Shown here: positions 1 to 64,000 of the stretch, piece after piece
How the letters are laid out: every line of letters begins with the position of its first letter
Numbering within the stretch: the first letter of the stretch is position 1
Source of the DNA: Candidatus Nomurabacteria bacterium
Lineage (GTDB): Bacteria; Patescibacteriota; Minisyncoccia; Phycocordibacterales; UBA9973
Length of the DNA: 64,000 bases
Reading direction: 5' to 3'
NCBI GenBank assembly: GCA_026396015.1
Contig: JAPLXP010000002.1
Coordinates: 5,502 to 69,501, forward strand
Notes under the pieces: model-generated
The model's database searches: none
Seen by the model: the letters and a program-made list of their open reading frames with translations, nothing else
What the model was told of the DNA's origin: nothing
Program-made: the position numbers and the translations under genes

Positions 1-55
1 GAAACTGGAAAAAACATCAGTTGAAACTCCTCTGATTATTGAATTTCATAAAATT

Positions 56-634
56 ATGAATTCAAGAGAAATCCGGGATGAGATTGTTTCTCTTATTTGC
101 CAGCAAAACCAAAAAATAGTGGACAAAATAACTACACCAGAAGTTCCAATTTTACCAAAAGACGTAACATTCATTGGAATCGGGATGATTGGATCGGCCT
201 TAGCTGTATTGGCATCTAAAGAACACAACAATCATGTTCTATTTGTAGACGAAGGAGATACTAAAAGTATGGAATTCTACCGTGGAAATAATTGCCTTTT
301 TATTAAAGATGAGATTGTTAATGGAACAAAAACCATCGAAATAATAAGCGAAGCCCAAAGATTAGGACACAAAACACTGGGAATCATAACCATCATGAAT
401 GAAAATTTACCCTTAACAAGAGAAAGATTTATGGGTAAATCTGGGGTTGATAAAACTAAATTACCGATTCCTTGTCCAATATATTCAATATTGACTCCTC
501 AAAAAATATACAAGGAATTAATTGAATTAGAACAAAAAGAAACAGCAGACAGGTACCAGGCAGCATCAAATTTTGATATTACAGATAACGAAGAAATATC
601 CAAAAATGACACCCAACAAGGGGCAGCGAGCTAA
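56..634 (+). CDS. hypothetical protein (192 aa)
   Basis: Intact ORF with a glycine-rich GIGMIGSALA segment; no confident family match by eye; followed by a palindromic terminator. Confidence 0.5.
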   Translation: MNSREIRDEIVSLICQQNQKIVDKITTPEVPILPKDVTFIGIGMIGSALAVLASKEHNNHVLFVDEGDTKSMEFYRGNNCLFIKDEIVNGTKTIEIISEAQRLGHKTLGIITIMNENLPLTRERFMGKSGVDKTKLPIPCPIYSILTPQKIYKELIELEQKETADRYQAASNFDITDNEEISKNDTQQGAAS

Positions 635-646
635 TCAAATTAATAA

Positions 647-680
647 GTGCTATCAAGATTTATCTTGATAGCACTTTTTT
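647..680. terminator. bidirectional rho-independent terminator
   Basis: Perfect 28-bp palindrome GTGCTATCAAGATTTATCTTGATAGCAC followed by a T-run; lies between convergent genes. Confidence 0.6.
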
Positions 681-1935
681 ATTCCTTATTTAGGGCTTGT
701 ATTGGATCCATGCGGGCGGCATTGCGAGCTGGGAATACTCCAAATATGATACCGATGATCATAGACACAGAGATGGCCATGACTACACCCCATAGCGGCA
801 CCACGAATGCCCAAGCAAAACCAAAGCTCTGGGCGACTTTCGATATCAAGAATGCGCCAGCCGCCCCACCGAGGACTCCAACGACTCCTCCGAGTAGTGT
901 CAGGAGTACAGCTTCTATCAGGAATTCATAGAGTATGTCATTGTATTTAGCACCTAGAGCCTTTTTTAATCCAATCTCACCGATACGCTCTGTGACTACC
1001 ACATACATGATATTCATCACACCTACTCCACCCACGAGCAGTGATATAGCAGCAATAGCGATCAGGAGAAAAGTGACCGCACGGAGAATAGTATTAAAAG
1101 TATCCAGACTCTGAGCCTGAGTTTGCACTTTAAAATCATCTTTGGCTGGATCTTGGATATAGTGATTGCGTCGCAATACATCAGCGATATCAAGTGATGT
1201 AGCATCAGCCTTTGTATTATCACTGAGTTCTGCTACTGCATAGAATAAATAGTCCACTCCCAATATTTTTTTCTGTAATGTAGTGATAGGGATAAAGACT
1301 TGTTCATCATCATTTGAAAAACCAAAGCTACCCCTACGTGCATAGGTACCGATCACTTCAAAATTGTATTCACCAACACGTATGATTTTTCCAAGTGGAT
1401 CATTCTCTCCAAAGAAATCTACTGCTATATCGTGACCTAGTACTGCCACCTGAGCAAGTGATCTATCTTCATCAGAGCTATACCCCCTGCCTTTTTCGAT
1501 GACACCCTTATCAATATCAAAACGATTTGAATCTGCTCCAAAGATAAAAGTGTTTTTAGAAATATTTCCATAGCTGACTACTTTTTGACCCAAGGCAGCG
1601 CCGTATGAATTCTTTACATTAGGCAGTGATCTCATATCCAATACGTCTCTATTTTTCAGAGTTGTGATAGGCACAGCATTCGAGGCTGAGTTGTTAGCTG
1701 AGCCATCAGATCCTGAATTACGAGACTTTGTAGAAGCAGGAACAGAGGTCTGGATAATCACAGTATTTGAACCAAAGGCATCCACCTGCGCATTGATATA
1801 ACTCTTGAATCCCTCACCTGCAGACAAGACCAGCACCACAGTACCGATACCAATCATGATGCCCAGAGTCGTCAAAATAGTCCTAGATGGATTTGAAGAT
1901 ATTCCGCGTTTTACTTGTTTTAAATAAGTGCTCAT
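679..1935 (-). CDS. ABC transporter permease, FtsX/MacB family
   Basis: N-terminal TM helix, large extracytoplasmic domain, then three C-terminal TM helices; FtsX-like C-terminus (GVGVMNIMYVVVTERIGEIGLKKALGA). Confidence 0.85.
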   Translation of the reverse strand: MSTYLKQVKRGISSNPSRTILTTLGIMIGIGTVVLVLSAGEGFKSYINAQVDAFGSNTVIIQTSVPASTKSRNSGSDGSANNSASNAVPITTLKNRDVLDMRSLPNVKNSYGAALGQKVVSYGNISKNTFIFGADSNRFDIDKGVIEKGRGYSSDEDRSLAQVAVLGHDIAVDFFGENDPLGKIIRVGEYNFEVIGTYARRGSFGFSNDDEQVFIPITTLQKKILGVDYLFYAVAELSDNTKADATSLDIADVLRRNHYIQDPAKDDFKVQTQAQSLDTFNTILRAVTFLLIAIAAISLLVGGVGVMNIMYVVVTERIGEIGLKKALGAKYNDILYEFLIEAVLLTLLGGVVGVLGGAAGAFLISKVAQSFGFAWAFVVPLWGVVMAISVSMIIGIIFGVFPARNAARMDPIQALNKE

Positions 1936-1944
1936 ATATATAAA

Positions 1945-3210
1945 TTATTCGTATCTTAATGCATCGATAGGGTCGAGCTTCGCAGCTTTTAGCGCCGGGA
2001 AAATTCCGAATATCAATCCAATCAAGACAGACACTCCAACCGAGATGATAATAGCAAAAGGAGAAATAATAAATGACCAATCATATCCCGCATACTGTGC
2101 ACCGATAGATATCAAAAATGAGACGATACTGCCAAAGACAATACCGACGAGACCACCGAGTGATGTCAGGATAATAGCTTCAAATAAAAATTGGTTTTGA
2201 ATCTGTTTTCTTGTAGCACCTAGAGCTTTACGTAGTCCGATCTCGCGAGTACGCTCCGTCACTGTTACAAGCATTATATTCATAATACCTATACCACCGA
2301 CGATCAGTGAAATACCAGCCATCAATCCTAGGAACATACGCAATACATCCGTGATACTCGTGAGCACCTTGATAGCATCAGCTAGGTCTCGTACAGAAAA
2401 ATCGTCATCATCATTACCACCTATACGATGTTGGCGTCGTAGAGTATTTTGTATATCAGAAATTGTGGATTTTACATTTGCTGTATCGTTTACCTTAGCA
2501 CGGATAAATTGAACATAGTCGATACCTAGAATTTGTCTCTGACCTATAGAGAAAGGAATAAATACTTGATCGTCTTGATTCTGGAATGCTACAGTCCCCA
2601 TCTTTTTCTGAATACCAATAACTCGAAATGGAATACTTCCTCCTGAATTTCCAGAAGATTTTATCTTTACGATATTTCCAATAGCTCCTCCATTTGGGAA
2701 GATAGCAGTGGCCACATCATATCCGAGCACGATAACATTTGCACCAGAATTTGCCTGATCATCAGAAAAGAATTCACCGCTCTCCATCTCCACATTTTGT
2801 ACGCGAGGATAGCTGCCGTCTGTCGCAGTAAAGGATGTATCTATACTCTCTCCATTACCTATCACGGTAGTATTACCACGTACAAAAGCTGCGACATCTG
2901 TCACATTTGGAGCATTGCCTATGTCACGAATTGCTGCTACGTCTGACAATGTTAATGTTTTTATTTGCACACCGAATACTGCTGCAGGAGGACCACTGTC
3001 ATTACTCTTGCCAGGTAGTACACCAACTAGATTGCTGCCGAGTTTAGTGATCTGACCCAATACCAGAGACTGAGCTCCAGCACCCAGCGAGATGATTATT
3101 ATCACACCGGCCACTCCTATCACCACACCGAGTATCGTCAAAAAAGACCTGACCTTGCGGGCCAGTAGTGTCCTCCATGTCATACTAAATGTTGCAATAA
3201 ATGTTTTCAT
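1945..3210 (-). CDS. ABC transporter permease, FtsX/MacB family (second paralog)
   Basis: Same architecture as the neighbouring permease (IMNIMLVTVTERTREIGLRKALGA). Start taken at MKTF immediately after the ATPase stop, because the long ORF's N-terminal extension overlaps the upstream gene. Confidence 0.85.
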   Translation of the reverse strand: MKTFIATFSMTWRTLLARKVRSFLTILGVVIGVAGVIIIISLGAGAQSLVLGQITKLGSNLVGVLPGKSNDSGPPAAVFGVQIKTLTLSDVAAIRDIGNAPNVTDVAAFVRGNTTVIGNGESIDTSFTATDGSYPRVQNVEMESGEFFSDDQANSGANVIVLGYDVATAIFPNGGAIGNIVKIKSSGNSGGSIPFRVIGIQKKMGTVAFQNQDDQVFIPFSIGQRQILGIDYVQFIRAKVNDTANVKSTISDIQNTLRRQHRIGGNDDDDFSVRDLADAIKVLTSITDVLRMFLGLMAGISLIVGGIGIMNIMLVTVTERTREIGLRKALGATRKQIQNQFLFEAIILTSLGGLVGIVFGSIVSFLISIGAQYAGYDWSFIISPFAIIISVGVSVLIGLIFGIFPALKAAKLDPIDALRYE

Positions 3211-3211
3211 T

Positions 3212-3928
3212 TTAAGCTTCCTCTTCTTCTTTTGAATGCAATCTCTCTGCCTCAGCGACAGCCTCATCGGCTACGATGTCTCCATCACGAATAGTCACGA
3301 TGCGCTTTGCGTGCATTGCCACACTAGTGTCATGAGTCACCAGGATTATAGTCTTGCCTTCATTATTTAATCTCTCCAATATGTGCATCACGGTAGATCC
3401 AGATTTTGAATCCAGATTTCCTGTAGGCTCATCAGCAAAGATTACCTTTGGATCACAGACTAGTGCACGTGCTATAGCTACGCGCTGCTTTTGACCACCC
3501 GATATTTGATTGCTCATAAAATCTAGACGATGACCTAGTCCTACAGCTTCCAGAGCACTCTTTGCACGTGCCTGTGCATCCCCTTTTTTAGAGCTGTATT
3601 GTAGTGGTAGAGCCACATTGTCCAATACCGTAGTACGTGGCAATAGATTGAATGACTGAAAGACGAATCCAATACGCTCATTTCTAATACGAGCCAAATC
3701 ATCATCACTAAAATTTTTAGTATCCACATTATCAAAAAGATAATCACCAGTAGTCGGACGATCGAGAAATCCTATTATGTGCATCATTGTAGATTTACCA
3801 GATCCAGAAGGACCCATAATCGCGACGAATTCCCCTTCTGCGACAGAAAGATTTATACCCTTGAGAACATTTGTCACGACACCACCGTTGTCATAACTTT
3901 TAATTATATTTTTAAGTTGTATCAACAT
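3212..3928 (-). CDS. ABC transporter ATP-binding protein (MacB/LolD-type)
   Basis: Walker A GPSGSGKST, ABC signature LSGGQKQRVAIARAL, Walker B IFADEPTGNLD. Confidence 0.9.
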   Translation of the reverse strand: MLIQLKNIIKSYDNGGVVTNVLKGINLSVAEGEFVAIMGPSGSGKSTMMHIIGFLDRPTTGDYLFDNVDTKNFSDDDLARIRNERIGFVFQSFNLLPRTTVLDNVALPLQYSSKKGDAQARAKSALEAVGLGHRLDFMSNQISGGQKQRVAIARALVCDPKVIFADEPTGNLDSKSGSTVMHILERLNNEGKTIILVTHDTSVAMHAKRIVTIRDGDIVADEAVAEAERLHSKEEEEA

Positions 3929-3931
3929 AAA

Positions 3932-5476
3932 TTATTGTTTGATCAGCAAGACAAATTCTTCACCATTTGATATTCCAGAAGTCACATCTACTAGACCACC
4001 ATCACCCTCTAGTCCAGTTGTCACAGGAACTTCCTTATATGTTTTCTTTTTTGTGTCAGTCACGATGCGGATAATCTTGCCTGTATCTTTTGTGATCAAT
4101 GCACGAGAAGGCACGACGATCGCACCAGCTTTTTCGGCAATCAATATAGTCATATTTGCAGTCATACCAGGGCGCAATCCAGGAACCTGCTCAATTGTTG
4201 ATTTTATTTTATAATTTACAACACCAGATACAACAGTAGAAGAGGGATCGACTTCTGTGATAACACCAGTAAAGACCTTGTCTACACCAAATGCATCAAA
4301 ATTTACAGACACAGTTGCACCCAGTTTAACATTGGCAATATTTGCTTCATTTATATTTGCTTCTAGATACATATTCTTTATATCTTGCAAAATCATGACT
4401 TCTTTTTGAGGTACAGCCAATTCTCCAATTTTAATATCAAGAGATGTGATAGTACCATCTGCAGGTGCACGCAATATTGTATTTTCATACACGGCACTCG
4501 CCTGCTCGAACTGACCCTGAGCCTGGAGAATATCTGCCTTTGCTAGATCAATGTCTGCAGGGCGAGCCTGAGACTTCTTGAGGGCCAACTCTGCAGTCCT
4601 CTGATCTATAACTGCAGAAGCAGTAGCCAATGCAGCAGACTGAGTTTTTAGTGCACTCTGATAAGCATTGTAGTTTGTAAGATAATTTGATGCCTTTTTA
4701 TTTGGAATACTTACAGTCCAGTCATTTATAGTCACAGAGCCCGTAGCTGGCAACGCAATATACAATCCTGAATTACCGATTTGTTGAGGACTAGATGTAT
4801 TCAAAGTACCAGACCCAGAAACCAATCCTGATGTACTAAAGTAAAGACCATTACCAGTCTGATACACAGATATCTTGATATCACCTTCTTTACCACCAGA
4901 ATAATTACCAGAGATTACTAGAGGTGTATAATTTTGAGTATTAGAAGATGGAACAGCTTCTGGATATGAATTCAATAAATTATTATAAGCATTTTGAACC
5001 AGAGTATCTTGTGTTAGTTTTATATTTTGAAGATCGCGGTTCGCATTGTCTAATGCAATTGTTGAAATAATTATTTCTTCATTTGATGCGCCGGATAATA
5101 TTTTGTCATATTTAGCTTTTGCTGCAGCTACAGCACCACGAGCAGAAGTCAAAGATGCCCCGACTGTACCCTGATCAAGAGTAGCGAGTATTTGCCCTTT
5201 TCGCACTACGTCCCCCACCTTTACTCGAACAGAAGTCACAATACCACTACCATTGAAAGATAATTTTAAATCAGTATTCGAAGTCACTTGCCCTGTGGCC
5301 AGTACGGTCTGCTTTAGATCTACTGTCTTTGCAAAATCTGTGGTTGTATTTTTGGCTGCATCATTCATATGCATTAGCTTGTACCCTCCCCAAATAACCA
5401 CGATTAATCCGAGTGGAATTAGAATTCTTTTTCTTAGAGTAAATTCTTTAATTTTTTGTATAAATGTTTTTTCCAT
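3932..5476 (-). CDS. HlyD/MacA-family periplasmic adaptor (membrane fusion protein) with a large Ser/Thr/Asn/Gly-rich insertion
   Basis: N-terminal TM anchor, coiled-coil and lipoyl/beta-barrel-like segments (VRKGQILATLD ... ILRAPADGTITSLDIKIGE); first gene of a four-gene efflux operon. Confidence 0.75.
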   Translation of the reverse strand: MEKTFIQKIKEFTLRKRILIPLGLIVVIWGGYKLMHMNDAAKNTTTDFAKTVDLKQTVLATGQVTSNTDLKLSFNGSGIVTSVRVKVGDVVRKGQILATLDQGTVGASLTSARGAVAAAKAKYDKILSGASNEEIIISTIALDNANRDLQNIKLTQDTLVQNAYNNLLNSYPEAVPSSNTQNYTPLVISGNYSGGKEGDIKISVYQTGNGLYFSTSGLVSGSGTLNTSSPQQIGNSGLYIALPATGSVTINDWTVSIPNKKASNYLTNYNAYQSALKTQSAALATASAVIDQRTAELALKKSQARPADIDLAKADILQAQGQFEQASAVYENTILRAPADGTITSLDIKIGELAVPQKEVMILQDIKNMYLEANINEANIANVKLGATVSVNFDAFGVDKVFTGVITEVDPSSTVVSGVVNYKIKSTIEQVPGLRPGMTANMTILIAEKAGAIVVPSRALITKDTGKIIRIVTDTKKKTYKEVPVTTGLEGDGGLVDVTSGISNGEEFVLLIKQ

Positions 5477-5479
5477 ATT

Positions 5480-5863
5480 TTATTTAATACCAGTTAGTTC
5501 TACGTCGAAAATCAAAGTTGCATTTGCAGGTATGACCGGTGGTATTCCAGCCGCTCCGTATGCTTTTTCAGGTGCGATAGTTAATGTCTTCTTTTCTCCC
5601 ACCTTCATACTAACGAGACCTTCATCCCAACCTTTTATAACCATTCCTGAGCCTAATTTAAATTCAAAAGGTTGAACATGGCCAAACTTAGGATCTACAT
5701 TTGAATCAAACACGGTGCCATCTACAAGGCGACCAGTATAATTCATTGATAATACATCTCCATTTTTTGATATTTTTTCCATAGGTTTATATTTTAGTAA
5801 AAAGTAAAAAGCGACAAAAGTTAAAACAATGATTAATAATGAAATAATTAATTTTTTATTCAT
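5480..5863 (-). CDS. FKBP-type peptidyl-prolyl cis-trans isomerase, membrane-anchored
   Basis: FKBP domain motifs (YTGRLVDGTVFDS ... GMVIKGWDEGL ... LIFDVEL) after an N-terminal signal/TM segment. Confidence 0.85.
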   Translation of the reverse strand: MNKKLIISLLIIVLTFVAFYFLLKYKPMEKISKNGDVLSMNYTGRLVDGTVFDSNVDPKFGHVQPFEFKLGSGMVIKGWDEGLVSMKVGEKKTLTIAPEKAYGAAGIPPVIPANATLIFDVELTGIK

Positions 5864-5931
5864 ATAGGGTTAAATTAAAATGCTACTATAAGCATATAGT
5901 AGCATTTTGGGGACATTTTTTAAAGCTAAAT

Positions 5932-6087
5932 TAATCCCATTAGTAGAGCAAAAGTAAATGCTACACCGAGAATTCCAAGCACAGGATGTATCTTCCATAG
6001 AATAATATCGATAAGCAAAAGAATACCAAAATATAGATATCCGATGTGACCAATAGTGATTAGAACTTTTGAAAAAATTGTATTCAT
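5932..6087 (-). CDS. small hydrophobic ORF (about 51 aa) immediately downstream of the P-type ATPase
   Basis: ATG lies 3 nt after the ATPase stop; translation MNTIFSKVLITIGHIGYLYFGILLLIDIILWKIHPVLGILGVAFTFALLMGLI. Below the 60-aa ORF-track cutoff. Confidence 0.3.
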
Positions 6088-6090
6088 ATT

Positions 6091-7938
6091 TTATATAATA
6101 TCACGCCCAGCACGCAGTGCATAGAGTATAACAACAATATCAATACCCTCTTGAATCAAAGCGCCATATAGTGGTAAAAGCTTTCCAGACAGAGACACAA
6201 ACATACAGACAGCAGAAAGTCCAATACCGATAAAGATTCCCTCTCGAGCTACTCGTACAGTACGTACAGCAATCTTATAGGCTTCAGGAACCTTCTCGAT
6301 AGATCCAGACACTATTACGATATCAGCGCTCTCTGATGCAGCAGTAGCTCCATGTGAACCTAATGCAATACCAACGTCCGCTTGTGCCAATGCTGGTGCA
6401 TCATTCACACCATCACCGATCATAGCTACTTTTAATCCGCTCTTTTGAAGATCTCGAACAACAGTCAATTTTTCATCTGGAAGACATTCTGCTTTGTATT
6501 CATTTATCTTCATAGATGAAGCTATCGAAACTGCAACACTCTCCTTGTCTCCAGAGAGCAACATGAATCTTTTAATTCCCAAAGTTGATAAATCTGAGAA
6601 AACTTTTCTTGCCTCTGGACGAATTTCATCCTTAAAAGATATCATTCCAATTAAATTAGTCCCCTTGCCCAGATAGACAGGAATGACTCCTTCATTTCTA
6701 GTCTTCACATATTCTTTATTTAGCTCATCACTCACGACAATTCCATTCTTTACAAGGTAAGCCAACTTTCCAAAGAAATATTTTTCACCATTTACTATAC
6801 CATTCACGCCGTCGCCAAATACTTCTTTGAAATCATCTGGGTAGATTAATTTATGAGACTTTGAATGAGCATGATCTACGAGTGATCGTGCAAAAATATG
6901 AACAGACAATTGATCCAGTGACGCAGCTATTTTTATAACTTCATCTTCTGCAATACCAGCAAAGCCTTTTATTTCGTGTATAGCGGGAATACCCATTGTG
7001 ATAGTGCCTGTCTTATCGAATACGCACATATCTACTTTTGAGAGTAGTTCTAGCGCGCCACCATTTTTGACTATGATACCTACGCGAGACGCACGGCTCA
7101 TGCCAGACATGAATGCGATAGGAGTAGCTAGTATGAGTGGACATGGAGTAGCTACTACGAGCACAGCGAGCATTCTAATCGGTCCACCAAAATAATATGC
7201 GAGTGCTGCCATGATGATAGTAAATACAGTAAAGTAAACACTGTATTTATCTGCCATTCGCACAAAAGGAGCTTTATTTTCTTCAGCTTGACGCACCATA
7301 TTGATAATCGTGTGAAGTCTTGAATCAGACAATTCTTTTGTGACACGGATTTCCAATGCCGCATCAGTATTTTTTGTACCAGCGAGGACTACACTACCAA
7401 CTTCTTTTTTATTTGGCACAGACTCCCCTGTCATCACAGATTCATCTACGTAAGATTCTCCATTTTCAACCACACCATCAGAAGGAATAATTTCTCCGGC
7501 CTTTACTATTATGTAGTCATTTATTTTAATTTCAGAGCTATCGATATCCACTACTCCGTTATCTTTTTTGACATGAGTCTTCTGTGGTATCAGATTCAGC
7601 AAGTCAGAGAGTGCGCGTCGAGCACGATTCATAGCATATGATTCCAATGCCTCTCCACCTGAGAGCATGAGCAGTACGATAATACCTGGGAGATACTGTC
7701 CGAATATCAATGAACACAATAATGCCAATCCAGCCACAAGATCTACACCAAAATGTTTTTTAATAATACTCGATACTATCTCGTACCAAAGGGGTATAGA
7801 AAAAATACAAAGAATAGCTAATGATAACTGTTGGGCAAATAAATTTATTTTAAAAATGTAGGAAATAAAAACAAGCAGCAATGCACTCAGTGCGACAAAA
7901 GGAGTCCATGATCGGACCTTGGAAATAATATGTATCAT
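6091..7938 (-). CDS. P1B-type heavy-metal-translocating P-type ATPase (no N-terminal metal-binding domain)
   Basis: CPC motif in a TM helix (ATPCPLILATP), phosphorylation site DKTGTIT, hinge GDGVNDAPALAQADVGIALG. Confidence 0.85.
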   Translation of the reverse strand: MIHIISKVRSWTPFVALSALLLVFISYIFKINLFAQQLSLAILCIFSIPLWYEIVSSIIKKHFGVDLVAGLALLCSLIFGQYLPGIIVLLMLSGGEALESYAMNRARRALSDLLNLIPQKTHVKKDNGVVDIDSSEIKINDYIIVKAGEIIPSDGVVENGESYVDESVMTGESVPNKKEVGSVVLAGTKNTDAALEIRVTKELSDSRLHTIINMVRQAEENKAPFVRMADKYSVYFTVFTIIMAALAYYFGGPIRMLAVLVVATPCPLILATPIAFMSGMSRASRVGIIVKNGGALELLSKVDMCVFDKTGTITMGIPAIHEIKGFAGIAEDEVIKIAASLDQLSVHIFARSLVDHAHSKSHKLIYPDDFKEVFGDGVNGIVNGEKYFFGKLAYLVKNGIVVSDELNKEYVKTRNEGVIPVYLGKGTNLIGMISFKDEIRPEARKVFSDLSTLGIKRFMLLSGDKESVAVSIASSMKINEYKAECLPDEKLTVVRDLQKSGLKVAMIGDGVNDAPALAQADVGIALGSHGATAASESADIVIVSGSIEKVPEAYKIAVRTVRVAREGIFIGIGLSAVCMFVSLSGKLLPLYGALIQEGIDIVVILYALRAGRDII

Positions 7939-7956
7939 ATGTGCATTATAGCATAA

Positions 7957-9252
7957 CTACTTTTTGCCCCGAGAGATCCAATAAATAACAAGAATATAAA
8001 GGGAAATAACAACATATATAGGAAAAGAATGAATTATAATACTGGCGAGTGGTAAAGATGCAAAAATATGAATAGTTTTTAATATATAAAATAGTGATAT
8101 ATAAGCAACATATCCAAATATTATAGATAAACCAGAGCTAATAAATCCAACAACACCCACGATAAACGCCGAGAGCATTGTAATAGGAATAAATGGCAAA
8201 ATTAAAACATTGGCTGGGAATGATACGAGAGACAATACTCCAGTGCTATAGAGTAGCAGTGGCAGTACTGCAATCTCGGCTGCAATAGTAGTAGCAGCTA
8301 TCTCTCTTATTCCAAACCGGCTAGGCAACCAAAGTACCCAGATCCCTACCCGAGGGGTAATATACAGAATTCCAAATGTCGCAAGAAATGATAATTGAAA
8401 CGAGGAATCAGTCACAACTCTCGGGTCGTAAGCAAACATCAAGAGACCTGCTACCACCAATGCCCTACCCGCATCATATTCACGTCCATGAATCCTACCA
8501 AGAAGTGCGATACATGCCATGACCCCAGCACGCACGGCAGAAGCACCAGACCCAGCCATCACTACGAATAGGATTATCATAAATATTCCAAATCCAGCAG
8601 AGATAGTTTTTGATAAAAATAAATTAAATATGCGCATGACCGATGTGGCGACTATGGTCACATTGTATCCCGAGAGTGCGATGATATGTATAGTACCTGT
8701 CGTCACAAATTCATCACGAGTCTCATTGCTAAAGTTCCCCTTCGATCCGAGGAGTAGTCCTCCTGCTAAATCACTTTCAGGTGAACGTAATGCTCGATTG
8801 ATATTTTTTGTAAAAGAATTTCTTAATTTAAATAAATATTTTTTAATAAAATTTCCATTATTGTGAGACAAAACATCCACCCCTGCATACTGCACAATAA
8901 AATAAATATCTCTATTAGATAGGTATCTTTGGTAATTAAATTCTTTGCCAGTATTGGTTATAAAATTTTCTGGAGTTTCCAATTTGCCTACTACATGTAT
9001 CTCATCTCCGTATTCTATATCTGTATCAATACTTGCCACTACCAATATATTAGTGTCTGTACCTTTTGGATTCACAATCAGTCTCTGATTCCCAGTACGA
9101 ACATCTGGTGCATCTACGACCACTCCATCAAATTCTATCCTCTTCCCTACACTATCAAAATACCCACGCGGTGACGTAGGTATAAAATACAAAAAGCGTA
9201 TGAGTGCTATAGATAAAAGTATTATTACAATTATTATTTCACGAGTTCGCAT
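7957..9252 (-). CDS. comEC: ComEC/Rec2-family DNA internalisation channel protein (no C-terminal metallo-beta-lactamase domain)
   Basis: Polytopic membrane protein with the competence-domain core (GTIHIIALSGYNVTIV ... FQLSFLATFGI). Confidence 0.75.
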   Translation of the reverse strand: MRTREIIIVIILLSIALIRFLYFIPTSPRGYFDSVGKRIEFDGVVVDAPDVRTGNQRLIVNPKGTDTNILVVASIDTDIEYGDEIHVVGKLETPENFITNTGKEFNYQRYLSNRDIYFIVQYAGVDVLSHNNGNFIKKYLFKLRNSFTKNINRALRSPESDLAGGLLLGSKGNFSNETRDEFVTTGTIHIIALSGYNVTIVATSVMRIFNLFLSKTISAGFGIFMIILFVVMAGSGASAVRAGVMACIALLGRIHGREYDAGRALVVAGLLMFAYDPRVVTDSSFQLSFLATFGILYITPRVGIWVLWLPSRFGIREIAATTIAAEIAVLPLLLYSTGVLSLVSFPANVLILPFIPITMLSAFIVGVVGFISSGLSIIFGYVAYISLFYILKTIHIFASLPLASIIIHSFPIYVVISLYILVIYWISRGKK

Positions 9253-9701
9253 TTGCCTGTACTTGAAAAACTTGTAGCTATTTGATCAGCGCGTTCGTTG
9301 TAAATGTGGCCACTGTGGCCTTTTACTTTTTCCCATGAGAGTTTGCCCTGGTATCCACGTACCAGACCGATGAGTTCCTGCCAGAGATCTTGATTCAATA
9401 CAGGTTTTTTATTTGCAGTTCTCCAGCCATTGCGCTCCCAGTTTGCGACCCAAGAATTCACTCCACCTAGTACATAGGCAGAATCAGCACAGATATTTAC
9501 CTCAGGGAAACTTTTTAGACTAGACAAATATCGCAGTGTCTCAATCACTCCTTTTAATTCCATTCGGTTATTTGTAGTAGCCTTTTCATAACCACCTAGC
9601 TCATATACAATTTTATCTCCCTCCACCATCACAGCACCATATCCCCCAGGTCCAGGATTCCCTAGTGAAGATCCGTCTGTATATACATCAATTTTTTTCA
9701 T
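9234..9701 (-). CDS. rnhA: ribonuclease HI
   Basis: RNase H fold motifs: VYTDGSSLGNPGPGGYG, MELKGVIETL, ADSAYV, GHSGHIYNERADQIA. Confidence 0.85.
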   Translation of the reverse strand: MKKIDVYTDGSSLGNPGPGGYGAVMVEGDKIVYELGGYEKATTNNRMELKGVIETLRYLSSLKSFPEVNICADSAYVLGGVNSWVANWERNGWRTANKKPVLNQDLWQELIGLVRGYQGKLSWEKVKGHSGHIYNERADQIATSFSSTGKCELVK

Positions 9702-9709
9702 ACTATTCA

Positions 9710-11374
9710 TTATACTATATCTACTATTCTTAATCGTAATTCTGTCCTACCAGCAAAGAAACTCTTTTCAAATGTCGCCAGTAGATTTATCTTGTCCCCA
9801 TCATTTAATTTAAAAGTCTCGCGAGTTTTGAAGAATGCAATAGCTTTGACTGCCCTCCGGCGAGAGTCCATGAATACTATTTCGAGGTGATTCTTCTCCT
9901 TTCCAAATTCTTTCAATGCAGCGATTTGAATATTTTCAAATTTAAAAATTGGTTTTGGGTTCCCCATTCCAAATGGGGCCATCTTTTCAATTACTTTATA
10001 ATTCTCGTTATTTACATCATCTAGTGTTATCGATGCATCTATCATGTAGGAATTATTATTTTCTTCTACCTCATCTGTTTTATTTGAAATAATATTCGCA
10101 TGCACAATATTGAGTCTCTCTTCGAGAAAATGAACTTCAGAATGCGACACAGCAAATCCCCCCGCCCCCACGTGACCACCGAATTCAAGAAGACTATTTT
10201 CTGGTAGCCCTGTCATCAGTTCTACAACATTCACTGATCCCCAAGTTCTACATGATCCACGGATAGTGTCACTACCCTCTTGCCCCCAGACAAAGACTGG
10301 CTTTTTGTATTCCTCTGCGATTTTAGATGCCACGAGTCCGAGTACTCCTACGCGCCAATCAGGATTACCGATCACAATTATTTCTTTTTCCTCGCGCGCG
10401 GACATTTTGTGCTTCACATCTTTCATAATGTGCGCGACTATTGTCTTTCTCTCTGTATTTATTTTATCCAGATGAGTGGCAAGAGTTTTTGCTTGAACGA
10501 GATCAGTAGTAGAAAGAAGTTCAAAGGCACGCATTGGACTATCCATGCGTGATGCTGCATTTAGCTTTGGAGCAATAGTAAAACCAACATCATCTTCAAT
10601 AATATTTTTAGGATCTACACTCGCCTTCTTTAGCAATTCAGCGAGTCCTGGTCTTCGAGCCTTTTGTAATACTTTCAAACCATAGTATGCAAGAACTCTA
10701 TTCTCGTGGAGCAGTGGAACTTGATCTGCAATAGTAGCGAGTCCTGCCATGTCCAATAGCCACTTCTCCCAGCCACTTTGAATATTCCAATACTCTCCAT
10801 ATTTTTTAATCAAACCCTGCACAAGCTTGAAGGCCAGTCCTGCGCCGCAGAGCATGTCATCTGGATAGCTACAATCATTCTGTTTTGGATTGATTATCGC
10901 ATAGGCCTTTGGTATGTGCTCGTGTGGAAGGTGGTGGTCTGTGATAATCACATCGATGCCATTCGCAGTCGCAGTAGCGACCTCATCTACTGCAGTGATA
11001 CCCAGATCAAAAGTAACCACGAGTTTTACATCTGTCTTAATAAATTCATCGACAGCCTCTTTGTTTAGACCGTACCCTTCTAGGTGCCTGTCTGGTATGT
11101 AAACTAGAAAATTCTCATATCCAATCTTTATAAAAAAATCATGCATTATCACAGCAGCAGGAATACCATCACAATCATAGTCACTATAGACCACTATTTT
11201 TTCTTTTGCCTCTACAGCTTCAAATATTCGTATGCAAGAACGCTCCATGTCTTTCAATAGATATGGGTCATAAATATCGGTCTCGTAATTTGGATTTAGG
11301 AATTTATCTGCATCTTCAATACTTATCCCTCTATTCTTCAAAAGTATTCCTAGTAGTTCAGTATGGTTTGGCAT
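9710..11374 (-). CDS. recJ: single-stranded-DNA-specific exonuclease RecJ
   Basis: DHH motifs (VVYSDYDCDGIPAAV ... ITDHH) and a DHHA1-like C-terminus. Confidence 0.9.
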   Translation of the reverse strand: MPNHTELLGILLKNRGISIEDADKFLNPNYETDIYDPYLLKDMERSCIRIFEAVEAKEKIVVYSDYDCDGIPAAVIMHDFFIKIGYENFLVYIPDRHLEGYGLNKEAVDEFIKTDVKLVVTFDLGITAVDEVATATANGIDVIITDHHLPHEHIPKAYAIINPKQNDCSYPDDMLCGAGLAFKLVQGLIKKYGEYWNIQSGWEKWLLDMAGLATIADQVPLLHENRVLAYYGLKVLQKARRPGLAELLKKASVDPKNIIEDDVGFTIAPKLNAASRMDSPMRAFELLSTTDLVQAKTLATHLDKINTERKTIVAHIMKDVKHKMSAREEKEIIVIGNPDWRVGVLGLVASKIAEEYKKPVFVWGQEGSDTIRGSCRTWGSVNVVELMTGLPENSLLEFGGHVGAGGFAVSHSEVHFLEERLNIVHANIISNKTDEVEENNNSYMIDASITLDDVNNENYKVIEKMAPFGMGNPKPIFKFENIQIAALKEFGKEKNHLEIVFMDSRRRAVKAIAFFKTRETFKLNDGDKINLLATFEKSFFAGRTELRLRIVDIV

Positions 11375-11402
11375 ACCAGCAATTGTAACATATAATACAT
11401 TT

Positions 11403-11807
11403 ATGAATGAAAATTGTATTTTTTGTAAAATAATTAATGGAGATATACCGTGCGCAATGATTTATCAAGATGAGGAAACTTTTGCTTTTTTAGATATAAA
11501 CCCTATAAATGATGGACATACACTAATAATACCAAAACATCATCATGAAAATATATTTTCAACACCATCAGATATATTTGCAAAAATGGCAATAACTGCT
11601 CAAAAAATAGCAAAAAGACAAAAAGAAATTTTAGGTGCAGATGGCATAAATATTGGAATGAATAATGAACCAGACGCAGGCCAAGTAGTATTCCATGCTC
11701 ACATACATGTAATGCCCCGATTTAAAAATGACGGATATGATTTATGGAAAGGAAAAACATATAAAGAAGGTGAAATAGAAAAAATCCAAAATAAATTAAA
11801 ATTTTAA
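11403..11807 (+). CDS. HIT-family (histidine triad) nucleotide hydrolase
   Basis: Histidine triad HAHIHVMPR near the C-terminus. Confidence 0.85.
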   Translation: MNENCIFCKIINGDIPCAMIYQDEETFAFLDINPINDGHTLIIPKHHHENIFSTPSDIFAKMAITAQKIAKRQKEILGADGINIGMNNEPDAGQVVFHAHIHVMPRFKNDGYDLWKGKTYKEGEIEKIQNKLKF

Positions 11808-11814
11808 TAAAAAT

Positions 11815-11845
11815 AAAAAATGCCCCATAGGGCATTTTTTATTTT
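11815..11845. terminator. bidirectional terminator between HIT and pgk
   Basis: AAAAAA-TGCCC-CATA-GGGCA-TTTTTTATTTT hairpin flanked by an A-run and a T-run. Confidence 0.6.
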
Positions 11846-12963
11846 AGAGCTTTAATTCCTGGTAGAGTCCCCTTTGCAAGGAATTCTAGTGTAGCACCGC
11901 CACCGGTCGATACAAAAGTAAAATCTTTTTCCATTTTTAATTTTGAAATTATTTCTACAGTATCTCCTCCACCAATGACTGATATAGCACGACTTGCGGC
12001 AATTGCTTTTAGTAATGCCTTTGTTCCAGCATCGTATCCATCCTCAATTCTTCCAAGAGGCCCATTCCAGAGTATTAATTTTGCCTTGCTTATTTCTTCT
12101 TCTAATTTTTTTATAGTCTCGGGACCTATATCATATATATGTTCATTCTTTGTGATATTGTTTGGTTTTGTAAAATGAGTTTTTTTGTTTTCTGATACAA
12201 GCAAATCAATAGGTAATATAATCTTTGGATTTTTGACTAGCTTTGGGAGATTATAATTCTTTTGCTCAACCAGTGATAGACCCACTTCATAACCCTGCTC
12301 TACAAAGACCTGATTTGAAAGTGCACCACCAATAAATAGTGAATCTGCTGTCGGTAAATATTTTTTAATTAAAGGTAATTTTGTTTCAAATTTTGCACCA
12401 CCTAGTATAAATAGGAATGGATGCTTTGGATCTTCAGATACGACAGAGAGATGCTTTACTTCATCGATCAATTGCAATCCAGCGAAGCTAGGCAAGAACT
12501 TTGCCACAGACACTACAGATGCGTGAACACGGTGAGATACAGAGAATGCATCATTTACATAAATGTCACCTAGACGAGAGAGTCCTCGTGCAAATGAGAC
12601 ATCATTCTTCTTTTCTCCTACTTCACGACGAATATTTTCAAGTAGTGTGACACTTCCTGGCTTTAATTTCTTAACCAATTCTTCTGTCTCATCGGAAAGG
12701 ATCGTTGATTTTATAAATGTAGAATTATCAACATATTTCTTAAGAACCTTGGCTATTATATCTAGGCTCTGTGTACCATCCTCACCTGCATGAGATATCA
12801 ATATCACAATAGCACCCTTCTTTGCGAGGAAATTAATAGTAGGAATAGCCTTTTGAATTCTAAAATCATCTACAACTTTATTATTTAAAATAGGAACATT
12901 AAAATCAACTCTTACCAAAATTCTCTTACCCTTTATATTCTCTATTTCTTTTATTGATTTCAT
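11839..12963 (-). CDS. pgk: phosphoglycerate kinase
   Basis: Full-length PGK with conserved N-terminus RVDFNVP and domain order. Confidence 0.95.
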   Translation of the reverse strand: MKSIKEIENIKGKRILVRVDFNVPILNNKVVDDFRIQKAIPTINFLAKKGAIVILISHAGEDGTQSLDIIAKVLKKYVDNSTFIKSTILSDETEELVKKLKPGSVTLLENIRREVGEKKNDVSFARGLSRLGDIYVNDAFSVSHRVHASVVSVAKFLPSFAGLQLIDEVKHLSVVSEDPKHPFLFILGGAKFETKLPLIKKYLPTADSLFIGGALSNQVFVEQGYEVGLSLVEQKNYNLPKLVKNPKIILPIDLLVSENKKTHFTKPNNITKNEHIYDIGPETIKKLEEEISKAKLILWNGPLGRIEDGYDAGTKALLKAIAASRAISVIGGGDTVEIISKLKMEKDFTFVSTGGGATLEFLAKGTLPGIKALK

Positions 12964-13718
12964 TTTATTTTGTCAGCACAAATTAAAATCTTGCTGAATT
13001 TTTTAGCATTTAAACTGTCTCGGCCAACTAATAAACCTGAGGCACGTCCTTCTATTAGGAAGGACTCTGCATTTTCAGGGTGAACAGAACCACCATACAA
13101 TATTCCGATATCATGAGCAGTTTTTACATCATACATATCTCCAATAATTTTTTTAATAAAAATACTCATTTCAATAAACTCAGAAACATCTGCTTCTCGA
13201 AGGGCATCTACCCCAATCGCCCAAATAGGCTCATAAGCTATCACAATATTTTTAATTTGTGATTTTGATATTCCTGCCAGGCATTCATGAAGTTGTTTTT
13301 TTATAAATGAAAGATAGAATCCATTGTGATCTCTTTCCTTTTCCCCAATACAAAGAACTATATTTAATTTATTTTTTAATAGAAGATTTATTTTTTTATT
13401 TATTAGTTCATTACTATCACCGCTTGCGCGAGATTCAGAGTGACCAACGATAGAATAAGTAATATTTTTATCCTTGAGCATTTTTGCAGATATCTCACCT
13501 GTATATGCACCATCAGAAAAACCAGAAACATTCTGAGCTCCGATTAAAATTTTGTTATTCTTTTTTAAATTTCCAATAAATAAGGACGGGGGGCAGACAA
13601 CTACACTAGTATTTTTTATATTTTTTACAGAGAGTAAAATACCAGAAAAAATTTTATCCGCTTCTTTTTGTGTCTGCGGGTTCATTTTCCAGTTGGCAAT
13701 TATAAGTTTTTGAGACAT
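12960..13718 (-). CDS. tpiA: triosephosphate isomerase
   Basis: IANWKMN start, AYEPIWAIG, GGSV motifs. Start set at MSQK; the longer ORF's extension would overlap the upstream gene. Confidence 0.9.
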   Translation of the reverse strand: MSQKLIIANWKMNPQTQKEADKIFSGILLSVKNIKNTSVVVCPPSLFIGNLKKNNKILIGAQNVSGFSDGAYTGEISAKMLKDKNITYSIVGHSESRASGDSNELINKKINLLLKNKLNIVLCIGEKERDHNGFYLSFIKKQLHECLAGISKSQIKNIVIAYEPIWAIGVDALREADVSEFIEMSIFIKKIIGDMYDVKTAHDIGILYGGSVHPENAESFLIEGRASGLLVGRDSLNAKKFSKILICADKIK

Positions 13719-13743
13719 GTGTCTATTATAGCACAAAATACGG

Positions 13744-15525
13744 CTATTGAACCTCTTTCCAAGAAGACACGCTCCATGACCCAGAAGGCCCACTTGAGAA
13801 GTTCATATCAGATAGGCCTGATTCATATGTCACGGTAGATCCTCCACTTATCGTTATTCTATAACCATTTGCCTCTTTGAGAGATGCACCGCCGTTTACA
13901 TCCAATGTTCCATTGGGAGTACACACTATCACAGCCCCTGCCCCACCGTTTACAGAGGCAGCATTGCCTGTTGCTGTAGACAATAACATTATATAGGAAC
14001 CAGCAGTTCCAGATCCTGTAGCATTTCCACCACCATTGATTTCCATACTTCCGTCAGCAACAAGCACTCCATCGTTTGCTCCATAACTAGAAGCTAATTT
14101 AATTGTCCCCCCACCATTAAGAGTAATCTTTCCTGTGACCCACAATGTACCAGTAACGGTGAGAGTCCTACCGCTAGATACAGTCAGATCCCCTACTATT
14201 TTCTTTGGACCAATAGATGCTCCACCATTTGGCACTGTGTAATCACCATTGTTTACACCACCCGCCAATGCGTCGGTCTTCCAAGCTGTAATATTTGCAT
14301 CAGATATTGGATCCGCAACATAAGTGGGATCTGCTTGTGAAGTACAAGATTTATTATTTCCAGTACCAGATTGACAATAAATATTACCAGTGGCATTTGT
14401 GTAATTCACTACATGAGCTTGAGCTGTTCCTGATACTGTGCCGATATGGAGTTGATTCCATTGACTACCAGAAGACCCTGCTATCGAGCCAGTCACACCT
14501 CCGAGGTAAATATTAAAGAAATAATCAAGTCCTACAGGAGTAGTACTATTCCAAGTTCCACCGGATTGACCAATCTTGCCTATCCCATTTGAATACCCAG
14601 CACTATTTGCACCTAAAATATAATTATTACTTGATGATCCAGTTCCTCCATCAATGACAACCCAGTAAGTAGTCCCCACATCCAAAACTGGATTCGTCGA
14701 AAAAGAAACTGTAATCCACCCATAGTTTGTAGTCACAGATGAAGCAGACAATGTACCCGTCGCGATGACGGTAGATCCAGGGTTGCTTCCACTATTATTC
14801 ACTATTTTTACAGTAGCATTTGCAGGGCTACCTAATTTTTTAATATAAAAAGATACACTATTTACAGGATTATTATCTATTGATACCTGAAAGCTTTGAG
14901 CTATATCCTGAGTACCAACAGTATTACCAAATGTAATATTATAGTCAGGTGTTCCTGTGCCATTAGACTGATCAGCAGCTAGTGCTGGACTATTTGCAGA
15001 TATAGCCGTTCCAGTAATGACAGCAGAACTACTACCAGTAATTGGACCATTTGAGTACACATTTCCATTCACCGTACCACTGTTTATATCCATACCCCCA
15101 AGACCAACCTGCACACCATAATTGAAAGACGCACCTGATGAAGTAGACAATACAAGATCCACCTTTCTCTGATATGATCTAGTATCCCCAAGAGAGCTTA
15201 TCTCCTTTTTTCCACTTCCTAAATCTGTAATAGTAGTAGCGGCCGTGGACGTACCTAAAACAATATTTTCGGTTGAGCTAATTTTTTTATTATTCTTGAG
15301 TCTGTACATAGCATCTTCTACACCTGACTCAGATGCAAAATATGACTGTTTTGATTTGAGGCTATTTGTCGCAATTTTGAACTCTCGAACAACAGGAGTG
15401 ATAATACCCGACAGGACAGTGATACTGATAAACAAGAAAAAAAATACCAATATCATTATTGCAGCACCTCTATTTTCTTTAATTTGTATTTTTTGTTTTA
15501 TCATCTTGAATAAATTAGTACCCAC
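13744..15525 (-). CDS. large pilus-associated protein (PilX-like hydrophobic N-terminus; Gly/Ser/Thr-rich, probably beta-rich extracellular domain)
   Basis: N-terminal basic stretch plus TM (KENRGAAIMILVFFFLFISITVL) without Glu at +5; first gene of a pilin/pilC/pilB operon. Confidence 0.5.
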   Translation of the reverse strand: MGTNLFKMIKQKIQIKENRGAAIMILVFFFLFISITVLSGIITPVVREFKIATNSLKSKQSYFASESGVEDAMYRLKNNKKISSTENIVLGTSTAATTITDLGSGKKEISSLGDTRSYQRKVDLVLSTSSGASFNYGVQVGLGGMDINSGTVNGNVYSNGPITGSSSAVITGTAISANSPALAADQSNGTGTPDYNITFGNTVGTQDIAQSFQVSIDNNPVNSVSFYIKKLGSPANATVKIVNNSGSNPGSTVIATGTLSASSVTTNYGWITVSFSTNPVLDVGTTYWVVIDGGTGSSSNNYILGANSAGYSNGIGKIGQSGGTWNSTTPVGLDYFFNIYLGGVTGSIAGSSGSQWNQLHIGTVSGTAQAHVVNYTNATGNIYCQSGTGNNKSCTSQADPTYVADPISDANITAWKTDALAGGVNNGDYTVPNGGASIGPKKIVGDLTVSSGRTLTVTGTLWVTGKITLNGGGTIKLASSYGANDGVLVADGSMEINGGGNATGSGTAGSYIMLLSTATGNAASVNGGAGAVIVCTPNGTLDVNGGASLKEANGYRITISGGSTVTYESGLSDMNFSSGPSGSWSVSSWKEVQ

Positions 15526-16042
15526 CTCTCAAAATAACAGTATCATAAAACTTTTCTGAAATTGTTCCGTTATTCAATGTTAATTCGATTTTCACTGCCT
15601 CTCCTGCACCAGTAGATATGCGCCTAAAAATCAGATTAGTAGCAGTAACATTTTGATTCAATAAATCATCCAATAAAGAATTATTTTCATAAATATTCAA
15701 AGATCCACTTAAGACAGAAAATTTTACAACACGAGCACTGCCACCTGAATCCTTGCCATTAAGAGTGAGCACTCCTGGATTCGATCCAAAGGTACTACTT
15801 GCAATATCTATACTGTTCGCCTGACGTATTTCTCGTGTGATACGTTCCATTCCATTGTTTCCAGATTCAAGTAAATTACGAGTTACACGAGTCTTATTAA
15901 AGGAAGAATTTACAACCATTGATGAAGCTATTATGGCAACAGAAACAATACCAAGTATAGCAACGTATACTAAAACTTCGATAATTGTGAATCCTTGGTT
16001 TAACTTATTTTTTATATTTTTTTGAGATGTGAATTTATGCAT
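15515..16042 (-). CDS. type IV prepilin-like (minor pilin/pseudopilin) protein
   Basis: Class III signal peptide QG|FTIIEVLV with Glu at +5. Confidence 0.75.
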   Translation of the reverse strand: MHKFTSQKNIKNKLNQGFTIIEVLVYVAILGIVSVAIIASSMVVNSSFNKTRVTRNLLESGNNGMERITREIRQANSIDIASSTFGSNPGVLTLNGKDSGGSARVVKFSVLSGSLNIYENNSLLDDLLNQNVTATNLIFRRISTGAGEAVKIELTLNNGTISEKFYDTVILRGGY

Positions 16043-16043
16043 A

Positions 16044-16541
16044 TTAATTAAAAATATTTGAAATATAAAAAGGTACAGACTTTGATATTGTATTACCGTT
16101 TGAAGTCCATGATGTCGTAACTGTTACTTTTTTTGTACCAGCATCGAGTGTACCAGAACTTGCAATATCATCATTAGAATCACGGTAAACAGGAGAGAAT
16201 ACTATGACACGAGTGAATGAATCAACTTTTGACGGAGTAGCAGAAAGAGACCATACATTGGTCGTGTTATTAAAAGCCAAATAATAATTAGTGTTATCAG
16301 TAACGCCAGAAATATTTGTCCAGTTTGTGTCTCTTAAGGATTTTACTGCTTCTGATCCTTCTTCAAGGAGAAAACTGGCTTGAACTTCATCTAAGGCTTG
16401 ATTAGATAAAATTATACCCTTATTTGTTGAAGACATTAGAATTACTGCCAATACTCCCAATACAGAAGTGGCAATCAACACTTCAATCAAAGAAAATCCT
16501 TGAATATATTTTATATAATTTTTTTTATTTAATTTAGACAT
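16044..16541 (-). CDS. type IV prepilin-like protein
   Basis: Class III signal peptide QG|FSLIEVLI with Glu at +5. Confidence 0.75.
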   Translation of the reverse strand: MSKLNKKNYIKYIQGFSLIEVLIATSVLGVLAVILMSSTNKGIILSNQALDEVQASFLLEEGSEAVKSLRDTNWTNISGVTDNTNYYLAFNNTTNVWSLSATPSKVDSFTRVIVFSPVYRDSNDDIASSGTLDAGTKKVTVTTSWTSNGNTISKSVPFYISNIFN

Positions 16542-16542
16542 T

Positions 16543-17022
16543 TTAATTTGAACTCACAATACCTGTTTTTCTAATTGTGATAGTTTTTGTCTTACTGTGA
16601 TCACTATTTAATTGTACAACAATCGTACCATTATCAACAGTATCTCCAGTTAGTCGAGTAAAATTTACATCAGATACTCCCCCATTTAAATTAATACCTC
16701 CAGTTGCAGAAAGAGACACCTTGCTATCAAAAATAATCTCAGTATTTGAACTATTTGGCTCACTAAACGTACCATCAGTAAACAGAATAACTCTACCACT
16801 TTCAATATGAACACTATAGTAATGTGAATTCTGAGAGGCCAAAGTCTGAGACCTAGCTTGATTCAGTAGTGTAACAATATCTTCTGCAGTATTTTTTAAA
16901 ATCTGCTGATCTCTGAATGTATACAAGGATGGCATTACTACTGCCAAAATCAAAGAAATAATTGCTATAACAATCAATAATTCTAAAAGTGTAAAAGCTC
17001 GATTTTTAATTAAATTCTTCAT
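16543..17022 (-). CDS. type IV prepilin-like protein (GspH/FimT-like)
   Basis: Class III signal peptide RA|FTLLELLIV with Glu at +5. Confidence 0.75.
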   Translation of the reverse strand: MKNLIKNRAFTLLELLIVIAIISLILAVVMPSLYTFRDQQILKNTAEDIVTLLNQARSQTLASQNSHYYSVHIESGRVILFTDGTFSEPNSSNTEIIFDSKVSLSATGGINLNGGVSDVNFTRLTGDTVDNGTIVVQLNSDHSKTKTITIRKTGIVSSN

Positions 17023-17023
17023 A

Positions 17024-18256
17024 TTATTTTATATTTTCCAATACTGAGTACATTGGTGTGAGCATAGACACTGCAAAGAATCCAACAGCTGCACCAATAA
17101 ATATCATCAGAACTGGCTCTATAATAGTAGACAAGTCTTTTGTTTTTGCATCAACTTCACCTTCATAAAATGAAGCAATATCTACAAGCATGGCGGCTAG
17201 ATTACCCGTTTCCTCTCCGACTTCCATCATTTCCCCCATCATGATAGGATACAGGTCAATTTTTTCCTTGAACACAGAAGAGAGCGGTAGACCTTTTTCT
17301 AGGTCAAAGATAGCTTTCTCTATTGTTTTCTTGTATTGATAATTTTGCAGTACATCTTTTGTAATATCCAAAGCTCTAGACATGTTTACTCCAGAAGATA
17401 ATAGTGACGATAAAGTACGAGCAGTTCTTGCCGAATTTGTCTCCTTGATCAAATTACTGATTACTGGCAATTTCAAAACTATATAATCTAACATTATTTT
17501 AGTTTTTTCAATTTTACCCAAAAAATAAAATACAGCAACAATACCTGCAAAGAAAAGAACCACAAGTCCTATGTTATGACTAACTGTATCTGACAACCAG
17601 ATTATAAAACGAGTAGAAGCAGGGAGACTCGCTCCCACATCCTTGAAAGTCTTTGTAAGAGTTGGAACTACGAACATCAGCATCAATACACCAATTAGGA
17701 TCATCGCACTAAATATCACACCTGGGTACATGAGTGCTCCTTTTATTTTTTTATTTAAATCATAAGATTTTTGAAGACTTGCACCAACCTCCCCTAGAGA
17801 CTTTGGTAGTGAACCAGATTCTTCTCCTGCACCAATCATCGCCACAAAAAGAGTAGAAAAAACATTTGGGAATTTTTTCATACCATCTGAAAGAGAGCTA
17901 CCTTTACTAATACTCTCAGATAATGACTTGAGAATATCTTTATAGGTAACGTTAGTCGATTGCTTTTCTAAAATAATTAATGATCGAGACAAAGATAAAC
18001 CAGCCTGAAGCATTCCTGATAAATTACGAGTGAAAATTATCTTTTCTCGCAATTTGATAGACCCAAAACTAAGATGGGACATTTTAGCTAAAAAAGTCTG
18101 CTCATCTATGGGCTTCAAAAATAAAGGCGTCTCACCTAATTCATGAACTTGTTTTGCTGCAGCAAATTTATCTACAGCATCAATAATGCCATTATGAATC
18201 TCGCCTGTTTTTGTTTGTGAAGTGTATTTAAATTTCATATTATTCTGAAACAACAC
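17024..18256 (-). CDS. pilC: type IV pilus assembly platform protein PilC (GspF family)
   Basis: Two GspF-type repeats, three TM helices, about 410 aa; directly downstream of the pilB ATPase. Confidence 0.9.
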   Translation of the reverse strand: MLFQNNMKFKYTSQTKTGEIHNGIIDAVDKFAAAKQVHELGETPLFLKPIDEQTFLAKMSHLSFGSIKLREKIIFTRNLSGMLQAGLSLSRSLIILEKQSTNVTYKDILKSLSESISKGSSLSDGMKKFPNVFSTLFVAMIGAGEESGSLPKSLGEVGASLQKSYDLNKKIKGALMYPGVIFSAMILIGVLMLMFVVPTLTKTFKDVGASLPASTRFIIWLSDTVSHNIGLVVLFFAGIVAVFYFLGKIEKTKIMLDYIVLKLPVISNLIKETNSARTARTLSSLLSSGVNMSRALDITKDVLQNYQYKKTIEKAIFDLEKGLPLSSVFKEKIDLYPIMMGEMMEVGEETGNLAAMLVDIASFYEGEVDAKTKDLSTIIEPVLMIFIGAAVGFFAVSMLTPMYSVLENIK

Positions 18257-20000
18257 GCAAAACTTCTTCAGCAGATGTTATCCCTTGCACTGCAAAGAAA
18301 ATTCCATCTTCAAGCATAGTCATCATACCCTCACTCTTGGCCTGATTCTCTATTTCATCAGCAGATGAGCCTTTAATAATTAATTCTTTAATAGTATTTG
18401 TTATTTTAAAAACTTCATGTATTCCAATACGTCCTTTATACCCTTCCTTATTATCATCTGTTATTACTGGTTTATAAAAAGGTATAGTGTCCCAATTGTC
18501 TTTCTCTCCAACGATATTTTCCTTTTTTAGCCTTGCAAGCATTTTATCCATATCTATTTTTTTTGCCATAGCCTGCTTTTCAACACCATTCATAAAATAT
18601 TTTTCTTTATTTTCAGTTAGCTTACGAACAAGACGCTGTGCAATAACAGTTTTTACAGTAGACACTATCAAAAATGGCTCCACACCCATATCAATAATAC
18701 GTGGTATCGTACCTGCAGCAGAGTTTGTATGGATAGTAGACAATACAAGGTGACCAGTCAGTGCTGCATTGACACCCAATGATGCAGTCTCACCGTCACG
18801 AATCTCCCCTACCATTATAATGTCTGGATCCTGACGGAGTAATGTACGTAGGCCGTTTGCAAAAGTAAGACCAATCTCGGATTTTGTCTGAGTCTGATTT
18901 ATTCTTGGCATTTGATATTCGATAGGGTCTTCAATAGTTGAAATATTTACATCAGGTGTATTTAAAATATCGAGCATTGTATACAATGTTGTAGTCTTAC
19001 CAGATCCAGTCGGACCAGCACAGAGGAGCATTCCTGTTCTCTGCTTCATGCCATCGTGAATCATCTCAAGTGCATCACCATGAAAACCTAACCCCTCTAG
19101 AGTAAAACCTTTTGAACTTTCCTTCAAGATACGAATAACTGTTTTCTCTCCAAAATATGTCGGCAACGTAGACACACGAAAAGAAACACGACCTTGTTCG
19201 TTTGCAATTTTAAATCTACCATCTTGAGGAAGACGCTTTTCGTCAAGTTTCAAATTTGATAATACTTTTATGCGTGCAGTCACACCAGAAGACATGTCTT
19301 TGGGTAGGACCATAGCGTCATGTAAAATACCGTCGATTCGATAGCGGATTATCAACGAATCTTCACATGGTTCAATATGCACATCAGAAGCACCCTGAAA
19401 TATTGCATGAGAAATTAGAGTATCCACAATCTTCACGATAGGTAGATCCTCAACTATTTCTCTTAATTCTTTTTCAGTTTTCTCTTCTCCATCTTTTCCT
19501 TCACTATTTATATTTTTTACAGCATTTCTAGTTTCTTTTTTGATGATATCTTCAAAATCGGCCTGCAGACTTTTTTTATACTGAGCTAGTGCTAATTTTA
19601 GAGATTCACTATCTGTTAGGCGTGGCAGAATTCTGAGCCCAATTTTCTTTTTAATAAAATCAATAACAGGAAGATTGGCTACATCCAGCATCGCGACTTC
19701 TAGTGTGTCATCACTTTTTTTATAAGCGATAATATTACTATTACGAGCAACCGGCTCTGGAATCAGAGACAAGACACTAGGATCAATTTTTTCGCCTTTT
19801 AAAGATACAAATGGAATACCCAATGCTTGCGCTTGCATATTTATCCAATCTTTTTCTGTAAGTTTTCCGAGAGATACCAATACATCCCCTACTGGCTGAT
19901 TCTTTTCCGCGGCTTTTTTCAAAGCAAATGCAAAATCAGTCTTTGTCACAAGACCTGACTCACGAATAAGATCCAATATCTTGGCATCATTGATATACAT
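18240..20000 (-). CDS. pilB: type IV pilus assembly ATPase PilB (GspE family)
   Basis: Walker A GPTGSGKTT, Asp box, His box; GspE-type N-terminal domain. Confidence 0.9.
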   Translation of the reverse strand: MYINDAKILDLIRESGLVTKTDFAFALKKAAEKNQPVGDVLVSLGKLTEKDWINMQAQALGIPFVSLKGEKIDPSVLSLIPEPVARNSNIIAYKKSDDTLEVAMLDVANLPVIDFIKKKIGLRILPRLTDSESLKLALAQYKKSLQADFEDIIKKETRNAVKNINSEGKDGEEKTEKELREIVEDLPIVKIVDTLISHAIFQGASDVHIEPCEDSLIIRYRIDGILHDAMVLPKDMSSGVTARIKVLSNLKLDEKRLPQDGRFKIANEQGRVSFRVSTLPTYFGEKTVIRILKESSKGFTLEGLGFHGDALEMIHDGMKQRTGMLLCAGPTGSGKTTTLYTMLDILNTPDVNISTIEDPIEYQMPRINQTQTKSEIGLTFANGLRTLLRQDPDIIMVGEIRDGETASLGVNAALTGHLVLSTIHTNSAAGTIPRIIDMGVEPFLIVSTVKTVIAQRLVRKLTENKEKYFMNGVEKQAMAKKIDMDKMLARLKKENIVGEKDNWDTIPFYKPVITDDNKEGYKGRIGIHEVFKITNTIKELIIKGSSADEIENQAKSEGMMTMLEDGIFFAVQGITSAEEVLRVVSE

Positions 20001-20035
20001 ACAAATATTATATCATATAAATAATTTATAAAAAT

Positions 20036-20074
20036 AAAAAACAGCTTCGATATTATTCGAAGCTGTTTTTTATT
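20036..20074. terminator. bidirectional terminator after pilB
   Basis: ACAGCTTCGA-ATATTAT-TCGAAGCTGT hairpin flanked by A-runs and T-runs. Confidence 0.6.
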
Positions 20075-20498
20075 TTAAATGCCCTGGATGATAACCTGCG
20101 TCAGCAATATATTCTTCTTTTTTTTCACCTTCTTCTGGAGTCATCAATTCATCTTTTTTGGAAAGCGTCTTTTCTAGCCAGATTTTATACAATTCACTCG
20201 TATAGACAGATGCAGTCGTCACAAACATTGGTACATCATAAGAATGAAGTCCTTCCAAAAATCCAATCAACTTTTCTGATAGTTCTTTTTGTGTTGTGAT
20301 CATGAGCATATATTGATCTACATCTTCGAGTACCCCATTCCATGGATACACTGATTCAATTGCCCAAAAATCTCCACATACTGCGAGATTGTTTTCTACC
20401 GCTGAACGAGCGAGACTCCTAGCCTCATCTGCATCACTACATGTCGTATATACAAAAACTGTATCTTTTATATTAGGATCTATTTTATCTGTAATCAT
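20070..20498 (-). CDS. CutA1 divalent-cation-tolerance family protein
   Basis: VFVYTTCSD..EA..LA...VE..LAVCG ... SVY.W.G ... HSYDVP matches the CutA pattern. Start set at MITDK. Confidence 0.65.
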   Translation of the reverse strand: MITDKIDPNIKDTVFVYTTCSDADEARSLARSAVENNLAVCGDFWAIESVYPWNGVLEDVDQYMLMITTQKELSEKLIGFLEGLHSYDVPMFVTTASVYTSELYKIWLEKTLSKKDELMTPEEGEKKEEYIADAGYHPGHLK

Positions 20499-20514
20499 AT
20501 ATAAATTATAACTC

Positions 20515-21741
20515 TTAATCTTTTTTATACAATAAAATAAAAAACACACCAGATAATATTATAGTCAAAGCGGCTATCAACAATGGAGTAGTCGGTGCGA
20601 GTGCAGCAGCGATGAACCCTGAGAGTATTGCTGGTATAGCTTGGGCTAGTGCCTGCACAGAAGAGCTAATACCCATGATTTCCCCTCTTTGATCAGCGGG
20701 TGCAGATTTTGAAAGCAGACTATTGATATTTGCCATTGTGAGTCCTGTACACACAGAGAAAAATGGAGGGATCAAAAGTAGCTGCCAAGTGTGATTTGGA
20801 AGAAAGTATGCCAATACCATGAACCCTGCACCAGATAGTGAGTATTTCAATATCTGCGGCTCAGTAAATTTCTTTGAAAATGCACGAGTTAGCACTGCTT
20901 GAGTAAACACACTCCAGATACCTACATAGGCAAAGAAGTCTCCGATATTACCTTGAGTAAAAGAAAATTTATTGATCAGGAATACACCAAAGAAAGTAGT
21001 GAAAAATGTAAAACCTCCAAAGAATAAAAAGTTTGTAAAGAATAATGCACTCATACCCTTCATCTGCATCGCACGCTTTATGTTTGATATTGATTTACCC
21101 CAAGTCAAATCTTCTGTTCGTAAATTTTTATTTGTCTCAGGTACTAGGAACAATACAGACAACATATTCACAAAAGCCAAGAATGCAGCAAAATAAAATG
21201 GTACAGCAGCAGTAAACCAAGACACGACTGATGGATCAGACAATTTACCTCCTATATATGGTCCAAATATAAAACCAAGACCAAATGCTGCACCTAGCAT
21301 TCCAAAATTCTTTGCTCTATTCTCTGGAGTAGATACATCCCCTATCATAGCCTGAGCGATAGAGATATTTCCACCAGTGATACCATCGAAAAATCTTGAA
21401 GCAAATAGCAATGGAATATTTTTTGTGATTATAGCTATGGCAAAGAGCACGTATGATATTGCAGTACCTAGTAGCGCTATGCTGAGTATCTTCCTTCTTC
21501 CGTATTTGTCAGACAACTGCCCTAGTATAGGTGTAGCTATGAACTGACCGATAGGATAAACAGCTATCAGCAATCCGAGCAGCATATATCCCTGATTCAG
21601 AGTGTAGCCAAATGGCAACATATAATCAGTAGATAGAGGGTTTGCAAATAATTGTGGTATGACTGGGATTAAAATACCGACCCCCAATAGATCGATAAAT
21701 ACGGTTAGAAAAATTGTAATTAGTATTTTATTTTTGAACAT
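20515..21741 (-). CDS. MFS transporter
   Basis: 12-TM profile with the MFS loop 2-3 signature ([11 protein letters not shown]). Confidence 0.85.
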
Positions 21742-21804
21742 TGTTCCACTGTACCACAAATATCGCCAATTCAAAATTGACGATACGATACAGGAGTTAC
21801 TATA

Positions 21805-24800
21805 TTATTCTACAGATGATGTGATAGTTTCTATTGTTTGTTCTGTTGATGGTATTATTGGAATTTCTGCTGGGGATACGACTCCTATTGCTGTTGTATT
21901 TGTAGGGGGGGCTACTTCTGTTACGGGACTTAAATTACTTGATCCCCCTGCCTGCAAAAGTAGTGCTTTGAATTGTTCTTTTGTAGCACAGACATCATCC
22001 ACACAAATTTTATCATCTATATGCAATACTCCTATTGTCATTTCTTTTGCAAAAGTAATTTGATCTTTCAAAAAAGAAACAATAAGTGTTCCCACAGAAT
22101 TTGATTTAGTTAAATCTAAAGATACAACATTTGATAATTTTAAATCTAAATCTTGTATTGATTTCACAAGCAGTGGAGTAAGTCTACCGTAGTCTACCAT
22201 CCATGGGGTAGATTCTGGTCCAAGAGGTACTAGACCATCGTCTCCATTTGTAGATACAGCGTATGGATACACTGTATCTAATTGCTGAGCAATAAAACCT
22301 TGTGTGGAAACATGACTTGAATCATTAATAAAATCAAAATCTACAACCTTTATTTTCAACAAATCATTGAGTCCTTTTGTAGTCAAAGGATTATTTAAAT
22401 CAAAATTTTCCTTCAAGCGAGCATCTGATGTTGTATTGTATGCAATAGTAGTAGCAGCATTTTGAGAAATACTTCCAATAACAGTGGCGTCTGGTCTCTG
22501 GAAGGTAATCATTTCTGATGAAGCTACTCCTGTATTATTACCTGCTAAAACAAGTAGTCCGTTGTTTTGAGTTACACCACCAAGAGTATTCGCGATTCTT
22601 GCTGTATGTGTACCTGCAGCTGGAGTATTGGTGACATGCAATCTATTTAAAATACTTCCACCATTTGTACCTATTCCTACATTTGCATTCGCATCAAAAT
22701 TCATAACATTAGTAGCACTACCAGATAATTGGAAGGCCAACTCAGCAGAATTACCTTTTACGGTATTAACTTTAACGGTAGACCCCGTAATACTACTAAC
22801 TGCCCAAAAATTAGTAGCATGAACATCACCAGAAACATTTAATTTATAACTGGGATCATAAAGACCTATTCCAACATTGCCATTAAAATAGGAAGGAGCT
22901 GTTGTCGCATTATAAAAAGCAAAACTTGTACCTGTCACAGTCGGCATTCCTGAAACATACACTCCATAACTGTTTACCACAGTACCACTTCCTCCGTTAT
23001 TAGAATTTGATACGTATAATCCATATTGATTGGTCACAGGGTTTATTGTCATATTTCTTGTTCTCAACTGAACACCATAAAGATTATCAACTGTTATGTT
23101 TTCACCGGTATTTCCAGCATCAGCAAAAATACTTGAACCAATAGCAGAACCCGTAGTACTATTGGTGGTTTTTTGATATTGCATAAAAAAGCCAACATTA
23201 GATGTATTTAAACCTGTATCTTGTGAATTAAATTGAATAAACCTACTACTCAATGCCCCAGACCGAACTGAATTTACATAGAGAGTAGAAGCAGTATTAT
23301 TATTATCCACATTATTTAAATACATATTACCTGCTGAATCAACTTTTAATTTACTTACACCATATGTCTGCATATTAAATAAATCCCCCACATAACCATT
23401 TGACTCATTTATTGCAAATGATGTACCAGAAGATGATCCGACAAAATGACCTGAGGATGTCCCATCAAACAGTCCACTACCGAGTGATACAGTTCCATAA
23501 CTACTAGAACTAGAAGAAGCATTAATATGTAATTCAGAAACAGGATCAGTAGAACCTAAGCCAATATGACCAAGTCTATCAATAGTCATGGCTGTATTAT
23601 TAATACCAGAACCATACGTATTTGTGGTACCAAATTGTAATTTACTTCCACCACCAGTTTGAATTGAAGCAATTCTAGATGAAGCGCTAGTTTCGTTTAC
23701 ACCACCCTGAAAATCAATTGTTGTGTAATTATTTGTACCAGAGATATTTCTAAGAAGAAGTGTACCAAAACCTGTCCCAGTAAAAGACGTGCGAGGTGTA
23801 CTCTCTTGTATTTGGAATTTTGTAACTGGTGTTGTAGTTCCAGCCCCGATATTCCCATTTCCTAAAACAGAAAATATTTTTCCTCCAACTAAAGAATATG
23901 GGGAGTAACTATTTGAATTAGTCCATGTGGTATCTGTTGTGAGACTCGTACTTGAATTAATTGCTGAAATTGTATGAGTCTCTCCATTTACTGTTATTGT
24001 GTCCCCTACTTTAAATGTATTAAAAAACAATGTGCCAGTATTACTTCCTGAGTTGCCTGTGACAGTCGCACTCCCTGAAACAGTATTTACAGTTCCTGGG
24101 CCAGTAGTACTTTGGCCAACTTGAAAGTTTGTATCTGGAGAAGAAGTCCCCACACCAACAACTTTATTTTGAGATACAGTCAAAATTGAATTTACATCAA
24201 GCAATCCAGCTGGACTATTGGTTCCAATACCAACATTTCCACTCACAATCATTCCGTTTAAAGGAGAAGCATTCACTCCGGCATAGCTACCAACAGACAT
24301 ACCACCATTTATATCAAATTTGGAAAGTGGACTTATTCCGACTCCAACTTTTCCTAATAACAAAGAATCTCCACTTGAATTCAAGGCAGAACCTACAACA
24401 GGACTAAATGTAGCAGTATTGTATATAAGTGTCCCAACTGCTTCATATCCAGCAGTATTAAGATGAATATTGTCCCCTGAATCATATTCAATTTTCAATG
24501 CATTAGGATTTTCAGAATCAACAAGAGCGGAGTAAGCATCTACTCGATAGTCAACATTGCGGGCGCTATTTTTAATCCAAGTATTTACATTATCAACAAC
24601 ACCTTGCCTTTGTATTGTCCAATAAGTACTTCCTTTCCAAGGGGTTATAGTAACAGCAATCACTTTCAATCCTGCAGCAGAAGCAGAGTCATACATAGCT
24701 TGCAAATTTTCCTCTATAATAGAAGCTGTAACATTACCTGAAGCATCATTTACCCCACCCCAAACAATCACATACTCAGCATCAGAATGAGAAGTAACAT

Positions 24801-25320
24801 CACTATTAAAACGTGCCAGCATTTGTCCTGTACCCTGACCAGGAATACCTTTATTATTTTCAGCCCAAGAAGAACCAAGTAAGGAAATTAATTTATTTTC
24901 ATAAACTCCACCGCTAGCAATATTACTATTACTGTAAGTCAAACTATCCCCCATCGAATATATCTGATGAGGTGAATTAAATTTATTTGAGGCTACAATA
25001 GATAATTTATTAGTTGGGCTATTTGTTCCTATACCCAATCTTCCATTAGTCGAATCCCAATACAACGAAGATGCCCATGCTGGATTGGTGCCATTGGTAT
25101 AGAAGAGTTTTCCTGCATTTCCTGTCTGATCAGGGAGAAGAGAAACATAACAAGTCGCATCGCTTGGAGGACAACTTGGATTTGTGATATGGTCAGCAGG
25201 ATAATAAACAGCGTAAACTTTTATTGCAGTGTAATTTGTGAATGAAAATACTGCCAATACAATAAATATACGAGTTAAAACATATTTGAATTTTTTCATT
25301 GACACAGTTTGTTTACTCAT
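21805..25320 (-). CDS. giant secreted surface protein: N-terminal SGNH/GDSL esterase domain, long Gly/Ser/Thr-rich region (possibly beta-helix), C-terminal intramolecular-chaperone (Peptidase_S74-type) domain
   Basis: Signal peptide; GDSL block MGDSLTYS; catalytic DNIHLN (DxxH). C-terminus TSDARLKENF...GFIAQQLDTVYPYAV matches the autoproteolytic chaperone domain of phage tail-spike/endosialidase proteins. Confidence 0.7.
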   Translation of the reverse strand: MSKQTVSMKKFKYVLTRIFIVLAVFSFTNYTAIKVYAVYYPADHITNPSCPPSDATCYVSLLPDQTGNAGKLFYTNGTNPAWASSLYWDSTNGRLGIGTNSPTNKLSIVASNKFNSPHQIYSMGDSLTYSNSNIASGGVYENKLISLLGSSWAENNKGIPGQGTGQMLARFNSDVTSHSDAEYVIVWGGVNDASGNVTASIIEENLQAMYDSASAAGLKVIAVTITPWKGSTYWTIQRQGVVDNVNTWIKNSARNVDYRVDAYSALVDSENPNALKIEYDSGDNIHLNTAGYEAVGTLIYNTATFSPVVGSALNSSGDSLLLGKVGVGISPLSKFDINGGMSVGSYAGVNASPLNGMIVSGNVGIGTNSPAGLLDVNSILTVSQNKVVGVGTSSPDTNFQVGQSTTGPGTVNTVSGSATVTGNSGSNTGTLFFNTFKVGDTITVNGETHTISAINSSTSLTTDTTWTNSNSYSPYSLVGGKIFSVLGNGNIGAGTTTPVTKFQIQESTPRTSFTGTGFGTLLLRNISGTNNYTTIDFQGGVNETSASSRIASIQTGGGSKLQFGTTNTYGSGINNTAMTIDRLGHIGLGSTDPVSELHINASSSSSSYGTVSLGSGLFDGTSSGHFVGSSSGTSFAINESNGYVGDLFNMQTYGVSKLKVDSAGNMYLNNVDNNNTASTLYVNSVRSGALSSRFIQFNSQDTGLNTSNVGFFMQYQKTTNSTTGSAIGSSIFADAGNTGENITVDNLYGVQLRTRNMTINPVTNQYGLYVSNSNNGGSGTVVNSYGVYVSGMPTVTGTSFAFYNATTAPSYFNGNVGIGLYDPSYKLNVSGDVHATNFWAVSSITGSTVKVNTVKGNSAELAFQLSGSATNVMNFDANANVGIGTNGGSILNRLHVTNTPAAGTHTARIANTLGGVTQNNGLLVLAGNNTGVASSEMITFQRPDATVIGSISQNAATTIAYNTTSDARLKENFDLNNPLTTKGLNDLLKIKVVDFDFINDSSHVSTQGFIAQQLDTVYPYAVSTNGDDGLVPLGPESTPWMVDYGRLTPLLVKSIQDLDLKLSNVVSLDLTKSNSVGTLIVSFLKDQITFAKEMTIGVLHIDDKICVDDVCATKEQFKALLLQAGGSSNLSPVTEVAPPTNTTAIGVVSPAEIPIIPSTEQTIETITSSVE

Positions 25321-25324
25321 ATGG

Positions 25325-26248
25325 TTATTGCATTAAATTTTTAATAAATTGATAAAAGCTTAGCGGAGTTGATTTGATATAATTTACAATTATACGAAAC
25401 CACGATTTTTTACTAAAATTGACATCTTGGGGTATTTCATTTTTCTCTGTAGTATTTTTAGGTTTAGTAATCTTTGGAGGCTGTTCGGGTGGAATAAATG
25501 AAGATAATATTGGTCCATCTGATATTTTTATTGATGTTTTTTTTGAATTTGTATTTTTTGTGTTTTTGTTGGTGGGAATTTTATCAATTAAAGCTGTCTT
25601 ATTTTTATTTGGATCTGGGTTTATCTCTGGTGTGATTATTGGGTGTCCACCGCTATTACCCCTTGGTCTGACTGAATATGGGATATAATCAGTCATTGTT
25701 TTAAAATTTATCGCTCCACAAGAATTATCATTACTGCAATTAAAAGAAATATATCCAAAAGATTGCGCCCAAGCATAACCAGCAAAAGTTCCATCAGAAT
25801 TAATTTTAACAGTTTGATCTCCAGCTCCAGTTGGAGCAAAATTTACCCAGCCAGTCTGCGGACCCCAAGCATAACCAGATAAATTACCATATTGATCCAC
25901 AGTCACCTTGTAATCCGAAGAGATACAAGACCCTGGAACATTTGAACAATTATAACTAATCCATCCAGTAGCAGAACCCCACATCCAACCATTTATTTCA
26001 AAATCAAAGATGTTTGCATTTTGTTCAGGTTGTACAGTAAATTTTCCAACATTTATTTCCTTTGAAATATTATTTAATCCACTATTAGTAATAAGATACG
26101 CCCTGTTGTAACCTAGATTAGTTGGATCAAATGTACCATTCGAATTACTGGCAAGGACGGATACAGGAGATATAAAAAGTGTACAAAAAATAAACAAAGA
26201 TATGTGGAAAATAAATTTTTGTTTTTCAGTAGAAAATCTGTATAACAT
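25325..26248 (-). CDS. secreted hypothetical protein with three G[WY]xWxxxxG[WY][IV][SN]F repeats and a Pro/Lys-rich C-terminal tail
   Basis: Signal peptide MLYRFSTEKQKFIFHISLFIFCTLFISPVSVLA. Repeats: GWMWGSATGWISYNC, GYAWGPQTGWVNFAP, GYAWAQSFGYISFNC. Confidence 0.5.
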   Translation of the reverse strand: MLYRFSTEKQKFIFHISLFIFCTLFISPVSVLASNSNGTFDPTNLGYNRAYLITNSGLNNISKEINVGKFTVQPEQNANIFDFEINGWMWGSATGWISYNCSNVPGSCISSDYKVTVDQYGNLSGYAWGPQTGWVNFAPTGAGDQTVKINSDGTFAGYAWAQSFGYISFNCSNDNSCGAINFKTMTDYIPYSVRPRGNSGGHPIITPEINPDPNKNKTALIDKIPTNKNTKNTNSKKTSIKISDGPILSSFIPPEQPPKITKPKNTTEKNEIPQDVNFSKKSWFRIIVNYIKSTPLSFYQFIKNLMQ

Positions 26249-26304
26249 AATAGTATTATACCTTTTTGTATGACAAAAAACAAAAATATGTCTATAATAC
26301 AAAA

Positions 26305-27228
26305 ATGCAAATAGGAACAATGATTTTAACAGTTTTAGGTCTTTGTCTTTTTGAGATAATCTCAAGTATAGACAATGCAGTTATCAATGCCGAAGTATTA
26401 GGGACAATGGGTAAAACGGGTCGTAGATGGTTTTTGACTTGGGGATTTTTCTTTGCCGTATTCGTAGTGCGAGGACTACTCCCATGGATTATAGTTTGGG
26501 CTACAGTGCCGTCTCTCGGACCAATAGGAGCATTTACTGCGACATTCTCCAATGACCCAAGTATTCACAATGCAATCGAGTCTTCATCACCAATACTACT
26601 GATGGGTGGTGGAATATTCTTAATATTTCTATTCTTTCACTGGCTATTCCTCGAACCAAAAAATTTCGGATTACGAGGAGAAAGATTCTTTCAAAAAAAT
26701 GGTGTTTGGTTCTTTGCTGTAGTCTCTATCATCCTATCTATCGTAGTATGGAACACATTAAAGATAAATAGTATGCTAGCTTTTGGAGCAATCATTGGAT
26801 CTACTGCATTTTTTATCACACATGGATTCAAAGAAAACGCTGAAAGAAGTGAGAAGAAATTGCTTTCAGGTGATAACAAAATGAGTGATCTATCAAAGAT
26901 TTTATATCTAGAAATCATAGATACTACATTCTCTATCGATGGAGTGCTCGGTGCATTTGCCTTTACGCTGTCTATACCACTGATTATCATTGGTAATGGA
27001 TTGGGTGCTTTTGTCCTCAGGCGTCTAACAATGCACAATATAGATCGCATAAAAATGTATGCGTACCTGAAGAATGGAGCGATGTATTCTATTGGAGCAC
27101 TCGGTATAATCATGATCGCTGATGGATTCGGTATTCATATTCCAGCATACATCTCCCCTATTATTACTTTTGTTATCATCGGATATTTCTTCTGGAAATC
27201 AAAAATAGCTCTAAATACTAAAATATAA
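26305..27228 (+). CDS. TerC/DUF475-family integral membrane protein
   Basis: EIISSIDNAV motif in TM1, polytopic; an alternative start lies at 26266. Confidence 0.5.
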   Translation: MQIGTMILTVLGLCLFEIISSIDNAVINAEVLGTMGKTGRRWFLTWGFFFAVFVVRGLLPWIIVWATVPSLGPIGAFTATFSNDPSIHNAIESSSPILLMGGGIFLIFLFFHWLFLEPKNFGLRGERFFQKNGVWFFAVVSIILSIVVWNTLKINSMLAFGAIIGSTAFFITHGFKENAERSEKKLLSGDNKMSDLSKILYLEIIDTTFSIDGVLGAFAFTLSIPLIIIGNGLGAFVLRRLTMHNIDRIKMYAYLKNGAMYSIGALGIIMIADGFGIHIPAYISPIITFVIIGYFFWKSKIALNTKI

Positions 27229-27232
27229 AATA

Positions 27233-27270
27233 AAAATATCCCCGGATAAAACCGGGGATATTTTTATTTG
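27233..27270. terminator. bidirectional terminator
   Basis: ATATCCCCGG-ATAAAA-CCGGGGATAT hairpin followed by a T-run. Confidence 0.6.
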
Positions 27271-27274
27271 TATA

Positions 27275-27820
27275 TTATTTCCTAGACATGTATTTATAAT
27301 TTGAAAGAATCAAAATCATAAATACACCCATAGAGAATGCCATCACAGGCATAGTCACATATCCAAATTCATATATATATCGAATTGCACATGACACTTC
27401 AGTAGTACTACCTGTAGAACAGGCCAGATTTGCAGCACCACCATTCTCTACATATATATGGAACAATGAAATCATAGTCCCCACAAAAGCTAATACTAGA
27501 GAATAATCTACAATCATCTTTTCCTTTTTATAAAGTTCCATACCAAATAAAATCACTTGTGGATAAATAAATATTCTCTGCATCCAACACAGTTCACAAG
27601 GAGGAAATCCTACAACACTCGAATAGAACAATGACAAAGCTGTAGCACCCAATGCAGTAAGAAATCCAATAATGAAAGTATAATCATGCAGGAATTTCAA
27701 AAATGCATTGTCTCTTTTTCTAAAAAAAAGAAAATTAGCAACTATAATAAAACAAAATATTTGGAGTGCGATAGTACCTAGGGATAAAATGTAGTTTAAA
27801 TTTTCTACGTATGCAGGCAT
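27275..27820 (-). CDS. disulfide bond formation protein DsbB/BdbC family
   Basis: Four TM helices with a CxxC pair in the first periplasmic loop (PCELCWMQR). Confidence 0.7.
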   Translation of the reverse strand: MPAYVENLNYILSLGTIALQIFCFIIVANFLFFRKRDNAFLKFLHDYTFIIGFLTALGATALSLFYSSVVGFPPCELCWMQRIFIYPQVILFGMELYKKEKMIVDYSLVLAFVGTMISLFHIYVENGGAANLACSTGSTTEVSCAIRYIYEFGYVTMPVMAFSMGVFMILILSNYKYMSRK

Positions 27821-27821
27821 A

Positions 27822-28406
27822 TTACTGAGGAAGTGTAAATTTAATCTGCTCTGCTAAAAAGTTAAGAGGAATTTCTCCTGTAGCAAAAGAACTATTGTCG
27901 AACTTCCATGTACCAGCGGTTACTATCGGATCCTTTACACTTTTAATTGAAAATTTGTAATCTGAAAAAATCCAAGTACGAGCATATGCAGAGTGAACAT
28001 TGGCACAAATATCGGGTTCACCTTTTATTGATTCTCCTGTTGGACTCGCAGCACACACAGTAGGATTCTTGTCAGAAGAAGTAAGTGATATACCATCTTT
28101 AAATCTCCATGATGGGAAACTTTCAATTTTGTTATCTAGACAGATTTGAGTTGTCTTTCTGTCTGCAGTTGAACATTCAACATATGGCAAATACTGTTTT
28201 GCACTACCAAATTCTGCTTTTTGAGCCTGACAATGCGGGCACCAGAATGCACCGAAGAACTCTGCTCCATTACTCTTTAAAGCTTTTGCAAAGTCGTCAT
28301 ATTTACTAGGACCAGCAGCCCTATTAGCAAGAAAACCCAATCCAACAACCAGAATAATAATACCAACAATAGAAACGATAAATATAGCCTGTTTTGATTT
28401 CATCAT
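27822..28406 (-). CDS. membrane-anchored thioredoxin-fold thiol-disulfide oxidoreductase (DsbA/BdbD-like)
   Basis: N-terminal TM anchor and WCPHC active site; immediately upstream of the DsbB-like gene. Confidence 0.7.
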   Translation of the reverse strand: MMKSKQAIFIVSIVGIIILVVGLGFLANRAAGPSKYDDFAKALKSNGAEFFGAFWCPHCQAQKAEFGSAKQYLPYVECSTADRKTTQICLDNKIESFPSWRFKDGISLTSSDKNPTVCAASPTGESIKGEPDICANVHSAYARTWIFSDYKFSIKSVKDPIVTAGTWKFDNSSFATGEIPLNFLAEQIKFTLPQ

Positions 28407-28428
28407 ATATGTATTATATCAAAATTAG

Positions 28429-30552
28429 CTAATTAAAAATAGATACGAAACTCTTAAAAGCATGAGCTATACCACTGAATATACCACCCATAAACTTGTA
28501 AATCTTGTCTGAAACATCAGAGTTAGCAGCACTAGCAGATAGATTTACCTTGCTTGATTGATCTGATGATTTTACTGCATCTTTGTTTTGGATTGTTATT
28601 GTTTTATTTTGTACAACCTGATTAGTCTTTTGAATTTTAGCAATTTCCTTTGTTTTTATTGGAAGAATTTCTTTGTTTGTTATTTCAGGAATTTTTTCAA
28701 CTAAATCATCTTTTTTAACGGTGACTTCCTCTTTTTTAATTTCCTTTTTTATCTCAATTGAGCCGCCGCCAGAAGCAACAATCGGTGTAATATATTTACC
28801 AAAATTATTTAAACTATTACTAAAACTCTTGTGCATTATTGCTGGTATGGCGTAGCTAGTAGACCAAATACGATTAGATATATCGGAATTTATATCCTCC
28901 ATTCCCCCATCTATTTGTTGATTTTTTGCTAAATAATTTTCTGCTCGTGTCACATTCAAGGACAAAGAATTATTTAGACTCATTGCCTGAAGAGCCCAGC
29001 TAGTAGAAAAATTATTACCAAAACCACCGTTTGATTGATTTTGATTTATTATCAAATAATTCTCAGCTCTATTAATCGCATCAGAATTACCTCCATAAAA
29101 TCTTAAAGCTTGAAGGCCAGCAGCAGTCATATCAGCACTATCACTCCAAGATCCATTTGGCAGTTGATGTCCGACAAGATACGATATATCTTTTGATATA
29201 AAATCATCTTCTTGTGTATATCCAGATTTTCCGAGAATTATCAATCCAAAAATATCATCATTGATTAAATTTGCGTCCCCAATCTGAGTACCATCAAAAG
29301 ATTTTACTATTTTATCTATATAGTTAATACTTGTACCATTATAAGGACTAATTCCTAGCGCTGATAGTGCCATAGCATGACGCTCATTGTCTGTAATAAC
29401 ATCTGAGTTGAAAGCATTATTCTGTAAATAATTTTTTAATTTCACAACAAATGGTGCATTGGAAATACCAGCAGAAATAGCAACCCAATCGGTATAGAGA
29501 GTATCACCAAACGAGCCATCTGGATTCTGTTTGCTCAACAAAAAATTATTTGCATTTGATATTGAAAAAGTTGGAACTGGAATTCCACCTCCTCCACCTG
29601 AAGATACAGGCAGTATAGTGATATCCAAAGAATATGGAACATACAGTGTTTTAGATCCGGTAGCTTTAAATGCGCCATCTTCATTCATAATAAGAGAACA
29701 TGTTCCATCTGATACAGTAGAACAAGATTGACCTCCAATTGAGATTACAACATCCGAAGATGGTGTCCAAATCATATTAAAATTTGAATCATAAGTACTC
29801 TTTTCCTCAGCAGTGAATACAATAGTATCACCAATAGTACCAGAATATTTATCTGCAGAAATTTTCAATGGATAAGAATTGTAAGTTAAAACAATTTGCT
29901 CTTCATCCTGTAATATGTGTTGATTTAGTCCAGTAGAACCAGAATTTAAATCTTCATATTTTATTTGATAAAACCAGCCCCAGTATTTTGAATAATCAGA
30001 AGCAGTTGAATAAGTACCAAGCTCGTCCATCCAACCACTTGGTGCATAATCCCAAGTCCAAGTATTTGATAACCCAGATTGTTCTACAGCACATTTACCA
30101 TTGATTGTTCGAATACCACTATTTGGTGATTCTTCGCAAGCATTCACAGTCTCAGTGCCGTCAAACAATACTGCATCCCCCGCATATGCCTTCAGTACTA
30201 TTGTCACAGGAGTCGGGTCTACTATCACTGTCCTCTTTACCTCAACGGCAGAATTTAATGAAAAATCTTTCACATTATAGGAAACAGAATAATGGCCGAC
30301 AGTATTTGTATCTATACTACTAATCGAAATAATATTTGAGGAAATATCACCATCAACATCATCGAGGGCTGTCGCACCTGAATCAACATATACATCACCT
30401 TTATTTATATAAACAATTGAATCCCCTGATAGTGAAATGATTGGGGCCGTAGTATCTAATGGCGGATTAGAAGCTGGCTCTTCTGCCTGAGCAATAGATC
30501 CGATAAAAATAAAAGCTAGTATCAATATTGAGTTTAAAAATTTGTTTTTCAT
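28429..30552 (-). CDS. large secreted protein: signal peptide, Ig-like (DUF5011-type) domain, beta-rich region, then a prenyltransferase/squalene-cyclase-type alpha/alpha-toroid repeat domain
   Basis: Signal peptide MKNKFLNSILILAFIFIGSIAQA. DVDGDISSNII...GHYSVSYNVKD Ig-like block. Four repeats of the Q..DG[SG][FW] type (KQNPDGSFGD, HQLPNGSWSD, NQNQSNGGFGN, NQQIDGGMED). Confidence 0.6.
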   Translation of the reverse strand: MKNKFLNSILILAFIFIGSIAQAEEPASNPPLDTTAPIISLSGDSIVYINKGDVYVDSGATALDDVDGDISSNIISISSIDTNTVGHYSVSYNVKDFSLNSAVEVKRTVIVDPTPVTIVLKAYAGDAVLFDGTETVNACEESPNSGIRTINGKCAVEQSGLSNTWTWDYAPSGWMDELGTYSTASDYSKYWGWFYQIKYEDLNSGSTGLNQHILQDEEQIVLTYNSYPLKISADKYSGTIGDTIVFTAEEKSTYDSNFNMIWTPSSDVVISIGGQSCSTVSDGTCSLIMNEDGAFKATGSKTLYVPYSLDITILPVSSGGGGGIPVPTFSISNANNFLLSKQNPDGSFGDTLYTDWVAISAGISNAPFVVKLKNYLQNNAFNSDVITDNERHAMALSALGISPYNGTSINYIDKIVKSFDGTQIGDANLINDDIFGLIILGKSGYTQEDDFISKDISYLVGHQLPNGSWSDSADMTAAGLQALRFYGGNSDAINRAENYLIINQNQSNGGFGNNFSTSWALQAMSLNNSLSLNVTRAENYLAKNQQIDGGMEDINSDISNRIWSTSYAIPAIMHKSFSNSLNNFGKYITPIVASGGGSIEIKKEIKKEEVTVKKDDLVEKIPEITNKEILPIKTKEIAKIQKTNQVVQNKTITIQNKDAVKSSDQSSKVNLSASAANSDVSDKIYKFMGGIFSGIAHAFKSFVSIFN

Positions 30553-30556
30553 ATAA

Positions 30557-31027
30557 TTAAAATGATTCTTGCTTCCAGGTGACGACATCGCCTGATTTAA
30601 TTTTATTTTTGGACACTCCCATACTTGCCTTTTTACCATCCAGATAATAGAGCCAATATTTCCCCGGTGTACCAGGTACTCCATTGATACTATCCACAAA
30701 ATTCCCCAAGCTACTGTACTCCTTTGAATGAAAAGAAAATCCCGAATTTTTATCATTGTTTAGCTTTTCCATGGCATTGTATACTGTACTACCTGGATCA
30801 ACCATTATTTGATATGAATTGTCCCCTACTTCTATCTTTACACTCTCTGTATTTTTATCAACTTTATCTATACTTTTTTTCTCTTCAGTCGGTTTTACGA
30901 TTTCTTTTTTAATAACATTTTTTTGAATGATACTTTTGTTTTTTGTCTTTGCAAATGCAACGTTCGAAAAAGACAAAATCATTACCAAAAAAATGAAAAC
31001 TATTTTATTTATTTTTTTATATGTCAT
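30557..31027 (-). CDS. small secreted protein with a DUF4430-like (transcobalamin C-terminal beta-domain-like) module
   Basis: Signal peptide. C-terminal GKYWLYYLDGKKASMGVSKNKIKSGDVVTW matches the W.Y.VNG...G...LKDGD.V.W hallmark from memory; domain assignment not computed. Confidence 0.5.
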   Translation of the reverse strand: MTYKKINKIVFIFLVMILSFSNVAFAKTKNKSIIQKNVIKKEIVKPTEEKKSIDKVDKNTESVKIEVGDNSYQIMVDPGSTVYNAMEKLNNDKNSGFSFHSKEYSSLGNFVDSINGVPGTPGKYWLYYLDGKKASMGVSKNKIKSGDVVTWKQESF

Positions 31028-31257
31028 TTTTATGCGGAATTAATCCTGTTAAATAATAAAAACTCCTGCGCGAGCAGAAGTTTTTATATCCTTTTTAACA
31101 AAGAGATTTCCTGCTCGGGTAAACAATTTATATATTAAGATCGGACTTGTCTCTTGCGAGCTTTACCGTTGCGGCACAGTGGAGGAATGTATCCGTCTAT
31201 TTACATAGATTAGGATGAACCTCACTTCCAAACATATAAACTTAAATTTTAAATGAA
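31028..31257 (-). promoter_or_regulatory. long structured leader ending in an intrinsic terminator, directly upstream of the DUF4430 gene; possibly riboswitch-like
   Basis: Minus-strand transcript carries blocks resembling the cobalamin-riboswitch core (CCGCAACGGTAAAG; CCCGAGCAGGAAATC), then a CTTCTGC-TCGC-GCAGGAG hairpin plus U-run about 30 nt before the start codon. No canonical B12 box seen. Confidence 0.3.
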
Positions 31258-31779
31258 TTACACTCGGACAATTTCAGGGATACTTACCAATATATCACTT
31301 TCCTTCATCACCCATTTTTCAATCATTGGTGAGAGAACTATAGCAAAGGATACATTGGAAAGCAAATGAATAGCAGTGAATGGAATCTGCCCAAGAACTG
31401 CAGACATGAATGGCTGGCCAAAGAATATCGGACCCATAGTCAAACCTGTAGCAGCATCAAATGCGATAGTCGCTACGAATGCGTATTTTGCATAATTCTT
31501 CCAGCCAGTACGATTCTTGAAATAGAGACTAGCCCCAATACCTACCAATCCATAGGATAGACCTGCGATGAGTGTCCACACACCGAATCCTGCAGTCACA
31601 GAATCATATAGTACGATAGACAAAAAGCCAAATAGGAATGCATACACACTTCCGTATTTACGTGATAGTGGCATTTGCATAGCCATAATAGGCTCCAGAT
31701 TTGGAGCCCTAAATGGTACTAGTCGGACTAGTAGTCCTACTATAAACAGAGATATAATTTTGATCGGATTTTTCTTCAT
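31258..31779 (-). CDS. small five-TM membrane protein, possibly an ECF-type substrate-capture (S-component-like) vitamin transporter
   Basis: 173 aa with five predicted TM helices and no other domains; directly downstream of nrdJ and upstream of the DUF4430 module. Confidence 0.3.
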   Translation of the reverse strand: MKKNPIKIISLFIVGLLVRLVPFRAPNLEPIMAMQMPLSRKYGSVYAFLFGFLSIVLYDSVTAGFGVWTLIAGLSYGLVGIGASLYFKNRTGWKNYAKYAFVATIAFDAATGLTMGPIFFGQPFMSAVLGQIPFTAIHLLSNVSFAIVLSPMIEKWVMKESDILVSIPEIVRV

Positions 31780-31792
31780 ACGTTTTTATAAC

Positions 31793-34162
31793 TTACACTA
31801 TATCGCAAACTCCTGCAACACAAGCCAGTTCTTTCTTTACTTCTGTCTCATCACGTAGCTCATAAGTCACAATCTTTGAGAAATCAAATTCTGGCATACG
31901 ACTTGTGAGTTCGTTGTACATCTTTTCACTGATAGCCTCGTACGGAGCTAGTTGATACACGTGATTTGAGCGTGGAAGGAATGATAGACCTCCTACGATA
32001 TCCCAGTTCTGATATAGCCAGTGTGCGACTTTGATCCATTCATTTTCCCCTACTGAGATAGTCACAGAAGGATTGTGCTCTGTATAATTTACCTTTACGA
32101 TCTTCCAGTGTTCTAGCTGATCAATAGCAGAGATGTCATCCTTACAGATAGCACCATCTGGAGCCTTCATTGGGAATTCCAATACAAAAGTATTCGCATC
32201 TTCATGAGACTGCCCTACTTCTGGATGAAATGGTACCCCTTGATCCTTCATCATCTTGAATAGTGAGTCAGTAGCAGAGATACGCACACGACGGATATAG
32301 AATGGTGAGTGACGTGGGTGCATACCTGATGCACAGTCCACAGTCTGGGACACAGTACCAGAAGGCTTTACAGCTGTGATACATGTTGACTCACTTACAC
32401 CAAATTTCTTTGCATAAATCTTGTTGATACGGATAGACTCAAGGCGGAGCTTTTCTAGCATTTTTGCATCACGAGCAAGAGTTGAGTCCCATTGTCCAGT
32501 CACAGATACACCAAGGAGTCTTTCCTCATCACAATTCTCTTTCCATTCCTTTGAAAGGTATCCAAATTTTGTAAGAGTAGATTGGTATGTACCTAGTATT
32601 GTAGCTACACGAATTTTTCTCATTAAAGTTTTTTCAGTATCCTCTGCACGAGCTACAACTTCTGAAAGATTACAGAATTGTTTTGAACGGAGGATGATCT
32701 CTCCACAAGGATTTGTACCCATCTCCCCTATAAAATCTGCAGACTTTTCTACACGTCTTTTTGGTAGTGATGTAGTTAGTGATCCACGGTTAAATATTCC
32801 ACGTTCACCTGTACCTGATTCCATCAATGCGATCCATTCTTTTAGGAATTCAGTCTCTGTTGGTTTTGTATTGTAAACTGCTGAGTTATTTGCAAGCATT
32901 CTCTGGCCTTCTGCATTCCAGAACTGACCATTCTTTGCATCACGCATATCCTGATCATCTAGATCAGATAATGATATTAGAGCTGAACGACGTACTCCTC
33001 CAGATACTACACATTCACCAATCTTACAGATGATATCGTGCGCATCGATATTTCGAAGATGTCTTCCTTGACGACGAATTATTCTCTCCCTAGTAAAACC
33101 TAGTAGGTCAATGAGTGGTTTTGGACCAGAACTCTTGCCTCCCATAATCTTAAGTCTTGCGCCAGATGGACGAAGTTGTGAGAAATCAAAATTTACATCT
33201 TCACCGTTGAACCATGTCTTCATACCAAATACGAGTGCATCTGCCCATCCTTCTTTTGTATCAGGCACTACATATGTAGGAACTTTTTTACCTGTCTGAG
33301 TTTTTATCTGAGGTAGTGATTGGATATTCTGACTCTCTACAGAGAATCCTACTCCTGTACCACACATAGAGATATAAACTATCTCTCCGAAGTCTTGGAA
33401 TTTTGAAGGTGCGATGAATGAACAGTTGTATGCACACACATTTGTCTTCTCTGCTGCAGGACCTGCAAATTGAAGTAGACGCATAGAAGGCATAGCCTCT
33501 TGCTTTAGAATACCCTCACGAACTTCTGCATACTCTTCAGCAGATAACATGTTTGAAAGTTTACCCTTCATGAATTCCATATAGCGATCTACCGTCTCGA
33601 TCCATGTCTCTCTGCGATTCTGATCCTCAATCCATTTTGCATAAGTACGGTAATAGACGAATTCAGAAAGTGGATTTCTAAAATATTGTTTACTATCATC
33701 TGCAAGTTTCTTTACGCGAGCTGGTACAGACATACTATGTGAACGGAGACGTGCACGCTCCTCACGATACAATATGTAGTGCTTTGAAGTTCTGACATAA
33801 TCAGAGAGCATCAATTCTTGTTCTACACTATCCTGTATACCCTCTACTGTAGGGATAAAGTTTTTGTATTTCTTTGCAATTTTTATCATGTCCATCAAAA
33901 CACGACTAGCCACTAGATGCGCCTCTTCTATTGATCCCTCACCTGCGGCAATCATAGCTTTATTAATAGCATTCGTAATTTTTTCAATATCAAATGCTAC
34001 AGTTGATCCGTCACGACGTTGAACACTCTTAATAAAATTATTTTTTATTTTTATTTCTGTTTTTTTAACAGGAGCTGCCTCTACTTTTTCAACAACCTCT
34101 ACTTTTTTCGCGACCACTTTCTCCCTCTTTGTAGCTTTAACTACTTTCTTTTTTGATGGCAT
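31793..34162 (-). CDS. nrdJ: class II (adenosylcobalamin-dependent) ribonucleotide reductase with N-terminal ATP-cone and a Lys/Glu/Val-rich N-terminal extension
   Basis: Active-site TNPCGEI, ATP-cone (VQRRDGSTVAFDIEKITNAINKA). Start set at MPSKKK downstream of a near-consensus promoter. Confidence 0.85.
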   Translation of the reverse strand: MPSKKKVVKATKREKVVAKKVEVVEKVEAAPVKKTEIKIKNNFIKSVQRRDGSTVAFDIEKITNAINKAMIAAGEGSIEEAHLVASRVLMDMIKIAKKYKNFIPTVEGIQDSVEQELMLSDYVRTSKHYILYREERARLRSHSMSVPARVKKLADDSKQYFRNPLSEFVYYRTYAKWIEDQNRRETWIETVDRYMEFMKGKLSNMLSAEEYAEVREGILKQEAMPSMRLLQFAGPAAEKTNVCAYNCSFIAPSKFQDFGEIVYISMCGTGVGFSVESQNIQSLPQIKTQTGKKVPTYVVPDTKEGWADALVFGMKTWFNGEDVNFDFSQLRPSGARLKIMGGKSSGPKPLIDLLGFTRERIIRRQGRHLRNIDAHDIICKIGECVVSGGVRRSALISLSDLDDQDMRDAKNGQFWNAEGQRMLANNSAVYNTKPTETEFLKEWIALMESGTGERGIFNRGSLTTSLPKRRVEKSADFIGEMGTNPCGEIILRSKQFCNLSEVVARAEDTEKTLMRKIRVATILGTYQSTLTKFGYLSKEWKENCDEERLLGVSVTGQWDSTLARDAKMLEKLRLESIRINKIYAKKFGVSESTCITAVKPSGTVSQTVDCASGMHPRHSPFYIRRVRISATDSLFKMMKDQGVPFHPEVGQSHEDANTFVLEFPMKAPDGAICKDDISAIDQLEHWKIVKVNYTEHNPSVTISVGENEWIKVAHWLYQNWDIVGGLSFLPRSNHVYQLAPYEAISEKMYNELTSRMPEFDFSKIVTYELRDETEVKKELACVAGVCDIV

Positions 34163-34265
34163 ATTTTTTCTAAAATTAATGATAAATTGCACTTTTAATA
34201 CTTTGGACTATTATTATACCGCCGTCAAAATTGCATGCCAATACCCAAAACAACCAAAAAAGCAC
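34141..34265. repeat. copy A of a 125-bp direct repeat (nrdJ 5' region including the first six codons)
   Basis: About 85 percent identical overall to 35141-35266, with a 48-nt perfect core ATACTTTGGACTATTATTATACCGCCGTCAAAATTGCATGCCAATACC. Confidence 0.85.
34204..34232 (-). promoter_or_regulatory. sigma70-type promoter of nrdJ (copy A)
   Basis: On the minus strand: -35 TTGGCA, 17-nt spacer, -10 TATAAT, about 40 nt upstream of the nrdJ ATG. Confidence 0.55.
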
Positions 34266-34385
34266 TATGTCCGACACTTCCAAAGCCGTCAACAGCTCCC
34301 CAGATAGAGCAATAAAACAAAAGTTATTTTTAGAAAAAAATTTTCAAACTAAAAAACTACAAAAAATTTCATTTTTTGTAGTTTT

Positions 34386-34826
34386 TTATCCAATTTTTTC
34401 AATTTTACAGCTCTTTACGTTATAGCTCTCATCAAAAATTGTCTCCCCTTCAAAATATTCTCTTTTCAAAAAGTATGGATACCAGGCGACATCACTGCGC
34501 CACATTTTTCCATAAGGGATCTCGTTTACATTGAACCAAAAGGGTGACATCTCATCAGTCTCTACCAATTCCCCCGTCCAATCTTGCCCTTCATATATAT
34601 GGACTTCTTTAAATGAATCAGTTAATTCGAATTTCATTCTTCCACGAAGCTCGTATTTTAATAAATCCAAACCTGATTCTTCTTTCATCTCACGCACTAG
34701 TGCCTGCTCCACCGTCTCCCCCGCGTCAACCTTGCCACCATAGCCATTGTAGTTCCCAGCGCCAAAACGAACCTTCTTCAAACCCAGCAAAAACTCATCC
34801 CCTTTTCTTAATATACAGAGAGTCAT
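34386..34826 (-). CDS. NUDIX hydrolase (MutT-like)
   Basis: Nudix box GGKVDAGETVEQALVREMKEESGL. Confidence 0.8.
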   Translation of the reverse strand: MTLCILRKGDEFLLGLKKVRFGAGNYNGYGGKVDAGETVEQALVREMKEESGLDLLKYELRGRMKFELTDSFKEVHIYEGQDWTGELVETDEMSPFWFNVNEIPYGKMWRSDVAWYPYFLKREYFEGETIFDESYNVKSCKIEKIG

Positions 34827-34866
34827 GACTTGTGTAGGTTTTTGAATGTTGTTTTGCATATAATTT

Positions 34867-35157
34867 TTAAAACAAATCTGCATGACTACCTATATCTAAT
34901 AAAATTAATATCAAAATATTTTTATCTATCTTGTAAATCAGTAGTAAGTCTGGTTTTATATGGCATTCCCTGTATCCATCATACTCCCCATGCAATTTGT
35001 GATCTTTATGCTTTAAATGTAAAGAATCACCCGAAGCTAATGTATCTAAAACTTTATCAATATCAGTAATTTTAACCTTTCCACTAGAAAGTATTTTCTC
35101 GAGAGATTTTTGATATCTTTTATTCTGAATTATTAAATATTTCTTTTTTGATGGCAT
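34867..35157 (-). CDS. yafQ: type II toxin-antitoxin system toxin, YafQ/RelE family
   Basis: C-terminal YDGYRECHIKPDLLLIYKIDKNILILILLDIGSHADLF matches the YafQ signature. The N-terminus MPSKKK is identical to nrdJ because of the duplicated 5' region. Confidence 0.75.
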   Translation of the reverse strand: MPSKKKYLIIQNKRYQKSLEKILSSGKVKITDIDKVLDTLASGDSLHLKHKDHKLHGEYDGYRECHIKPDLLLIYKIDKNILILILLDIGSHADLF

Positions 35158-35266
35158 AGTTTTTTATTGTTAATGATAATGTATCCTCCGATACTTTGGA
35201 CTATTATTATACCGCCGTCAAAATTGCATGCCAATACCTAAAACGGACAAAAAACACTATGTCGGA
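35141..35266. repeat. copy B of the 125-bp direct repeat, between the dinJ-like and yafQ-like genes
   Basis: Carries the same -35 TTGGCA / -10 TATAAT promoter (35205-35233) and CTTTTTTGATGGCAT (MPSKKK) start as copy A. Confidence 0.85.
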
Positions 35267-35273
35267 CACATTT

Positions 35274-35549
35274 CTATTTATAAAAATCTTTTCCAATTAT
35301 ATCTTCATGCATTTCACGAGCACTATTATATCTTTTCCCATTCTTAAGAGCATCCTCCACTTCCCTATCCCATTCTGCACGAATAGCAGCAGGATTCTTA
35401 GTCGGCTTGAAAGGTATACCATTCTCATTTACAACTTGATTTAAAAACAATTTAATTCCAGACGACAAATCCAGACCCATAGACTCGAGAGTCTTTTGAG
35501 CTTTATCTTTAGTCTTTTTTTCTATTCTTATATTAATTGTTGTATTCAT
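35274..35549 (-). CDS. dinJ: type II antitoxin, DinJ/RelB family
   Basis: MNTTINIRIEKKTKDKAQKTLESMGLDLSSGIKLFLNQVVNENGIPF matches the RelB/DinJ ribbon-helix-helix antitoxins. Confidence 0.75.
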   Translation of the reverse strand: MNTTINIRIEKKTKDKAQKTLESMGLDLSSGIKLFLNQVVNENGIPFKPTKNPAAIRAEWDREVEDALKNGKRYNSAREMHEDIIGKDFYK

Positions 35550-35603
35550 ATTACTAGTATATACAATGTACATACATTGTCAAGACATTACTCATGTATA
35601 ACA

Positions 35604-35629
35604 AAAACCACCCAGTTGGGTGGTTTTTG
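35604..35629 (-). terminator. fusA terminator
   Basis: AAAAACCACCC-AGTT-GGGTGGTTTTT hairpin about 100 nt after the fusA stop. Confidence 0.6.
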
Positions 35630-35728
35630 TCTAATTTTGTAAATTATTTTCTTGCTTCAATAATACTTGTCGCCATTCCAAAGGAAAGAGTACTTCCTAC
35701 GGGACAGACATTTTGAGGTGTGAGTATA

Positions 35729-37870
35729 TTACTTACGTGCCTCAATAATTGCTGTCGCAACGTTCTGGGGTACTATGTCGTAACGTAGGAATTCCATAGT
35801 GAATCCTGCGCGACCCTCTGTCATAGAACGTAGAGTTGTCATATAACCGAACATTTCAGATAGTGGAACGACAGCTTTCACTGCTTGGTTCATACCACGT
35901 TGTTCCATACCTTCGATCAATCCACGCTTTGAAGATAGACTTCCTGTCACATCTCCCATGAATTTATCTGGAGTCACAACTTCAACATTCATCATAGGTT
36001 CGAGTATTACTGGGCGAGCCATCTTACATGCATCCTGGACTGCCATACTAGCTGCGATCTTGAAAGCCATTTCGTTTGAGTCCACATCGTGGTAACTTCC
36101 ATCCCATAGCTCGACAGATACATTTTCCAATTTGAATCCTGCGAGTACTCCACGATCAAGACCTTCTTTGAATCCTTTTTCACAAGCTGGAATATATTCT
36201 TGTGGAATAGCACCTCCCTTGATTGTGTTAACAAATTCAAATCCTTTTTCACGCTTTGTATTTCTTGGTAGATCTTCGATTGCAATACTCTGATCCATTG
36301 GCTTGATGCGAATCTTTACGTGACCATAGTTTCCACGTCCTCCTGATTGCTTGATGTACTTACCTTCTACACTTGCCTCACCTGTGATTGTCTCACGGTA
36401 TGCAACCTGTGGCTTACCTACATTTGTCTCCACTGCGAATTCACGCTTCATACGATCAACAATGATTTCAAGGTGGAGTTCTCCCATACCTGCGATTATT
36501 GTCTCGTTTGTCTCCTGATCTGTAGCAACACGGAATGTAGGATCTTCTTGTGCAAGACGATTCAATGCCATACCCATTTTCTCTTGGTCAGCTTTTGTCT
36601 TTGGTTCTACACGTAGAGAGATAACTGGCTCTGGGAAGATGATACGTACTAGCTCTGCTGGTGCATTTTCATCACAAAGAGTATCTGAAGTTATAGTATC
36701 TTTCAATCCTACTGCAGCTGCGATTTCTCCAGCGTACACCTTCTTTACTTCTTCACGATCATTGGCATGCATACGCAAGATTCGTCCGATACGTTCCTTG
36801 TTTCTTGTACGAGGGTTGTATACATATGAACCTGCAGTTACAGATCCAGAGTAGACACGGAAGAATATAATCTGTCCTACGAATGGGTCAGTAGCAATTT
36901 TGAATGCTAGAGCTGAAAATGGTGCATCATCAGATGCCTCACGTACTAGTGGCTCGTCTGTATTTGGATCGATACCTGTGATTGGAGGAATATCTGTAGG
37001 AGCTGGTAGATAGTCTACAACAGCGTCAAGCACTAGTTGAACTCCCTTATTCTTTAGAGCTGATCCAGCGAATACTGGGAATACATCGTTGGCGATAACT
37101 GCCTTTCTCATCAATTTCTTCAAAGTAGCATAATCAGGAATCTTTCCTTCAAAGTATGCATTCATCACAGCTTCATCTTGCTCTACGATCTTTTCGATCA
37201 ATTCTGCATGATATTTTTCTGCTTCTGCTTTATATTCTTCTGGAATTTCCTTTTCAATAACTTTGTTACCCATCTCCCCTTCAAAGTAGAAAGCCTTCAT
37301 CTTCAATAGGTCGATCACACCTTCGTGATGCTCTTCAAGACCAATTGGGATTTGCATACGGATAGCTTTTTTAGTAAGTCTATCTAGGATAGTTTTATAT
37401 GAGTGCTCAAAAGATGCGCCTGTACGGTCAAGCTTGTTTACGAAACAAATACGTGGCACATTGGCCTCGTCAGCATAACGCCAGTTTGTCTCTGATTGTG
37501 GTTCTACACCAGCAACTCCATCGAATACAACTACAGCACCATCGAGTACGCGAAGTGAGCGCTTCACCTCCACAGTAAAGTCGATGTGACCTGGTGTGTC
37601 GATAATGTTGAAGCGGTGCTTCTTGTTCTTGTCGCCTGGTGCGTATGTCGGTGTCCAGAAACATGTAACAGCAGCAGATGTGATAGTGATACCACGCTCT
37701 CGCTCTTGTTCCATCCAGTCTGTTGTCGTCTCGCCATCATGCACTTCACCTATCTTGTGTGATACACCAGTGTAAAACAATACACGCTCTGTTGTTGTAG
37801 TCTTACCCGCATCAATGTGGGCAATAATACCTATATTTCTAACTTTTTCTAAAGGATAATCTCTTTCCAT
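35729..37870 (-). CDS. fusA: elongation factor G
   Basis: G-domain [21 protein letters not shown]; full five-domain length. Start set at MERDYPL; the longer ORF's N-terminal extension is spurious. Confidence 0.95.
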
Positions 37871-38012
37871 ATATATAAATCTTACTAATAAAATAAAAAA
37901 CCCCGTAAGGCATTTGTCCCTAGAATATACCACATATGGACTTTTTTGCAACAAAAAAGTGCTATTTATTTTTTGTAAATAAACAGCACTTTGAGCTACT
38001 TTTTTAGAATAC

Positions 38013-38564
38013 TTAACAAGTGATAATGAAATGTCGGGCAGATTCTTCAGAGAGGGCTTGTTTGCGTCTGAATTCTCTACGGAATTCCATAAGTTCATCA
38101 TTCATCTCTTCCATTTCTTTAAAGAATTTAGGGTCTGATTCATAAACCTTACCATTGTATATGAAGATTGAATTTTTTGGCTTCTTAGATTTTTTTAATC
38201 CTTCTTTGAGCCAATAATTAATTGATTCCTCAGCCATTGGTACGATCTTTTCAATGGCATTGTTGTCGAGATCTTTTTTTGAATTAAATTCAATTAACCC
38301 ACTGGTTTTTTGAGAAAATACATTATTAATCAATTCCCCTATCTTTTGGATCTGTTCAAATTCGTTTTCAGGAAAATCGATAGTTTTCAAATCAAACAAG
38401 GTGTGACCTATAAGACTAGCAGTTGCCCAAATATTTTTACCTCTTTTTTGAGGGTCAAGATTACTCCTCGAGCAAACTTTGACCAATTCATCATGTGTAA
38501 GCATTTTTTTAAGATTTATTTTGTTTTTCTTCAGATTACCACTTTCAGGTTTTTTGTCAAACAA
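38013..38564 (-). CDS. hypothetical protein (183 aa) inserted between rpsG and fusA
   Basis: No recognisable family; sits just after an intrinsic terminator, so the true start may be the internal MLTHDEL. Confidence 0.5.
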
Positions 38565-38571
38565 AAAAAAG

Positions 38572-38605
38572 CCTGCATAAAATACAGGCTTTTAAAATTC
38601 TAGTT
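38572..38605 (-). terminator. intrinsic terminator after the 242-aa hypothetical gene
   Basis: AGCCTG-CATAAAATA-CAGGCT hairpin with an 8-nt U-run on the minus-strand transcript. Confidence 0.6.
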
Positions 38606-38611
38606 GGTACA

Positions 38612-39340
38612 TTAGGATTTATTTAATTCAAATAAATGATGAGTATCATTTTTAAATGATATAGCCAATTCACTATCAAGAGCATCTAAAATAATTTTAA
38701 CTCGCTCAATAATTAAAAGCTTGTAATAAAAAAATTCAGAGAATTTATCAGGGGTAATTAATCTTATATAAACACTAGACACCTCAACTAGTTTTAAAAC
38801 ATAGTTTTTCATCTCGATTGATGTTTTTACTTCATCTTTAAGAGAATCAAAAACCTTCTTTTCAAATGCAGATTTATTCTGATAATCAATTAAAGCTATC
38901 CGACAATCAGTCACCGCTTTATGTATATTCAAGCGAGCATTAGCATATGCCTTGCCCATTGACTGGTCCATCTCATCTATCATACCCAAGGTTGGGTCAA
39001 AAAAAGGATTTGCCCTTGAAGGCATATTTTCTATTTCTAGATATATCTCTTTTTTTGCTATCTCAGCATTGACTAATACATCTTTGCGAAGAATATCAAG
39101 TTTCAATGAATTTTCTTTGCAGATATTTTCACTTTCAAGAAGAAGTGCTAAATTTTCGGATGAATACATATCTACTCTCTTTGTATTTATGTAATGCTTG
39201 ATATTTTGAATTTGATCCTCAATATCATTTTTTAGTTTTATTTTACGAGACCGTGCTTGTAAACTTTTTACTAAGGGTAAAACCCAATAATGACATACTA
39301 TCACGATGATAATAATGCCTGTTATTATTCCTATTTTCAT
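38612..39340 (-). CDS. hypothetical membrane-anchored protein (242 aa; N-terminal TM, helical/coiled-coil body)
   Basis: No confident family; not LemA (the motif after the TM helix is missing). Confidence 0.5.
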   Translation of the reverse strand: MKIGIITGIIIIVIVCHYWVLPLVKSLQARSRKIKLKNDIEDQIQNIKHYINTKRVDMYSSENLALLLESENICKENSLKLDILRKDVLVNAEIAKKEIYLEIENMPSRANPFFDPTLGMIDEMDQSMGKAYANARLNIHKAVTDCRIALIDYQNKSAFEKKVFDSLKDEVKTSIEMKNYVLKLVEVSSVYIRLITPDKFSEFFYYKLLIIERVKIILDALDSELAISFKNDTHHLFELNKS

Positions 39341-39388
39341 ATTTAAAATTGTTTGTTTATTTTCAATGTACTCTTTTATTTTAAATTG

Positions 39389-39418
39389 TCAATAAAAATA
39401 AAACAGCAAAACTCCCCA
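39389..39418 (-). terminator. terminator after rpsG
   Basis: CTCCCC-GAAT-GGGGAG hairpin plus U-run on the minus-strand transcript. Confidence 0.55.
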
Positions 39419-39450
39419 TTCGGGGAGCCTTGTGTTTGAGTCTATTTTTA

Positions 39451-39921
39451 TTACCAAGCAAAGTGAGCGAACGCTTTGTTTGATTCTGCCATCTTGTGAG
39501 TATCATCACGCTTCTTGATAGCGATACCTTCGTTCTTTGAAGCAAGGATTATTTCTTCAGCTAGCTTTTCAGCCATTGGAGCTCCTTTCTTTCCACGAGC
39601 AGCATCGATGATCCATCTCATAGCTAGTGATGTTCGGCGGTCTGGGCGTACTTCACGAGGAACCTGGTAGTTTGCACCACCGATACGACGTGAGCGAACC
39701 TCAACTAGAGGACCTGCATTTTTGATTGCAGTGTCGAACACTTCTAGAGGATTTGGATTACCAGTCTTTTCTTTGATGATATCAAAGGCACCGTATACAA
39801 TCTTTCTTGAAGTCTCCTTCTTTCCGTCCCACATAACATTGTTTATGAACTTTCCAAGCTTTTGGGAGTTATAAACGATATCTGGTTCAACAATATTTCG
39901 ATTTTTTACTTTTCTTCGCAT
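39451..39921 (-). CDS. rpsG: 30S ribosomal protein S7
   Basis: Full-length S7 with a conserved C-terminus. Confidence 0.95.
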
Positions 39922-39926
39922 AAATT

Positions 39927-40355
39927 TTATTTCTTAGCTGCAGCGGCTTTCGGACGCTTGTTACCATACTTACTTCTTGCTTTTCGACGCTTTTCAACAC
40001 CAGTAGCATCTAGACGTCCACGAACTATGTGATAACGTACTCCGATCAAGTCCTTTACACGACCACCACGTAGCATAACTACAGAGTGTTCCTGGAGGTT
40101 GTGACCTTCACCTGGGATATAAGCTGTAACTTCCATACCATTTGTAAGACGTACACGAGCGATCTTTCGGAGAGCTGAGTTAGGCTTCTTTGGAGTAGTT
40201 GTTGTAACTTTTGTACAAACACCACGCTTGAATGGAGCTGGATAATAAACAGGCTTGTTTTTAAGCGAGTTGAAACCGCGTGCGAGAGCAACGGCCTTTG
40301 ATTTTCTTTTTATTATTGTACGGCTCTTGCGAACCAATTGATTCATTGTAGGCAT
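39927..40355 (-). CDS. rpsL: 30S ribosomal protein S12
   Basis: [10 protein letters not shown] start and [10 protein letters not shown] region. Confidence 0.95.
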
Positions 40356-40408
40356 ATATTTAAAAATAGGTCGTAAAGACCAGTACGAGTACTTTACTAT
40401 ATACCAAT

Positions 40409-40446
40409 AAAAAAAGCAAGCCTGTATCGACAGGCCTGCTTTTTAC
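40409..40446 (-). terminator. terminator after the DoxX gene
   Basis: GCAGGCCTGT-CGAT-ACAGGCTTGC hairpin plus U-run on the minus-strand transcript. Confidence 0.55.
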
Positions 40447-40458
40447 ATCTACAAATAG

Positions 40459-40875
40459 CTATTGGATCGTACTTGTTTCCTCACTTATGAACTCATCTAC
40501 TGAAAATGGACCAGCTCCGAGTAGTGATATTGCGAATGTAGCACCTGCTAGTCCTATATCTCTCACACCAGTAGGATCTATGCCTATAGATGCAGCTATA
40601 CCAAACAAATGCAGAGCCAGCAATAATGCTACAGGTCGCACATATGCACCCAGCACTAGCAATACAGCACTGATAATCTCGAACCATCCATTGAGTAATA
40701 CAAATTTGTATTCTGATATAGGTAGACTCCCTACCCAACTTGGTAAGTAGCTCGTCCACATACTAGCATTCCCTAATTGAGCAAAACCAAAGTAGAAAAA
40801 CACAAATGCAAACACTAGACGTAGAATAACAGGAGCACTAGCTTTTGCAATTAAATTTAATTTAGAATTTTCCAT
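40459..40875 (-). CDS. DoxX-family membrane protein
   Basis: Four-TM DoxX profile. Confidence 0.7.
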   Translation of the reverse strand: MENSKLNLIAKASAPVILRLVFAFVFFYFGFAQLGNASMWTSYLPSWVGSLPISEYKFVLLNGWFEIISAVLLVLGAYVRPVALLLALHLFGIAASIGIDPTGVRDIGLAGATFAISLLGAGPFSVDEFISEETSTIQ

Positions 40876-40878
40876 ATA

Positions 40879-41376
40879 TTAATTCGTGAGATTTCCTATT
40901 TTAAAACTTGCGAGTTCTGACGCTGGACGACGCTGACCACCATGCTGACCATTGAATGCATCTGACCCATCAATACCACAAAGAGAAAGGATTGCTCTTG
41001 ATCCTCCTGGGTGCTGACTGATAAATGAAGTCACGTCGTACACATTGCCATTCACAGCCGTCCAACAAGATGAAGCAGAGGCGTGCTTTGCAACATCATC
41101 CAATGTGTATCCTGACTTTACAACTGGAGCTGGAGTAGGCTTTGGTGTCGGTGTCGGTGTTTTTGGAGTATTAGTAGCTGGGGTATTAGAAGCCGGTACA
41201 TTATTCACCACAGGGACATTGGATGCCGGAGTAACACTTGAATTAACAACATCAATATTTTTGTATTGGTTATTAAAATTACCGCCCTTAGATGCGGGGT
41301 CTGACTTTAATAAAATAACACCACCTCCAATAATAAATATCGCAATAGCGACTAAACCAATCATTTTTTTATTCAT
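40879..41376 (-). CDS. membrane-anchored cytochrome b5-like heme/steroid-binding domain protein with a Pro/Thr-rich linker
   Basis: C-terminal domain HASASSCWTAVNGNVYDVTSFISQHPGG...GQHGG matches the cyt-b5 fold signature. Confidence 0.7.
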   Translation of the reverse strand: MNKKMIGLVAIAIFIIGGGVILLKSDPASKGGNFNNQYKNIDVVNSSVTPASNVPVVNNVPASNTPATNTPKTPTPTPKPTPAPVVKSGYTLDDVAKHASASSCWTAVNGNVYDVTSFISQHPGGSRAILSLCGIDGSDAFNGQHGGQRRPASELASFKIGNLTN

Positions 41377-41452
41377 AAATATATTATATCTTAATATCTT
41401 AAATTTTAATCAGTAACACAACTATATATACGTATTCAACTACCTTTTGGTG

Positions 41453-43192
41453 CTATTTTTCTAGGAATAGTCGAGCGAGGCGAAGAGTGTCATAGGAATG
41501 CTTGCCATCAAAATGCTCAAATACTGCGGACAGTGATCTGGTGTCTAGTTTATGGAATGCTTTATGAATAGCAGGTAGTGCCTTCTCTGTTTTCTTATCT
41601 AAAATTCTAGACAGTGCTCCGACAGGAATTTTCTCTTCTACCACTAGCTCCTCGATGTGTGTAAATATTGTACTCTCTTTTAATTTACGGATCTTTGCTA
41701 TCTCTACGATATCCTTTCCTTCATTCCACATATCTAGAGTCAATTCTTTTGTATCTACTTTTACGACTTTTTTCTCTTTAGCCTTTTTCTGAAAGTCAGA
41801 GCTCGGGTTCACTACCCCTCCTGATGCACGGATAAAATTGTCATGCATTTTTTGCAATTCTTTTTTATCTAATTTTGTAAATTCTATTTCTGCAGCACTT
41901 GATTGCTCTTTGAAGATTTGATCTTGGGAGAATATTTGTGGGTGAACTTCAAAAGCTCTCCTATTCCATCCGAGGAGATGTAGGCCTGAGAGTCGACGCA
42001 CACGAGATAGCGCCACATACCCCTGACCGTATTCAAATACATCAGACAGATCCATCACCGCCTCATCCAGACTCATACCCTGACTCTTGTGAACAGTGAT
42101 AGCCCATGCGAGGCGCAATGGAATCTGCGATATACTTGCACGTACTTTTCCATTCTCTTCGAGCGCCCACTCTGCAGGCTCGACTGTGAATTTCCTACCA
42201 TTACGATTCTCTACTATCGGATATCGAGTCCCCGATGCAAAGCCGACGATAGTGCCGAGTGTGCCATTCACATAGCCTTCCTTTTGATTGTTCTTTGTAC
42301 ACATAACCTCGGCCCCGAGCTTGAGCACTAGTGTATCCGGAGAGAGGCACCCCTTCTTCAATGTCTCTACGATAATATCTCGCCCTGTACCTACCATACG
42401 ATAGAATTCTTTTTCTTCTTTTATTTTCTCGAGCATTGCACTGTTTACACTATCCACATCTACATTACGAGAAAAAAGTTTTAGCATTTTATTTGAAGTC
42501 TTACCCACCTCTACCCTACGGGCCTCGAGGTGCTCGAACATGTCTTCGTCAAAAGTATTGGATCGAATAGAAGAAAGTATAGATAGGAATACATCGTCAT
42601 CCTGACGATACTGCTCGGACAAGTAGCAAGTGATCGGATGCGCTCTCTCCCAAGAGCTTGCCTCGTATGCAAATATCCCCAGTGGCTTCGCCTCAAATAA
42701 TGCATCCTGATTATAATCATCCTCTGGTACTTTTATATTTGTGATATCTCTCTTTGTAATAGGTGGGAGCTGGAAAAAATCTCCGACGAATATTACCTGC
42801 AATCCACCAAAAGCCTCGGTACTACGCCGCACCTCCCTACACACTGCATCTACCATATCGATAGTATTGGGTCCGAGCATGGACACCTCATCTATCACGA
42901 GGACTTTTGCTTTTGCTACACGACGAGTGACATATTCACTAGTAGATATTTTATCCAGATCATATTTAGTCAGAGTTTTACGAATACCAATACCACTCCA
43001 TGAATGGATAGTCATCCCTCCGATATGCGTGGCTGCGATACCAGTCGATGCAGTGATAGCCACCTCTACCCCACAAGATCGCAAATAAGACACATACTCA
43101 TTTATCGTATGTGTCTTCCCAGCCCCAGGCTCCCCTGTCAGGAAAACATTGGCACCAGTCCGCAATATTTGCAATGCCTCACTTTGAATCAT
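41453..43192 (-). CDS. PIF1/RecD-family ATP-dependent DNA helicase with a C-terminal HTH-like extension
   Basis: Walker A GEPGAGKTH, VLVIDEVSMLG, Pif1-type FVGDFFQLPPI, and later helicase motifs. Confidence 0.8.
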   Translation of the reverse strand: MIQSEALQILRTGANVFLTGEPGAGKTHTINEYVSYLRSCGVEVAITASTGIAATHIGGMTIHSWSGIGIRKTLTKYDLDKISTSEYVTRRVAKAKVLVIDEVSMLGPNTIDMVDAVCREVRRSTEAFGGLQVIFVGDFFQLPPITKRDITNIKVPEDDYNQDALFEAKPLGIFAYEASSWERAHPITCYLSEQYRQDDDVFLSILSSIRSNTFDEDMFEHLEARRVEVGKTSNKMLKLFSRNVDVDSVNSAMLEKIKEEKEFYRMVGTGRDIIVETLKKGCLSPDTLVLKLGAEVMCTKNNQKEGYVNGTLGTIVGFASGTRYPIVENRNGRKFTVEPAEWALEENGKVRASISQIPLRLAWAITVHKSQGMSLDEAVMDLSDVFEYGQGYVALSRVRRLSGLHLLGWNRRAFEVHPQIFSQDQIFKEQSSAAEIEFTKLDKKELQKMHDNFIRASGGVVNPSSDFQKKAKEKKVVKVDTKELTLDMWNEGKDIVEIAKIRKLKESTIFTHIEELVVEEKIPVGALSRILDKKTEKALPAIHKAFHKLDTRSLSAVFEHFDGKHSYDTLRLARLFLEK

Positions 43193-43238
43193 TCTACTAG
43201 TATAGCAAATAAAAACCCTCCTGTTTGGAGGATTTTTA

Positions 43239-43656
43239 TTAATCTACAAAAATTATTTTATTTATAAATGCAGGGATTATTTTAGCATGACCGATAAAAA
43301 TATTTGAGGGCAGGCTGTCAAACGGAAAAAATTTCCATTCATAGCATTTCTCAGGTTCTACTAGTGTCGGCTCACCCACTACGTTTGATGCTAAAAAATT
43401 CAGATGAATATAATGTACATTTTCCATTGGATCATTCACAACATTTGAGAATTCTAGGTCAGCGACTAGGCCAGTCTCCTCAAATAGTTCCCTTTTGGCC
43501 CCCGAGATAGCAGACTCACCAAATTCAAGATGGCCACCAGGCAGACCCCAGTCTCCAGTCTCCATCGCCTGCAGTGTTGCGTCGTTGCCCGAGCAATAAC
43601 ATTTTGTCTTTTACAACAATCACATTCACCCCTACCTTTGGCCTTTGTTTATCCAT
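43239..43656 (-). pseudogene. NUDIX hydrolase gene disrupted by a +7 frameshift near codon 33
   Basis: Frame 1 from the ATG at 43656 reads MDKQRPKVGVNVIVVKDKMLLLGQRRNTAGDGDW and then stops. The Nudix box (GGHLEFGESAISGAKRELFEETGL) continues in the +1 frame; removing one copy of the tandem repeat restores a 139-aa protein. Confidence 0.8.
43551..43564. repeat. 7-bp perfect tandem duplication GTCTCCA-GTCTCCA (minus strand TGGAGAC x2) causing the NUDIX frameshift
   Basis: Read directly from the sequence. Confidence 0.9.
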
Positions 43657-43703
43657 ATATAAATTATATCACGTAGATAAAAAAAATATGATATTATAAA
43701 TGT

Positions 43704-44132
43704 ATGGAAAAATCACTATTCATGATCAAACCAGAAGGAATGAATCACAAGGAAGAAATTATGTCTTTCATCGAAAAGAATGGCCTAAAAATTACAAAGT
43801 GGAGAACTATGATACTAGATGAGGATCAGCTTAAGAAAATTTATCACGATACAGATGGGTATCTTTGGGATAAGACAAGGGAGCATTTTCTGGGTAAGGA
43901 GGTACTAGCTGCTGAAGTAGAAGATCCTGAAGCCATAGAAAAATTAAAGACTATCTGTGGTTCAAAGACCGACCCAGTGATGTGTGAAGCCAATTCTATT
44001 AGAAAATATTTTAAAGATATTACAGAAAGAGATGTATCCAAATATCACAAAAATATAATTCATAGAGCTGTGGACGAAAAAGAAGTTGAAGACCAGACAC
44101 TCATTTTCTTCCCTCCTGGAAGAGATATATAA
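43704..44132 (+). CDS. divergent nucleoside-diphosphate-kinase-like protein
   Basis: MIKPEG (compare NDK MIKPDG) and NIIHRA (compare the NDK active-site NIIHGSD); otherwise poorly conserved. Confidence 0.5.
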   Translation: MEKSLFMIKPEGMNHKEEIMSFIEKNGLKITKWRTMILDEDQLKKIYHDTDGYLWDKTREHFLGKEVLAAEVEDPEAIEKLKTICGSKTDPVMCEANSIRKYFKDITERDVSKYHKNIIHRAVDEKEVEDQTLIFFPPGRDI

Positions 44133-44134
44133 TA

Positions 44135-44161
44135 AAAAAGCCTCCGCAACGGAGGCTTTTA
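44135..44161. terminator. bidirectional terminator between the ndk-like and CDPS genes
   Basis: GCCTCCG-CAAC-GGAGGC hairpin flanked by A-runs and T-runs. Confidence 0.6.
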
Positions 44162-44164
44162 AAT

Positions 44165-44821
44165 TTAAATTGCTGTAATAAATCCAAAACCGCGACTGAA
44201 TTTAAAATCATAAAAATCGCTCAAGATATATCTGATGATGCAAATATCCCTGTGATACACATAAGCCATTTTTTCTTTTTCAAAAATACGATCTGCATGA
44301 GATATAAAAGCCAATTCTTTCAATAAGAATTGAATACCTATTTCTACTGCTTCCCCACTCGGAGCCAATACCCCATTAGACAACAGAACTTCGATAGTTG
44401 TTGTCCTCACTGCATTCATAAAATTCTCATCTGATTGATATGCATTCCTTAAATCAAATAGTGCCTCTGTATAATAAATATTGGAATTGAAATTCTTCCA
44501 ACGCAACACCCTAACAGAAGTGGCGACATCAAGAGATTCAATAATCTGATTGCATTTGTTTTCTAAAGCATTGGATTTCTTTTTCGATTTCCTTTCTGCT
44601 TCTTTTTCTGTGTACCCTAGTGCCATCATCGTATGGACTGCTGGCTCGTCGGGTATCATAATATAAACAGAATTCGACCTCTTTGAGGCCCAAGATATTA
44701 GCCTGATTAAATTCTCATCTTTAAAGTAGCTGTTGTTGATACTTACACCGATAATGAGTGCTGTGTCCCTATTGGCTAGGGCTTCTTCGTTCAGAGACGA
44801 ATCTTTGATTTGTATTTCCAT
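44165..44821 (-). CDS. tRNA-dependent cyclodipeptide synthase (CDPS), NYH subfamily
   Basis: ALIIGVSINNSYF (compare AlbC ALIGISAGNSYF and YvmC VLVGISPFNSRF) with conserved Ser and Asn. YTEKEAERKSKK segment parallels YvmC. LLKELAF (the catalytic-Glu region Y..AE.P.F). VYHRD (Tyr-His of the NYH type). Length 218 aa, monocistronic. Confidence 0.8.
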   Translation of the reverse strand: MEIQIKDSSLNEEALANRDTALIIGVSINNSYFKDENLIRLISWASKRSNSVYIMIPDEPAVHTMMALGYTEKEAERKSKKKSNALENKCNQIIESLDVATSVRVLRWKNFNSNIYYTEALFDLRNAYQSDENFMNAVRTTTIEVLLSNGVLAPSGEAVEIGIQFLLKELAFISHADRIFEKEKMAYVYHRDICIIRYILSDFYDFKFSRGFGFITAI

Positions 44822-44854
44822 ATTTTTGTATTTAGTTTTTGAAAGATGTTTTAA

Positions 44855-44882
44855 CTATTTGAAACCGTGCGGTTTCAAATAG
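44855..44882. promoter_or_regulatory. palindrome P1, CTATTTGAAACCGTGCGGTTTCAAATAG, in the divergent CDPS/wHTH promoter region
   Basis: Perfect 13-bp arms around a single central G; 34 bp upstream of the CDPS start codon. Shares an 18-bp core with P2 at 45857-45888. Confidence 0.6.
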
Positions 44883-45003
44883 TTTGATTTATTGTTTTTG
44901 TTTTATTTAAAAGAATCATAATCTGCATATTTGACAATGTATATTTTATGTGGTTATTTAATATAATAGTGTCAAAAAATGACACTTGTGATATACTATA
45001 GAA

Positions 45004-45852
45004 ATGTTACTTTCACTTCATTCTGAAGAAAAAATTGAAGAGACTATTGTAGAGATATTACACAAGGGTGGGCAGACAGGCCCTACCCTACTTGAGAGTG
45101 TCAGAGTAAAGGATAATAAAATTTCAAAGGAAACTTTTTATAGAGTGATACGTAGATTATTGAAAGAAGAAGTTTTAAATAAAAATAAAAGCATCTATCA
45201 ACTCAATAGATACTGGCTACAACGAATATACCAATTCGGAAAAAAGCATATTAAAGAAGAAGTTGTCACAGACAATGACCACATCCTATCTTTCAAGGAC
45301 GGAGACAAAATCAGATACAAGTTCAAAAATCCCAATACTATGGGTATATACTGGACTCATATATACGATATGGTTTATGAAAATCATGACCCAAAGATTC
45401 CCATACTTGTATTCCACCCTCATGAATGGCTGATCTATACTCGAGTAAAATCTGAATTATTTTTCTTGAGTAAATTTAAAGATGAGAAAAAACTAGCATT
45501 ATTCTCTATCGGAGGAAATACACCCCTAGATAAAAAATTTAAAAATGATTGGAATGATGAATATATACAGATAAGTACTGGGACCAGTCATGGATTCAAA
45601 AAGACTGAATACATAAATATCTTAGGCGACTATATATTCAAGATCACAGTTAGTAAAAAATGGAGTGATGATATAGAAAAATTCTTTAACACTCACACAG
45701 AGATGGATAGTAAATCTCAGGCAGAGCTTTCAAAGCTCTGCAATAGAAATGATGAAGTACGGATGCTATTCACTAGATCAAAAAAGGAGGCAGACAAATG
45801 GCGAACAAAATATAAAAAACATTTCTATATACCAAAAGGATACACAAAATAA
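45004..45852 (+). CDS. hypothetical protein with an N-terminal winged-helix-like DNA-binding domain (candidate regulator)
   Basis: N-terminus TIVEILHKGGQTGPTLLESVRVKDNKISKETFYRVIRRLLKEEVL resembles a wHTH; remainder unknown. A TTGACA -35 box and a GTGTCA-N5-TGACAC palindrome lie just upstream. Confidence 0.5.
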   Translation: MLLSLHSEEKIEETIVEILHKGGQTGPTLLESVRVKDNKISKETFYRVIRRLLKEEVLNKNKSIYQLNRYWLQRIYQFGKKHIKEEVVTDNDHILSFKDGDKIRYKFKNPNTMGIYWTHIYDMVYENHDPKIPILVFHPHEWLIYTRVKSELFFLSKFKDEKKLALFSIGGNTPLDKKFKNDWNDEYIQISTGTSHGFKKTEYINILGDYIFKITVSKKWSDDIEKFFNTHTEMDSKSQAELSKLCNRNDEVRMLFTRSKKEADKWRTKYKKHFYIPKGYTK

Positions 45853-45856
45853 AAAA

Positions 45857-45888
45857 TTACATCTAAAACCGTACGGTTTTAGATGTAA
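45857..45888. terminator. palindrome P2, ACATCTAAAACCGTACGGTTTTAGATGT, acting as a bidirectional terminator; sister of P1
   Basis: Flanked by an A-run upstream and a T-run downstream, between convergent genes. Core TAAAACCGTACGGTTTTA versus TGAAACCGTGCGGTTTCA in P1. Confidence 0.65.
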
Positions 45889-45892
45889 TTTT

Positions 45893-46795
45893 TTATTTTA
45901 ATAAATTTAAAGTTCTTTCTTTTATGGATTCATACTTATCCTTTTGCTCCGAGTAGGCATAAAAGGCGAGCGAACCTAATCCTATTCGGAGTTTGTAGCA
46001 GAGTAGGCGCTCTTCGAAATTTTCTAAATTCATGTCTCTATAAGCTTGCTCTGCATTTTTATTTGGGTCATTTTTTATTGACCAAAAGGATAACCATGCG
46101 ACATCATAAATAAAATCTCCATACATAGATTCACCCCAATCTAGGATTCCGGTAATTTTTCCATTGTTCGAGACTACATTATTTGATCCATAATCCGAAT
46201 GAATAAGAAATCTCTCCTCTGGGCAGAATTCCACCAGTTCTTCTATTTTAGAATAAATTTTATCCCACACATCTTTTTCCAAAAAAGATGTGTTAAATAA
46301 TTCATCTTTATTAATATGAGTTCCTACGGCCAAAATAAAATCTTTCCAACTTTCAGACTCCCCTAGACCATCCTTGTTCCATTTCCCAAAACCATTTGAA
46401 TCGCTTATATCTATAGAATTTATTTCTCCCAAGATAGAGATCAGCTCTGGAAGAATTTTCTGATATTCCTCTTCAGGTAGAAGATTGATGGTCTGCCCTA
46501 GAGCTCTCTTGGAAATACAAACATAATGTATATCATCCAATTTGACAGTCTCTATTATTTCGGGAATTGGTAAATCTTTTTTGGTAAAATATTTTGAAGC
46601 ATATTCATCTTTATAAAAACTACGAGCACCTTTATTCACCCGAGCCACCAAATCCAGCCCTTTTGAGTTAAAAGCAAAAGCCTGTGAAGACTCCCCGCCT
46701 TTGAGAAATTCCAATTCTTTTATTTCTGGATCAAAATTTTCTCTCAAAAATGAAAGAACTAGATCCTGATCAATTTTTGTTTTTACTGTAGACAT
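45893..46795 (-). CDS. aminoglycoside phosphotransferase (APH)/choline-kinase-like small-molecule kinase
   Basis: Brenner motif HSDYGSNNV (HxDxxxxN) and ILDWGESMYGD (DWG/DxG region). Confidence 0.7.
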   Translation of the reverse strand: MSTVKTKIDQDLVLSFLRENFDPEIKELEFLKGGESSQAFAFNSKGLDLVARVNKGARSFYKDEYASKYFTKKDLPIPEIIETVKLDDIHYVCISKRALGQTINLLPEEEYQKILPELISILGEINSIDISDSNGFGKWNKDGLGESESWKDFILAVGTHINKDELFNTSFLEKDVWDKIYSKIEELVEFCPEERFLIHSDYGSNNVVSNNGKITGILDWGESMYGDFIYDVAWLSFWSIKNDPNKNAEQAYRDMNLENFEERLLCYKLRIGLGSLAFYAYSEQKDKYESIKERTLNLLK

Positions 46796-46802
46796 ATTAT
46801 TT

Positions 46803-47378
46803 CTATACTAATATCCCAAAAGATTTTAATTCTTCAACAACGTCAGATACTGGTAGACCGATTATATTGTCCATGTCGCCTTCGGTACGGTCGATGAATT
46901 TTGCACCGATTAGTTGGATTGCGTATCCACCGGCTTTTTCTAGTGGCTCTCCTGTGGCTATATATTCATGAATTTCTTCGTCAGTCATTTCTTTGAAAAA
47001 TACTTTTGATTCTACTGATTTTGAAATACTCTGATTTGTGTCTGTATCAATAATAGTGAATCCTGTGATCACATAGTGCATATTTCCCGAGAGCATTTTT
47101 AGCATTTCGTAGGCACGCTCTGGTGTATGAGGTTTGCCGAGGACCTTGTCCTCAAAAGCTAGAAATGTATCCCCTGAGATAATTATTGAATTTGGAAAAT
47201 CAGATACGAGCGATTCTGCCTTCCCTCTGGATAGGAATTGTGCCAAATCATGTGGACTCATGGGTAGAGTCATGTCCTCTTCGTATTTACCTGGGACGAC
47301 CTCGAAAGGTAGACCTGTCTTTGATAGGATCTCTTTTCTGCGTGGTGATGTAGATGCTAGTATAATTCTCTTGCTCAT
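46803..47378 (-). CDS. maf: Maf-family nucleoside triphosphate pyrophosphatase
   Basis: IILASTSPRRKEIL N-terminus and Maf-fold conservation. Confidence 0.85.
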   Translation of the reverse strand: MSKRIILASTSPRRKEILSKTGLPFEVVPGKYEEDMTLPMSPHDLAQFLSRGKAESLVSDFPNSIIISGDTFLAFEDKVLGKPHTPERAYEMLKMLSGNMHYVITGFTIIDTDTNQSISKSVESKVFFKEMTDEEIHEYIATGEPLEKAGGYAIQLIGAKFIDRTEGDMDNIIGLPVSDVVEELKSFGILV

Positions 47379-47419
47379 ATATTTATATATACTATCATTT
47401 TCTTAAATTGCAATAAATT

Positions 47420-47758
47420 TTAGAACAACACCAGCCCTAACAATATTGAGCAGATATTTGCAACCAGCGACACAAATAATGACTGGCTAAATTTAAGATT
47501 GAGTAACCTCCAATATATTACTGCCTCAGATATAAAGATAATCAATTCCCCACCGATCAGATAAGACAGCCGATGAGAAAAATATACAGGAAAGATAAAC
47601 CAAAAATAAGGAAGTGTCAGGGTTGAGGCTAGGATTCCAACAAAGATTATATTTTTATTAATAATCTTGTATCTAAACTTACAAATAAAATACAAGATGG
47701 GTACCTCTACTGCAAGTGTCGTAGTCAGGGCTAATAAAAATTTTATTTCATAAATCAT
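47420..47758 (-). CDS. small hypothetical membrane protein (112 aa, 3-4 TM)
   Basis: Hydrophobic ORF in an operon position. Confidence 0.45.
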   Translation of the reverse strand: MIYEIKFLLALTTTLAVEVPILYFICKFRYKIINKNIIFVGILASTLTLPYFWFIFPVYFSHRLSYLIGGELIIFISEAVIYWRLLNLKFSQSLFVSLVANICSILLGLVLF

Positions 47759-47763
47759 AAATA

Positions 47764-48477
47764 CTACTTCATGAGCATGAGGGTTTGGAGTCCAACAGAT
47801 CCATCAGATTTGAGTTGGTGATTCTTCTGGAACAACATAACTGCCTTTTTTGTTTGTAATCCAAAATTTCCATCCTCCTTCATATTAGTCTTAAAAAAAT
47901 TATTCAAATATTTTTGTACCATCCTCACACTTTCATCATTCTTCATACCTACCTTCAATGTCTTTTTTATTTTTGATATATCAGATGAGTTCGAAGGTGT
48001 ATCTGTAAAATTTTTAATTTGTATTGGACTTCCGTTGTTGTATTCTGAAGTGTCACTAATTTTTACTAATTTAAAACCACTTCCTGATGATACAAGAGAA
48101 TACTCTATGGTCTGCTTTTTTATTGGATTCTTGTCATCAACATAACCACCATAAACATCCATATCTTTAACTAGTCGTTTGTCAGCATCTATAACTTCTG
48201 GATTTTCTTTTGTATTCCAATACAAATCCAAACTATTAAATTTATACCCTTTTGAAATACATGTATTATTTTTTACAAGGAAGACGCCATTTGAGCTAGC
48301 CATAGGGCCACTAGTCTTTCCGATCAAAACAATATGTGAAAAAGAATCCAAATTTATAACCTTCGCACAAAGATCGAGATAATGTGTGCCGGGCATGATA
48401 ACATCCGCCGAAGCAAAAAATGGAGACAATATTAAACCGAAGAGAAATACAAAGCTAAATATTTTAAATTTATTCAT
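47764..48477 (-). CDS. secreted protein with a C-terminal peptidoglycan-binding (PG_binding_1) domain
   Basis: Signal peptide. C-terminal VQKYLNNFF...DGNFGLQTKKAVMLFQKNHQLKSDGSVGLQT matches the PG-binding repeat. Confidence 0.65.
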   Translation of the reverse strand: MNKFKIFSFVFLFGLILSPFFASADVIMPGTHYLDLCAKVINLDSFSHIVLIGKTSGPMASSNGVFLVKNNTCISKGYKFNSLDLYWNTKENPEVIDADKRLVKDMDVYGGYVDDKNPIKKQTIEYSLVSSGSGFKLVKISDTSEYNNGSPIQIKNFTDTPSNSSDISKIKKTLKVGMKNDESVRMVQKYLNNFFKTNMKEDGNFGLQTKKAVMLFQKNHQLKSDGSVGLQTLMLMK

Positions 48478-48506
48478 AATACACGTATTATACTCCAAAA
48501 ATAATA

Positions 48507-48540
48507 AAAGGCCCTCAACACTGAGGGCCTTTTATTATTT
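48507..48540 (-). terminator. terminator after the PAP2-like gene
   Basis: GGCCCTCA-GTGT-TGAGGGCC hairpin plus U-run. Confidence 0.6.
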
Positions 48541-49209
48541 ATCAAAAACTTCTATATAAATATCATTTTCAAATAGGTTCAAATCTTTTTTGAAAAGAAT
48601 TTTTGATATGTGATAGAGAGTATATGTGATGAAGAATGCAGAGAAAACATCAATAGAATAGTGGAGGTGTCCGAGTAGGACAACAGTCGCGAAGAAAACA
48701 GAAGATCCCAAGAATATAAAACGAAGAGGCTTTATGTCCCAGAAGATCAAAGCAAGTAAAAATGGTATCCCAGTATGACCAGAGAAAAATAGATCCCCCG
48801 CAAAAGAGAACTTGCTAATCATATCAAGTGGTGAAATAAATATCTGACTTGGAAATGGGGCGATGTGTGTGAGATTTATAAAAAACGCACGCACTACGAT
48901 AAACAAACTGACAGACTTAAAAATAAAAGGAAATCTTTTAATATAAAGTAGACAGATGATTATAGAGAAGATGAAAAAATAAAAAGTACCTTCAACAAAC
49001 AAACCATTCACTGCAAAAGCACGTATATTGTTCAAGACTAGATCTGTCACTGAATTACTTGCCTTTAATGTGGCATAAGTGCCAGCATAAAAATTAATAA
49101 TCAATGCAAAAGTAATCATTGCCAATGAAGCAAAAAATGAGATCAAAAAATCTCTTTGTCTAAAGTGTGTCGAATATGATTTAATTAATATTTTTAATTT
49201 TTCATTCAT
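48535..49209 (-). CDS. PAP2-superfamily-like membrane protein (paralog 1)
   Basis: FSGHTG (PSGH-type motif) and LGHLHYSIDV (HxxxD motif); six TM helices. Confidence 0.6.
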   Translation of the reverse strand: MNEKLKILIKSYSTHFRQRDFLISFFASLAMITFALIINFYAGTYATLKASNSVTDLVLNNIRAFAVNGLFVEGTFYFFIFSIIICLLYIKRFPFIFKSVSLFIVVRAFFINLTHIAPFPSQIFISPLDMISKFSFAGDLFFSGHTGIPFLLALIFWDIKPLRFIFLGSSVFFATVVLLGHLHYSIDVFSAFFITYTLYHISKILFKKDLNLFENDIYIEVFDK

Positions 49210-49213
49210 AGTA

Positions 49214-49885
49214 CTATGATACCACATTCATGGTAGTTTCATTTTTATACATATTTAGATCTTTACTGAATAATATTTCTGATATGTGGAATATTGTATA
49301 TGTTATAAAGAAAGCAGACAATACATCAATAGAGTAATGTAGGTGCCCCAATAAAACTACAGTGCCAAAAAATACTGAAGATAATAAAAATGTTATACGC
49401 AAATATTTAATGTCCCAAAAGATAAGCATCAGTAGGAATGGTATTCCAGTATGACCAGAAAAAAATAAATCTCCACCAAAAGAAAATTTACTAATCAGAT
49501 CTACTGGTGATATAAATATCTGACTGGGGAATGGACCTATATGAGTCAAACTAATAAATACAGAACGTATAATAATAAAAAGACTTAATGTTTTAAAAAT
49601 AAAAGGAGCTCTTCGTATATACAATAAACATACCAAAATTAGAAAAGCCCAAAAAACAAAAGTTCCCCAGACAAACAATCCATCTACGTCAAATGCTCGA
49701 ATATTGTTCAACACTACATCCGTCACAGCATTACTGGCGTGCACTGTAGCATATGTGCCTGCGTAAAAATTTATAATCAGAGCAACACATATCATTACCA
49801 GTGACAAAATAAAAGATTGTAAAAAATCTTTTTGACCAAAGTGCGACTTATATGACGACCACAATGTATTGAATTTATTTTTCAT
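49214..49885 (-). CDS. PAP2-superfamily-like membrane protein (paralog 2, tandem duplicate)
   Basis: About 50 percent identical to the downstream paralog, with the same FSGHTG and LGHLHYSIDV motifs. Confidence 0.6.
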   Translation of the reverse strand: MKNKFNTLWSSYKSHFGQKDFLQSFILSLVMICVALIINFYAGTYATVHASNAVTDVVLNNIRAFDVDGLFVWGTFVFWAFLILVCLLYIRRAPFIFKTLSLFIIIRSVFISLTHIGPFPSQIFISPVDLISKFSFGGDLFFSGHTGIPFLLMLIFWDIKYLRITFLLSSVFFGTVVLLGHLHYSIDVLSAFFITYTIFHISEILFSKDLNMYKNETTMNVVS

Positions 49886-51297
49886 TATCTTATGTCTTTA
49901 TAATTATTTGTAAATGGCTTGCCTCGTAGTGATATAGCTAAAAAATTTATTATGTATTTCCATCCAGTAGATACGAACCCCTCACCCTCAAAACGTCGAT
50001 CTGAAGTAAGGATATAAAATCTTCTTTTAAAAATAATCCTTCCAACCTTAGATAGCCTGCGAGCAATATCAGTATCTTCACCGTAAAAAGAAATATTTTT
50101 ATTAAAACCACCTATCTTCAATATTGCATCTCTCTTTACTACAAAATTCCCTCCTACCATCATATATCCGGTAAAAAAATATGATATTCGAGCCAAGACA
50201 TTCCAGTACACCCAGACTATGTATTTTTTTAATGAAGAAACATTTTGATACACATATGGGCCACTGAATGCCACAGCTCGTTTGTCTTTATTTATTAAAT
50301 CCAACAGAATCTCACTCCAATTCTCCGGCATAACAGTATCTGCATCTATATACGCGACATAATCCCCTTTTGATGCATCGAGGCCCCTCTGGCGAGCTTT
50401 TGTTAAACCTTTGTCTCCTTCATAAACAACTCTAACCTCAGAAAAACCCTCTGCTACTTTTTTTGTATTATCAGTACTAGCATTATCTACTACAATAAGC
50501 TCAAAAAAAATACCTTGAGAATTTTTAATAACAGAATCTAGACATGCTCCTATATATTTCTCTTCATTAAAAGCTGGTATTACTAAAGAGATTTTTGGGT
50601 TAATATTTTTATTTTTCTTTATGAGTTGTATTAGTTTTATGTTTTGATAATACATTTCAAAAATTGAAATTGTACACAATATATCCGACCATACACCCAA
50701 AATAACTCTACTCCCTTTCCATATACCACGTTTATCTTGACTGAAATTATTTTCAACATTCTTCCACTCTACTACTGTTATACTTAATTTATTTTTAATA
50801 ATTATTTTATTTAAAAAAACTTCTAATCCATAGCTAGGCAACAATTCCATCTCTGCTATCTTTTCCATAAAACAAAACCTAGGCAATATTCTTTCTCCTG
50901 AGAGGTAGTCAATTTTTTTAAAAGGAAAAAGTGGCCATGAGTTTTTTCTCATACTAATAGATACATCAGAAATATTTTGTTCTATAGGATACAGTATATC
51001 TCTAATATTCTTTTCATTTAAAAATTTCAAATCAGCATCAAGCATAAAAATAAAATCTCCTCTTGCCGCTCGAATACCATCGGCAATGGTTTTACTCTTG
51101 CCCATATTTTTTGGGTGCTCTATATAATCAGCACCAGAAAAACTTTTTACAATTTGTTTTGTTTTATCCGAAGACCCATCATCTACCACAATAACTTCAT
51201 GTAGATATTTTCCAATCAGAGGCACGACGACAAACAAAACATCACCGATACCTTTTTCTTCGTTATATGCTGGTATAATACAGGAAATTTTCTTCAT
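49885..51297 (-). CDS. tandem double glycosyltransferase family 2 (two DPM-synthase-like GT-A domains in one protein)
   Basis: Two copies of the IIPAYNEE/VIPAFNEE ... VVDDGSSDKT/VVDNASTDNT ... DAD/DADT GT2 signature. Confidence 0.75.
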   Translation of the reverse strand: MKKISCIIPAYNEEKGIGDVLFVVVPLIGKYLHEVIVVDDGSSDKTKQIVKSFSGADYIEHPKNMGKSKTIADGIRAARGDFIFMLDADLKFLNEKNIRDILYPIEQNISDVSISMRKNSWPLFPFKKIDYLSGERILPRFCFMEKIAEMELLPSYGLEVFLNKIIIKNKLSITVVEWKNVENNFSQDKRGIWKGSRVILGVWSDILCTISIFEMYYQNIKLIQLIKKNKNINPKISLVIPAFNEEKYIGACLDSVIKNSQGIFFELIVVDNASTDNTKKVAEGFSEVRVVYEGDKGLTKARQRGLDASKGDYVAYIDADTVMPENWSEILLDLINKDKRAVAFSGPYVYQNVSSLKKYIVWVYWNVLARISYFFTGYMMVGGNFVVKRDAILKIGGFNKNISFYGEDTDIARRLSKVGRIIFKRRFYILTSDRRFEGEGFVSTGWKYIINFLAISLRGKPFTNNYKDIR

Positions 51298-51902
51298 ATA
51301 TTTTCTAAATGATCTATTTCTTCGACTTTTTTTCGAGTATATTTTTGAAGCGCAAAAAATCCAAAAATAAATACAGTAGCAATTATGGCGACTAAAATTC
51401 CTGCATCTTTCACATAAAATGTTGCATTGGAATATGAACTACCTAGATAATACCCGAGGGTCATCAAAATTCCATATTGAATTACTGTCACACAAAGTGC
51501 CCATCTAACAAAACGCCAGTACTCAAGCTTTGCGAGACCAGCTGTTATCAAAAGAGGTGTAGATAAACCATATGCAATTTTACTAATAAACATTGTTTTT
51601 GTTGTATGCTCTTTCCAAGCTTTTTCAATAAAATTAAAATGGGAAGAAATAATTTTTGATTTTGTGTCAAAGCGTGCAAGTATTTTTTCTTTATTTCCAA
51701 ATCGTCCTAGTGCATAATAAGCTGAATCTGGCAAAAAATCACCTAAAATAATTATAATGAGGGCATAGATAAAATTAAAGTACCCGATATGAGCCATAAA
51801 CCCGACAGCCAGGGCAAGAATAGGACCTTCTACAAGAGCTAAAGGGAGTAACGTCCAGTAGCGATTAGCTAGAAAAAATTTTAGAAAAAATGAGCCATGC
51901 AT
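51294..51902 (-). CDS. DedA/VTT-domain family membrane protein
   Basis: LALVEGPILALAVGF and the DedA core. Confidence 0.65.
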   Translation of the reverse strand: MHGSFFLKFFLANRYWTLLPLALVEGPILALAVGFMAHIGYFNFIYALIIIILGDFLPDSAYYALGRFGNKEKILARFDTKSKIISSHFNFIEKAWKEHTTKTMFISKIAYGLSTPLLITAGLAKLEYWRFVRWALCVTVIQYGILMTLGYYLGSSYSNATFYVKDAGILVAIIATVFIFGFFALQKYTRKKVEEIDHLENI

Positions 51903-51974
51903 GTTATATACTATACATCTTTTTATAAAAAAATTCCCAGACGTATGCCAAGCAGTTGGAATGATTAGTCCCCT

Positions 51975-52010
51975 AATAGAAAAAACGTCTTTAAAGACGT
52001 TTTTTCTATT
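51975..52010. terminator. perfect 36-bp palindromic terminator abutting the tRNA-His 3' end
   Basis: AATAGAAAAAACGTCTTT-AA-AGACGTTTTTTCTATT. Confidence 0.65.
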
Positions 52011-52084
52011 GGGGGACTACTGGGAATCGAACCCAGATCGAAGGTTCCACAAACCTCAGTGTTAACCGTTACACCATAATCCCC
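52011..52084 (-). tRNA. tRNA-His (anticodon GTG) with an encoded G-1; no CCA encoded
   Basis: Manual fold: 8-bp acceptor including G-1:C73, D-stem GTGT/ACAC, G18G19, anticodon loop TTGTGGA, T-loop TTCGATT. Confidence 0.7.
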
Positions 52085-52096
52085 ATATATACAATC

Positions 52097-52651
52097 CTAC
52101 TTATAAGTAGGAGGTTCTTCCTTTATACCAGAAAAGTGGTTAGAAAGTCTAGCTAGAGCATAAAGTAGTGAAGACAGACGATTCAAATACGCTTTTGTAT
52201 AATCACCCACTTTTACCTGACCCTCATCAGCTACGCCTATCACCCTCCTCTCTGCACGGCGTGAAATAGTACGTGCCACATCAAAAAATACAGCCAATTC
52301 AGATCCACCAGATATAAAGAATGAAGTAATTGGTGGCAATTCTTTTTCAATTGTATCTACATAGTTTTCTATTTCTTTCACCTTGTCCTCACCTATGGTC
52401 ATATCACTACCAGCAAGCTCGGCCTGAACGATAAATAAATTCTGCTGCACAACATGCACAACTTTCTCAAAATTTTCTCCTGTTGGGACTTTGAATCCGG
52501 CATCAGCACTCTTTACCTTGCACACACCAAGAAAAGAATTGATCTCGTCGAGTGTTCCTAATGCTTCTGCTATATTTGAACTTTTGGATATACGTTGATC
52601 GCAACCAAAAGTCTTTGTAGTTCCGTTGTCCCCTTTTCTAGTGTAAAGCAT
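52097..52651 (-). CDS. PduO-type ATP:cob(I)alamin adenosyltransferase
   Basis: MLYTRKGDNGTTKTFG N-terminus, EALGTLDEINSFLG and other PduO/MMAB motifs. Confidence 0.85.
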   Translation of the reverse strand: MLYTRKGDNGTTKTFGCDQRISKSSNIAEALGTLDEINSFLGVCKVKSADAGFKVPTGENFEKVVHVVQQNLFIVQAELAGSDMTIGEDKVKEIENYVDTIEKELPPITSFFISGGSELAVFFDVARTISRRAERRVIGVADEGQVKVGDYTKAYLNRLSSLLYALARLSNHFSGIKEEPPTYK

Positions 52652-52652
52652 A

Positions 52653-53081
52653 TTATATAAATAAATGAAGATAAGATAATAAAAATATAATGGTGGATAT
52701 AAATGCAGAAGATATACACCAAATGCACCACTGCTTTATAACAAAACCTTGCAAAAATAACAAATACAAAGAAAAAGCTACAGAAAATCCCGCAAATATA
52801 AAAAGTAATTCCTTAAATAAAAAATTCCACGTCAAAAATAAAGAGATAAATGAATATAAAAATAGCGTCACAGTATAGTAACTGATACCTATTACTTCTA
52901 CAGAAAAAGGACCAATGTGTGAATAACTACTATTCACAACGAGCTCACAATTCGTACGTATTGGGCAAATTAATTTCTTTTTACTTTTCTTTTTCTGATA
53001 AATATAGGATGCTATCAAAAAACCAATACAGGCAAAAATTAAAGTCCAACAAGCAAGAACTGAAGATACATCTATTTGCAT
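52653..53081 (-). CDS. vitamin K epoxide reductase (VKOR)-family membrane protein
   Basis: Loop cysteines CPIRTNC and a TM CIWC (CxxC) active site. Confidence 0.65.
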   Translation of the reverse strand: MQIDVSSVLACWTLIFACIGFLIASYIYQKKKSKKKLICPIRTNCELVVNSSYSHIGPFSVEVIGISYYTVTLFLYSFISLFLTWNFLFKELLFIFAGFSVAFSLYLLFLQGFVIKQWCIWCISSAFISTIIFLLSYLHLFI

Positions 53082-54373
53082 ACTGTTCCACTTAAAATAT
53101 TTTTTGTATAAATTTTAGAACTATTACTATCTAGGCAGACATATGAATTCTCGTCAGTAGCCAATGGGAATGACATTGCCCAAGATTTTGTATTTGAAAA
53201 ACAATAACCTTTACTACTCTCCAATTCTAGTAGTGGGTTTAGGAAGTGAGCAATAGTCTTGTCGCTAGTATCAGCAGGGTCTGCATAGAAAAGAGAATCT
53301 TTTATAGGAGCCACACAATCCCCTTTTGCATTTGCCACTGTTCCGTATTTATTTTTATTCAAAGCATATTTTTTATAAATCTGCAGCTCAATACTTGAAA
53401 CATAATTTTCAATCATACTATCCTTTCCTTTCAATTCATCTGCTGTTGAAATTTCCACTGCGACAACTTGATTTGCAGGATCAGAGACATCAACTTTTGA
53501 TTCAATAGGCGAAATATCATTAGGACTTTGATTGTCCGGAGTAGAATCATTATTTTGGCTAGAAATGGGTGTTGTGTCTGCGGGAACAATCTCACTTTTA
53601 TTTGAATTACTTATATTTTTAGTAAAATCAACAGTAACTGCATTTGGATTTACTTTTGGTAAAAAAGGTATGTTTATTAGTCCATTTGTATATGCAAAAG
53701 AAACACCTGCTGCAATACAAAGTATTACCACAAACACAAAAATCCAGACTAAGAATTTTGGTACGCCGTGCTTCTTTTCCCCTTCAAAAACAAAATTATT
53801 CTTTATGTCTTTAGGATATGAGGATATCATCGCCTTATTCGCAAATGAATTGTTTGCAGGTGCTGAAGAAATAGAAGGAATTGGATTTATAGTTGGCTCA
53901 GGTGTAGCATGAACTTTTGCTAATTCCATTTTTCTCTCTGGAGAGAATGGTGGTGGCAATGTTTTATTTTGAGCAGGAATTACTTCTGGAGTAGAGATTT
54001 TAGGCATTAGAGTCGGCATCGGTTCGTGCTTCTCCTCTACTGCGATTGGAGTATTTGCAGGTGCCCACACTTTTGGTAGACTCTGACTTGGATTTGGGGT
54101 TGAAAAATTATCTTTTATCGCAACTTTATCTATGGGTGCTTCACGATATGGATCAACTGCGGGCCTCACGACAGAAATAGAAGCTAATGTGGAAATATCT
54201 TTTTGAACGCTAGTCACGACAGGAAAATCATAAGCTGGTACAACCTTTGCAAGACCCTCTTCTATGTCTTCAGAATTCCAACCAGCCTCTAATAGACGTG
54301 ATTTTATCACGTCGTTACTTACATCTTTCTTTTGTTCTTTTTCAATAAATTCTACAAGATCAAGAGTAATCAT
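53072..54373 (-). CDS. hypothetical single-pass membrane protein with Pro-rich regions (433 aa)
   Basis: Central TM helix PKFLVWIFVFVVILCIAAGVSFAY; no recognisable family. Confidence 0.5.
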   Translation of the reverse strand: MITLDLVEFIEKEQKKDVSNDVIKSRLLEAGWNSEDIEEGLAKVVPAYDFPVVTSVQKDISTLASISVVRPAVDPYREAPIDKVAIKDNFSTPNPSQSLPKVWAPANTPIAVEEKHEPMPTLMPKISTPEVIPAQNKTLPPPFSPERKMELAKVHATPEPTINPIPSISSAPANNSFANKAMISSYPKDIKNNFVFEGEKKHGVPKFLVWIFVFVVILCIAAGVSFAYTNGLINIPFLPKVNPNAVTVDFTKNISNSNKSEIVPADTTPISSQNNDSTPDNQSPNDISPIESKVDVSDPANQVVAVEISTADELKGKDSMIENYVSSIELQIYKKYALNKNKYGTVANAKGDCVAPIKDSLFYADPADTSDKTIAHFLNPLLELESSKGYCFSNTKSWAMSFPLATDENSYVCLDSNSSKIYTKNILSGTVCK

Positions 54374-54425
54374 ATAATTAAATTATAACATGCCAACAAA
54401 AAAAATTCACACTCAAGTGTAAATT

Positions 54426-54995
54426 TTAAAAATCATATAGATAAAGATGTCGGGCATTTTGATATTTTCCATCTCTTTCCAGATCAATCTCTGCTTTTGG
54501 TTTTTTGTTTGTAAATTTAAAAGAAACAGATACCATCCTCACCCCCGCTTTTATTTCTTTATCGAATTTCGTGAGTATATCATCCATATCATTCGGATAT
54601 ATATACATCACCAAATGTGTAGCATTACTCAAGTCGTAATCAAAAAAATCTTTTTTAATTAATTTAATTGTCCCTCTACCCCCAACCTTGCGAATAAAAT
54701 TTCTAAACACAGATATCATAAATGGAAACATCTTTTTTTCAATACCAACAAATTCTACTTTGGGATGCTTGTCTTTTAGATAAAAAAGAATTCGCCCGTC
54801 ACCAGAGCCTAGATCATAAACTATAGATCCATCTACTAGCTCGAGCCCTTTGTCTACATAAGGTAAGACTTTATTTGGTGTACGTATAAATGGTGTCCCC
54901 TTTCCTACAAAAGAAAACGCCCACATACAAGTAAAGACGAATACTGCAATCACAATTGCAGTTAAAAGATAAATAATTATAGAAATAAATATCAT
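54426..54995 (-). CDS. class I SAM-dependent methyltransferase with an N-terminal TM anchor
   Basis: VYDLGSGDGRIL (GxGxG motif I). Start set at the ATG adjacent to the tRNA-Leu 3' end. Confidence 0.6.
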   Translation of the reverse strand: MIFISIIIYLLTAIVIAVFVFTCMWAFSFVGKGTPFIRTPNKVLPYVDKGLELVDGSIVYDLGSGDGRILFYLKDKHPKVEFVGIEKKMFPFMISVFRNFIRKVGGRGTIKLIKKDFFDYDLSNATHLVMYIYPNDMDDILTKFDKEIKAGVRMVSVSFKFTNKKPKAEIDLERDGKYQNARHLYLYDF

Positions 54996-55080
54996 TGGTG
55001 CCCGGGACTGGACTCGAACCAGCACATCTTACGACACACCCACCTCAAGGGTGCTTGTCTACCAATTTCAACACCCGGGC
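54996..55080 (-). tRNA. tRNA-Leu (anticodon GAG), type II with long variable arm, CCA encoded
   Basis: Manual fold: acceptor GCCCGGG/CCCGGGC, anticodon stem-loop CACCC-TTGAGGT-GGGTG, T-loop TTCGAGT. Confidence 0.75.
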
Positions 55081-55164
55081 AAAACACTCACAAAAAGAGC
55101 ATATCAGATTCAAGCCTTTTTTTCAATATAAAAAATAAAATCACCCATTGGGTGATTTTATTTT

Positions 55165-55575
55165 TTATTCAGCAGATGTTACTTCTGTGTCTTTTGTGTT
55201 TGTAGATTCCTCTTTTGAAAGAGTAATACTCTTTAGACGCTTTTTAACTTCTTTCACAGCCTTTGTACGGATGAAGTAAAGCTTACTGCGACGAGTCTTT
55301 GAACGTTTTATGATTTCAATCTTGTCGATGTTTGGAGAGTATAATGGGAAAATTCTTTCTACACCGATTGTTGACGCAACTTTACGAACTGTAAATGTAG
55401 CACCAATCTCGGCACCGTGCTTGCGAGAAAGAACGAGGCCTTCAAAAGCTTGAAGACGAACTTTTCCTTTTTCCAGAATCTTTGACCAGACTTTAACAGT
55501 GTCCCCCGCCTTAAAATCAAGGTTTTTTCGAGAGTCTCTATCTACTGGAGTTAATTTCATTTTGGTATTTTCCAT
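55165..55575 (-). CDS. rplS: 50S ribosomal protein L19
   Basis: FKAGDTVKV ... RLQAFEGLV ... FTVRK; start set at MENTK. Confidence 0.9.
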   Translation of the reverse strand: MENTKMKLTPVDRDSRKNLDFKAGDTVKVWSKILEKGKVRLQAFEGLVLSRKHGAEIGATFTVRKVASTIGVERIFPLYSPNIDKIEIIKRSKTRRSKLYFIRTKAVKEVKKRLKSITLSKEESTNTKDTEVTSAE

Positions 55576-55619
55576 AGGCGTTAATATAGCATAAGAATAT
55601 CTTTTAAGCAAGAATATCT

Positions 55620-56411
55620 CTAAAGACTATAATTTTCTATTACTTTAGTAAAGTCAGCTGGTAATGGGGCTTCGACTGATATTTCCCTACCTTTTGGTAA
55701 TCTGAATTTGATTGATCGGGCATGAAGGGCTAGTCTATCAAAACCTAGAGCCTTGTCTTTCTTGCCGCGATATATAGGATCAGACACAATCTGGTGATTT
55801 ATATATCTTAGATGCACGCGGAGCTGGTGAGTACGGCCAGTTTTTGGATAGAGTTCAAGGTATGAGAATTGGTGACTATTGTCTTTCATCTCTTTCTCAT
55901 CAGCAGTATCCGTAAAGCGAGACAAGACTAGGTAATAGGTAGAAGCCTCACGAATAGGATCACGTGCACCACGGCCTGCTGTCCACATTCGTACATCCCC
56001 TGGTGAACGCCCTATGGGTGCGTTTATAAGGCCCATCTTGCCGTTTAATAGTGAAGCCTTGGGATCTGCTACATATCCGTACACAAAGGCCTGATAAATC
56101 TTTTCTATCGTATGATTCATAAATTGATTTTTGACGGACAAGAATGCTTCTTGATTCTTTGCTAGGATTATCACACCTGAGGTCTCTCGATCTAGGCGAT
56201 GCACTATTCCTGGGCGCATTATTGCCTTTCTCTCTCCGCCTTTTGCGTCTACCATAAGTGGCTCACCTACATCAGCTGAACCTGGATAAGTCTTGATGAA
56301 CCAGTCTGCCAAAGTCTCATCTTTATTCTTGCCATCGTTGTGCACAGAAATACCCGCTGGTTTATCAACGACAACTACATCATTATCTTCATAGAGTATT
56401 TTAACTTTCAC
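55620..56411 (-). CDS. RluA-family pseudouridine synthase (probable GTG start)
   Basis: Catalytic VHRLDRETSGVIILAKN. The long ORF's N-terminal extension overlaps tRNA-Val, so the start is taken as the GTG right after the tRNA (VKVKILYEDNDVVVVDKPAG). Confidence 0.7.
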   Translation of the reverse strand: MKVKILYEDNDVVVVDKPAGISVHNDGKNKDETLADWFIKTYPGSADVGEPLMVDAKGGERKAIMRPGIVHRLDRETSGVIILAKNQEAFLSVKNQFMNHTIEKIYQAFVYGYVADPKASLLNGKMGLINAPIGRSPGDVRMWTAGRGARDPIREASTYYLVLSRFTDTADEKEMKDNSHQFSYLELYPKTGRTHQLRVHLRYINHQIVSDPIYRGKKDKALGFDRLALHARSIKFRLPKGREISVEAPLPADFTKVIENYSL

Positions 56412-56486
56412 GGTGCGCGATGTAGGACTTGAACCTACGACCTTCCCGGTGTAAACGGGTTGCTCTACCAACTGAGCTAATCGCGC
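56412..56486 (-). tRNA. tRNA-Val (anticodon TAC)
   Basis: Manual fold: acceptor GCGCGAT/ATCGCGC, D-arm AGCTCAGTTGGTAGAGC, anticodon loop TTTACAC, T-arm GTAGG-TTCAAGT-CCTAC. Confidence 0.75.
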
Positions 56487-56601
56487 ATAAAAATTTGAAA
56501 ACAAATTAATAGATAAACAATAACCTATTTTCATACTTTTTTCAAGTCCCACCTTGCGATAAAGGTAATTTTAATGTATTTTAATAATATACTCCTGATA
56601 T

Positions 56602-56675
56602 GCCCTTGTAGTTAAATGGATATAACTGCGGACTTCTAAGCCGTTATTGCAGGTTCGATTCCTGCCGAGGGCACC
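56602..56675 (+). tRNA. tRNA-Arg (anticodon TCT)
   Basis: Manual fold: acceptor GCCCTTG/CGAGGGC, D-arm GTTA/TAAC, anticodon loop CTTCTAA, T-arm GCAGG-TTCGATT-CCTGC. Confidence 0.65.
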
Positions 56676-56687
56676 TTATACAATAAA

Positions 56688-56719
56688 ATAAACACCCTCA
56701 TTGAGGGTGTTTATTTTTG
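56688..56719. terminator. bidirectional terminator between tRNA-Arg and the pil operon end
   Basis: AAACACCCTCA-TTG-AGGGTGTTT hairpin plus T-run. Confidence 0.55.
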
Positions 56720-57037
56720 TATTCTTGGGTCCTCTAGATTTATACCTTCCTTTTTTAAAGAATTCATTTTAGTTTCTTTTTCTGAAAAATAGTCAGACAC
56801 TTTATCAAGCAATTTTTGATTTCTTGTAATTAGATTATTCTCTGGAGTACTTACGTTCTTTTCACGAAAAATTTTTTCATCTTTAATTTGATTAAAAAAA
56901 TAAACACTAGCTATAACAGCTAAAATAAATAATACGGAAAATAGGCGCACCAGCATCATCCAATGAACATGGGGGTTGAATACCTTTACTTCCCTCTTAC
57001 TAAAAAACTTTTTAAATTCTAAGTTGTATTTTTCCAT
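56711..57037 (-). CDS. small membrane protein in the PilP position of the pilMNO operon
   Basis: One TM helix; last gene of the pilM-pilN-pilO-like operon. Start set at MEKYN. Confidence 0.4.
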   Translation of the reverse strand: MEKYNLEFKKFFSKREVKVFNPHVHWMMLVRLFSVLFILAVIASVYFFNQIKDEKIFREKNVSTPENNLITRNQKLLDKVSDYFSEKETKMNSLKKEGINLEDPRIQK

Positions 57038-57038
57038 A

Positions 57039-57569
57039 TTAAAAAGTAAAAATATTAAATGATATGGTTGATGACCAAGGATAAAAAGTTTCTTTTGAAT
57101 CTTTCTGATTAGTATTTGCACTCAAATTCAATGAATTGATATTAATAGCAAATGGCATATACTCAATCATTTTAATAACTTTTACCACTGAATTAAAATT
57201 ACCTTCTACCAGTAGAACAATAGTGATGACCTTCTTGTTGTCTTTAGAGAACTCTACAGACTGTACTTCTGCTCGTGTACCTAGTCCAACTGAATTTTTT
57301 TCTAGATCACTCACAAAATAATCAATTGAATTTGCATTTACAAAGTATGAATTTATTTGCTTATTTTGATTTTCCGCTTCGTGTATAACCTTTATTAGAC
57401 TACTCCCCTGTTTTTTCTCCTTTATTCGATCTTCCAATGTCTTATTTACAGACTCTGTGTGAATATTCTTGTTTCTAATTACAGTAAAAAAGAAAAAAGT
57501 AAAACCTACCAGCAGGATGGTAACTATTGTATATATGATCAATAAAGTTGTAGTGCGTGATAATTTCAT
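57039..57569 (-). CDS. PilO-like type IV pilus alignment protein
   Basis: N-terminal TM helix then a periplasmic domain; operon context. Confidence 0.5.
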   Translation of the reverse strand: MKLSRTTTLLIIYTIVTILLVGFTFFFFTVIRNKNIHTESVNKTLEDRIKEKKQGSSLIKVIHEAENQNKQINSYFVNANSIDYFVSDLEKNSVGLGTRAEVQSVEFSKDNKKVITIVLLVEGNFNSVVKVIKMIEYMPFAININSLNLSANTNQKDSKETFYPWSSTISFNIFTF

Positions 57570-57570
57570 A

Positions 57571-58110
57571 TTATTTTAAATAAACTGAGAGGCTGTAGTC
57601 TATATTAGAAGGTTTAACAAAATTTGATATAGGCAAATCTACTGCAGAAAAAGTACTATTCCCTAAAATAGAATCATTGAATGTATGCAATGCAGATCTA
57701 TCACGAGCCTTGCCTATAATTTGTATTGGGGCGGCACCATCAGAACGATTCATATAATTTATTTGAGTAAAACTAACACCAGATGTCCTTACTGAAAGGA
57801 GCGAATCTATTACAGATTCAGATACACTGTATTTGGGTTTTTTAGCTACGAGAAAATCCAAGCGATCATTCGTAGCGGATATCTCATCATTTAATTTATT
57901 TATATTTATTTCAGGATTTTTCTTATTAAAATTTTCAAGATTGTTTTCGGCTGTAATCTCCTTCGTAGCAGAGTATTTATAAGAAGGAATAAGGAGCAAT
58001 AATACCACAACAGAAAAAAATGAAATAAAAATCAAAACAACAATAATAAGCCGTATAATATATTCATGCTCTAAATTACTCTTTTCTTTTTTAGGTAAAA
58101 TATTTATCAT
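57571..58110 (-). CDS. PilN-like type IV pilus alignment protein
   Basis: Short cytoplasmic N-terminus, TM helix, periplasmic coiled-coil region; directly downstream of pilM. Confidence 0.55.
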   Translation of the reverse strand: MINILPKKEKSNLEHEYIIRLIIVVLIFISFFSVVVLLLLIPSYKYSATKEITAENNLENFNKKNPEININKLNDEISATNDRLDFLVAKKPKYSVSESVIDSLLSVRTSGVSFTQINYMNRSDGAAPIQIIGKARDRSALHTFNDSILGNSTFSAVDLPISNFVKPSNIDYSLSVYLK

Positions 58111-59192
58111 ACAACATAATCCCCCAATGCTAATCCGAGCATTGTCACATATGATAATGATTCTCTCTGTGTCATGTTGGGGATGGACTCTTCCATACTA
58201 GAAATATTAACCCAAGCTTTTGCATATTCAACTTTTGTCTTAAAACTAGCAGATAGATACAATGACAATCCTGGAATATTTGCACCTCCTCCACACAAAA
58301 TAATGCGAGAGATAGGATCTCTAGTTTTTCCATTCTCATCCTGGTGTGTAGTCCAATATGAAAAATGCTTGTTTATCTCATCACGCAAAACTGCCATCAC
58401 ATTCAGAGTTATTGGGAACAAGTCTTCTCCAGAATCAGAACTATTACCACTAAAAAAGATCTTTTTATCTTCTGCTTCAGAAAATGATATGCCATAATTT
58501 TTTGCAATCATTTCTGTAAAGACATTGCCTCCCATATCAAAAGTAGAAGTAAAAATAACCTTACCATCTACTGCGATAGATATACCCGTGCGAGCCTCAC
58601 CAAAGTCCACGATCATAACAGTATTCTTTTCCCCTCTTGGAATAACTGATTCAGCGATTGACTGTGCTTCCAACTCAAAAGCCACAGGAACTAAATCGGA
58701 TTCCTTAAAAGCATTCATATAAGAATTGATAGTCTCTGCTGCTATAGCCACCACCTCGATAAAAAAACTATTATCTTTTTCCGATAAGATATCGTAGTCA
58801 AAAAGAGTATCAATTGCCAAGAGAGGAACATGATCTTCCAACTGAAGTAATATCATCTCTCTTAGATCACTCCCCTCTATTTTAGGTAGAGACAAAGTGA
58901 AAAGATACACTTGTTCTTCGGGTAGAGCCACACGAACAAATTTAATATTTTCTTTTTTCTTTAATTCTTTTAAAACTTTCACTAGTTGATCCTTTATTAA
59001 AATTTTACCAGACTCAATAACCCCTTTTGGTATTTTTACTGTGCCATAAGTACCCAGCTTGAGTCCATTTTTAGTGAGATTCAATTGTCCGTATTTTATA
59101 GATTGGTCTGATATGTCCAGAGAATAAGATGACATAGCCAAGAATTGTGGTGTTGGAAAATATTTACTATACAACTGTTTCATTGTAATCAT
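58107..59192 (-). CDS. pilM: type IV pilus assembly protein PilM (actin-like ATPase fold)
   Basis: Actin/FtsA-like motifs (LDIS ... IVDFGEARTGISI ... ILCGGGANIPGL). Confidence 0.8.
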   Translation of the reverse strand: MITMKQLYSKYFPTPQFLAMSSYSLDISDQSIKYGQLNLTKNGLKLGTYGTVKIPKGVIESGKILIKDQLVKVLKELKKKENIKFVRVALPEEQVYLFTLSLPKIEGSDLREMILLQLEDHVPLLAIDTLFDYDILSEKDNSFFIEVVAIAAETINSYMNAFKESDLVPVAFELEAQSIAESVIPRGEKNTVMIVDFGEARTGISIAVDGKVIFTSTFDMGGNVFTEMIAKNYGISFSEAEDKKIFFSGNSSDSGEDLFPITLNVMAVLRDEINKHFSYWTTHQDENGKTRDPISRIILCGGGANIPGLSLYLSASFKTKVEYAKAWVNISSMEESIPNMTQRESLSYVTMLGLALGDYVV

Positions 59193-59265
59193 ATTATACG
59201 ATACATAAATATTATATGAAAGTATATTTTATTTATTTATACGTTTAAGTATATTTTATTTATAG

Positions 59266-59865
59266 TTACATATTTTTGCGAGCAAAATAGTTTCGAACAA
59301 AAGATATAATCACAGGTAGTAGCGAAATAAAAACAATAGCAATGATAATAGGCAAAATATATCTATCTGGGTTCGGAATTATATTCCCCAAAAAGTAACC
59401 CAAAGACAATACTGAGACAGCCCATAAAATACCTCCAATAATATTGTAAGATAGGAATGTCTTATAATCCATACGAGCTACACCAGCTACGATAGGTGCA
59501 AATGTGCGAATGATCGGAATAAATCGTGCCAAAATAATAGTATACTTTCCATGCTTTTGATAAAAAGTCTCAGCCTGATGTAATCTCTTTTTTTTGAAAA
59601 AGAATCCTGCTTCTTTTTCAAAAAGAGCACGACCCATATTTTTACCAGTCCAGTATCCTGCACTATCCCCTGCGATAGCAAAAATAGAACAAAATACAAA
59701 TAAAATTGTGATACTTAAAAAACCTTGTGAAGCGAGTAATCCTGCAGTAAAGAGCAATGAATCACCTGGCAAGAAAAAACCAAAAATTATTCCTGATTCA
59801 AGGAACACAATCGCACAGATTCCAGCCACACCAACAATCTGAATAAAGTGAATTATATCGAACAT
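59266..59865 (-). CDS. DedA/VTT-family membrane protein
   Basis: FLESGIIFGFFLPGDSLLFTAG DedA signature. Confidence 0.7.
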   Translation of the reverse strand: MFDIIHFIQIVGVAGICAIVFLESGIIFGFFLPGDSLLFTAGLLASQGFLSITILFVFCSIFAIAGDSAGYWTGKNMGRALFEKEAGFFFKKKRLHQAETFYQKHGKYTIILARFIPIIRTFAPIVAGVARMDYKTFLSYNIIGGILWAVSVLSLGYFLGNIIPNPDRYILPIIIAIVFISLLPVIISFVRNYFARKNM

Positions 59866-59866
59866 A

Positions 59867-60241
59867 CTATCTCACGCGGCTACCAGCCTCCACCTGCGTA
59901 TCAGGTGTGATAAATACAGGCGATCCATCCTGACCATCTACTGCCATGAGCATTCCATTACTTTCAAATCCTTTTATCTTTCTTGGTTCTAGATTCACGA
60001 TATACAAAACTTGTTTGCCAATTAATTTTTCATAATCTGGAAAAAATTCTCGGATACCTGATATTATCTGTCTATATTTTTGTTCAACTTTCTTTTCATC
60101 CCCTTCACCTACTTCTACAGTCTCACCGAAATCTATCTGACAGCGTAGAAGCTTGTCTGTATCTGGTACAGGTTCTATCTCCTTTATCGTGCCAAATCTA
60201 ATATCCATTTTTTTAAATTCTTCGTATGATACGTATTCCAT
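59867..60241 (-). CDS. tRNA-binding domain protein (CsaA/Trbp111/EMAP-II-like)
   Basis: FKKMDIRFGTIKEIEPVPDTDKLLRCQIDFGE ... GKQVLYIVNLEPRKIKGFESNGMLMA matches the OB-fold tRNA-binding domain. Confidence 0.75.
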   Translation of the reverse strand: MEYVSYEEFKKMDIRFGTIKEIEPVPDTDKLLRCQIDFGETVEVGEGDEKKVEQKYRQIISGIREFFPDYEKLIGKQVLYIVNLEPRKIKGFESNGMLMAVDGQDGSPVFITPDTQVEAGSRVR

Positions 60242-60250
60242 AAATTAATT

Positions 60251-60679
60251 TTAATTATTTTGTAAATTTTTCTTTTCTAAAAATCTTGCGAGTATCAATG
60301 CTGCAGCAGACGCATCTGCGGGATTTTGTTTTTCTTTTGTAATCTTGCGTGCATTATTCACCTCCTTGCCACCCCTACCCCGAGCCTCTATAGTAGTCAT
60401 GAATTCTTTTTGTAAAAATACTGGCATGTCAGTCTCTACCTCAATATTTTTTACAAATTCTTCAATACTACCCATTATTTTATTTGGCTTACCAGATAAG
60501 TCATGCGATTCACCAATAACTATTCCAGAAATATTTTCTTTACTACAAATATCAGAGATATTTTTTATCAAATTCATATCATTTGAAACAATAGAGTGAG
60601 GAAAAGCCATCATGCCCATATCGTCAGACATAGCCAAGCCAACTCTCTTTGAACCATAATCAATTCCTAAGTATTTCAT
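60251..60679 (-). CDS. ruvX: Holliday-junction resolvase-like YqgF/RuvX
   Basis: MKYLGIDYGSKRVGLAMSD N-terminus and GIVIGES motif. Confidence 0.85.
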   Translation of the reverse strand: MKYLGIDYGSKRVGLAMSDDMGMMAFPHSIVSNDMNLIKNISDICSKENISGIVIGESHDLSGKPNKIMGSIEEFVKNIEVETDMPVFLQKEFMTTIEARGRGGKEVNNARKITKEKQNPADASAAALILARFLEKKNLQNN

Positions 60680-60731
60680 ATATACAGGATAGCATAAATC
60701 TGCTGCGTTGCGATAAAATAGTTTTTTTGCT

Positions 60732-60968
60732 ATGATACACTATATGGCAATCAGCATTTTAAAAATTATGATTCTTGTTATCGTATTAATATGGGTTTTG
60801 TTTTGGAAGGGTTATTCTGTATGGACAGCAGCACGAAATGGACAAAAGAGATGGTTCATCGCGCTTGTCATCCTAAATACCCTATCAATACTAGATATCG
60901 TATACATTTTTTACGTAGCAAATAAGACGCCGGAGGATATAAAGAATGTTTTGAAGTCTAAGATATAG
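60732..60968 (+). CDS. small hypothetical membrane protein (78 aa, two TM helices)
   Basis: Hydrophobic ORF only. Confidence 0.4.
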   Translation: MIHYMAISILKIMILVIVLIWVLFWKGYSVWTAARNGQKRWFIALVILNTLSILDIVYIFYVANKTPEDIKNVLKSKI

Positions 60969-61130
60969 ATTTTAAAATAAATACGGAGGTGTGGCTATGA
61001 AATATGAACTGCTTCATATTTCATCCGATCCTGAATAATTCTAATTCAGGACTGACTATTACGAGCGAGAGCGAGTAGGTCAGAGGGAAGGGTCCGAGAG
61101 GACACGAAGCCACGCCGACAATGTACACAT

Positions 61131-61217
61131 GGAGGTGTGGCTGAGTGGTTGAAGGCACTTGTCTTGAAAACAAGAGACCGTTTACGCGGTCCGGGAGTTC
61201 GAATCCCCCCGCCTCCG
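61131..61217 (+). tRNA. tRNA-Ser (anticodon TGA), type II
   Basis: Manual fold: acceptor GGAGGTG/CGCCTCC, anticodon stem-loop CTTGT-CTTGAAA-ACAAG, long variable arm, T-loop TTCGAAT (one mismatch in the T-stem as read). Followed by a terminator. Confidence 0.7.
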
Positions 61218-61218
61218 C

Positions 61219-61252
61219 AAAAAAAGAAAACCCGAAAGGGTTTTTCTTTTTG
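61219..61252 (+). terminator. terminator after tRNA-Ser
   Basis: AAAACCC-GAAA-GGGTTTT hairpin plus T-run. Confidence 0.6.
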
Positions 61253-61426
61253 CGTGGCGAGAAAGTGACCTGCGTCACTCTCGTGGGGGATTCGAAAGAC
61301 TTTTCGTTCTCTGGTTTACCAGAGCGAAAAGTACCTGGCTATGTAATAGCCGAATCCCCTCTTTGATTACGAAAGGTGTACTGGTCCTGTAAGGACAGAA
61401 AAGCGTAATAGCGGTCCCCCATTAGT

Positions 61427-62332
61427 CTATTTAAAATTTTGTGAGATTTGCATTCCTAGTTCTTTCATCTCTTGTCTTAATTTTGCAATTTTTTCTTTAT
61501 CATCTTTTGTTTGATTTTTATTTATCTCTGAATATCTGCTGTTGATATTACTATCTTTCTCTACACCAATTGCTTTTTTAGATTCACCCATAGAATAACT
61601 GAGTTTCATTTTCTCATTAGCTGGATTTCTATCGTCTTCATAAATATCAACAACCTTTCCAATATTTTCACCCGGGACATAATTATCTTCCTTACTTCCA
61701 AATATACTAAAATATGGAACTTCGTAACCAAAAGCATAATTTATTTCTTTGCTAGTGTGTCCATTGCTTGAATATTCATCTATGACTGCTATATTAGCTT
61801 TAGTATCATTTTCACTTATTTTTTGATTATAATTATCTATCTCGATCGCTCGCTCTTTTTCAGTATGCCTTTTTTCAAAAGTCCTATTGAAATCATCTTT
61901 TTGATTTTTTTCATATTCATCATACTCCCCTTCAGCAAAAAGATTACTATGAGAATAAAGGCTTCTGTTTCGAGCCAACTCTTTTAACAAAAAAACTTCA
62001 GCTTCTTCTTTCCCAAGTTCTCTTTCCTCTGTGCTTTCATATACAGAAGTGTTTCTATCCGGACCATGAACCTTTAAAAAAAAGATTTTAGGTTTATTTA
62101 TTTTTTTATTTTTTGCTATTTCTGAAAAAATAGGATCGAGCAAATAATACAAAGGGCGAGCAGATGTATCAGGATAAACAATAGCATCCGGCAATTTTCC
62201 ATTAAATTCACTTAAAATCTTGGTGACAACATTTTTACAACCTTCTAGTAGTATTTTTTTATCCCATTCATTTAGAATATTTTCAGTGGTCTGCTTCTTT
62301 TGATTAAATTGTGATTCAAAGTTATTTTTCAT
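61427..62332 (-). CDS. hypothetical acidic protein (301 aa) with weak phosphoribosyltransferase-like motifs
   Basis: IAVIDEYSSNGHT resembles the PRTase PRPP-binding motif; otherwise unrecognised. Confidence 0.4.
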   Translation of the reverse strand: MKNNFESQFNQKKQTTENILNEWDKKILLEGCKNVVTKILSEFNGKLPDAIVYPDTSARPLYYLLDPIFSEIAKNKKINKPKIFFLKVHGPDRNTSVYESTEERELGKEEAEVFLLKELARNRSLYSHSNLFAEGEYDEYEKNQKDDFNRTFEKRHTEKERAIEIDNYNQKISENDTKANIAVIDEYSSNGHTSKEINYAFGYEVPYFSIFGSKEDNYVPGENIGKVVDIYEDDRNPANEKMKLSYSMGESKKAIGVEKDSNINSRYSEINKNQTKDDKEKIAKLRQEMKELGMQISQNFK

Positions 62333-62338
62333 ATTTTT

Positions 62339-62758
62339 TTACCAACTAGCCAATATTGCACCTATCACAGACATCACTACTAATGAGCATCCACATTCAA
62401 ACAACCACAGCTTGTAATTCTTGCCCATCCAGATGACATCAATAGATGAAGACGTGACCAGGAATCCGAGCCATAGCAATACACCCATGATAGCCCCTCG
62501 TAGCCATGTAGCCGGACCCATCAATGATGAAGAAAAAACTAAACCAAAAATCATAGCCATCACAGCGGCAGTGACTATATTAGAAAAAAGATTCCATGCC
62601 ATCTGAGGGATCATATCAGAGAGCTTCTCGTTCCCTGTCGGATGAATGTTTGCCAACTTCATCCACAACTTTCCAGACACTGGACCATGGAATAAAAACC
62701 CAAGAATAAAAGCGACAACTGCTGAAACAAGAACTGCAATAAAATTTATTTGTAGCAT
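62339..62758 (-). CDS. small four-TM membrane protein (DUF-type)
   Basis: Hydrophobicity only. Confidence 0.45.
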   Translation of the reverse strand: MLQINFIAVLVSAVVAFILGFLFHGPVSGKLWMKLANIHPTGNEKLSDMIPQMAWNLFSNIVTAAVMAMIFGLVFSSSLMGPATWLRGAIMGVLLWLGFLVTSSSIDVIWMGKNYKLWLFECGCSLVVMSVIGAILASW

Positions 62759-62770
62759 ATATTTTGTATA

Positions 62771-63751
62771 TTATTTGTTTTCTAATTTTTTATCCACACT
62801 CCAGAGCCCTCCCCCTTCGATGGCCAATATTGCCAATGCTGAGAACAATGTCACATGAGAGTACACGGCCTCCTTAAAATAAAAGAACGTCATAGATATA
62901 ACGAGGAATGCTACGAATGCTACTGTGCGTGTATAGAATCCGATGATGATCAATATGCCTAGCAGTAATTCTATCAAACCTGCAGATAGTACCCACATAG
63001 ATGGATCAACAGGAACAATAGAAGCCAAATTATACTGATGCACTACTAAATCAGAAAATCCTGGATTCAAAAGTTTTTCATAAAGAGCCAAATAAACAAA
63101 AGCGAACCCGAGACCCAAACGGAGTATTGGTGCTAAATATTTTCTATCTATTTTTATAAACTTAAACATTGAGATTCCAAACATATCATCTACACCAGGA
63201 CGTGCACTATGAAATACTAAGAATGAAACTGCGAGCACCAAGAAATCCATATTTCCAATCAAGTATGAATTTGTAAAAAGCCCATAAAGAAAAATCAATA
63301 TAGATGTGATTGTTGTAGGTATCAACAAGAATCCGGACAAGAAGAAAAATCCTAGTGTAATCTGTATTAAGGAAAATACATGAGCGTCTGTATATGTAGG
63401 TGAGATCAAAACATCAGACATACCAGCACCAAGCAGTGATATACCTAATGCAAGACGGATTATCCATGGAATCAATTCGTGATAGGAAGAAAGCTTGTCT
63501 TTTATTTTATTTAAAAACTTGATGATAGTTTTGTTTTTATTGCAGAAGATTGCTACAGCCAATACAAGAACTGCTGTACCAATCATGAGCACCCAATCCA
63601 TAGGGATAGATAGTGCATGTTCTAGATACGCAGGATTCTCCCCTGCTACTCGAACCATATCTTCTTTTTTAATTACATAGGAAACATGAGCAGAAGCAAA
63701 AACTGGAACAATAGAAGCTAATAAAATTAAAAAATGACTAAAATATTTCAT
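62771..63751 (-). CDS. polytopic membrane protein with signal peptide and a DoxX-like C-terminal region
   Basis: Signal peptide MKYFSHFLILLASIVPVFASA, then at least eight TM segments. Confidence 0.5.
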   Translation of the reverse strand: MKYFSHFLILLASIVPVFASAHVSYVIKKEDMVRVAGENPAYLEHALSIPMDWVLMIGTAVLVLAVAIFCNKNKTIIKFLNKIKDKLSSYHELIPWIIRLALGISLLGAGMSDVLISPTYTDAHVFSLIQITLGFFFLSGFLLIPTTITSILIFLYGLFTNSYLIGNMDFLVLAVSFLVFHSARPGVDDMFGISMFKFIKIDRKYLAPILRLGLGFAFVYLALYEKLLNPGFSDLVVHQYNLASIVPVDPSMWVLSAGLIELLLGILIIIGFYTRTVAFVAFLVISMTFFYFKEAVYSHVTLFSALAILAIEGGGLWSVDKKLENK

Positions 63752-63851
63752 GCCATAATTATAACATAACTTTATTCCGGATGATTTTGAATTTGAACAA
63801 AAAAAAGTTATTATTAAAAAATAAACAACAATTATCATTTAATTTTAATTC

Positions 63852-64000
63852 TTATGAAAAAAACAATACAATATAGCATTTCAAGCTTACTTATCCTTAC
63901 TAGCGTTATGCCATTCTTCGCTTTTGCAGAGGAAGCTATACCAGAAACCACAAGCATAAAAACTACTCCTGCAACAACAATAGCAATCCCACAGGGCAAC
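63852..64000 (+). CDS. 5' end of a secreted protein gene, truncated by the window edge
   Basis: MKKTIQYSISSLLILTSVMPFFAFAEE signal peptide, then a Thr/Pro-rich segment. Confidence 0.4.

Follow-up and report, generated by a model that had tools for sequence, protein, structure and literature searches.

How ultrasmall CPR/Patescibacteria recognise and attach to a host is largely unexplained, and type IV pili in Saccharibacteria are the only attachment mechanism studied in the literature surveyed. A Nomurabacteria-type organism was found to encode a fibre that resembles a phage receptor-binding protein (RBP), with a small family of such fibres in its relatives. The gene lies in a stretch of 64,000 nt (the window) on a contig of a Candidatus Nomurabacteria (Patescibacteria) MAG and raises the question of whether its product is a phage tail fibre sitting in a chromosome or a fibre of the cell itself and, if the latter, on what its enzyme domain acts.

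Locus and genomic context

The open reading frame described in an earlier, sequence-only reading of this DNA was present at its full length (Table 1), together with the four motifs quoted for it, i.e., MGDSLTYS (aa 123-130), DNIHLN (aa 283-288), SDARLKENF (aa 965-973) and GFIAQQLDTVYPYAV (aa 1008-1022).

Table 1. Features of the fibre gene and its neighbours (window coordinates).
Feature	Position (nt)	Strand	Residues	Basis or remark
Whole fibre gene	21805..25320	minus	1171 aa + stop
Predicted signal peptide	25210..25320	minus	aa 1-37	sequence inspection and conservation
N-module, family-specific	24976..25209	minus	aa 38-115 (78 aa)	homolog conservation
Putative SGNH/GDSL acetyl-esterase cassette	24391..24975	minus	aa 116-310	Pfam, PDB, AF2/Foldseek
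Fibre shaft	22429..24390	minus	aa 311-964 (654 aa)	motif scan, composition, PHROG/MAT matches
Peptidase_S74/intramolecular chaperone (ICA) domain	21949..22428	minus	aa 965-~1124	Pfam, alignments, AF2/Foldseek
Pro/Thr/Ser-rich C-terminal tail	21808..21948	minus	aa 1125-1171	composition, pLDDT <50 (disordered)
MFS transporter	20515-21774			directly downstream of fibre gene
CutA	20070-20549			neighbour of fibre gene
Exported GW-repeat protein	25325..26248	minus	307 aa	upstream of fibre gene

The gene is real and chromosomal. An identical protein with the same cellular neighbours was found on an independent Logan assembly (L001), and the EF-G of the window was 100% identical to the EF-G of a Candidatus Nomurabacteria MAG and is on the same 81-kb contig. 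The neighbours were those that the sequence-only reading had named, and its statement that no phage genes flank the fibre gene held. The Pfam scan covered every ORF of 100 aa or longer in 1-39.3 kb of the window, along with ten of the largest in 41.5-54.4 kb; all of these ORFs were cellular and none was a phage gene, nor was a phage gene present in the Logan copy of the locus. The gene for the GW-repeat protein ends 4 nt before the start codon of the fibre gene with no terminator in between, so the two genes may be co-transcribed. In L002 and L005, homologs of the GW-repeat protein were noted at a distance of 8-9 kb from fibre paralogs; any functional link between the two proteins is putative.

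Domain architecture

The N-terminus, read by eye, has the features of a signal peptide, i.e., a K/R-rich n-region, a hydrophobic core (IFIVLAVFSF) and a V-Y-A37 cleavage-type site, of which A37 showed no variation among the five sequences of one alignment (A3) and a conservation of at least 90% in another (A2). Export of the fibre protein by Sec is the probable route indicated by these residues. The N-module that follows has the pattern YYPxDxITNPSC(50)xPxDxxC(57)YVSLLPDQTGNxGKLxxTNGTNPxW, after which comes the first capping loop (aa 95-108), and its sub-motifs are generic fibre repeats. This module was 46-60% identical in six relatives (P0004, P0006, P0008, P0013, P0022 and P0029), was also found in seven paralogs from two GTDB genomes and had no match in IMG/VR viral contigs. 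Both the signal peptide and the extracytoplasmic Cys pairs were kept across paralogs. The N-module is the presumed cell-proximal part, by which the fibre would be held on the cell.

An N-terminal SGNH/GDSL hydrolase domain, as proposed by the sequence-only reading, was matched by two Pfam families above their gathering cut-offs, Lipase_GDSL_2 (PF13472; aa 123-294, E = 1.1e-20, 75.3 bits, cut-off 32.9) and Lipase_GDSL (38.1 bits, cut-off 23.6). SGNH blocks I, II, III and V are intact and the predicted catalytic residues are S126 (GDS), G161, N191 (GGVND) and D283 with H286 (DNIH). Of 10 aligned relatives, 9 retained the Ser, Asn and His; the other one, P0018, is a misaligned non-SGNH sequence. 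PDB sequence matches of the cassette were to the acetyl-xylan esterases 7TOG/7TOH, and the best Foldseek matches of its AF2 model (pLDDT 82, pTM 0.81) were PVA esterase 9KQZ and PbeAcXE (7TOH), with E = 4e-13. Further matches of the model included Axe2 and sialate O-acetylesterase, as well as phage esterases and tail fibres, with TesA and PAF-acetylhydrolase ranked lower. By analogy with its nearest relatives among solved structures and phage proteins, which are acetyl-esterases, the cassette is probably an esterase and an acetylated glycan its putative substrate. Together with its flanks, the cassette was 42-52% identical to P0007, P0012 and P0019, which are surrounded by tape-measure, capsid, terminase, portal and GH108 genes; at the level of sequence, its affinity is thus with phage tail fibres. 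The seven paralogs that were examined in other genomes all lacked an SGNH domain, so the family can function without the enzyme.

The shaft proved as rich in Gly, Ser, Thr and Asn as had been described (51% G+S+T+N). A scan with the pattern (V/I/L)G(I/V/A/L)G-x2-3-P-x3-(L/F)-x-(V/I) located seven capping loops of the 'VGIGTxxPxxKLxV' type in the protein, i.e., the one in the N-module and six at aa 325, 363, 388, 491, 586 and 816, and PHROG tail-fibre matches were noted at aa 750-1061. The protein's own sequence matched the Bdellovibrio mosaic adhesive trimer (MAT) fibre Bd3182 only over aa 573-623 and at E = 0.0085; the strong matches to solved MAT fibres came from the family profile (Bd2133, 1.4e-30; Bd1334, 1.6e-15; Bd3182, 1.8e-12; Bd2439, 7.7e-11), which also matched the phage tail fibres 8JOV and 6F45. 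The shaft presumably folds as a trimeric beta-helix or meander with a length, extrapolated from the dimensions of Bd3182/Bd2133, of ~26-29 nm, and the fibre would form a homotrimer. A YadA-like trimeric autotransporter adhesin was rejected as a candidate, the C-terminus being an S74 domain without a YadA membrane anchor, and no Pfam match to a YadA anchor or head was found in the fibre protein. PF05658 head repeats were present in some distant homologs.

The C-terminal chaperone domain of the sequence-only reading was likewise recovered, as a Peptidase_S74 match (PF13884) at aa 965-1022 (E = 3.3e-8, 34.1 bits, cut-off 22), and the same family was matched in all five complete paralogs. The Ser-Lys dyad S965/K970 of SDARLK (S-D-x-x-x-K) was invariant in alignments of 13 and 37 sequences, and the domain includes a conserved Cys hairpin (C1106/C1111). 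An AF2 model of aa 800-1171, a monomer with a mean pLDDT of 66, reached pLDDT 75-95 over aa ~930-1095. Its best Foldseek match was the ICA of MyRF (7dc3; probability 1.0, TM 0.56 on target), along with MAT fibres and endoNF (3gw6), the E-values being weak (0.02 at best) because the model is a monomer. Autoproteolysis had been placed after the Ser of SDARLK, which requires correction. The mature chain of Bd3182, which self-cleaves, has A781 as its last residue, and catalysis is by S782 (PMC10769870); cleavage is therefore predicted before the Ser, at T964|S965. The C-terminal tail, which has similar counterparts in paralogs, would be released along with the ICA domain.

Relatives and paralogs

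Mosaicism among 120 homologs was domain-wise. At least four paralogs per genome were found in two GTDB Paceibacteria genomes, which have their signal peptide, N-module and S74 end in common and differ in their middles. A lineage-specific family with swapped middles suggests a repertoire of surface-recognition specificities. One paralog occupies a conserved MurJ-fibre-LepA-DivIC position, and the relatives P0009 and P0003 were also in cellular contexts. Identity to annotated phage tail fibres was 29-38% over aa 814-1100, and no phage record covered more than 25% of the fibre protein. The view of the protein as a cellular enzyme or adhesin fibre built from phage tail-spike modules thus draws support from the signal peptide, the chromosomal Paceibacteria paralogs and the lack of the N-module in IMG/VR. 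'Giant', the term applied to it earlier, is only relative, related fibre proteins reaching 7185 aa.

Comparison with described systems

The closest described system is the S74 subgroup of the MAT fibre family of Bdellovibrio bacteriovorus, which comprises surface-exposed cellular S74 fibres such as Bd3182 (PDB 8OJN/8ONB/8ONC) with the capping motif V-G-G/N-pi-x-x-P-x-x-x-L (Caulton et al. 2024; PMC10769870). Proteins of both kinds are cellular and ~1000 aa long and have, from N- to C-terminus, a signal peptide, a conserved module, a long shaft of trimeric beta-helix with repeated capping loops, and an S74 domain with SDxxxK, the signal peptide and the trimer being predictions for the Nomurabacteria fibre. 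Both belong to multigene families with exchanged modules, the profile homology extends to solved MAT structures, and Bdellovibrio lives on other bacteria, as is assumed for the Nomurabacteria organism. Differences were noted in the capping loop, usually one residue longer in the Nomurabacteria fibre (VGIGTxxPxxKL), and in the N-terminal module, which has 78 aa and a Cys pair as opposed to the ~130 aa of the beta-rich MAT N-domain, these modules being compared by description only. Patescibacteria are presumably monoderm, and the fibre would assemble outside a single membrane and not in a periplasm. The SGNH cassette is a further difference, SGNH being absent from the MAT domains listed in the text and Table S3 of Caulton et al. 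2024 (PMC10769870).

SGNH cassettes inside trimeric fibres are known from phage RBPs, namely gp63.1 of E. coli phage G7C, Klebsiella prophage RBPs and Acinetobacter phage fibres, and those tested (e.g., G7C gp63.1 and the Klebsiella prophage RBPs) are deacetylases of surface polysaccharides (PMC13123978, PMC11058221). The metagenomic phage fibre P0007, with a cassette 47-50% identical to that of the Nomurabacteria fibre, has the same order of capping loop, 28 aa, GDS...SGNH, beta-helix and S74. Phage proteins of this kind lack a signal peptide, start with a virion-attachment region and are encoded among tail genes, whereas the Nomurabacteria fibre is chromosomal, predicted to be exported and has a much longer shaft. 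The coliphage K1F/K1E endosialidase endoNF (PDB 3GW6 for its ICA) has the same succession of anchor, catalytic domain, triple-beta-helix stalk and ICA, with the Ser-Lys dyad in SDxxxK and the ICA fold that was recovered here (PF13884/MEROPS S74); it differs in having a sialidase beta-propeller in place of an SGNH esterase, identity is low and the Nomurabacteria protein is cellular. MyRF, the ICA of which (PDB 7DC3) came first among the structural matches to the C-terminal model, is another cellular co-option of a phage ICA, but is a eukaryotic membrane-tethered transcription factor without shaft or esterase, and its biology is unrelated. The concept put forward in the sequence-only reading is supported, although it is less new than had been assumed, MAT fibres (PMC10769870) and phage SGNH-S74 tail fibres having preceded it. 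The fibre type is already described in a predator, Bdellovibrio, and is not a new kind of system; the Nomurabacteria protein is a variation on it.

Proposed function and alternatives

The reading that we favour, with a probability of roughly 55%, is that of a Sec-exported homotrimeric surface fibre that its S74 domain first folds and then trims, and that binds a surface polysaccharide of a partner cell and removes its O-acetyl groups. The architecture is well supported and a role in host-glycan de-O-acetylation plausible. The signal peptide would carry the unfolded chain across the membrane, outside which three ICA/S74 domains would associate and nucleate an interdigitated triple-beta shaft. 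The Ser965-Lys970 dyad would then cut the predicted bond, releasing the chaperone with the Pro-rich tail and exposing the distal tip, while the disulfide-containing N-module would remain cell-proximal and anchor the fibre. The SGNH cassette, which probably came in one piece from the pool of phage tail-fibre genes, would lie beside the N-module and strip O-acetyl groups from the partner (host) polysaccharide bound by the fibre.

Instead of recognising a host, the same exported trimeric esterase fibre could act on the envelope of the organism itself or on polymers in the environment or in a biofilm, for example by Ape-like de-O-acetylation of its own peptidoglycan or wall glycan or by deacetylation of exopolysaccharide for attachment, nutrients or acetate scavenging, a reading that we consider rather unlikely but take seriously. 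With a cell-proximal N-terminus, the esterase would lie ~26-29 nm from the distal tip, next to the presumed anchor, a position as compatible with long polysaccharides, or with the envelope of the organism itself, as with a host receptor. The nearest solved relatives are bulk-polymer esterases (acetyl-xylan, polyvinyl-alcohol), an MFS transporter gene is directly downstream, and the episymbiotic lifestyle of the organism is an assumption from its phylum. Against these points, the cassette and its flanks are closest to phage tail fibres, which recognise the surface of another cell, the multigene family with swapped middles has the pattern of a recognition repertoire (as in MAT) unlike that of housekeeping wall enzymes, and paralogs without SGNH retain the fibre.

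It is improbable that the fibre delivers its SGNH domain to a host membrane as a lipase or (lyso)phospholipase for lipid harvest and that the domain is not a glycan esterase. CPR bacteria are thought unable to make lipids, and such an activity would agree with the Pfam/JGI/NCBI names ('GDSL lipase' or 'lysophospholipase L1-like') and with TesA and PAF-acetylhydrolase among the lower-ranked fold matches; however, the best matches by sequence and fold are polymer acetyl-esterases, the tested phage-fibre relatives are deacetylases, and neither a lid nor hydrophobic acyl-binding features are evident. That the gene encodes an ordinary tail fibre of a prophage, tailocin or phage remnant is very improbable and largely refuted since, despite the S74, SGNH and PHROG 'tail fiber' matches, the 29-38% identity of aa 814-1100 to phage tail fibres and the SGNH...S74 order shared with P0007, no phage gene was found among the scanned window ORFs or on the Logan contig, a signal peptide (absent from virion proteins) and Cys pairs are conserved across paralogs, a paralog occupies the housekeeping position between MurJ and LepA, the N-module was not found in IMG/VR and any phage record covers at most 25% of the protein.

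If the favoured surface fibre and its relatives mediate host contact, the mosaic adhesive trimer idea would extend from Gram-negative predators to CPR, hosts might be predicted from modules common to phages of the same hosts, and a cellular symbiont would have borrowed a receptor-modifying enzyme from phages. A broader proposal, which we regard as possible but tentative, is that CPR of the Paceibacteria/Nomurabacteria type own a lineage-specific counterpart of MAT, i.e., a chromosomal multigene repertoire of trimeric fibres, exported by Sec and matured by S74, that trade modules, including 'receptor-editing' SGNH cassettes, with phage RBPs and set the host cell of the uncultured episymbiont. 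Comparison of fibre sequences with the RBPs of phages of the same hosts could, in that case, reveal host range.

Annotation of the protein

In the NCBI record the start is M8 (nt 25299), which gives a protein of 1164 aa, and the GenBank entry (MCX6755753.1, Candidatus Nomurabacteria MAG) is named 'GDSL-type esterase/lipase family protein'. This name hides the fibre and the S74 domain, so that such proteins are easily missed in annotation-based surveys.

Identity and domain organization of the fibre protein

Sequence evidence supported assignment of the 1171-aa protein as a cellular fibre, predicted to be matured by S74, of a CPR (Patescibacteria) bacterium; the fibre resembles the mosaic adhesive trimer (MAT) fibres of Bdellovibrio and carries a phage-type SGNH cassette. 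The sequence-only reading, i.e., a cellular fibre made from phage tail-spike modules, was upheld in its essentials by the SGNH and S74 matches and by the cellular context of the gene. The location and length given there for the ORF were correct while its strand was corrected to minus (see table). An identical protein with matching neighbours was present on an independent Logan assembly (SRR20698640) and the GenBank counterpart is MCX6755753.1, 'MAG: GDSL-type esterase/lipase family protein [Candidatus Nomurabacteria bacterium]', which indicates that the ORF is neither a chance reading frame nor an assembly artefact. The GenBank protein is only 1164 aa long because the NCBI start is M8 (5' difference 25299-25320, minus strand). 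The S74 or tail-fibre character of the protein is not visible from this annotation name, which conceals a fibre in bacteria whose host-attachment determinants are poorly known.

Features of the fibre protein and of the surrounding region
Feature	Position	Strand	Remarks
Fibre ORF	21805-25320	-	1171 codons
Putative signal peptide	aa 1-37		basic n-region, core IFIVLAVFSF, V-Y-A37 site; read by inspection
N-module	aa 38-115		YYPxDxITNPSC50xPxDxxC57YVSLLPDQTGNxGKLxxTNGTNPxW, then first capping loop
SGNH cassette	aa 116-310		four blocks: GDS126, G161, GGVN191D, D283-N-I-H286
Shaft	aa 311-964		51% G/S/T/N
Intramolecular chaperone (ICA)/S74 domain	aa 965-~1124		conserved Cys hairpin C1106/C1111
C-terminal tail	aa 1125-1171		disordered; rich in Pro, Thr and Ser
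Genes downstream of fibre gene	lower coordinates		MFS transporter, CutA, type IV pilus-type operon, then TIM, PGK, HIT
Genes upstream of fibre gene	higher coordinates		exported GW-repeat protein, TerC/DUF475, DsbB, thioredoxin-like, Ig-like surface protein
Genes upstream of fibre gene, continued	higher coordinates		DUF4430, ECF S component, class II ribonucleotide reductase, NUDIX, EF-G
Type IV pilus/T2SS-like operon	13744-20000	-	starts two genes downstream of fibre gene
Exported GW-repeat protein, 307 aa	25325-26248	-	end 4 nt before fibre start codon
Palindrome	27228-27269		perfect 18-bp stem, 6-nt loop, T-runs on both strands
DsbB and thioredoxin-like gene pair	27275-28406	-	2 kb from fibre gene
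Surface protein, DUF4430, S component and reductase genes	28429-34192	-	
Cyclodipeptide synthase	44165-44821	-	PF16715, E = 1.7e-31

The peptides quoted in the sequence-only reading were all found, at aa 123-130 (MGDSLTYS), 283-288 (DNIHLN), 965-973 (SDARLKENF) and 1008-1022 (GFIAQQLDTVYPYAV), and both domains proposed from them were recovered among the three Pfam matches accepted above curated cut-offs. These were Lipase_GDSL_2 at aa 123-294 (E = 1.1e-20, 75.3 bits, cut-off 32.9), Lipase_GDSL (38.1 bits, cut-off 23.6) and Peptidase_S74 at aa 965-1022 (E = 3.3e-8, 34.1 bits, cut-off 22). PHROGs matches were to 'lipase' (aa 122-297) and 'tail fiber protein' (aa 750-1061 and 884-1056); a search of NCBIfam gave zero matches.

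In alignments of homologs, A37 was invariant among five sequences and at least 90% conserved in a larger alignment, and S965 and K970 were invariant in alignments of both 13 and 37 sequences. Cleavage is predicted between T964 and S965, i.e., before the Ser of SDARLK and not after it as had been proposed. Six further capping loops of the form (V/I)G(I/V/A/L)G-x2-3-P-x3-(L/F)-x-(V/I) were noted in the shaft, at aa 325, 363, 388, 491, 586 and 816, and at least half of the shaft was covered by BLAST in only 4 homologs. Two Cys pairs that look extracytoplasmic, C50/C57 and C1106/C1111, were conserved in the family and would need an oxidation system such as the nearby DsbB/thioredoxin pair.

Cellular paralogs of the fibre protein

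Mapping of 120 homologs onto six regions of the protein indicated module shuffling, since some matched only in the N-module, some only in the SGNH cassette and many only in the pre-S74 shaft and S74 domain. A dozen other proteins, all without SGNH, shared the N-module at 46-60% identity. On scanning 185,579 GTDB species genomes with a 5-sequence alignment, the N-module was found in just two, a Candidatus Paceibacterota MAG and a pond MAG with four loci each. All seven paralog reading frames reconstructed from these genomes are alike in their initial signal peptide and N-module, differ in their middles and lack SGNH, and each of the five that are complete ends in S74 and a similar tail. A scan of metagenome contigs gave only 4 short fragments. 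The N-module was absent from IMG/VR viral contigs, and none among 50,697 phage records matched over more than 25% of the fibre protein.

Sub-motifs of the N-module (LPxQxGNxGKxLxTNGxxxW plus capping loop) are generic and present in as many as 31 copies in giant proteins, and through such fibre repeats 6794 clusters at 50% identity matched the N-module query at E < 1e-3. These findings indicate that the general fibre type is widespread and the complete N-module rare. In the 50%-identity representative library the giant proteins (P0244-P0257) were 2400-7185 aa long, so that 'giant', as the fibre protein had been labelled, does not suit it within its class.

The closest full architectural match was database protein P0009, with signal peptide, Cys loop, SGNH, shaft and S74, which lies in a cellular neighbourhood beside a second S74 protein. 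One paralog is located between MurJ and LepA-DivIC, an arrangement that recurs around P0009, and another homolog, P0003, adjoins PheS/PheT. The order TPR - MurJ - S74 fibre - LepA - DivIC was kept on two different Paceibacteria-type contigs, L010 (4532-7264 and 10001-12745) and L002 (7732-14031); on L010 a second, SGNH-bearing fibre directly follows DivIC and glutaredoxin. By their gene order, the relatives are stable chromosomal genes.

Origin and predicted structure of the SGNH cassette

The nearest relatives of the SGNH cassette (42-52% identity) were proteins without signal peptide on phage contigs. The P0007 gene is flanked by tape-measure/tail genes on one side and a GH108 endolysin gene on the other, and an integrase gene is nearby; P0012 lies among capsid and GH108 genes, and P0019 among terminase and portal genes. 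The order of domains in P0007, SGNH - End_tail_spike - S74, is that of the fibre protein. A capping loop lies exactly 28 residues ahead of GDS in the fibre protein, in P0007 and in a further homolog, P0002; this constant spacing, together with similarity that extends into the flanks, indicates that the cassette moved as a unit. A protein search with the SGNH domain by itself gave just 3 matches, a number limited by the word index and therefore uninformative.

Two AlphaFold2 monomer models were made. That of aa 101-320 was confident (pLDDT 82, pTM 0.81), and its top fold matches, both at approximately 4e-13, were a polyvinyl-alcohol esterase (9KQZ) and the acetyl-xylan esterase PbeAcXE (7TOH), followed by Axe2 and sialate O-acetylesterases. 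Among viral models, the best matches were phage esterases, minor tail proteins, tail fibres and tail spikes. For aa 800-1171, the mean pLDDT was 66, with values of 75-95 across the ICA domain. Its best PDB match was the ICA domain of MyRF (7dc3, probability 1.0), and next came the Bdellovibrio fibres Bd2133, Bd3182 and Bd1334, the tail tip of phage T5 and the endosialidase chaperone 3gw6. Most of the list consisted of S74 domains together with fibres of the MAT and phage types, with E-values that were weak because a presumed intertwined trimer was modelled as a monomer.

Comparison with Bdellovibrio MAT fibres

The closest described system is that of the 21 MAT fibres reported from Bdellovibrio bacteriovorus by Caulton et al., 2024 (PMC10769870). 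These proteins are approximately 1000 aa long, with a signal peptide, a conserved N-terminal domain and a trimeric beta-helix shaft with the capping-loop consensus V-G-G/N-pi-x-x-P-x-x-x-L, and are located on the predator surface and in the invasion vesicle (PMC10769870). Thirteen of them terminate in S74 with SDxxxK and the remainder in other tips; Bd3182 cleaves itself at S782, which leaves a mature chain that terminates at A781 (PMC10769870). A family profile built from the C-terminal third of the fibre protein and 36 homologs matched the solved MATs Bd2133 (1.4e-30), Bd1334 (1.6e-15), Bd3182 (1.8e-12) and Bd2439 (7.7e-11) as well as phage fibres 8JOV and 6F45, the MyRF ICA and the phi29 neck appendage. 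With the fibre sequence alone, Bd3182 was matched at E = 0.0085.

Endosialidase tailspikes and phage fibre P0007 have the same layout as the fibre protein, anchor - enzyme - stalk - ICA. Both the concept of a cellular S74 fibre and SGNH fibres are already published, and the novelty implied by the sequence-only reading is reduced by these precedents in Bdellovibrio MATs and phages. The MATs listed from other lifestyles include no Patescibacteria and no esterase (PMC10769870), and in the literature library searched no paper connected the endosialidase chaperone or S74 with Patescibacteria/CPR.

Proposed mode of action

The data show the domains, catalytic residues, cellular setting and paralog family, as well as the affinity of the esterase cassette to phages; the function of the fibre is entirely inferred, and the organism is uncultured. 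The chain would be exported by Sec, after which three ICA domains would come together outside the cell and serve as the template for the triple-beta shaft; a built-in chaperone would be useful there because cytoplasmic chaperones are not available. The S965/K970 dyad would then cut T964|S965, so that approximately 207 residues would be set free and the distal tip uncovered, and the disulfide-bonded N-module would hold the fibre on the cell. By extrapolation from Bd3182 (135 aa = 60 Å) and Bd2133 (approximately 370 aa = 142-150 Å) (PMC10769870), the 654-aa shaft would measure roughly 26-29 nm.

The SGNH domain may de-O-acetylate a surface polysaccharide of the engaged cell. SGNH esterases of phage receptor-binding proteins are documented polysaccharide deacetylases, as in G7C gp63.1, Klebsiella prophages and Acinetobacter phages (PMC13123978, PMC11058221). 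That the same fibre acts instead on the cell's own envelope or on environmental polymers has about one chance in four. Use of the esterase as a lipase that harvests host lipids, a role that the family names would suit, is improbable; sequence matches to 7TOG/7TOH agree with the fold matches of the SGNH model, i.e., to polymer acetyl-esterases.

Genomic neighbourhood of the fibre gene

A prophage or tailocin tail fibre, as the phage relatives of the cassette might suggest, was essentially refuted by the cellular context in the window and on the Logan copy. Adjacent prophage genes, which the sequence-only reading had named as evidence against itself, were not found; the surrounding scanned genes were all cellular, and phage structural, lysis or integration genes were not seen among the scanned ORFs of the window. 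In addition to the flanking genes (see table), these ORFs encoded MacB/FtsX/HlyD, a P-type ATPase, ComEC, RNase H, RecJ, PIF1 helicase, cyclodipeptide synthase, GT2, PAP2 and DedA, and five tRNAs were present. EF-G of the window was 100% identical to MCX6755765.1, a protein encoded, like MCX6755753.1, on an 81-kb contig of Candidatus Nomurabacteria (NCBI lineage Patescibacteria group > Parcubacteria group > Candidatus Nomuraibacteriota). The window held no further fibre paralogs, DNA repeats, phase-variation or cassette features of note were absent around the gene, and promoter-like sites did not exceed chance expectation.

Two neighbours were considered as partners of the cellular fibre. The pilus operon encodes PilB (T2SSE and MshEN), PilC (T2SSF), three N-methyl pseudopilins (one GspH-like) and a 593-aa 'choice-of-anchor R'/DUF5649-repeat protein. 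A functional link with the fibre was dropped and their proximity treated as coincidental, since PilB and PilC homologs were absent within approximately 10 kb of fibre paralogs at eight other loci. The exported 307-aa protein contains GW-type repeats (GWMWGSATGWISYNCSN, GYAWGPQTGWVNF and GYAWAQSFGYISFNCSN) and a Lys/Pro/Thr-rich C-terminal half, gave zero matches in Pfam and NCBIfam, and is not separated from the fibre gene by a terminator. On L002 and L005, contigs of two other Paceibacteria genomes, its homologs (47-49% identity) precede the fibre paralogs by 8-9 kb, with the housekeeping genes LeuRS, TPR and MurJ in between, so that its proximity may reflect general synteny rather than a dedicated partnership.

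Further features were noted upstream. The palindrome separates DsbB from TerC/DUF475, two convergent genes, and looks like a bidirectional intrinsic terminator. Beyond DsbB, the genes for a 775-aa surface protein (Ig-like domain, terpenoid-cyclase/TED-like and weak Cobalamin_bind matches), the DUF4430 protein and the ECF-type S component directly adjoin that for a class II ribonucleotide reductase, which is B12-dependent; this cluster has a possible role in vitamin B12 capture. The cyclodipeptide synthase gene was noted within a reduced CPR genome.

Follow-up and report, generated by a model that had tools for sequence, protein, structure and literature searches.

The 64,000-nt stretch of Candidatus Nomurabacteria bacterium (tiny-genome Patescibacteria) DNA analysed here, hereafter the window (contig JAPLXP010000002.1, assembly GCA_026396015.1), carries surface-protein genes that very probably scavenge vitamin B12, because their products have a transcobalamin-like build and the genes are under B12-sensing RNA control. 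The locus as a whole is probably a corrinoid capture module that is induced by cobalamin starvation and joined to the operon of an enzyme requiring the cofactor. On the minus strand, the genes run in the order nrdJ, S-component-like membrane protein, 156-aa DUF4430 protein, 708-aa protein, thioredoxin-like protein and DsbB. The original prediction described a co-oriented string of genes downstream of nrdJ, and every one of these was found, all on the minus strand.

The nrdJ gene (31793..34192, minus strand) encodes an AdoCbl-dependent RNR with an N-terminal ATP cone and RNR class II domains (PF03477, PF17975, PF21995, PF02867). Its best NCBIfam match is TIGR02505 (RTPR, adenosylcobalamin-dependent ribonucleoside-triphosphate reductase; E 6e-83), which at 279 bits lies below the 340-bit cut-off. 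A consensus scan located a promoter-like site 5' of nrdJ (34213..34241, minus strand; TTGGCA-17-TATAAT, 11/12 matches), the top-scoring promoter site in the region by pattern match only. The transcript reading into the riboswitch described below would start at this site, and its start is placed 5' of nrdJ because the aptamer begins 3 nt past the S-component stop codon. At the other end, the operon closes with a strong bidirectional terminator (27228..27269) that has an 18-bp stem and T-runs on both strands. There is also a PduO-type ATP:cob(I)alamin adenosyltransferase (52097..52651, minus strand; PF01923, E 7e-43), which is unlinked in the window, about 20 kb from the module, and lies within the cluster in relatives. 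Neither Cob/Cbi genes nor ECF A/T genes (the energising module) were present among the approximately 47 window ORFs covered by a non-exhaustive scan, which agrees with the earlier claim that the window encodes an AdoCbl-type RNR and PduO without corrin biosynthesis genes.

The 230-nt gap at 31028-31257, directly 5' of the 156-aa DUF4430 gene, is filled by a riboswitch and its terminator. The AdoCbl (cobalamin) riboswitch aptamer (31096..31255, minus strand) gave a full-length match to RF01482 with a score of 40.1 bits against a gathering score of 50, below the Rfam threshold (E 8.7e-5 in 8 kb, 3.4e-6 in 311 nt). Aligned orthologous elements exceed the same gathering score, with 61.1, 58.5 and 56.6 bits for L063, L054 and L019, respectively. 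Furthermore, aptamer covariation is strong, with compensatory changes in 17 of the 30 pairs; 90.6% of aptamer cells are paired, as against 75.8% in shuffles and 28-46% in slid controls of the alignment, and the observed values were reached by none of 500 shuffles. The expression platform is an intrinsic terminator hairpin with a U-tract (31056..31087, minus strand; 14-bp stem; z-score -3.25 vs shuffles), and hairpin and T-run are kept across type-A relatives with compensatory changes (alignment A3). Control of the DUF4430, large, thioredoxin-like and DsbB genes by an AdoCbl-class riboswitch and terminator is thus supported. The riboswitch was missed in the first reading of this stretch.

The same pattern was found in related loci. 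A search with a covariance model made from 23 orthologous spacers covered 1.45 Mb, comprising the window and 85 related loci, and returned 71 matches (48 of them non-training sequences), all on the gene strand and directly in front of the DUF4430 or the large gene, with none elsewhere in this sequence. Of the 85 related Patescibacteria loci, 70 have a riboswitch in front of the DUF4430/large pair; 28 loci with the riboswitch carry no flanking nrdJ, and the element was undetected in 7 loci that do have upstream sequence. Of 21 related loci checked with Rfam's own models, 13 gave matches above the gathering scores at these coordinates, and the passing elements span three cobalamin classes (RF01482, RF01689 and RF00174). 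Where enough upstream sequence exists, nrdJ occurs in the upstream flank of 42/58 loci, an S component adjoining nrdJ in 36/58 (and in 3/3 independent look-ups) and pduO in 10/58. At least two distinct conserved gene orders place the pair beside nrdJ and/or pduO, for example S-component, nrdJ, pduO, riboswitch, DUF4430, large in type-B loci; L004 has nrdJ-large-pduO-DUF4430-DUF6580. As such, the cobalamin link originally proposed for the module stands more firmly than could have been known when it was proposed.

These linkages also bear on the identity of the ligand, which is not fixed by fold or family membership. Capture of another tetrapyrrole such as haem has been proposed for Lsa1836-1840 of L. 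sakei; the sole experimental work on an operon related to this one came out in favour of haem uptake, and haem fitted in docking (bioRxiv 10.1101/864751). For the present locus this is highly improbable, as cobalamin-class riboswitches govern the genes in most related loci, the genes are embedded with nrdJ and pduO, and nothing in the cluster is haem-related. A literature search found no demonstration of cobalamin binding by any bacterial member of the SLBB+toroid family.

The 708-aa surface protein (28429..30555, minus strand) consists of a signal peptide, an Ig-like domain, an SLBB domain, a second Ig-like domain, an alpha/alpha toroid, a disordered linker and a C-terminal helix. The ATG at 30555 is the true start, because it yields a signal peptide and an alignment with the homologue P0004 from residue 1. 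There are 318 homologues, of which all named ones are Patescibacteria. The AF2 model has a mean pLDDT of 84 with confident domains and uncertain inter-domain geometry (pTM 0.50), so a transcobalamin-like clamp in this protein stays a prediction. Ig-like domain 1 (aa ~30-113; 30217..30468, minus strand) matches Bact_surface_Ig-like PF16403 (E 2e-17), with beta strands at pLDDT >90. Ig-like beta domain 2 (aa ~237-316; 29608..29847, minus strand) is all-beta at pLDDT ~90, holds the C278/C286 pair and matched no Pfam family. After a disordered Lys/Glu-rich linker of about 80 aa (599-681 in the AF2 model), the chain ends in a modelled helix (aa 683-707; 28435..28509, minus strand), a segment kept in P0004 and the A2 consensus that may be a membrane anchor or sorting signal.

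The toroid (aa ~330-585; 28801..29568, minus strand) has twelve helices, no cysteine and four Q-x-x-[DN]-G-[SG] repeats, so that the secreted protein with an Ig-like domain and four toroid repeats described in the original prediction is confirmed. Its matches to SQHop_cyclase_C, TED, Prenyltrans and Cobalamin_bind are weak, and PF01122 is below threshold on the protein. A rival reading is a surface enzyme or an envelope protein under B12 repression (like a terpene cyclase, a glycosidase or alpha2-macroglobulin) that binds no corrinoid and takes part, for example, in a B12-independent back-up or envelope remodelling response. This is quite improbable: a cyclase role is unlikely for a secreted protein, and the window protein reads I-N-D-D and therefore has no DxDD, while the cysteine-free toroid can form no thioester. 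Moreover, the toroid is a Cobalamin_bind near-hit, it is both fused to and paired with transcobalamin-clade SLBB domains, and riboswitch-repressed genes beside a permease suit uptake.

A diverged SLBB/DUF4430-like domain lies inside the large protein (aa ~114-236; 29848..30216, minus strand), N-terminal to the toroid, and holds the C140/C155 pair. It has no direct Pfam match in the window protein and was recognised through homologues and hhalign: P0004 (47% identical) has a PF14478 match at residues 181-228, aligned with query 174-226; the HMM of the small DUF4430 protein matches this region in several homologues; and the family sub-alignment gave a probability of 95.2% (E 2.6e-8) against the small-protein domain. 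C155 is kept in 62/62 sequences and C140 in 46/62. Since the large protein has both this SLBB and the toroid, both transcobalamin-type halves are carried on one chain, and the 156-aa protein is an extra SLBB paralogue. The internal domain had gone unnoticed in the first reading.

The 156-aa stand-alone secreted protein (30557..31027, minus strand) belongs to the DUF4430/SLBB (transcobalamin beta-domain) family. Its signal peptide, read from the sequence, ends AFA|K, and a profile search matched residues 79-154 to PF14478 (E 2e-14, 54 bits vs a cut-off of 23.8), which verifies the DUF4430 C-terminus foreseen for this protein, under PF14478 in place of the incorrect accession PF15461. In transcobalamin-family (TCN) proteins, the DUF4430 domain sits in the C-terminal region (PMC4350170). 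The original prediction was of a "split" binder, in which the 156-aa protein is the beta half acting in trans to the toroid; in its strict form, the internal beta domain has no ligand role. Among 72 loci with sufficient sequence, 69 have the small gene directly upstream of the large one, and the two are 1 nt apart in the window; the product of the small gene is much nearer the Pfam consensus than the internal domain, and L. sakei has been proposed to have a split alpha/beta pair (10.1101/864751). However, the homology of the internal domain to SLBB and its direct PF14478 match in homologues argue against a split; the invariant C155 argues that it is functional; a fused SLBB-toroid with an extra operon SLBB paralogue has already been described (PMC1796856); and in three loci (L033, L057, L062) riboswitch and large gene were found with the small gene undetected. 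A strictly two-protein binder is therefore unlikely, though it is the strongest of the competing readings.

The last two genes encode a membrane-anchored thioredoxin-like protein, a DsbA/BdbD-like partner (27822..28406, minus strand; PF00085 E 2e-3, weak; CPHC motif), and a DsbB/BdbC-type disulfide oxidoreductase (27275..27820, minus strand; PF02600 E 1e-12; NF002849 E 1e-28, 100 bits, below the 124-bit cut-off). The thioredoxin-like gene is in the flank of 37/64 loci with enough downstream sequence. Both members of the predicted DsbA-like/DsbB pair are thus present; the rationale of many extracytoplasmic cysteines to oxidise was overstated, as there are four in the large protein and none in the small one. 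One or two conserved disulfides in the large protein would probably be made by this pair.

The 173-aa membrane protein (31258..31779, minus strand) is ECF S-component-like and is likely a corrinoid permease. PF07155 matches it below the cut-off (E 1.3e-4) and matches 40/43 family members, and the AF2 model (pLDDT 86) has six helices, not the five transmembrane segments originally counted. In Foldseek, the top 22 PDB matches of the model are all ECF S components (best TM ~0.6-0.7). By sequence, the PDB entry that matches best is CbrT, a B12 S component (6FNP_A); the similarity is marginal (single-sequence E 0.09; hhalign probability 90% over only 61 columns), and FolT and RibU are structurally closer.

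Taken together, one transcript, probably from 5' of nrdJ, would always yield NrdJ and the six-helix S-component-type permease. With plentiful AdoCbl, transcription would halt at the riboswitch terminator just past the permease stop codon; with scarce AdoCbl, read-through would reach the small SLBB, 708-aa protein, thioredoxin-like oxidase and DsbB genes. The 708-aa protein would display its SLBB and toroid on the cell surface, with Ig-like domains as spacers and a long, flexible linker as tether, and clamp the corrinoid between them in transcobalamin fashion, with the small SLBB serving as an alternative lid or as a ligand shuttle to the permease. PduO would then convert the captured corrinoid to AdoCbl for NrdJ. 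Alternatively, corrinoids may be mainly hoarded at the surface or denied to the host or neighbours, as proposed for Bacteroides BtuJ1, and the adjacent permease would not be fed. The long tether and surface display suit a reservoir, Bacteroidetes are described as having such a B12 store at the surface (10.1101/2025.07.01.662609), and about 30% of loci carry the pair with no transporter nearby. This is improbable as the main role, because induction only under B12 scarcity, as we infer it, and frequent co-location with S component, nrdJ and pduO suit import. Storage and import are compatible and not mutually exclusive.

[quoted passage not shown] Their folds, a beta-propeller in BtuG, are presumably unrelated to those of the window proteins. 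The resemblance would be one of function, with corrinoids captured at the cell surface by proteins that are encoded with the transporter and feed a membrane importer (PMC6143338, PMC10404256). Mammalian transcobalamin, intrinsic factor and haptocorrin combine PF01122 and PF14478 (PDB 2BB6, 2PMV, 4KKJ). In comparison, the large protein of the window has the reverse order (SLBB, then Ig, then toroid) and ~12-16% identity, with PF01122 below threshold, and the module adds Ig domains, tether, possible anchor and a stand-alone SLBB.

On the transport side, the nrdJ-cbrS-cbrT-pduO cluster of Lactobacillus delbrueckii encodes the B12 transporter ECF-CbrT (eLife 2018, PMC5997447; PDB 6FNP), with a B12 S component beside nrdJ and pduO in the cluster, as in type-B relatives. 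CbrT and the window S component share P-N-x-x-P and G-x-W-T-L motifs, but their similarity is marginal and no ECF module was seen in the window. BtuM, a solitary S-component-like transporter able to import B12 with no ECF module (Nat Commun 2018, PMC6072759), is a precedent for this fold acting alone, and import of this type would explain the lack of EcfA/T near the window S component. However, PDB searches detected no sequence match between the two, and the cysteine that is the cobalt ligand in BtuM has no counterpart in the cysteine-free window protein.

In L. sakei, the genes for a toroid protein (transcobalamin alpha-like Lsa1840) and a DUF4430/beta-domain protein (beta-like Lsa1839) likewise lie next to each other and to that of an S component, within an ECF-like transporter operon, and haptocorrin and transcobalamin served as templates for a model of the heterodimer (10.1101/864751). 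That pair is described as truly split and has a full ECF A/T module, whereas the window toroid protein carries its own SLBB; its authors favour haem, whereas the window has a cobalamin riboswitch with nrdJ and pduO as neighbours. The closest precedent is the purely computational work of Burroughs, Balaji, Iyer and Aravind (Biol Direct 2007; PMC1796856), in which bacterial extracellular SLBB+toroid proteins were predicted to be B12 scavengers. The window fits that description almost point for point, with a signal peptide, an SLBB N-terminal to the toroid, Ig-fold fusions and another extracellular SLBB paralogue in the same operon; a lack of B12 synthesis, as far as the scanned ORFs show, and a tie to ECF-type transport genes are shared as well. 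The window differs in its Patescibacteria lineage, in a lone S-component-like partner with no CbiO/CbiQ nearby, and in a module that sits within an nrdJ operon, follows an AdoCbl riboswitch in mid-operon and has its own Trx/DsbB pair. The original claim of novelty thus gives way, given both this class and the L. sakei pair: the locus is not a new system but a new, well-supported example of the kind of protein predicted in 2007.

The genes downstream of nrdJ in the window likely constitute a B12-repressed corrinoid capture module, of which the domain content, the riboswitch with its terminator and the gene linkage are directly observed. As originally described, the genes of the string are co-oriented, and they lie on the minus strand. 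The first, nrdJ (31793-34192), encodes ATP cone and class II ribonucleotide reductase domains, with TIGR02505 as its best NCBIfam match (E 6e-83, 279 bits, under that model's 340-bit cut-off). It is followed by the gene for a 173-aa membrane protein (31258-31779), a gap of 230 nt, the gene for a 156-aa protein that has a signal peptide and, at its C-terminus, a DUF4430 domain (the small protein, 30557-31027) and, beginning 1 nt later, the gene for a 708-aa protein (the large protein, 28429-30555). The longest open reading frame of the latter has 775 aa and overlaps the DUF4430 gene; the signal peptide that it gives and the alignment from residue 1 with the homologue P0004 identify the ATG at 30555 as the real start. 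The string ends with a membrane-anchored thioredoxin-like protein carrying CPHC (27822-28406), DsbB (27275-27820; PF02600 E 1e-12, 49.1 bits vs a cut-off of 22.1; NF002849 E 1e-28, 100 bits, under the 124-bit cut-off; cysteines 75/78 and 134/144) and a bidirectional terminator with an 18-bp stem (27228-27269).

Beyond this terminator, about 6.7 kb (20515-27228) separate DsbB from CutA1 (20070-20549). The genes in between are those of an MFS transporter, a GDSL-lipase/Peptidase_S74 protein of 1171 aa and an orphan of 346 aa, together with TerC/DUF475 on the plus strand, and the stretch as a whole looks like an insertion. In two relatives without it (L001 and L087) CutA1 and type IV pilus genes come directly after DsbB, and in a third (L086) a 44-aa reading frame alone intervenes. 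Elsewhere in the window, two small reading frames of 96 and 99 aa between a NUDIX gene and EF-G (34867-35573, minus strand) look by sequence like a putative toxin-antitoxin pair. A protein with an N-terminal hydrophobic segment (40879-41376, minus strand) contains a haem/steroid-binding domain of the cytochrome b5 type (PF00173 E 4e-19) and adjoins a DoxX membrane protein (40459-40875, minus strand), and a cyclodipeptide synthase (44165-44821, minus strand; PF16715 E 2e-31) is encoded in this Patescibacteria-like genome.

The PduO adenosyltransferase is also encoded in the window (52097-52651; PF01923 E 7e-43). The reported lack of corrin-biosynthesis genes holds among the roughly 47 window reading frames scanned; ECF A/T components were likewise not found among them, and their sole ABC ATPase adjoins MacB/FtsX genes. 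Within the window, no B12 client is recognisable other than ribonucleotide reductase, which makes DNA precursors. Directly upstream of PduO lies a VKOR-family protein (52653-53081, minus strand; PF07884 E 9e-22), which gives the organism another disulfide-forming system in addition to the DsbB of the capture operon.

That the 230-nt gap contains a riboswitch is nearly certain. At gathering thresholds Rfam found tRNAs only in the whole window, and the element surfaced only with a permissive E-value threshold, as a match (31096-31255, minus strand) over the full length of RF01482, the AdoCbl riboswitch model, with 40.1 bits, below the gathering score of 50, and E-values of 8.7e-5 in 8 kb and 3.4e-6 in 311 nt. 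This copy has a 33-nt hairpin insertion, which accounts for its lower score. The match begins 3 nt past the stop codon of the membrane-protein gene and is followed by a terminator, a 14-bp hairpin with a U-tract (31087-31056, minus strand; z -3.25), and then by the DUF4430 start at 31027. Alignment of the spacers of 23 relatives with the same gene order revealed a nearly invariant core (GGAAGTGAGGT ... CCTCCACTGTGCCGCAACGGTAA ... AAGTCCGATCTT), compensatory changes in P1 and in one variable hairpin, and conservation of the terminator.

The spacers served to build a covariance model, which was run against the window and 85 related loci, 1.45 Mb in all with both strands included. Its 71 matches, 48 of them outside the training set, all lie on the coding strand just 5' of either the DUF4430 or the large gene, with none elsewhere in the 1.45 Mb. 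The element is present in 70 of the 85 related loci, and 28 riboswitch-bearing loci are without nrdJ in their flank. Among the 15 loci with no match, upstream DNA is absent in seven and limited to about 160 nt in L079; a permissive Rfam scan of four riboswitch-negative loci was again negative. Independent confirmation comes from curated Rfam models of three cobalamin classes, which in 13 of 21 related loci checked exceed their gathering scores at these coordinates: RF01482 in nine with 53.6-61.1 bits (L063 61.1, L022 58.8, L054 58.5, L019 56.6, L055 54.5, L077 54.4, L042 53.8, L072 53.7 and L061 53.6), RF01689 in two (L006 54.3, L016 42.5) and RF00174 in two (L011 39.9, L003 36.0). Across 52 aligned elements 90.6% of cells are paired, vs 75.8% when shuffled and 28-46% with partners slid; compensatory changes occur at 17 of 30 pairs, and none of 500 shuffles attains any of the observed measures. 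In three relatives, L045 (2308-2375), L049 (7103-7202) and L070 (9741-9804), the riboswitch-like match is a partial one to the model and lies between the small DUF4430 and large genes, not before the small gene.

The gene neighbourhood was compared by tblastn, with loci that have enough flanking sequence as denominators. The small DUF4430 gene lies directly upstream of the large gene in 69 of 72 loci with at least 1.2 kb upstream. Where at least 5.5 kb are available upstream (58 loci), the pair has nrdJ in its flank in 42 cases, the membrane-protein gene in 36 and pduO in ten; a thioredoxin-like gene is found in 37 and DsbB in 33 of 64 loci with downstream sequence. Three arrangements recur. 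The order of the window (nrdJ, membrane protein, riboswitch, DUF4430, large gene, thioredoxin-like gene, DsbB) is complete in 24 cases, a second (membrane protein, nrdJ, pduO, riboswitch, DUF4430, large gene) was seen in ten, and the riboswitch-led pair stands alone in twelve, with six additional cases in which a Dsb pair lies nearby on the opposite strand. A variant cluster in L004 (4638-10377) reads nrdJ, large gene, pduO, DUF4430 and DUF6580, and no riboswitch was detected in it. In addition, three independent look-ups that started from homologues of the membrane protein all found them adjoining nrdJ. Linkage to AdoCbl-using and AdoCbl-making enzymes in different arrangements argues for a functional connection and not for inherited synteny. 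Capture of haem, as proposed for a related operon of L. sakei, is highly improbable here, as both the cobalamin riboswitches and the linkage to nrdJ and pduO fit it poorly. At one locus (L035) a group I intron, which passes the gathering score of RF00028 with 61 bits, was found just downstream of the large-protein gene (11841-12090, minus strand).

Both secreted proteins have signal peptides, read directly from their N-termini, and their homologues share the start with the window proteins in alignment. The small protein matches DUF4430 over residues 79-154 (54.2 bits vs a cut-off of 23.8, E 2e-14, profile positions 1-71 of 72), in agreement with the original prediction, which had cited the family as PF15461; the correct accession is PF14478. 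For the large protein, an AlphaFold2 model based on 62 aligned homologues (mean pLDDT 84, pTM 0.50) places a beta domain at aa 117-234 between two Ig-like domains (aa 30-113, PF16403 E 2e-17; about aa 238-315), followed by a twelve-helix alpha/alpha toroid (about aa 332-581), a disordered Lys/Glu-rich linker of some 80 residues and a C-terminal helix (aa 683-707; 28435-28509, minus strand). Across the family, the protein ends after this long linker in a conserved L-[ST]-A-S-A-A and then an amphipathic or hydrophobic helix, and the conserved segment may serve as a C-terminal anchor or sorting signal. A phmmer search of PDB sequences with either protein gave no meaningful match.

The original prediction saw in this pair a split binder, with the toroid in one protein and the DUF4430 domain in the other. 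For the internal beta domain taken alone (aa 117-233) Pfam gave no match even at E 10, and an HMM built from 73 small DUF4430 proteins failed to match the large protein of the window. Nevertheless, sequence comparisons within the family point to the internal domain as a probable diverged SLBB/DUF4430 domain: the same HMM matches this region in several homologues, three homologues of the same architecture exceed the PF14478 threshold there (P0004 27.4, P0025 32.6 and P0053 42.4 bits), and the family sub-alignment of aa 114-236 aligns with the small-protein domain by hhalign (probability 95.2%, E 2.6e-8, over the C-terminal 48 columns only). P0004 is 47% identical over its full length, and its PF14478 match at residues 181-228 corresponds to window residues 174-226. 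With this probable SLBB domain of its own, the large protein alone would have both transcobalamin-type halves, and the 156-aa protein would be an extra stand-alone SLBB. A strictly two-protein binder is therefore unlikely, all the more as three loci have the riboswitch and the large gene with no small gene detected. Isolated SLBB proteins of the transcobalamin family are known from fish (PMC4350170).

The large protein has the alpha6/alpha6 toroid fold of the eukaryotic cobalamin carriers (transcobalamin, intrinsic factor and haptocorrin), with a domain order (SLBB, Ig-like, toroid) that differs from theirs, in which the toroid is N-terminal and the SLBB C-terminal. Since this fold is generic, the ligand is not decided by structure alone. 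PF01122 (Cobalamin_bind) stays under its gathering score of 25 bits, with 21.7 for the whole protein and 24.8 for the isolated toroid, and covers only profile positions 219-289 of 317; several homologues have precomputed PF01122 matches. SQHop_cyclase_C (29 bits) and TED_complement (29.5 bits) are both just over their cut-offs for the isolated toroid. The TED match prompted a thioester reading, which was rejected because the toroid, cysteine-free in 58 of 62 homologues including the window protein, offers no CGEQ motif. A class II terpene cyclase was likewise rejected: the protein is secreted, and where these enzymes have the general-acid motif DxDD, the window reads I-N-D-D. A role as a surface enzyme is very unlikely, given that the motif and location tests for it failed. 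An N-D-D-I-F motif lies in the toroid at aa 432-436 (about 29245-29262, minus strand), and all 62 homologues have D433, D434 and F436, while 60 have N432. In 12 of the 62, position 431 is D, so that the string there resembles the DxDD of class II terpene cyclases.

The 173-aa membrane protein is about 60% identical across many Patescibacteria, and its AlphaFold2 model (pLDDT 86, pTM 0.80) has six helices in place of the five originally described. The modelled fold is that of an ECF S component: the top 22 PDB matches in Foldseek are all S components (FolT, RibU, ThiT, PanT), the best with TM of about 0.6-0.7, and the cobalamin-specific CbrT ranks 40th. By sequence, CbrT (6FNP_A) is the best PDB match, a weak one at E 0.087 for the single sequence; hhalign gives it a probability of 90% over 61 columns, with P-N-x-x-P and G-x-W-T-L motifs common to both, and the family profile has no significant PDB match (CbrT E 3.3). 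The window protein passes the cut-off of neither PF07155 (22.4 bits vs 26.7) nor PF12822; among 43 close homologues of it, 40 match PF07155 at E up to 0.01 (best 7e-9) and two match DUF6580. The DUF6580 membrane protein of L004 aligns with the window protein by hhalign (probability 67%) and shares an R-L-x-P...P-N-x-x-P motif. BtuM provides a precedent for an S component that operates alone (PMC6072759).

Taken as a corrinoid capture module, the operon could work as follows. A transcript from a promoter-like site upstream of nrdJ (34241-34213, minus strand) would always yield NrdJ and the permease. When AdoCbl is bound, the riboswitch would let the terminator form, and when it is absent, read-through would reach the genes of the small SLBB, of the tethered surface protein with its SLBB and toroid, and of the thioredoxin-like/DsbB pair. 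A riboswitch in mid-operon would keep enzyme and permease on and switch the capture proteins. The surface protein would clamp the corrinoid between toroid and SLBB, by homology to transcobalamin and not from the model, whose pTM of 0.50 is too low for a clamp geometry, and the small SLBB could be an alternative lid or a shuttle to the permease; PduO would then adenosylate the imported corrinoid for NrdJ. The thioredoxin-like protein and DsbB probably form the bond between C140 and C155 of the internal beta domain, conserved in 46 and 62 of 62 homologues, respectively, plus C278-C286 where present; the many cysteines originally ascribed to the secreted proteins number four in the large and none in the small one. 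Storage of the corrinoid or competition for it, in place of import, is quite improbable as the main role and would be compatible with import.

A more specific and rather doubtful version is a minimal B12 relay from a secreted SLBB 'cobalophore' to a tethered SLBB-toroid receptor and on to a solitary S component. Here the cysteine-free SLBB may gather corrinoid from the host or the surroundings, the S component may work without an ECF ATPase, and the extracellular part may be made only upon AdoCbl starvation, with ribonucleotide reductase as sole cofactor client. If so, DNA synthesis of the epibiont would be gated by host-derived B12.

Patescibacteria, or the CPR group, rely on other cells and have very small genomes, and their acquisition of cofactors is poorly understood. 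The module is a concrete candidate route for their B12 supply and a widespread one, with relatives of the large protein encoded in 319 genomes (one scan of species-representative genomes). Most of the best 80 of these are labelled as Patescibacteria lineages, and some automated submissions among them carry the labels 'Saccharibacteria' or 'Gammaproteobacteria', the last of which is doubtful. This supply route is now directly testable, and the compact, riboswitch-validated proteins are targets for a first biochemical test of an 18-year-old prediction of transcobalamin-like B12 binders in bacteria.

The concept itself, originally presented as novel, had already been published and would not surprise a B12 specialist; the finding owes its value to the evidence and the lineage. 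Burroughs et al. (PMC1796856) predicted B12 scavenging by bacterial transcobalamin-like SLBB proteins, which have Ig-fold fusions, are often joined in the operon by another, paralogous SLBB, and occur in organisms without B12 synthesis, with ECF-type genes nearby. No paper was found that shows cobalamin binding by any bacterial member, or that treats the Patescibacteria version of the system or its riboswitch. In the L. sakei operon the alpha-like and beta-like parts are described as separate proteins, accompanied by an ECF transporter (10.1101/864751), and an nrdJ-cbrS-cbrT-pduO cluster is established for ECF-CbrT (PMC5997447). Against these known systems, what is new here is the regulatory and contextual support, which is unusually strong, and its occurrence in Patescibacteria.

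Follow-up and report, generated by a model that had tools for sequence, protein, structure and literature searches.

Type II toxin-antitoxin (TA) modules of the dinJ-yafQ family, such as those of Escherichia coli and Helicobacter pylori (HP0892/HP0894), are encoded antitoxin first, as overlapping genes behind a near-consensus promoter that carries an inverted-repeat operator. The locus described here shares the protein families, the gene order and the operator-containing upstream promoter with these modules, but differs from them in four respects. Instead of overlapping, its two genes are 116 nt apart, and the gap accommodates an additional promoter-like sequence and leader of foreign origin; the toxin begins with six residues of ribonucleotide reductase origin; the antitoxin has a C-terminal tail shortened by four residues; and a NUDIX gene, predicted to be co-transcribed, follows the toxin. 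In axe-txe of Enterococcus faecium, a toxin transcript originates from an internal promoter inside the antitoxin gene (PMC3760812). This resembles the present locus, as a second promoter downstream of the autoregulated one can shift the toxin:antitoxin ratio; the axe-txe promoter, however, is embedded in the antitoxin ORF as a native element of the module, whereas the putative promoter found here is a recognisable copy of the promoter and translation start of a housekeeping gene. Toxin and antitoxin are likewise not strictly co-expressed from one autoregulated promoter in mqsRA, which has antitoxin-specific promoters (PMC6918082), and in the competence-regulated toxTA of Haemophilus influenzae (PMC6957337), where a host signal is imposed. 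In those systems the extra promoter serves the whole pair or the antitoxin, whereas here it would serve the toxin and the NUDIX gene, having arrived by a segmental duplication that also created a chimeric N-terminus.

The window, i.e. the whole 64,000-nt stretch analysed, belongs to an uncultivated member of the Nomurabacteria and contains two copies of a short segment, which, like every gene and site given below, lie on the minus strand. Copy A (34145-34277, 133 nt) comprises the native core promoter, leader and codons 1-6 of nrdJ, while copy B (35140-35269, 130 nt) comprises an nrdJ-type core promoter and leader with the MPSKKK codons. Sequence alignment revealed matches at 113 of 133 columns (85%), the longest exact match being 48 nt (34198-34245 in copy A, 35191-35238 in copy B), with 76% identity, i.e. 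24% divergence, beyond this core. The identity and perfect core reported in the initial annotation were thus reproduced, as was the location of the repeat, although its upstream end was shown to lie ~12 nt further out. The flanks of the two copies are unrelated (25-27% identity over 60 nt on each side, which corresponds to background), and a 44-nt core pattern allowing up to three mismatches matched only copies A and B in the 64 kb and yielded no match across 100 shuffles. The repeat is thus genuine and far exceeds what chance would produce. With two sharp-edged copies in 64 kb, one of them at the orthologous ancestral site, it has the characteristics of a segmental duplication; relatives carry one copy each, always upstream of nrdJ.

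The nrdJ gene (31793-34162) encodes a class II (B12-dependent) ribonucleotide reductase with an ATP-cone, as assigned by Pfam and NCBIfam, and has a Lys-rich N-terminal tail. Both copies contain the same promoter hexamers (TTGGCA-17 nt-TATAAT; -35 at 34236-34241 and -10 at 34213-34218 in copy A, 35229-35234 and 35206-35211 in copy B), which match the consensus at 11 of 12 positions and are followed by ATGCCATCAAAAAAGAAA. The near-consensus promoter and MPSKKK start previously described for each copy were confirmed; such hexamer matches are in themselves no evidence of function, and promoter-like sites in the region showed no overall excess (8 versus 8.1 expected from shuffles). Among 120 NrdJ homologues, 41 begin exactly with MPSKKK and 115 conform to the pattern. 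In lineages L002, L003, L005, L010-L012, L015, L020, L021 and L023, nrdJ has this promoter and leader as well as the MPSKKK start, and promoter and MPSKKK are conserved in many lineages that lack a TA pair, in agreement with the proposed nrdJ origin of copy B. Conversely, an MPSKKK start was found in none of the other 119 proteins among the 120 best YafQ matches, the window's own protein being the sole case. Because promoter and MPSKKK are typical of nrdJ and no other YafQ homologue has the MPSKKK start, the direction of copying, from an A-type sequence to B, can be considered settled by these comparisons, with MPSKKK and promoter native to nrdJ, copy A native and copy B derived.

The native control region is conserved far above the level of synonymous sites. 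The 23-nt block GGTATAATAATAGTCCAAAGTAT is invariant in 13 aligned nrdJ-upstream sequences of relatives, except for the distant outgroup L007, and the ~100 nt upstream of copy A are strongly conserved among relatives, including a second promoter-like site (TTGACG-17 nt-CATAGT, 34264-34292). Rfam yielded no gathering-score match outside tRNAs and only chance-level matches for 34050-35650, and no compensatory base pairs were present in the alignment fold.

The dinJ gene (35274-35573 as the longest ORF, with a probable start at 35549 that gives 91 aa) encodes a RelB/DinJ antitoxin (Pfam RelB, 1.9e-12; TIGR02384, 3.1e-19; both above cut-offs). Its near-consensus promoter (TTGACA-16 nt-TATACT, 35556-35583), identical in L002, encompasses the inverted repeat ACAATGTA-TG-TACATTGT (35563-35580), a probable operator, and the dinJ mRNA looks leaderless, as the ATG comes 6 nt after the -10 element. 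The chimeric yafQ gene (34867-35157) joins six codons of nrdJ origin to the coding sequence of an mRNA interferase of the YafQ/RelE family (Pfam YafQ_toxin, 6.6e-27), with HP0892, HP0894 and E. coli YafQ as PDB sequence matches; copy B indeed supplies its start codon and first six residues. The ancestral arrangement was identified in the three closest dinJ-yafQ pairs (L002, L025/L026 and L027), which overlap by exactly 20 nt with no promoter in between. The window pair lacks such tight coupling, its genes being separated by 116 nt (initially annotated as 117) with a promoter-like copy. DinJ terminates in GKDFYK, compared with GKKxYAxxSK in homologues, and a relic of the ancestral dinJ 3' tail (EIFNNSE and stop, 35120-35143) is present in another frame within the yafQ 5' end, marking the former 20-nt overlap. 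These features show that copy B went into the dinJ/yafQ overlap, thereby cutting off four DinJ residues and removing the native yafQ ATG.

The initial annotation overlooked a NUDIX (MutT-like) hydrolase gene (34386-34859), which starts 7 nt after the yafQ stop, and the loss of that gene's own promoter. The NUDIX domain is clear (3.3e-14), while MutT models score 43.7-43.9 bits, below their cut-offs of 97.9-148, so that the protein does not qualify as a MutT 8-oxo-dGTP diphosphatase; its dN/dS relative to L015 is 0.065. The order fusA-NUDIX-nrdJ was observed in L015, L021 and L023 (in L023 a further two genes separate fusA from NUDIX), and NUDIX-hp2-nrdJ in L010, L011/L013 and L020, hp2 being a hairpin (34350-34388) with an 18-bp perfect stem and subsequent T run that is conserved upstream of nrdJ in relatives and terminates the yafQ-NUDIX unit. 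A further terminator hairpin, hp1 (35601-35630), follows fusA and is conserved in L005, L015, L020 and L021. In L015, L020 and L021 the NUDIX gene has a leaderless extended -10 promoter, TGTTATAAT, 6 nt upstream of the ATG; the counterpart in L023 is TGTTATACT, with the same 6-nt distance. Comparison with these four lineages identified the left remnant TGTTATAC of this promoter in the window (35596-35603), directly after which the dinJ-yafQ cassette begins. Cassette insertion destroyed the NUDIX promoter, of which nothing but TGTTATAC survives, now separated from NUDIX by the cassette. As the cassette landed in this promoter, copy B now heads a yafQ-NUDIX unit, and the gene most likely to benefit from the copy B promoter is no longer the toxin gene alone, since NUDIX comes into consideration. 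Both L002 and L012 have deleted NUDIX, so that some lineages can do without it.

We consider the following history, reconstructed through relatives, together with the working of yafQ-NUDIX under copy B that it implies, to be the best explanation (probability roughly 0.6). Comparison with relatives shows that the ancestral order in this Nomurabacteria group was rpsL-rpsG-fusA-hp1-NUDIX-hp2-nrdJ, with NUDIX under its own leaderless extended -10 promoter. A dinJ-yafQ cassette with the family-typical 20-nt overlap then inserted within that promoter, and later ~130 nt of an nrdJ 5' region, i.e. core promoter, unstructured A/U-rich leader and first six codons, entered the dinJ/yafQ overlap. The outcome is dinJ (minus four residues), copy B promoter, MPSKKK-yafQ, NUDIX and hp2, in which yafQ-NUDIX is presumably transcribed from the nrdJ-type sigma-70-like promoter as well as by read-through from the autoregulated dinJ promoter. 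Translation of yafQ would start from the nrdJ initiation region rather than through coupling to dinJ. Since the genome seldom uses Shine-Dalgarno sites (such motifs precede only 2 of 34 long ORFs), the copied leader and A-rich first codons may represent a complete initiation signal; the copy B leader measures ~42 nt and includes a GUAUC/GAUAC hairpin, and predicted folds place no structure around the AUG in either copy. The most plausible benefit would be restored NUDIX expression coordinated with ribonucleotide reductase, where NUDIX may sanitise the dNTP pool and the toxin would be a passenger that DinJ still neutralises.

Several observations sit awkwardly with this explanation. The new promoter precedes the toxin gene rather than NUDIX directly, which makes for an awkward rescue of a gene that L002 and L012 have in any case discarded; the DinJ tail is truncated; and the composition of copy B demands an extra event. 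Its leader hairpin agrees at 15 of 15 positions with the allele of L015 and L010-L012; a different allele is present in copy A, L002 and L023. On these alignments copy B is a mosaic, with a promoter core like that of copy A and a leader hairpin from the nrdJ allele of other lineages, which requires a second event, either gene conversion of the core or a later swap of the copy A leader. The initial proposal of a recent promoter capture is upheld as regards the nrdJ derivation, but copy B did not arise simply by recent copying of the present copy A.

Promoter capture via small segmental (tandem) duplication at a new gene junction is a general mechanism in bacterial genome evolution, and the window conforms to it in having direct repeats ~1 kb apart, downstream genes that gain a promoter and an in-frame, A-rich novel junction with possible microhomology (AAAAAAGAAA/TAT). 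In contrast to a simple tandem duplication, the repeat spans only ~130 nt, so that the intervening copy must be deleted or a template switch be invoked; the likely route is accordingly either template switching or a tandem duplication that was mediated by microhomology and subsequently trimmed by a deletion. The mosaic of two nrdJ-leader alleles, a second difference from simple duplication, implies gene conversion or recombination between lineages.

The promoter activity, transcription start and regulation of copy B are those that we infer from its sequence. An alternative, which we regard as possible though doubtful, is that copy B is transcriptionally irrelevant, acting as a mere spacer and new translation start, with yafQ-NUDIX transcribed solely from the autoregulated dinJ promoter. 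The module would in that case be a conventional TA operon minus translational coupling. Terminator prediction yielded no site in the interval from dinJ to copy B, and transcripts initiated at the dinJ promoter should therefore still extend into yafQ; this is compatible with the alternative, and it also means that the earlier description of toxin transcription as independent of antitoxin autoregulation was overstated. Furthermore, copy B lacks the ~100 nt conserved upstream of copy A, including the TTGACG-17-CATAGT site (the -35 of which is absent), and for that reason may be weak or regulated unlike nrdJ; if this part is needed, the consensus hexamers, which do not prove function by themselves, would not suffice. 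Against irrelevance, the -35, 17-nt spacer and -10 are the same as those of the native nrdJ promoter, and the core shows 0 changes in 48 nt despite the divergence in the rest of copy B. The A and B spacers are identical, even though the spacer varies freely between lineages (in the 13-nt part that can be compared, most of them differ from one another at 7-8 positions).

It is also conceivable, albeit unlikely, that selection acts on the toxin, with YafQ as a growth brake induced together with ribonucleotide reductase (e.g. under replication or dNTP stress) and NUDIX as the passenger. The promoter is located immediately before yafQ, and purifying selection on the toxin continues. The E. coli dinJ-yafQ module is LexA-controlled and DNA-damage inducible, so that a connection of the family with DNA stress would not be unprecedented. 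TA systems wired into host regulons are known, as in H. influenzae toxTA (PMC6957337). Yet more toxin without more antitoxin is risky, and the old, conserved NUDIX-nrdJ synteny, combined with the loss of the NUDIX promoter to the cassette, offers a simpler rationale. No known regulator motif was found in the nrdJ control region. In particular, a search for NrdR sites, defined as two 16-bp boxes (C4, A6, A8, T9, T11, G13) with a linker of 15-16 or 26-27 bp (PMC13584703), covered copy A, copy B, L005, L010 and L015 and revealed no box pair with a linker of permitted length; single NrdR-like sites matched 5 of 6 positions only and were no more frequent than background (6.4 per kb per strand). In a similarly speculative vein, the copied region may be active and share the regulation of the cell's only ribonucleotide reductase, so that YafQ and NUDIX are drafted into a dNTP-supply regulon, which we consider improbable. 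Toxin and NUDIX would then serve as growth brake and pool cleaner, respectively, both switched on with DNA-precursor synthesis; if true, this would represent a natural domestication of a TA toxin, via capture of a promoter and translation start, in a reduced-genome lineage of the Patescibacteria.

Chromosomal TA cassettes often decay, and the locus could represent a neutral or slightly deleterious scar in such a cassette, with active toxin no longer made and no co-regulation. The loss of the native yafQ ATG and translational coupling, the shortened DinJ and the deletion-prone state of the locus in sister lineage L002 are in line with such a disabled module. However, neither ORF is truncated by a premature stop, the MPSKKK codons are fused to yafQ in frame and provide a good ATG, and the toxin retains all 18 invariant YafQ alignment columns (including D52, R63, E64, C65, H66 and H92), with the conserved motif KDH..G..RECH.KPD..GSH..LF intact. 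Relative to L002, dN/dS is 0.09 for yafQ and 0.10 for dinJ at a synonymous distance of ~0.8, values that average both lineages and take in time before the copy B insertion. Toxin and antitoxin look intact and under purifying selection, and the arrangement occurs in at least two strains, rendering disablement quite unlikely and disfavouring the inactivation that had initially been offered as an option.

The rewiring is local and documented in a single lineage, so its general importance is modest. It nevertheless constitutes a datable natural experiment in which an essential gene's promoter and leader, along with its first codons, were copied as a block that would restart the expression of other genes, with public assemblies showing the ancestral state, a sister state with NUDIX deleted and the derived state. 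For TA biology, it presents a toxin that is translationally decoupled and has a housekeeping-type promoter, both genes still being under purifying selection, and thus bears on how much toxin/antitoxin imbalance modules tolerate. For Patescibacteria, it draws attention to a strongly conserved nrdJ control region without a recognised regulator motif.

An assembly artefact, i.e. a strain bubble or repeat mis-join such that no cell harbours the MPSKKK-yafQ chimera, is very improbable: the window originates from a MAG, no short-read contig extends across the 48-nt core and the graph alone also permits a 993-bp circle, but the four junction flanks were recovered independently in four runs from two projects, including a distinct strain, the 20 of 133 columns that differ between the copies argue against a collapsed duplicate, and ordinary reads easily span 48 nt. 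Logan contigs with dinJ and the left part of copy B (runs SRR20698644, SRR20698640, ERR12084918 and ERR12084942) end within the core, while another starts in the copy B core, continues through yafQ-NUDIX and ends in the copy A core; the order of flanks through the core rests on the deposited MAG assembly. Independent Logan assemblies contain the point at which MPSKKK runs in frame into yafQ (MPSKKK|YLIIQ) as well as the transition from the dinJ stop to copy B. Runs of the second project differed by 2 mismatches per 0.9 kb, which indicates a distinct strain and an arrangement common to at least two strains.

On the minus strand of the window, fusA (38101-35729) and its terminator hairpin hp1 (35630-35601) are followed by dinJ (35573 or 35549 to 35274), repeat copy B (35269-35140), yafQ (35157-34867), a NUDIX (MutT-like) hydrolase gene (34859-34386), hairpin hp2 (34388-34350), repeat copy A (34277-34145) and nrdJ (34162-31793). 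Pfam/NCBIfam searches assigned RelB/DinJ (1.9e-12), YafQ_toxin (6.6e-27) and NUDIX domains to the three small genes, and ATP-cone and class II ribonucleotide reductase domains to nrdJ. The two copies were shown to be identical at 113/133 aligned columns (85%), with an exact 48-nt core (A 34198-34245, B 35191-35238), 76% identity beyond the core and ~25% identity in the flanks. A 44-nt core pattern, searched with up to three mismatches, matched only these two sites in the window and none in 100 shuffles. Both copies contain a promoter (TTGGCA-17 nt-TATAAT, 11/12 match), followed by a leader of ~42-44 nt and ATGCCATCAAAAAAGAAA, confirming the duplication of the nrdJ promoter and first six codons reported by the initial annotation; the boundaries of the repeat are slightly wider than proposed there, and the dinJ-yafQ gap was corrected to 116 nt. 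A dispersed promoter cassette was rejected, as only two copies occur in the window and one in each relative, with no other ORF starting with MPSKK.

The direction of copying was assessed by comparison with homologues. The exact start MPSKKK is present in 41 of the 120 best NrdJ homologues and M-x-x-K-K/N in 115, whereas among the best 120 YafQ homologues PSKKK occurs in the window's own protein only, most others beginning with MY or MK. The same promoter, leader and start were found upstream of nrdJ in every recovered relative (L002, L003/L004, L005/L006, L010, L011/L013, L012, L015, L020/L021 and L023/L024), each with a single copy and most without a toxin-antitoxin pair nearby. These N-termini and the single nrdJ-upstream copy in relatives indicate that copy A is native and that an nrdJ 5' region was the source of copy B, as had been proposed. 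A scan of the genome collection with a 22-nt core including the spacer gave no match, the invariant 23-mer, used next, identified two species representatives, and a metagenome scan returned three loci, one of which (L014) is a chance match.

The insertion site could be read from the closest dinJ-yafQ pairs. P0002, the closest YafQ (86% identical; from L002), begins with MQIFPNKKYQ, and 20 nt of its gene are shared with dinJ; an overlap of exactly 20 nt is also present in L025/L026 and L027, the pairs next in similarity, by which the ancestral coupled layout was recovered. DinJ homologues end in ..GKKxYAxxSK*, whereas the window protein ends in ..GKDFYK*; read in the former dinJ frame, the yafQ 5' end still contains the lost tail, EIFNNSE* (35143-35120). 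The 20-nt overlaps, together with the shortened DinJ and this relic, place the insertion of copy B within the dinJ/yafQ overlap, straight after the conserved Tyr codon. The insertion destroyed the native yafQ ATG (TATG), shortened DinJ by four residues and created an in-frame fusion of nrdJ codons 1-6 with the remaining yafQ. The left junction carries AAATAGAA, and the ATG on this edge has a counterpart in the nrdJ upstream region of L002; the right junction lies within an A-rich stretch (..CAAAAAAGAAA|TAT..). With TAT flanking the insert on both sides and this A-rich right junction, the break points are ambiguous and compatible with either microhomology-mediated duplication followed by deletion, or template switching.

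Comparison of leader alleles indicates that copy B is a mosaic. Within the -35/-10 spacer, 13 nt can be compared, and most lineages differ at 7-8/13 of these positions; copy B, copy A (spacer TGCAATTTTGACGGCGG) and L023 are identical here, and L002 differs at 2/13. The leader of copy A is of the form T(G/A)(G/A)AAGTGC.ATTTAT, which it shares with L002, L023 and L005, while the type-2 leader hairpin of copy B, CGGAGGATACATTAT, is that of the nrdJ leaders of L015, L010, L011 and L012, and L003 deviates from it at one position. Copy B may have been copied from an older copy A with a type-2 leader, the leader of copy A being replaced later by recombination; alternatively, it may originate from another nrdJ allele, with the core subsequently homogenised with copy A by gene conversion. 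Either origin is compatible with the roughly equal distances between lineages (dS 0.75-1.0) and their clear recombination. The perfect 48-nt core beside 24% divergence points to selection on the copy B promoter, gene conversion or both.

Close to the 5' end of the nrdJ leader, one and the same position (window 34185-34205 and 35178-35198; L002, L015 and L020) holds three unrelated short hairpins, with stems differing by lineage: UCCAA/UUGGA, GUAUC/GAUAC (type-2) and, in L020/L021, GUGCAG/CUGCAC. This shared position suggests that a 5'-proximal stem is the conserved element; in the window, the copy A stem is disrupted (UUGGA to UUAAA).

The region from hp2 to the nrdJ promoter, ~200 nt upstream of nrdJ (window 34213-34340 and its orthologues in L003-L024), differs by 14-18% between lineages, compared with 47-55% at synonymous sites. 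A 23-nt block, GGTATAATAATAGTCCAAAGTAT, encompassing the -10 box and the first transcribed bases, is invariant in 13 aligned relatives, the distant outgroup L007 excepted. Copy B retains the -35 box, the spacer length, the -10 box and this block; it lacks one conserved base (GTGCTTTTTT to GTG-TTTTTT) and the conserved upstream 100 nt, including a promoter-like TTGACG-17-CATAGT site. The surroundings of the AUG are predicted to be unpaired in both copies, and a crude scan using the first ATG detected a Shine-Dalgarno-like motif upstream of only 2/34 window ORFs of >200 aa. The leader and the A-rich first codons plausibly act jointly to initiate translation, and this would account for the transfer of six codons along with the promoter. 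No NrdR box pair (as defined in PMC13584703) was found in the nrdJ control region or the repeats, the repeats had no Rfam match at gathering or permissive thresholds, and consensus folding of the leader and upstream region yielded no covarying RNA structure. A consensus fold pairing the -35 TGGCAT with AUGCCA, and CUUUUUUG with CAAAAAAG, was dismissed as coincidence because it shows zero covariation and is broken in two lineages.

The initial annotation overlooked the NUDIX gene. This gene starts 7 nt past the yafQ stop and has hp2 behind it, so that yafQ and NUDIX constitute one unit. In L015, whose NrdJ is 95.6% identical (754/789), the order is rpsL-rpsG-x-fusA-hp1-NUDIX-hp2-nrdJ, without the toxin-antitoxin pair; NUDIX-hp2-nrdJ is also found in L010, L011/L013, L020/L021 and L023/L024. 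Six nucleotides before the NUDIX ATG, L015, L020, L021 and L023 carry TGTTATAAT or TGTTATACT, which implies an extended -10 and a leaderless NUDIX mRNA; the -10 box of dinJ in the window likewise stands 6 nt before its ATG, suggesting a leaderless mRNA there too. The window retains TGTTATAC just past hp1 (35603-35596), directly followed by the dinJ promoter, and on the far side of the cassette the yafQ stop region stands in place of the old NUDIX -10. These two edges place the dinJ-yafQ cassette within the NUDIX promoter, which it disabled. NUDIX has been deleted in L002 (620-650), which has the same cassette, and in L012 (~540-570), with its last 15-25 nt left before hp2; the window lineage instead kept NUDIX (dN/dS 0.065 versus L015) and acquired copy B. 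A NUDIX protein homologue search, with the context of the three best matches, found no dinJ-yafQ-NUDIX intermediate lacking copy B. These deletions, and two genes (273 and 123 aa) of unassigned identity between fusA and NUDIX in L023 (1705-2919), mark the fusA-NUDIX-nrdJ interval as a rearrangement hotspot.

The layout of the locus, the copying direction, the site of insertion, the lost NUDIX promoter and the intact genes are all demonstrated; the working of the locus is inferred. Copy B would be an active promoter transcribing yafQ-NUDIX, with YafQ translation using the nrdJ initiation region. As no terminator is predicted between dinJ and copy B, the unit would also be reached by read-through from the dinJ promoter; the proposed use of an nrdJ-type promoter by yafQ is consistent with the sequence, but not its sole use. 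The arrangement probably pays off by restoring NUDIX expression in coordination with ribonucleotide reductase, with DinJ presumably still restraining the toxin. Copy B could instead be a mere spacer with an inactive promoter, yafQ-NUDIX being served by such read-through; given its intact promoter elements and perfect core, we consider this doubtful. Selection for the toxin rather than NUDIX appears less probable still: copy B lies directly before yafQ, yet the lost NUDIX promoter offers the simpler account.

In protein content, the pair resembles type II DinJ-YafQ systems, but the tight coupling of these is absent at this locus. Functionally, axe-txe with its extra internal promoter (PMC3760812), mqsRA with a transcriptionally uncoupled antitoxin (PMC6918082) and the regulon-controlled toxTA of H. 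influenzae (PMC6957337) are among the closest systems. The window locus differs from all three in that its additional promoter recognisably duplicates a housekeeping promoter together with its translation start and also creates a chimeric toxin N-terminus. The general interest of the locus is modest.

Inactivation of the module, raised previously, or its decay is unlikely: dN/dS is 0.09 for yafQ (dS 0.80) and 0.10 for dinJ (dS 0.78) versus L002, values that average the time before and after insertion, and all invariant YafQ residues are in place, with end-to-end alignment to the HP0892, HP0894 and E. coli YafQ structures. For nrdJ versus L015, dN/dS is 0.04 (dS 0.75).

That the repeat is an assembly artefact of this Candidatus Nomurabacteria MAG is highly improbable: independent Logan assemblies of four runs contain all four flanks, showing that these exist in the reads, and their contigs end at the core, the behaviour expected of a true repeat; only the pairing of flanks across the core comes from the MAG assembly. 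Contigs of SRR20698644 and SRR20698640 match the window with zero mismatches; ERR12084918 and ERR12084942 belong to a different project, and their contigs each show 2 mismatches to the window per 0.9 kb. In 4/4 runs, contigs with fusA/dinJ enter copy B from the left and end inside the 48-nt core, and a further contig extends from the copy B core through the MPSKKK-yafQ junction and NUDIX-hp2 to the copy A core. A 1005-nt Logan yafQ-NUDIX contig (L001) has identical 12 nt at both ends (1-12 and 994-1005), which lie within the repeat core. Taken alone, the short-read graph would therefore fit a 993-bp circle as well, and such a circle could have been excised by recombination of copy A with copy B.

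At the N-terminus, the longest fusA ORF (35729-38101; 790 aa) extends ~75 residues beyond its counterparts in relatives (713-748 aa), and its true start therefore probably lies further inside. A 183-aa ORF (38013-38564) between rpsG and fusA overlaps with it; the L015 counterpart of this smaller ORF has 160 aa and no Pfam match. Right behind the true fusA stop (35729), a degenerate second fusA 3' coding end (..ATSIIEARK*; 35645-35728, minus strand) resembles the L015 fusA end, broken up by ~32 nt, and seems to be a remnant of a recombination or gene replacement that took place earlier at the fusA end.
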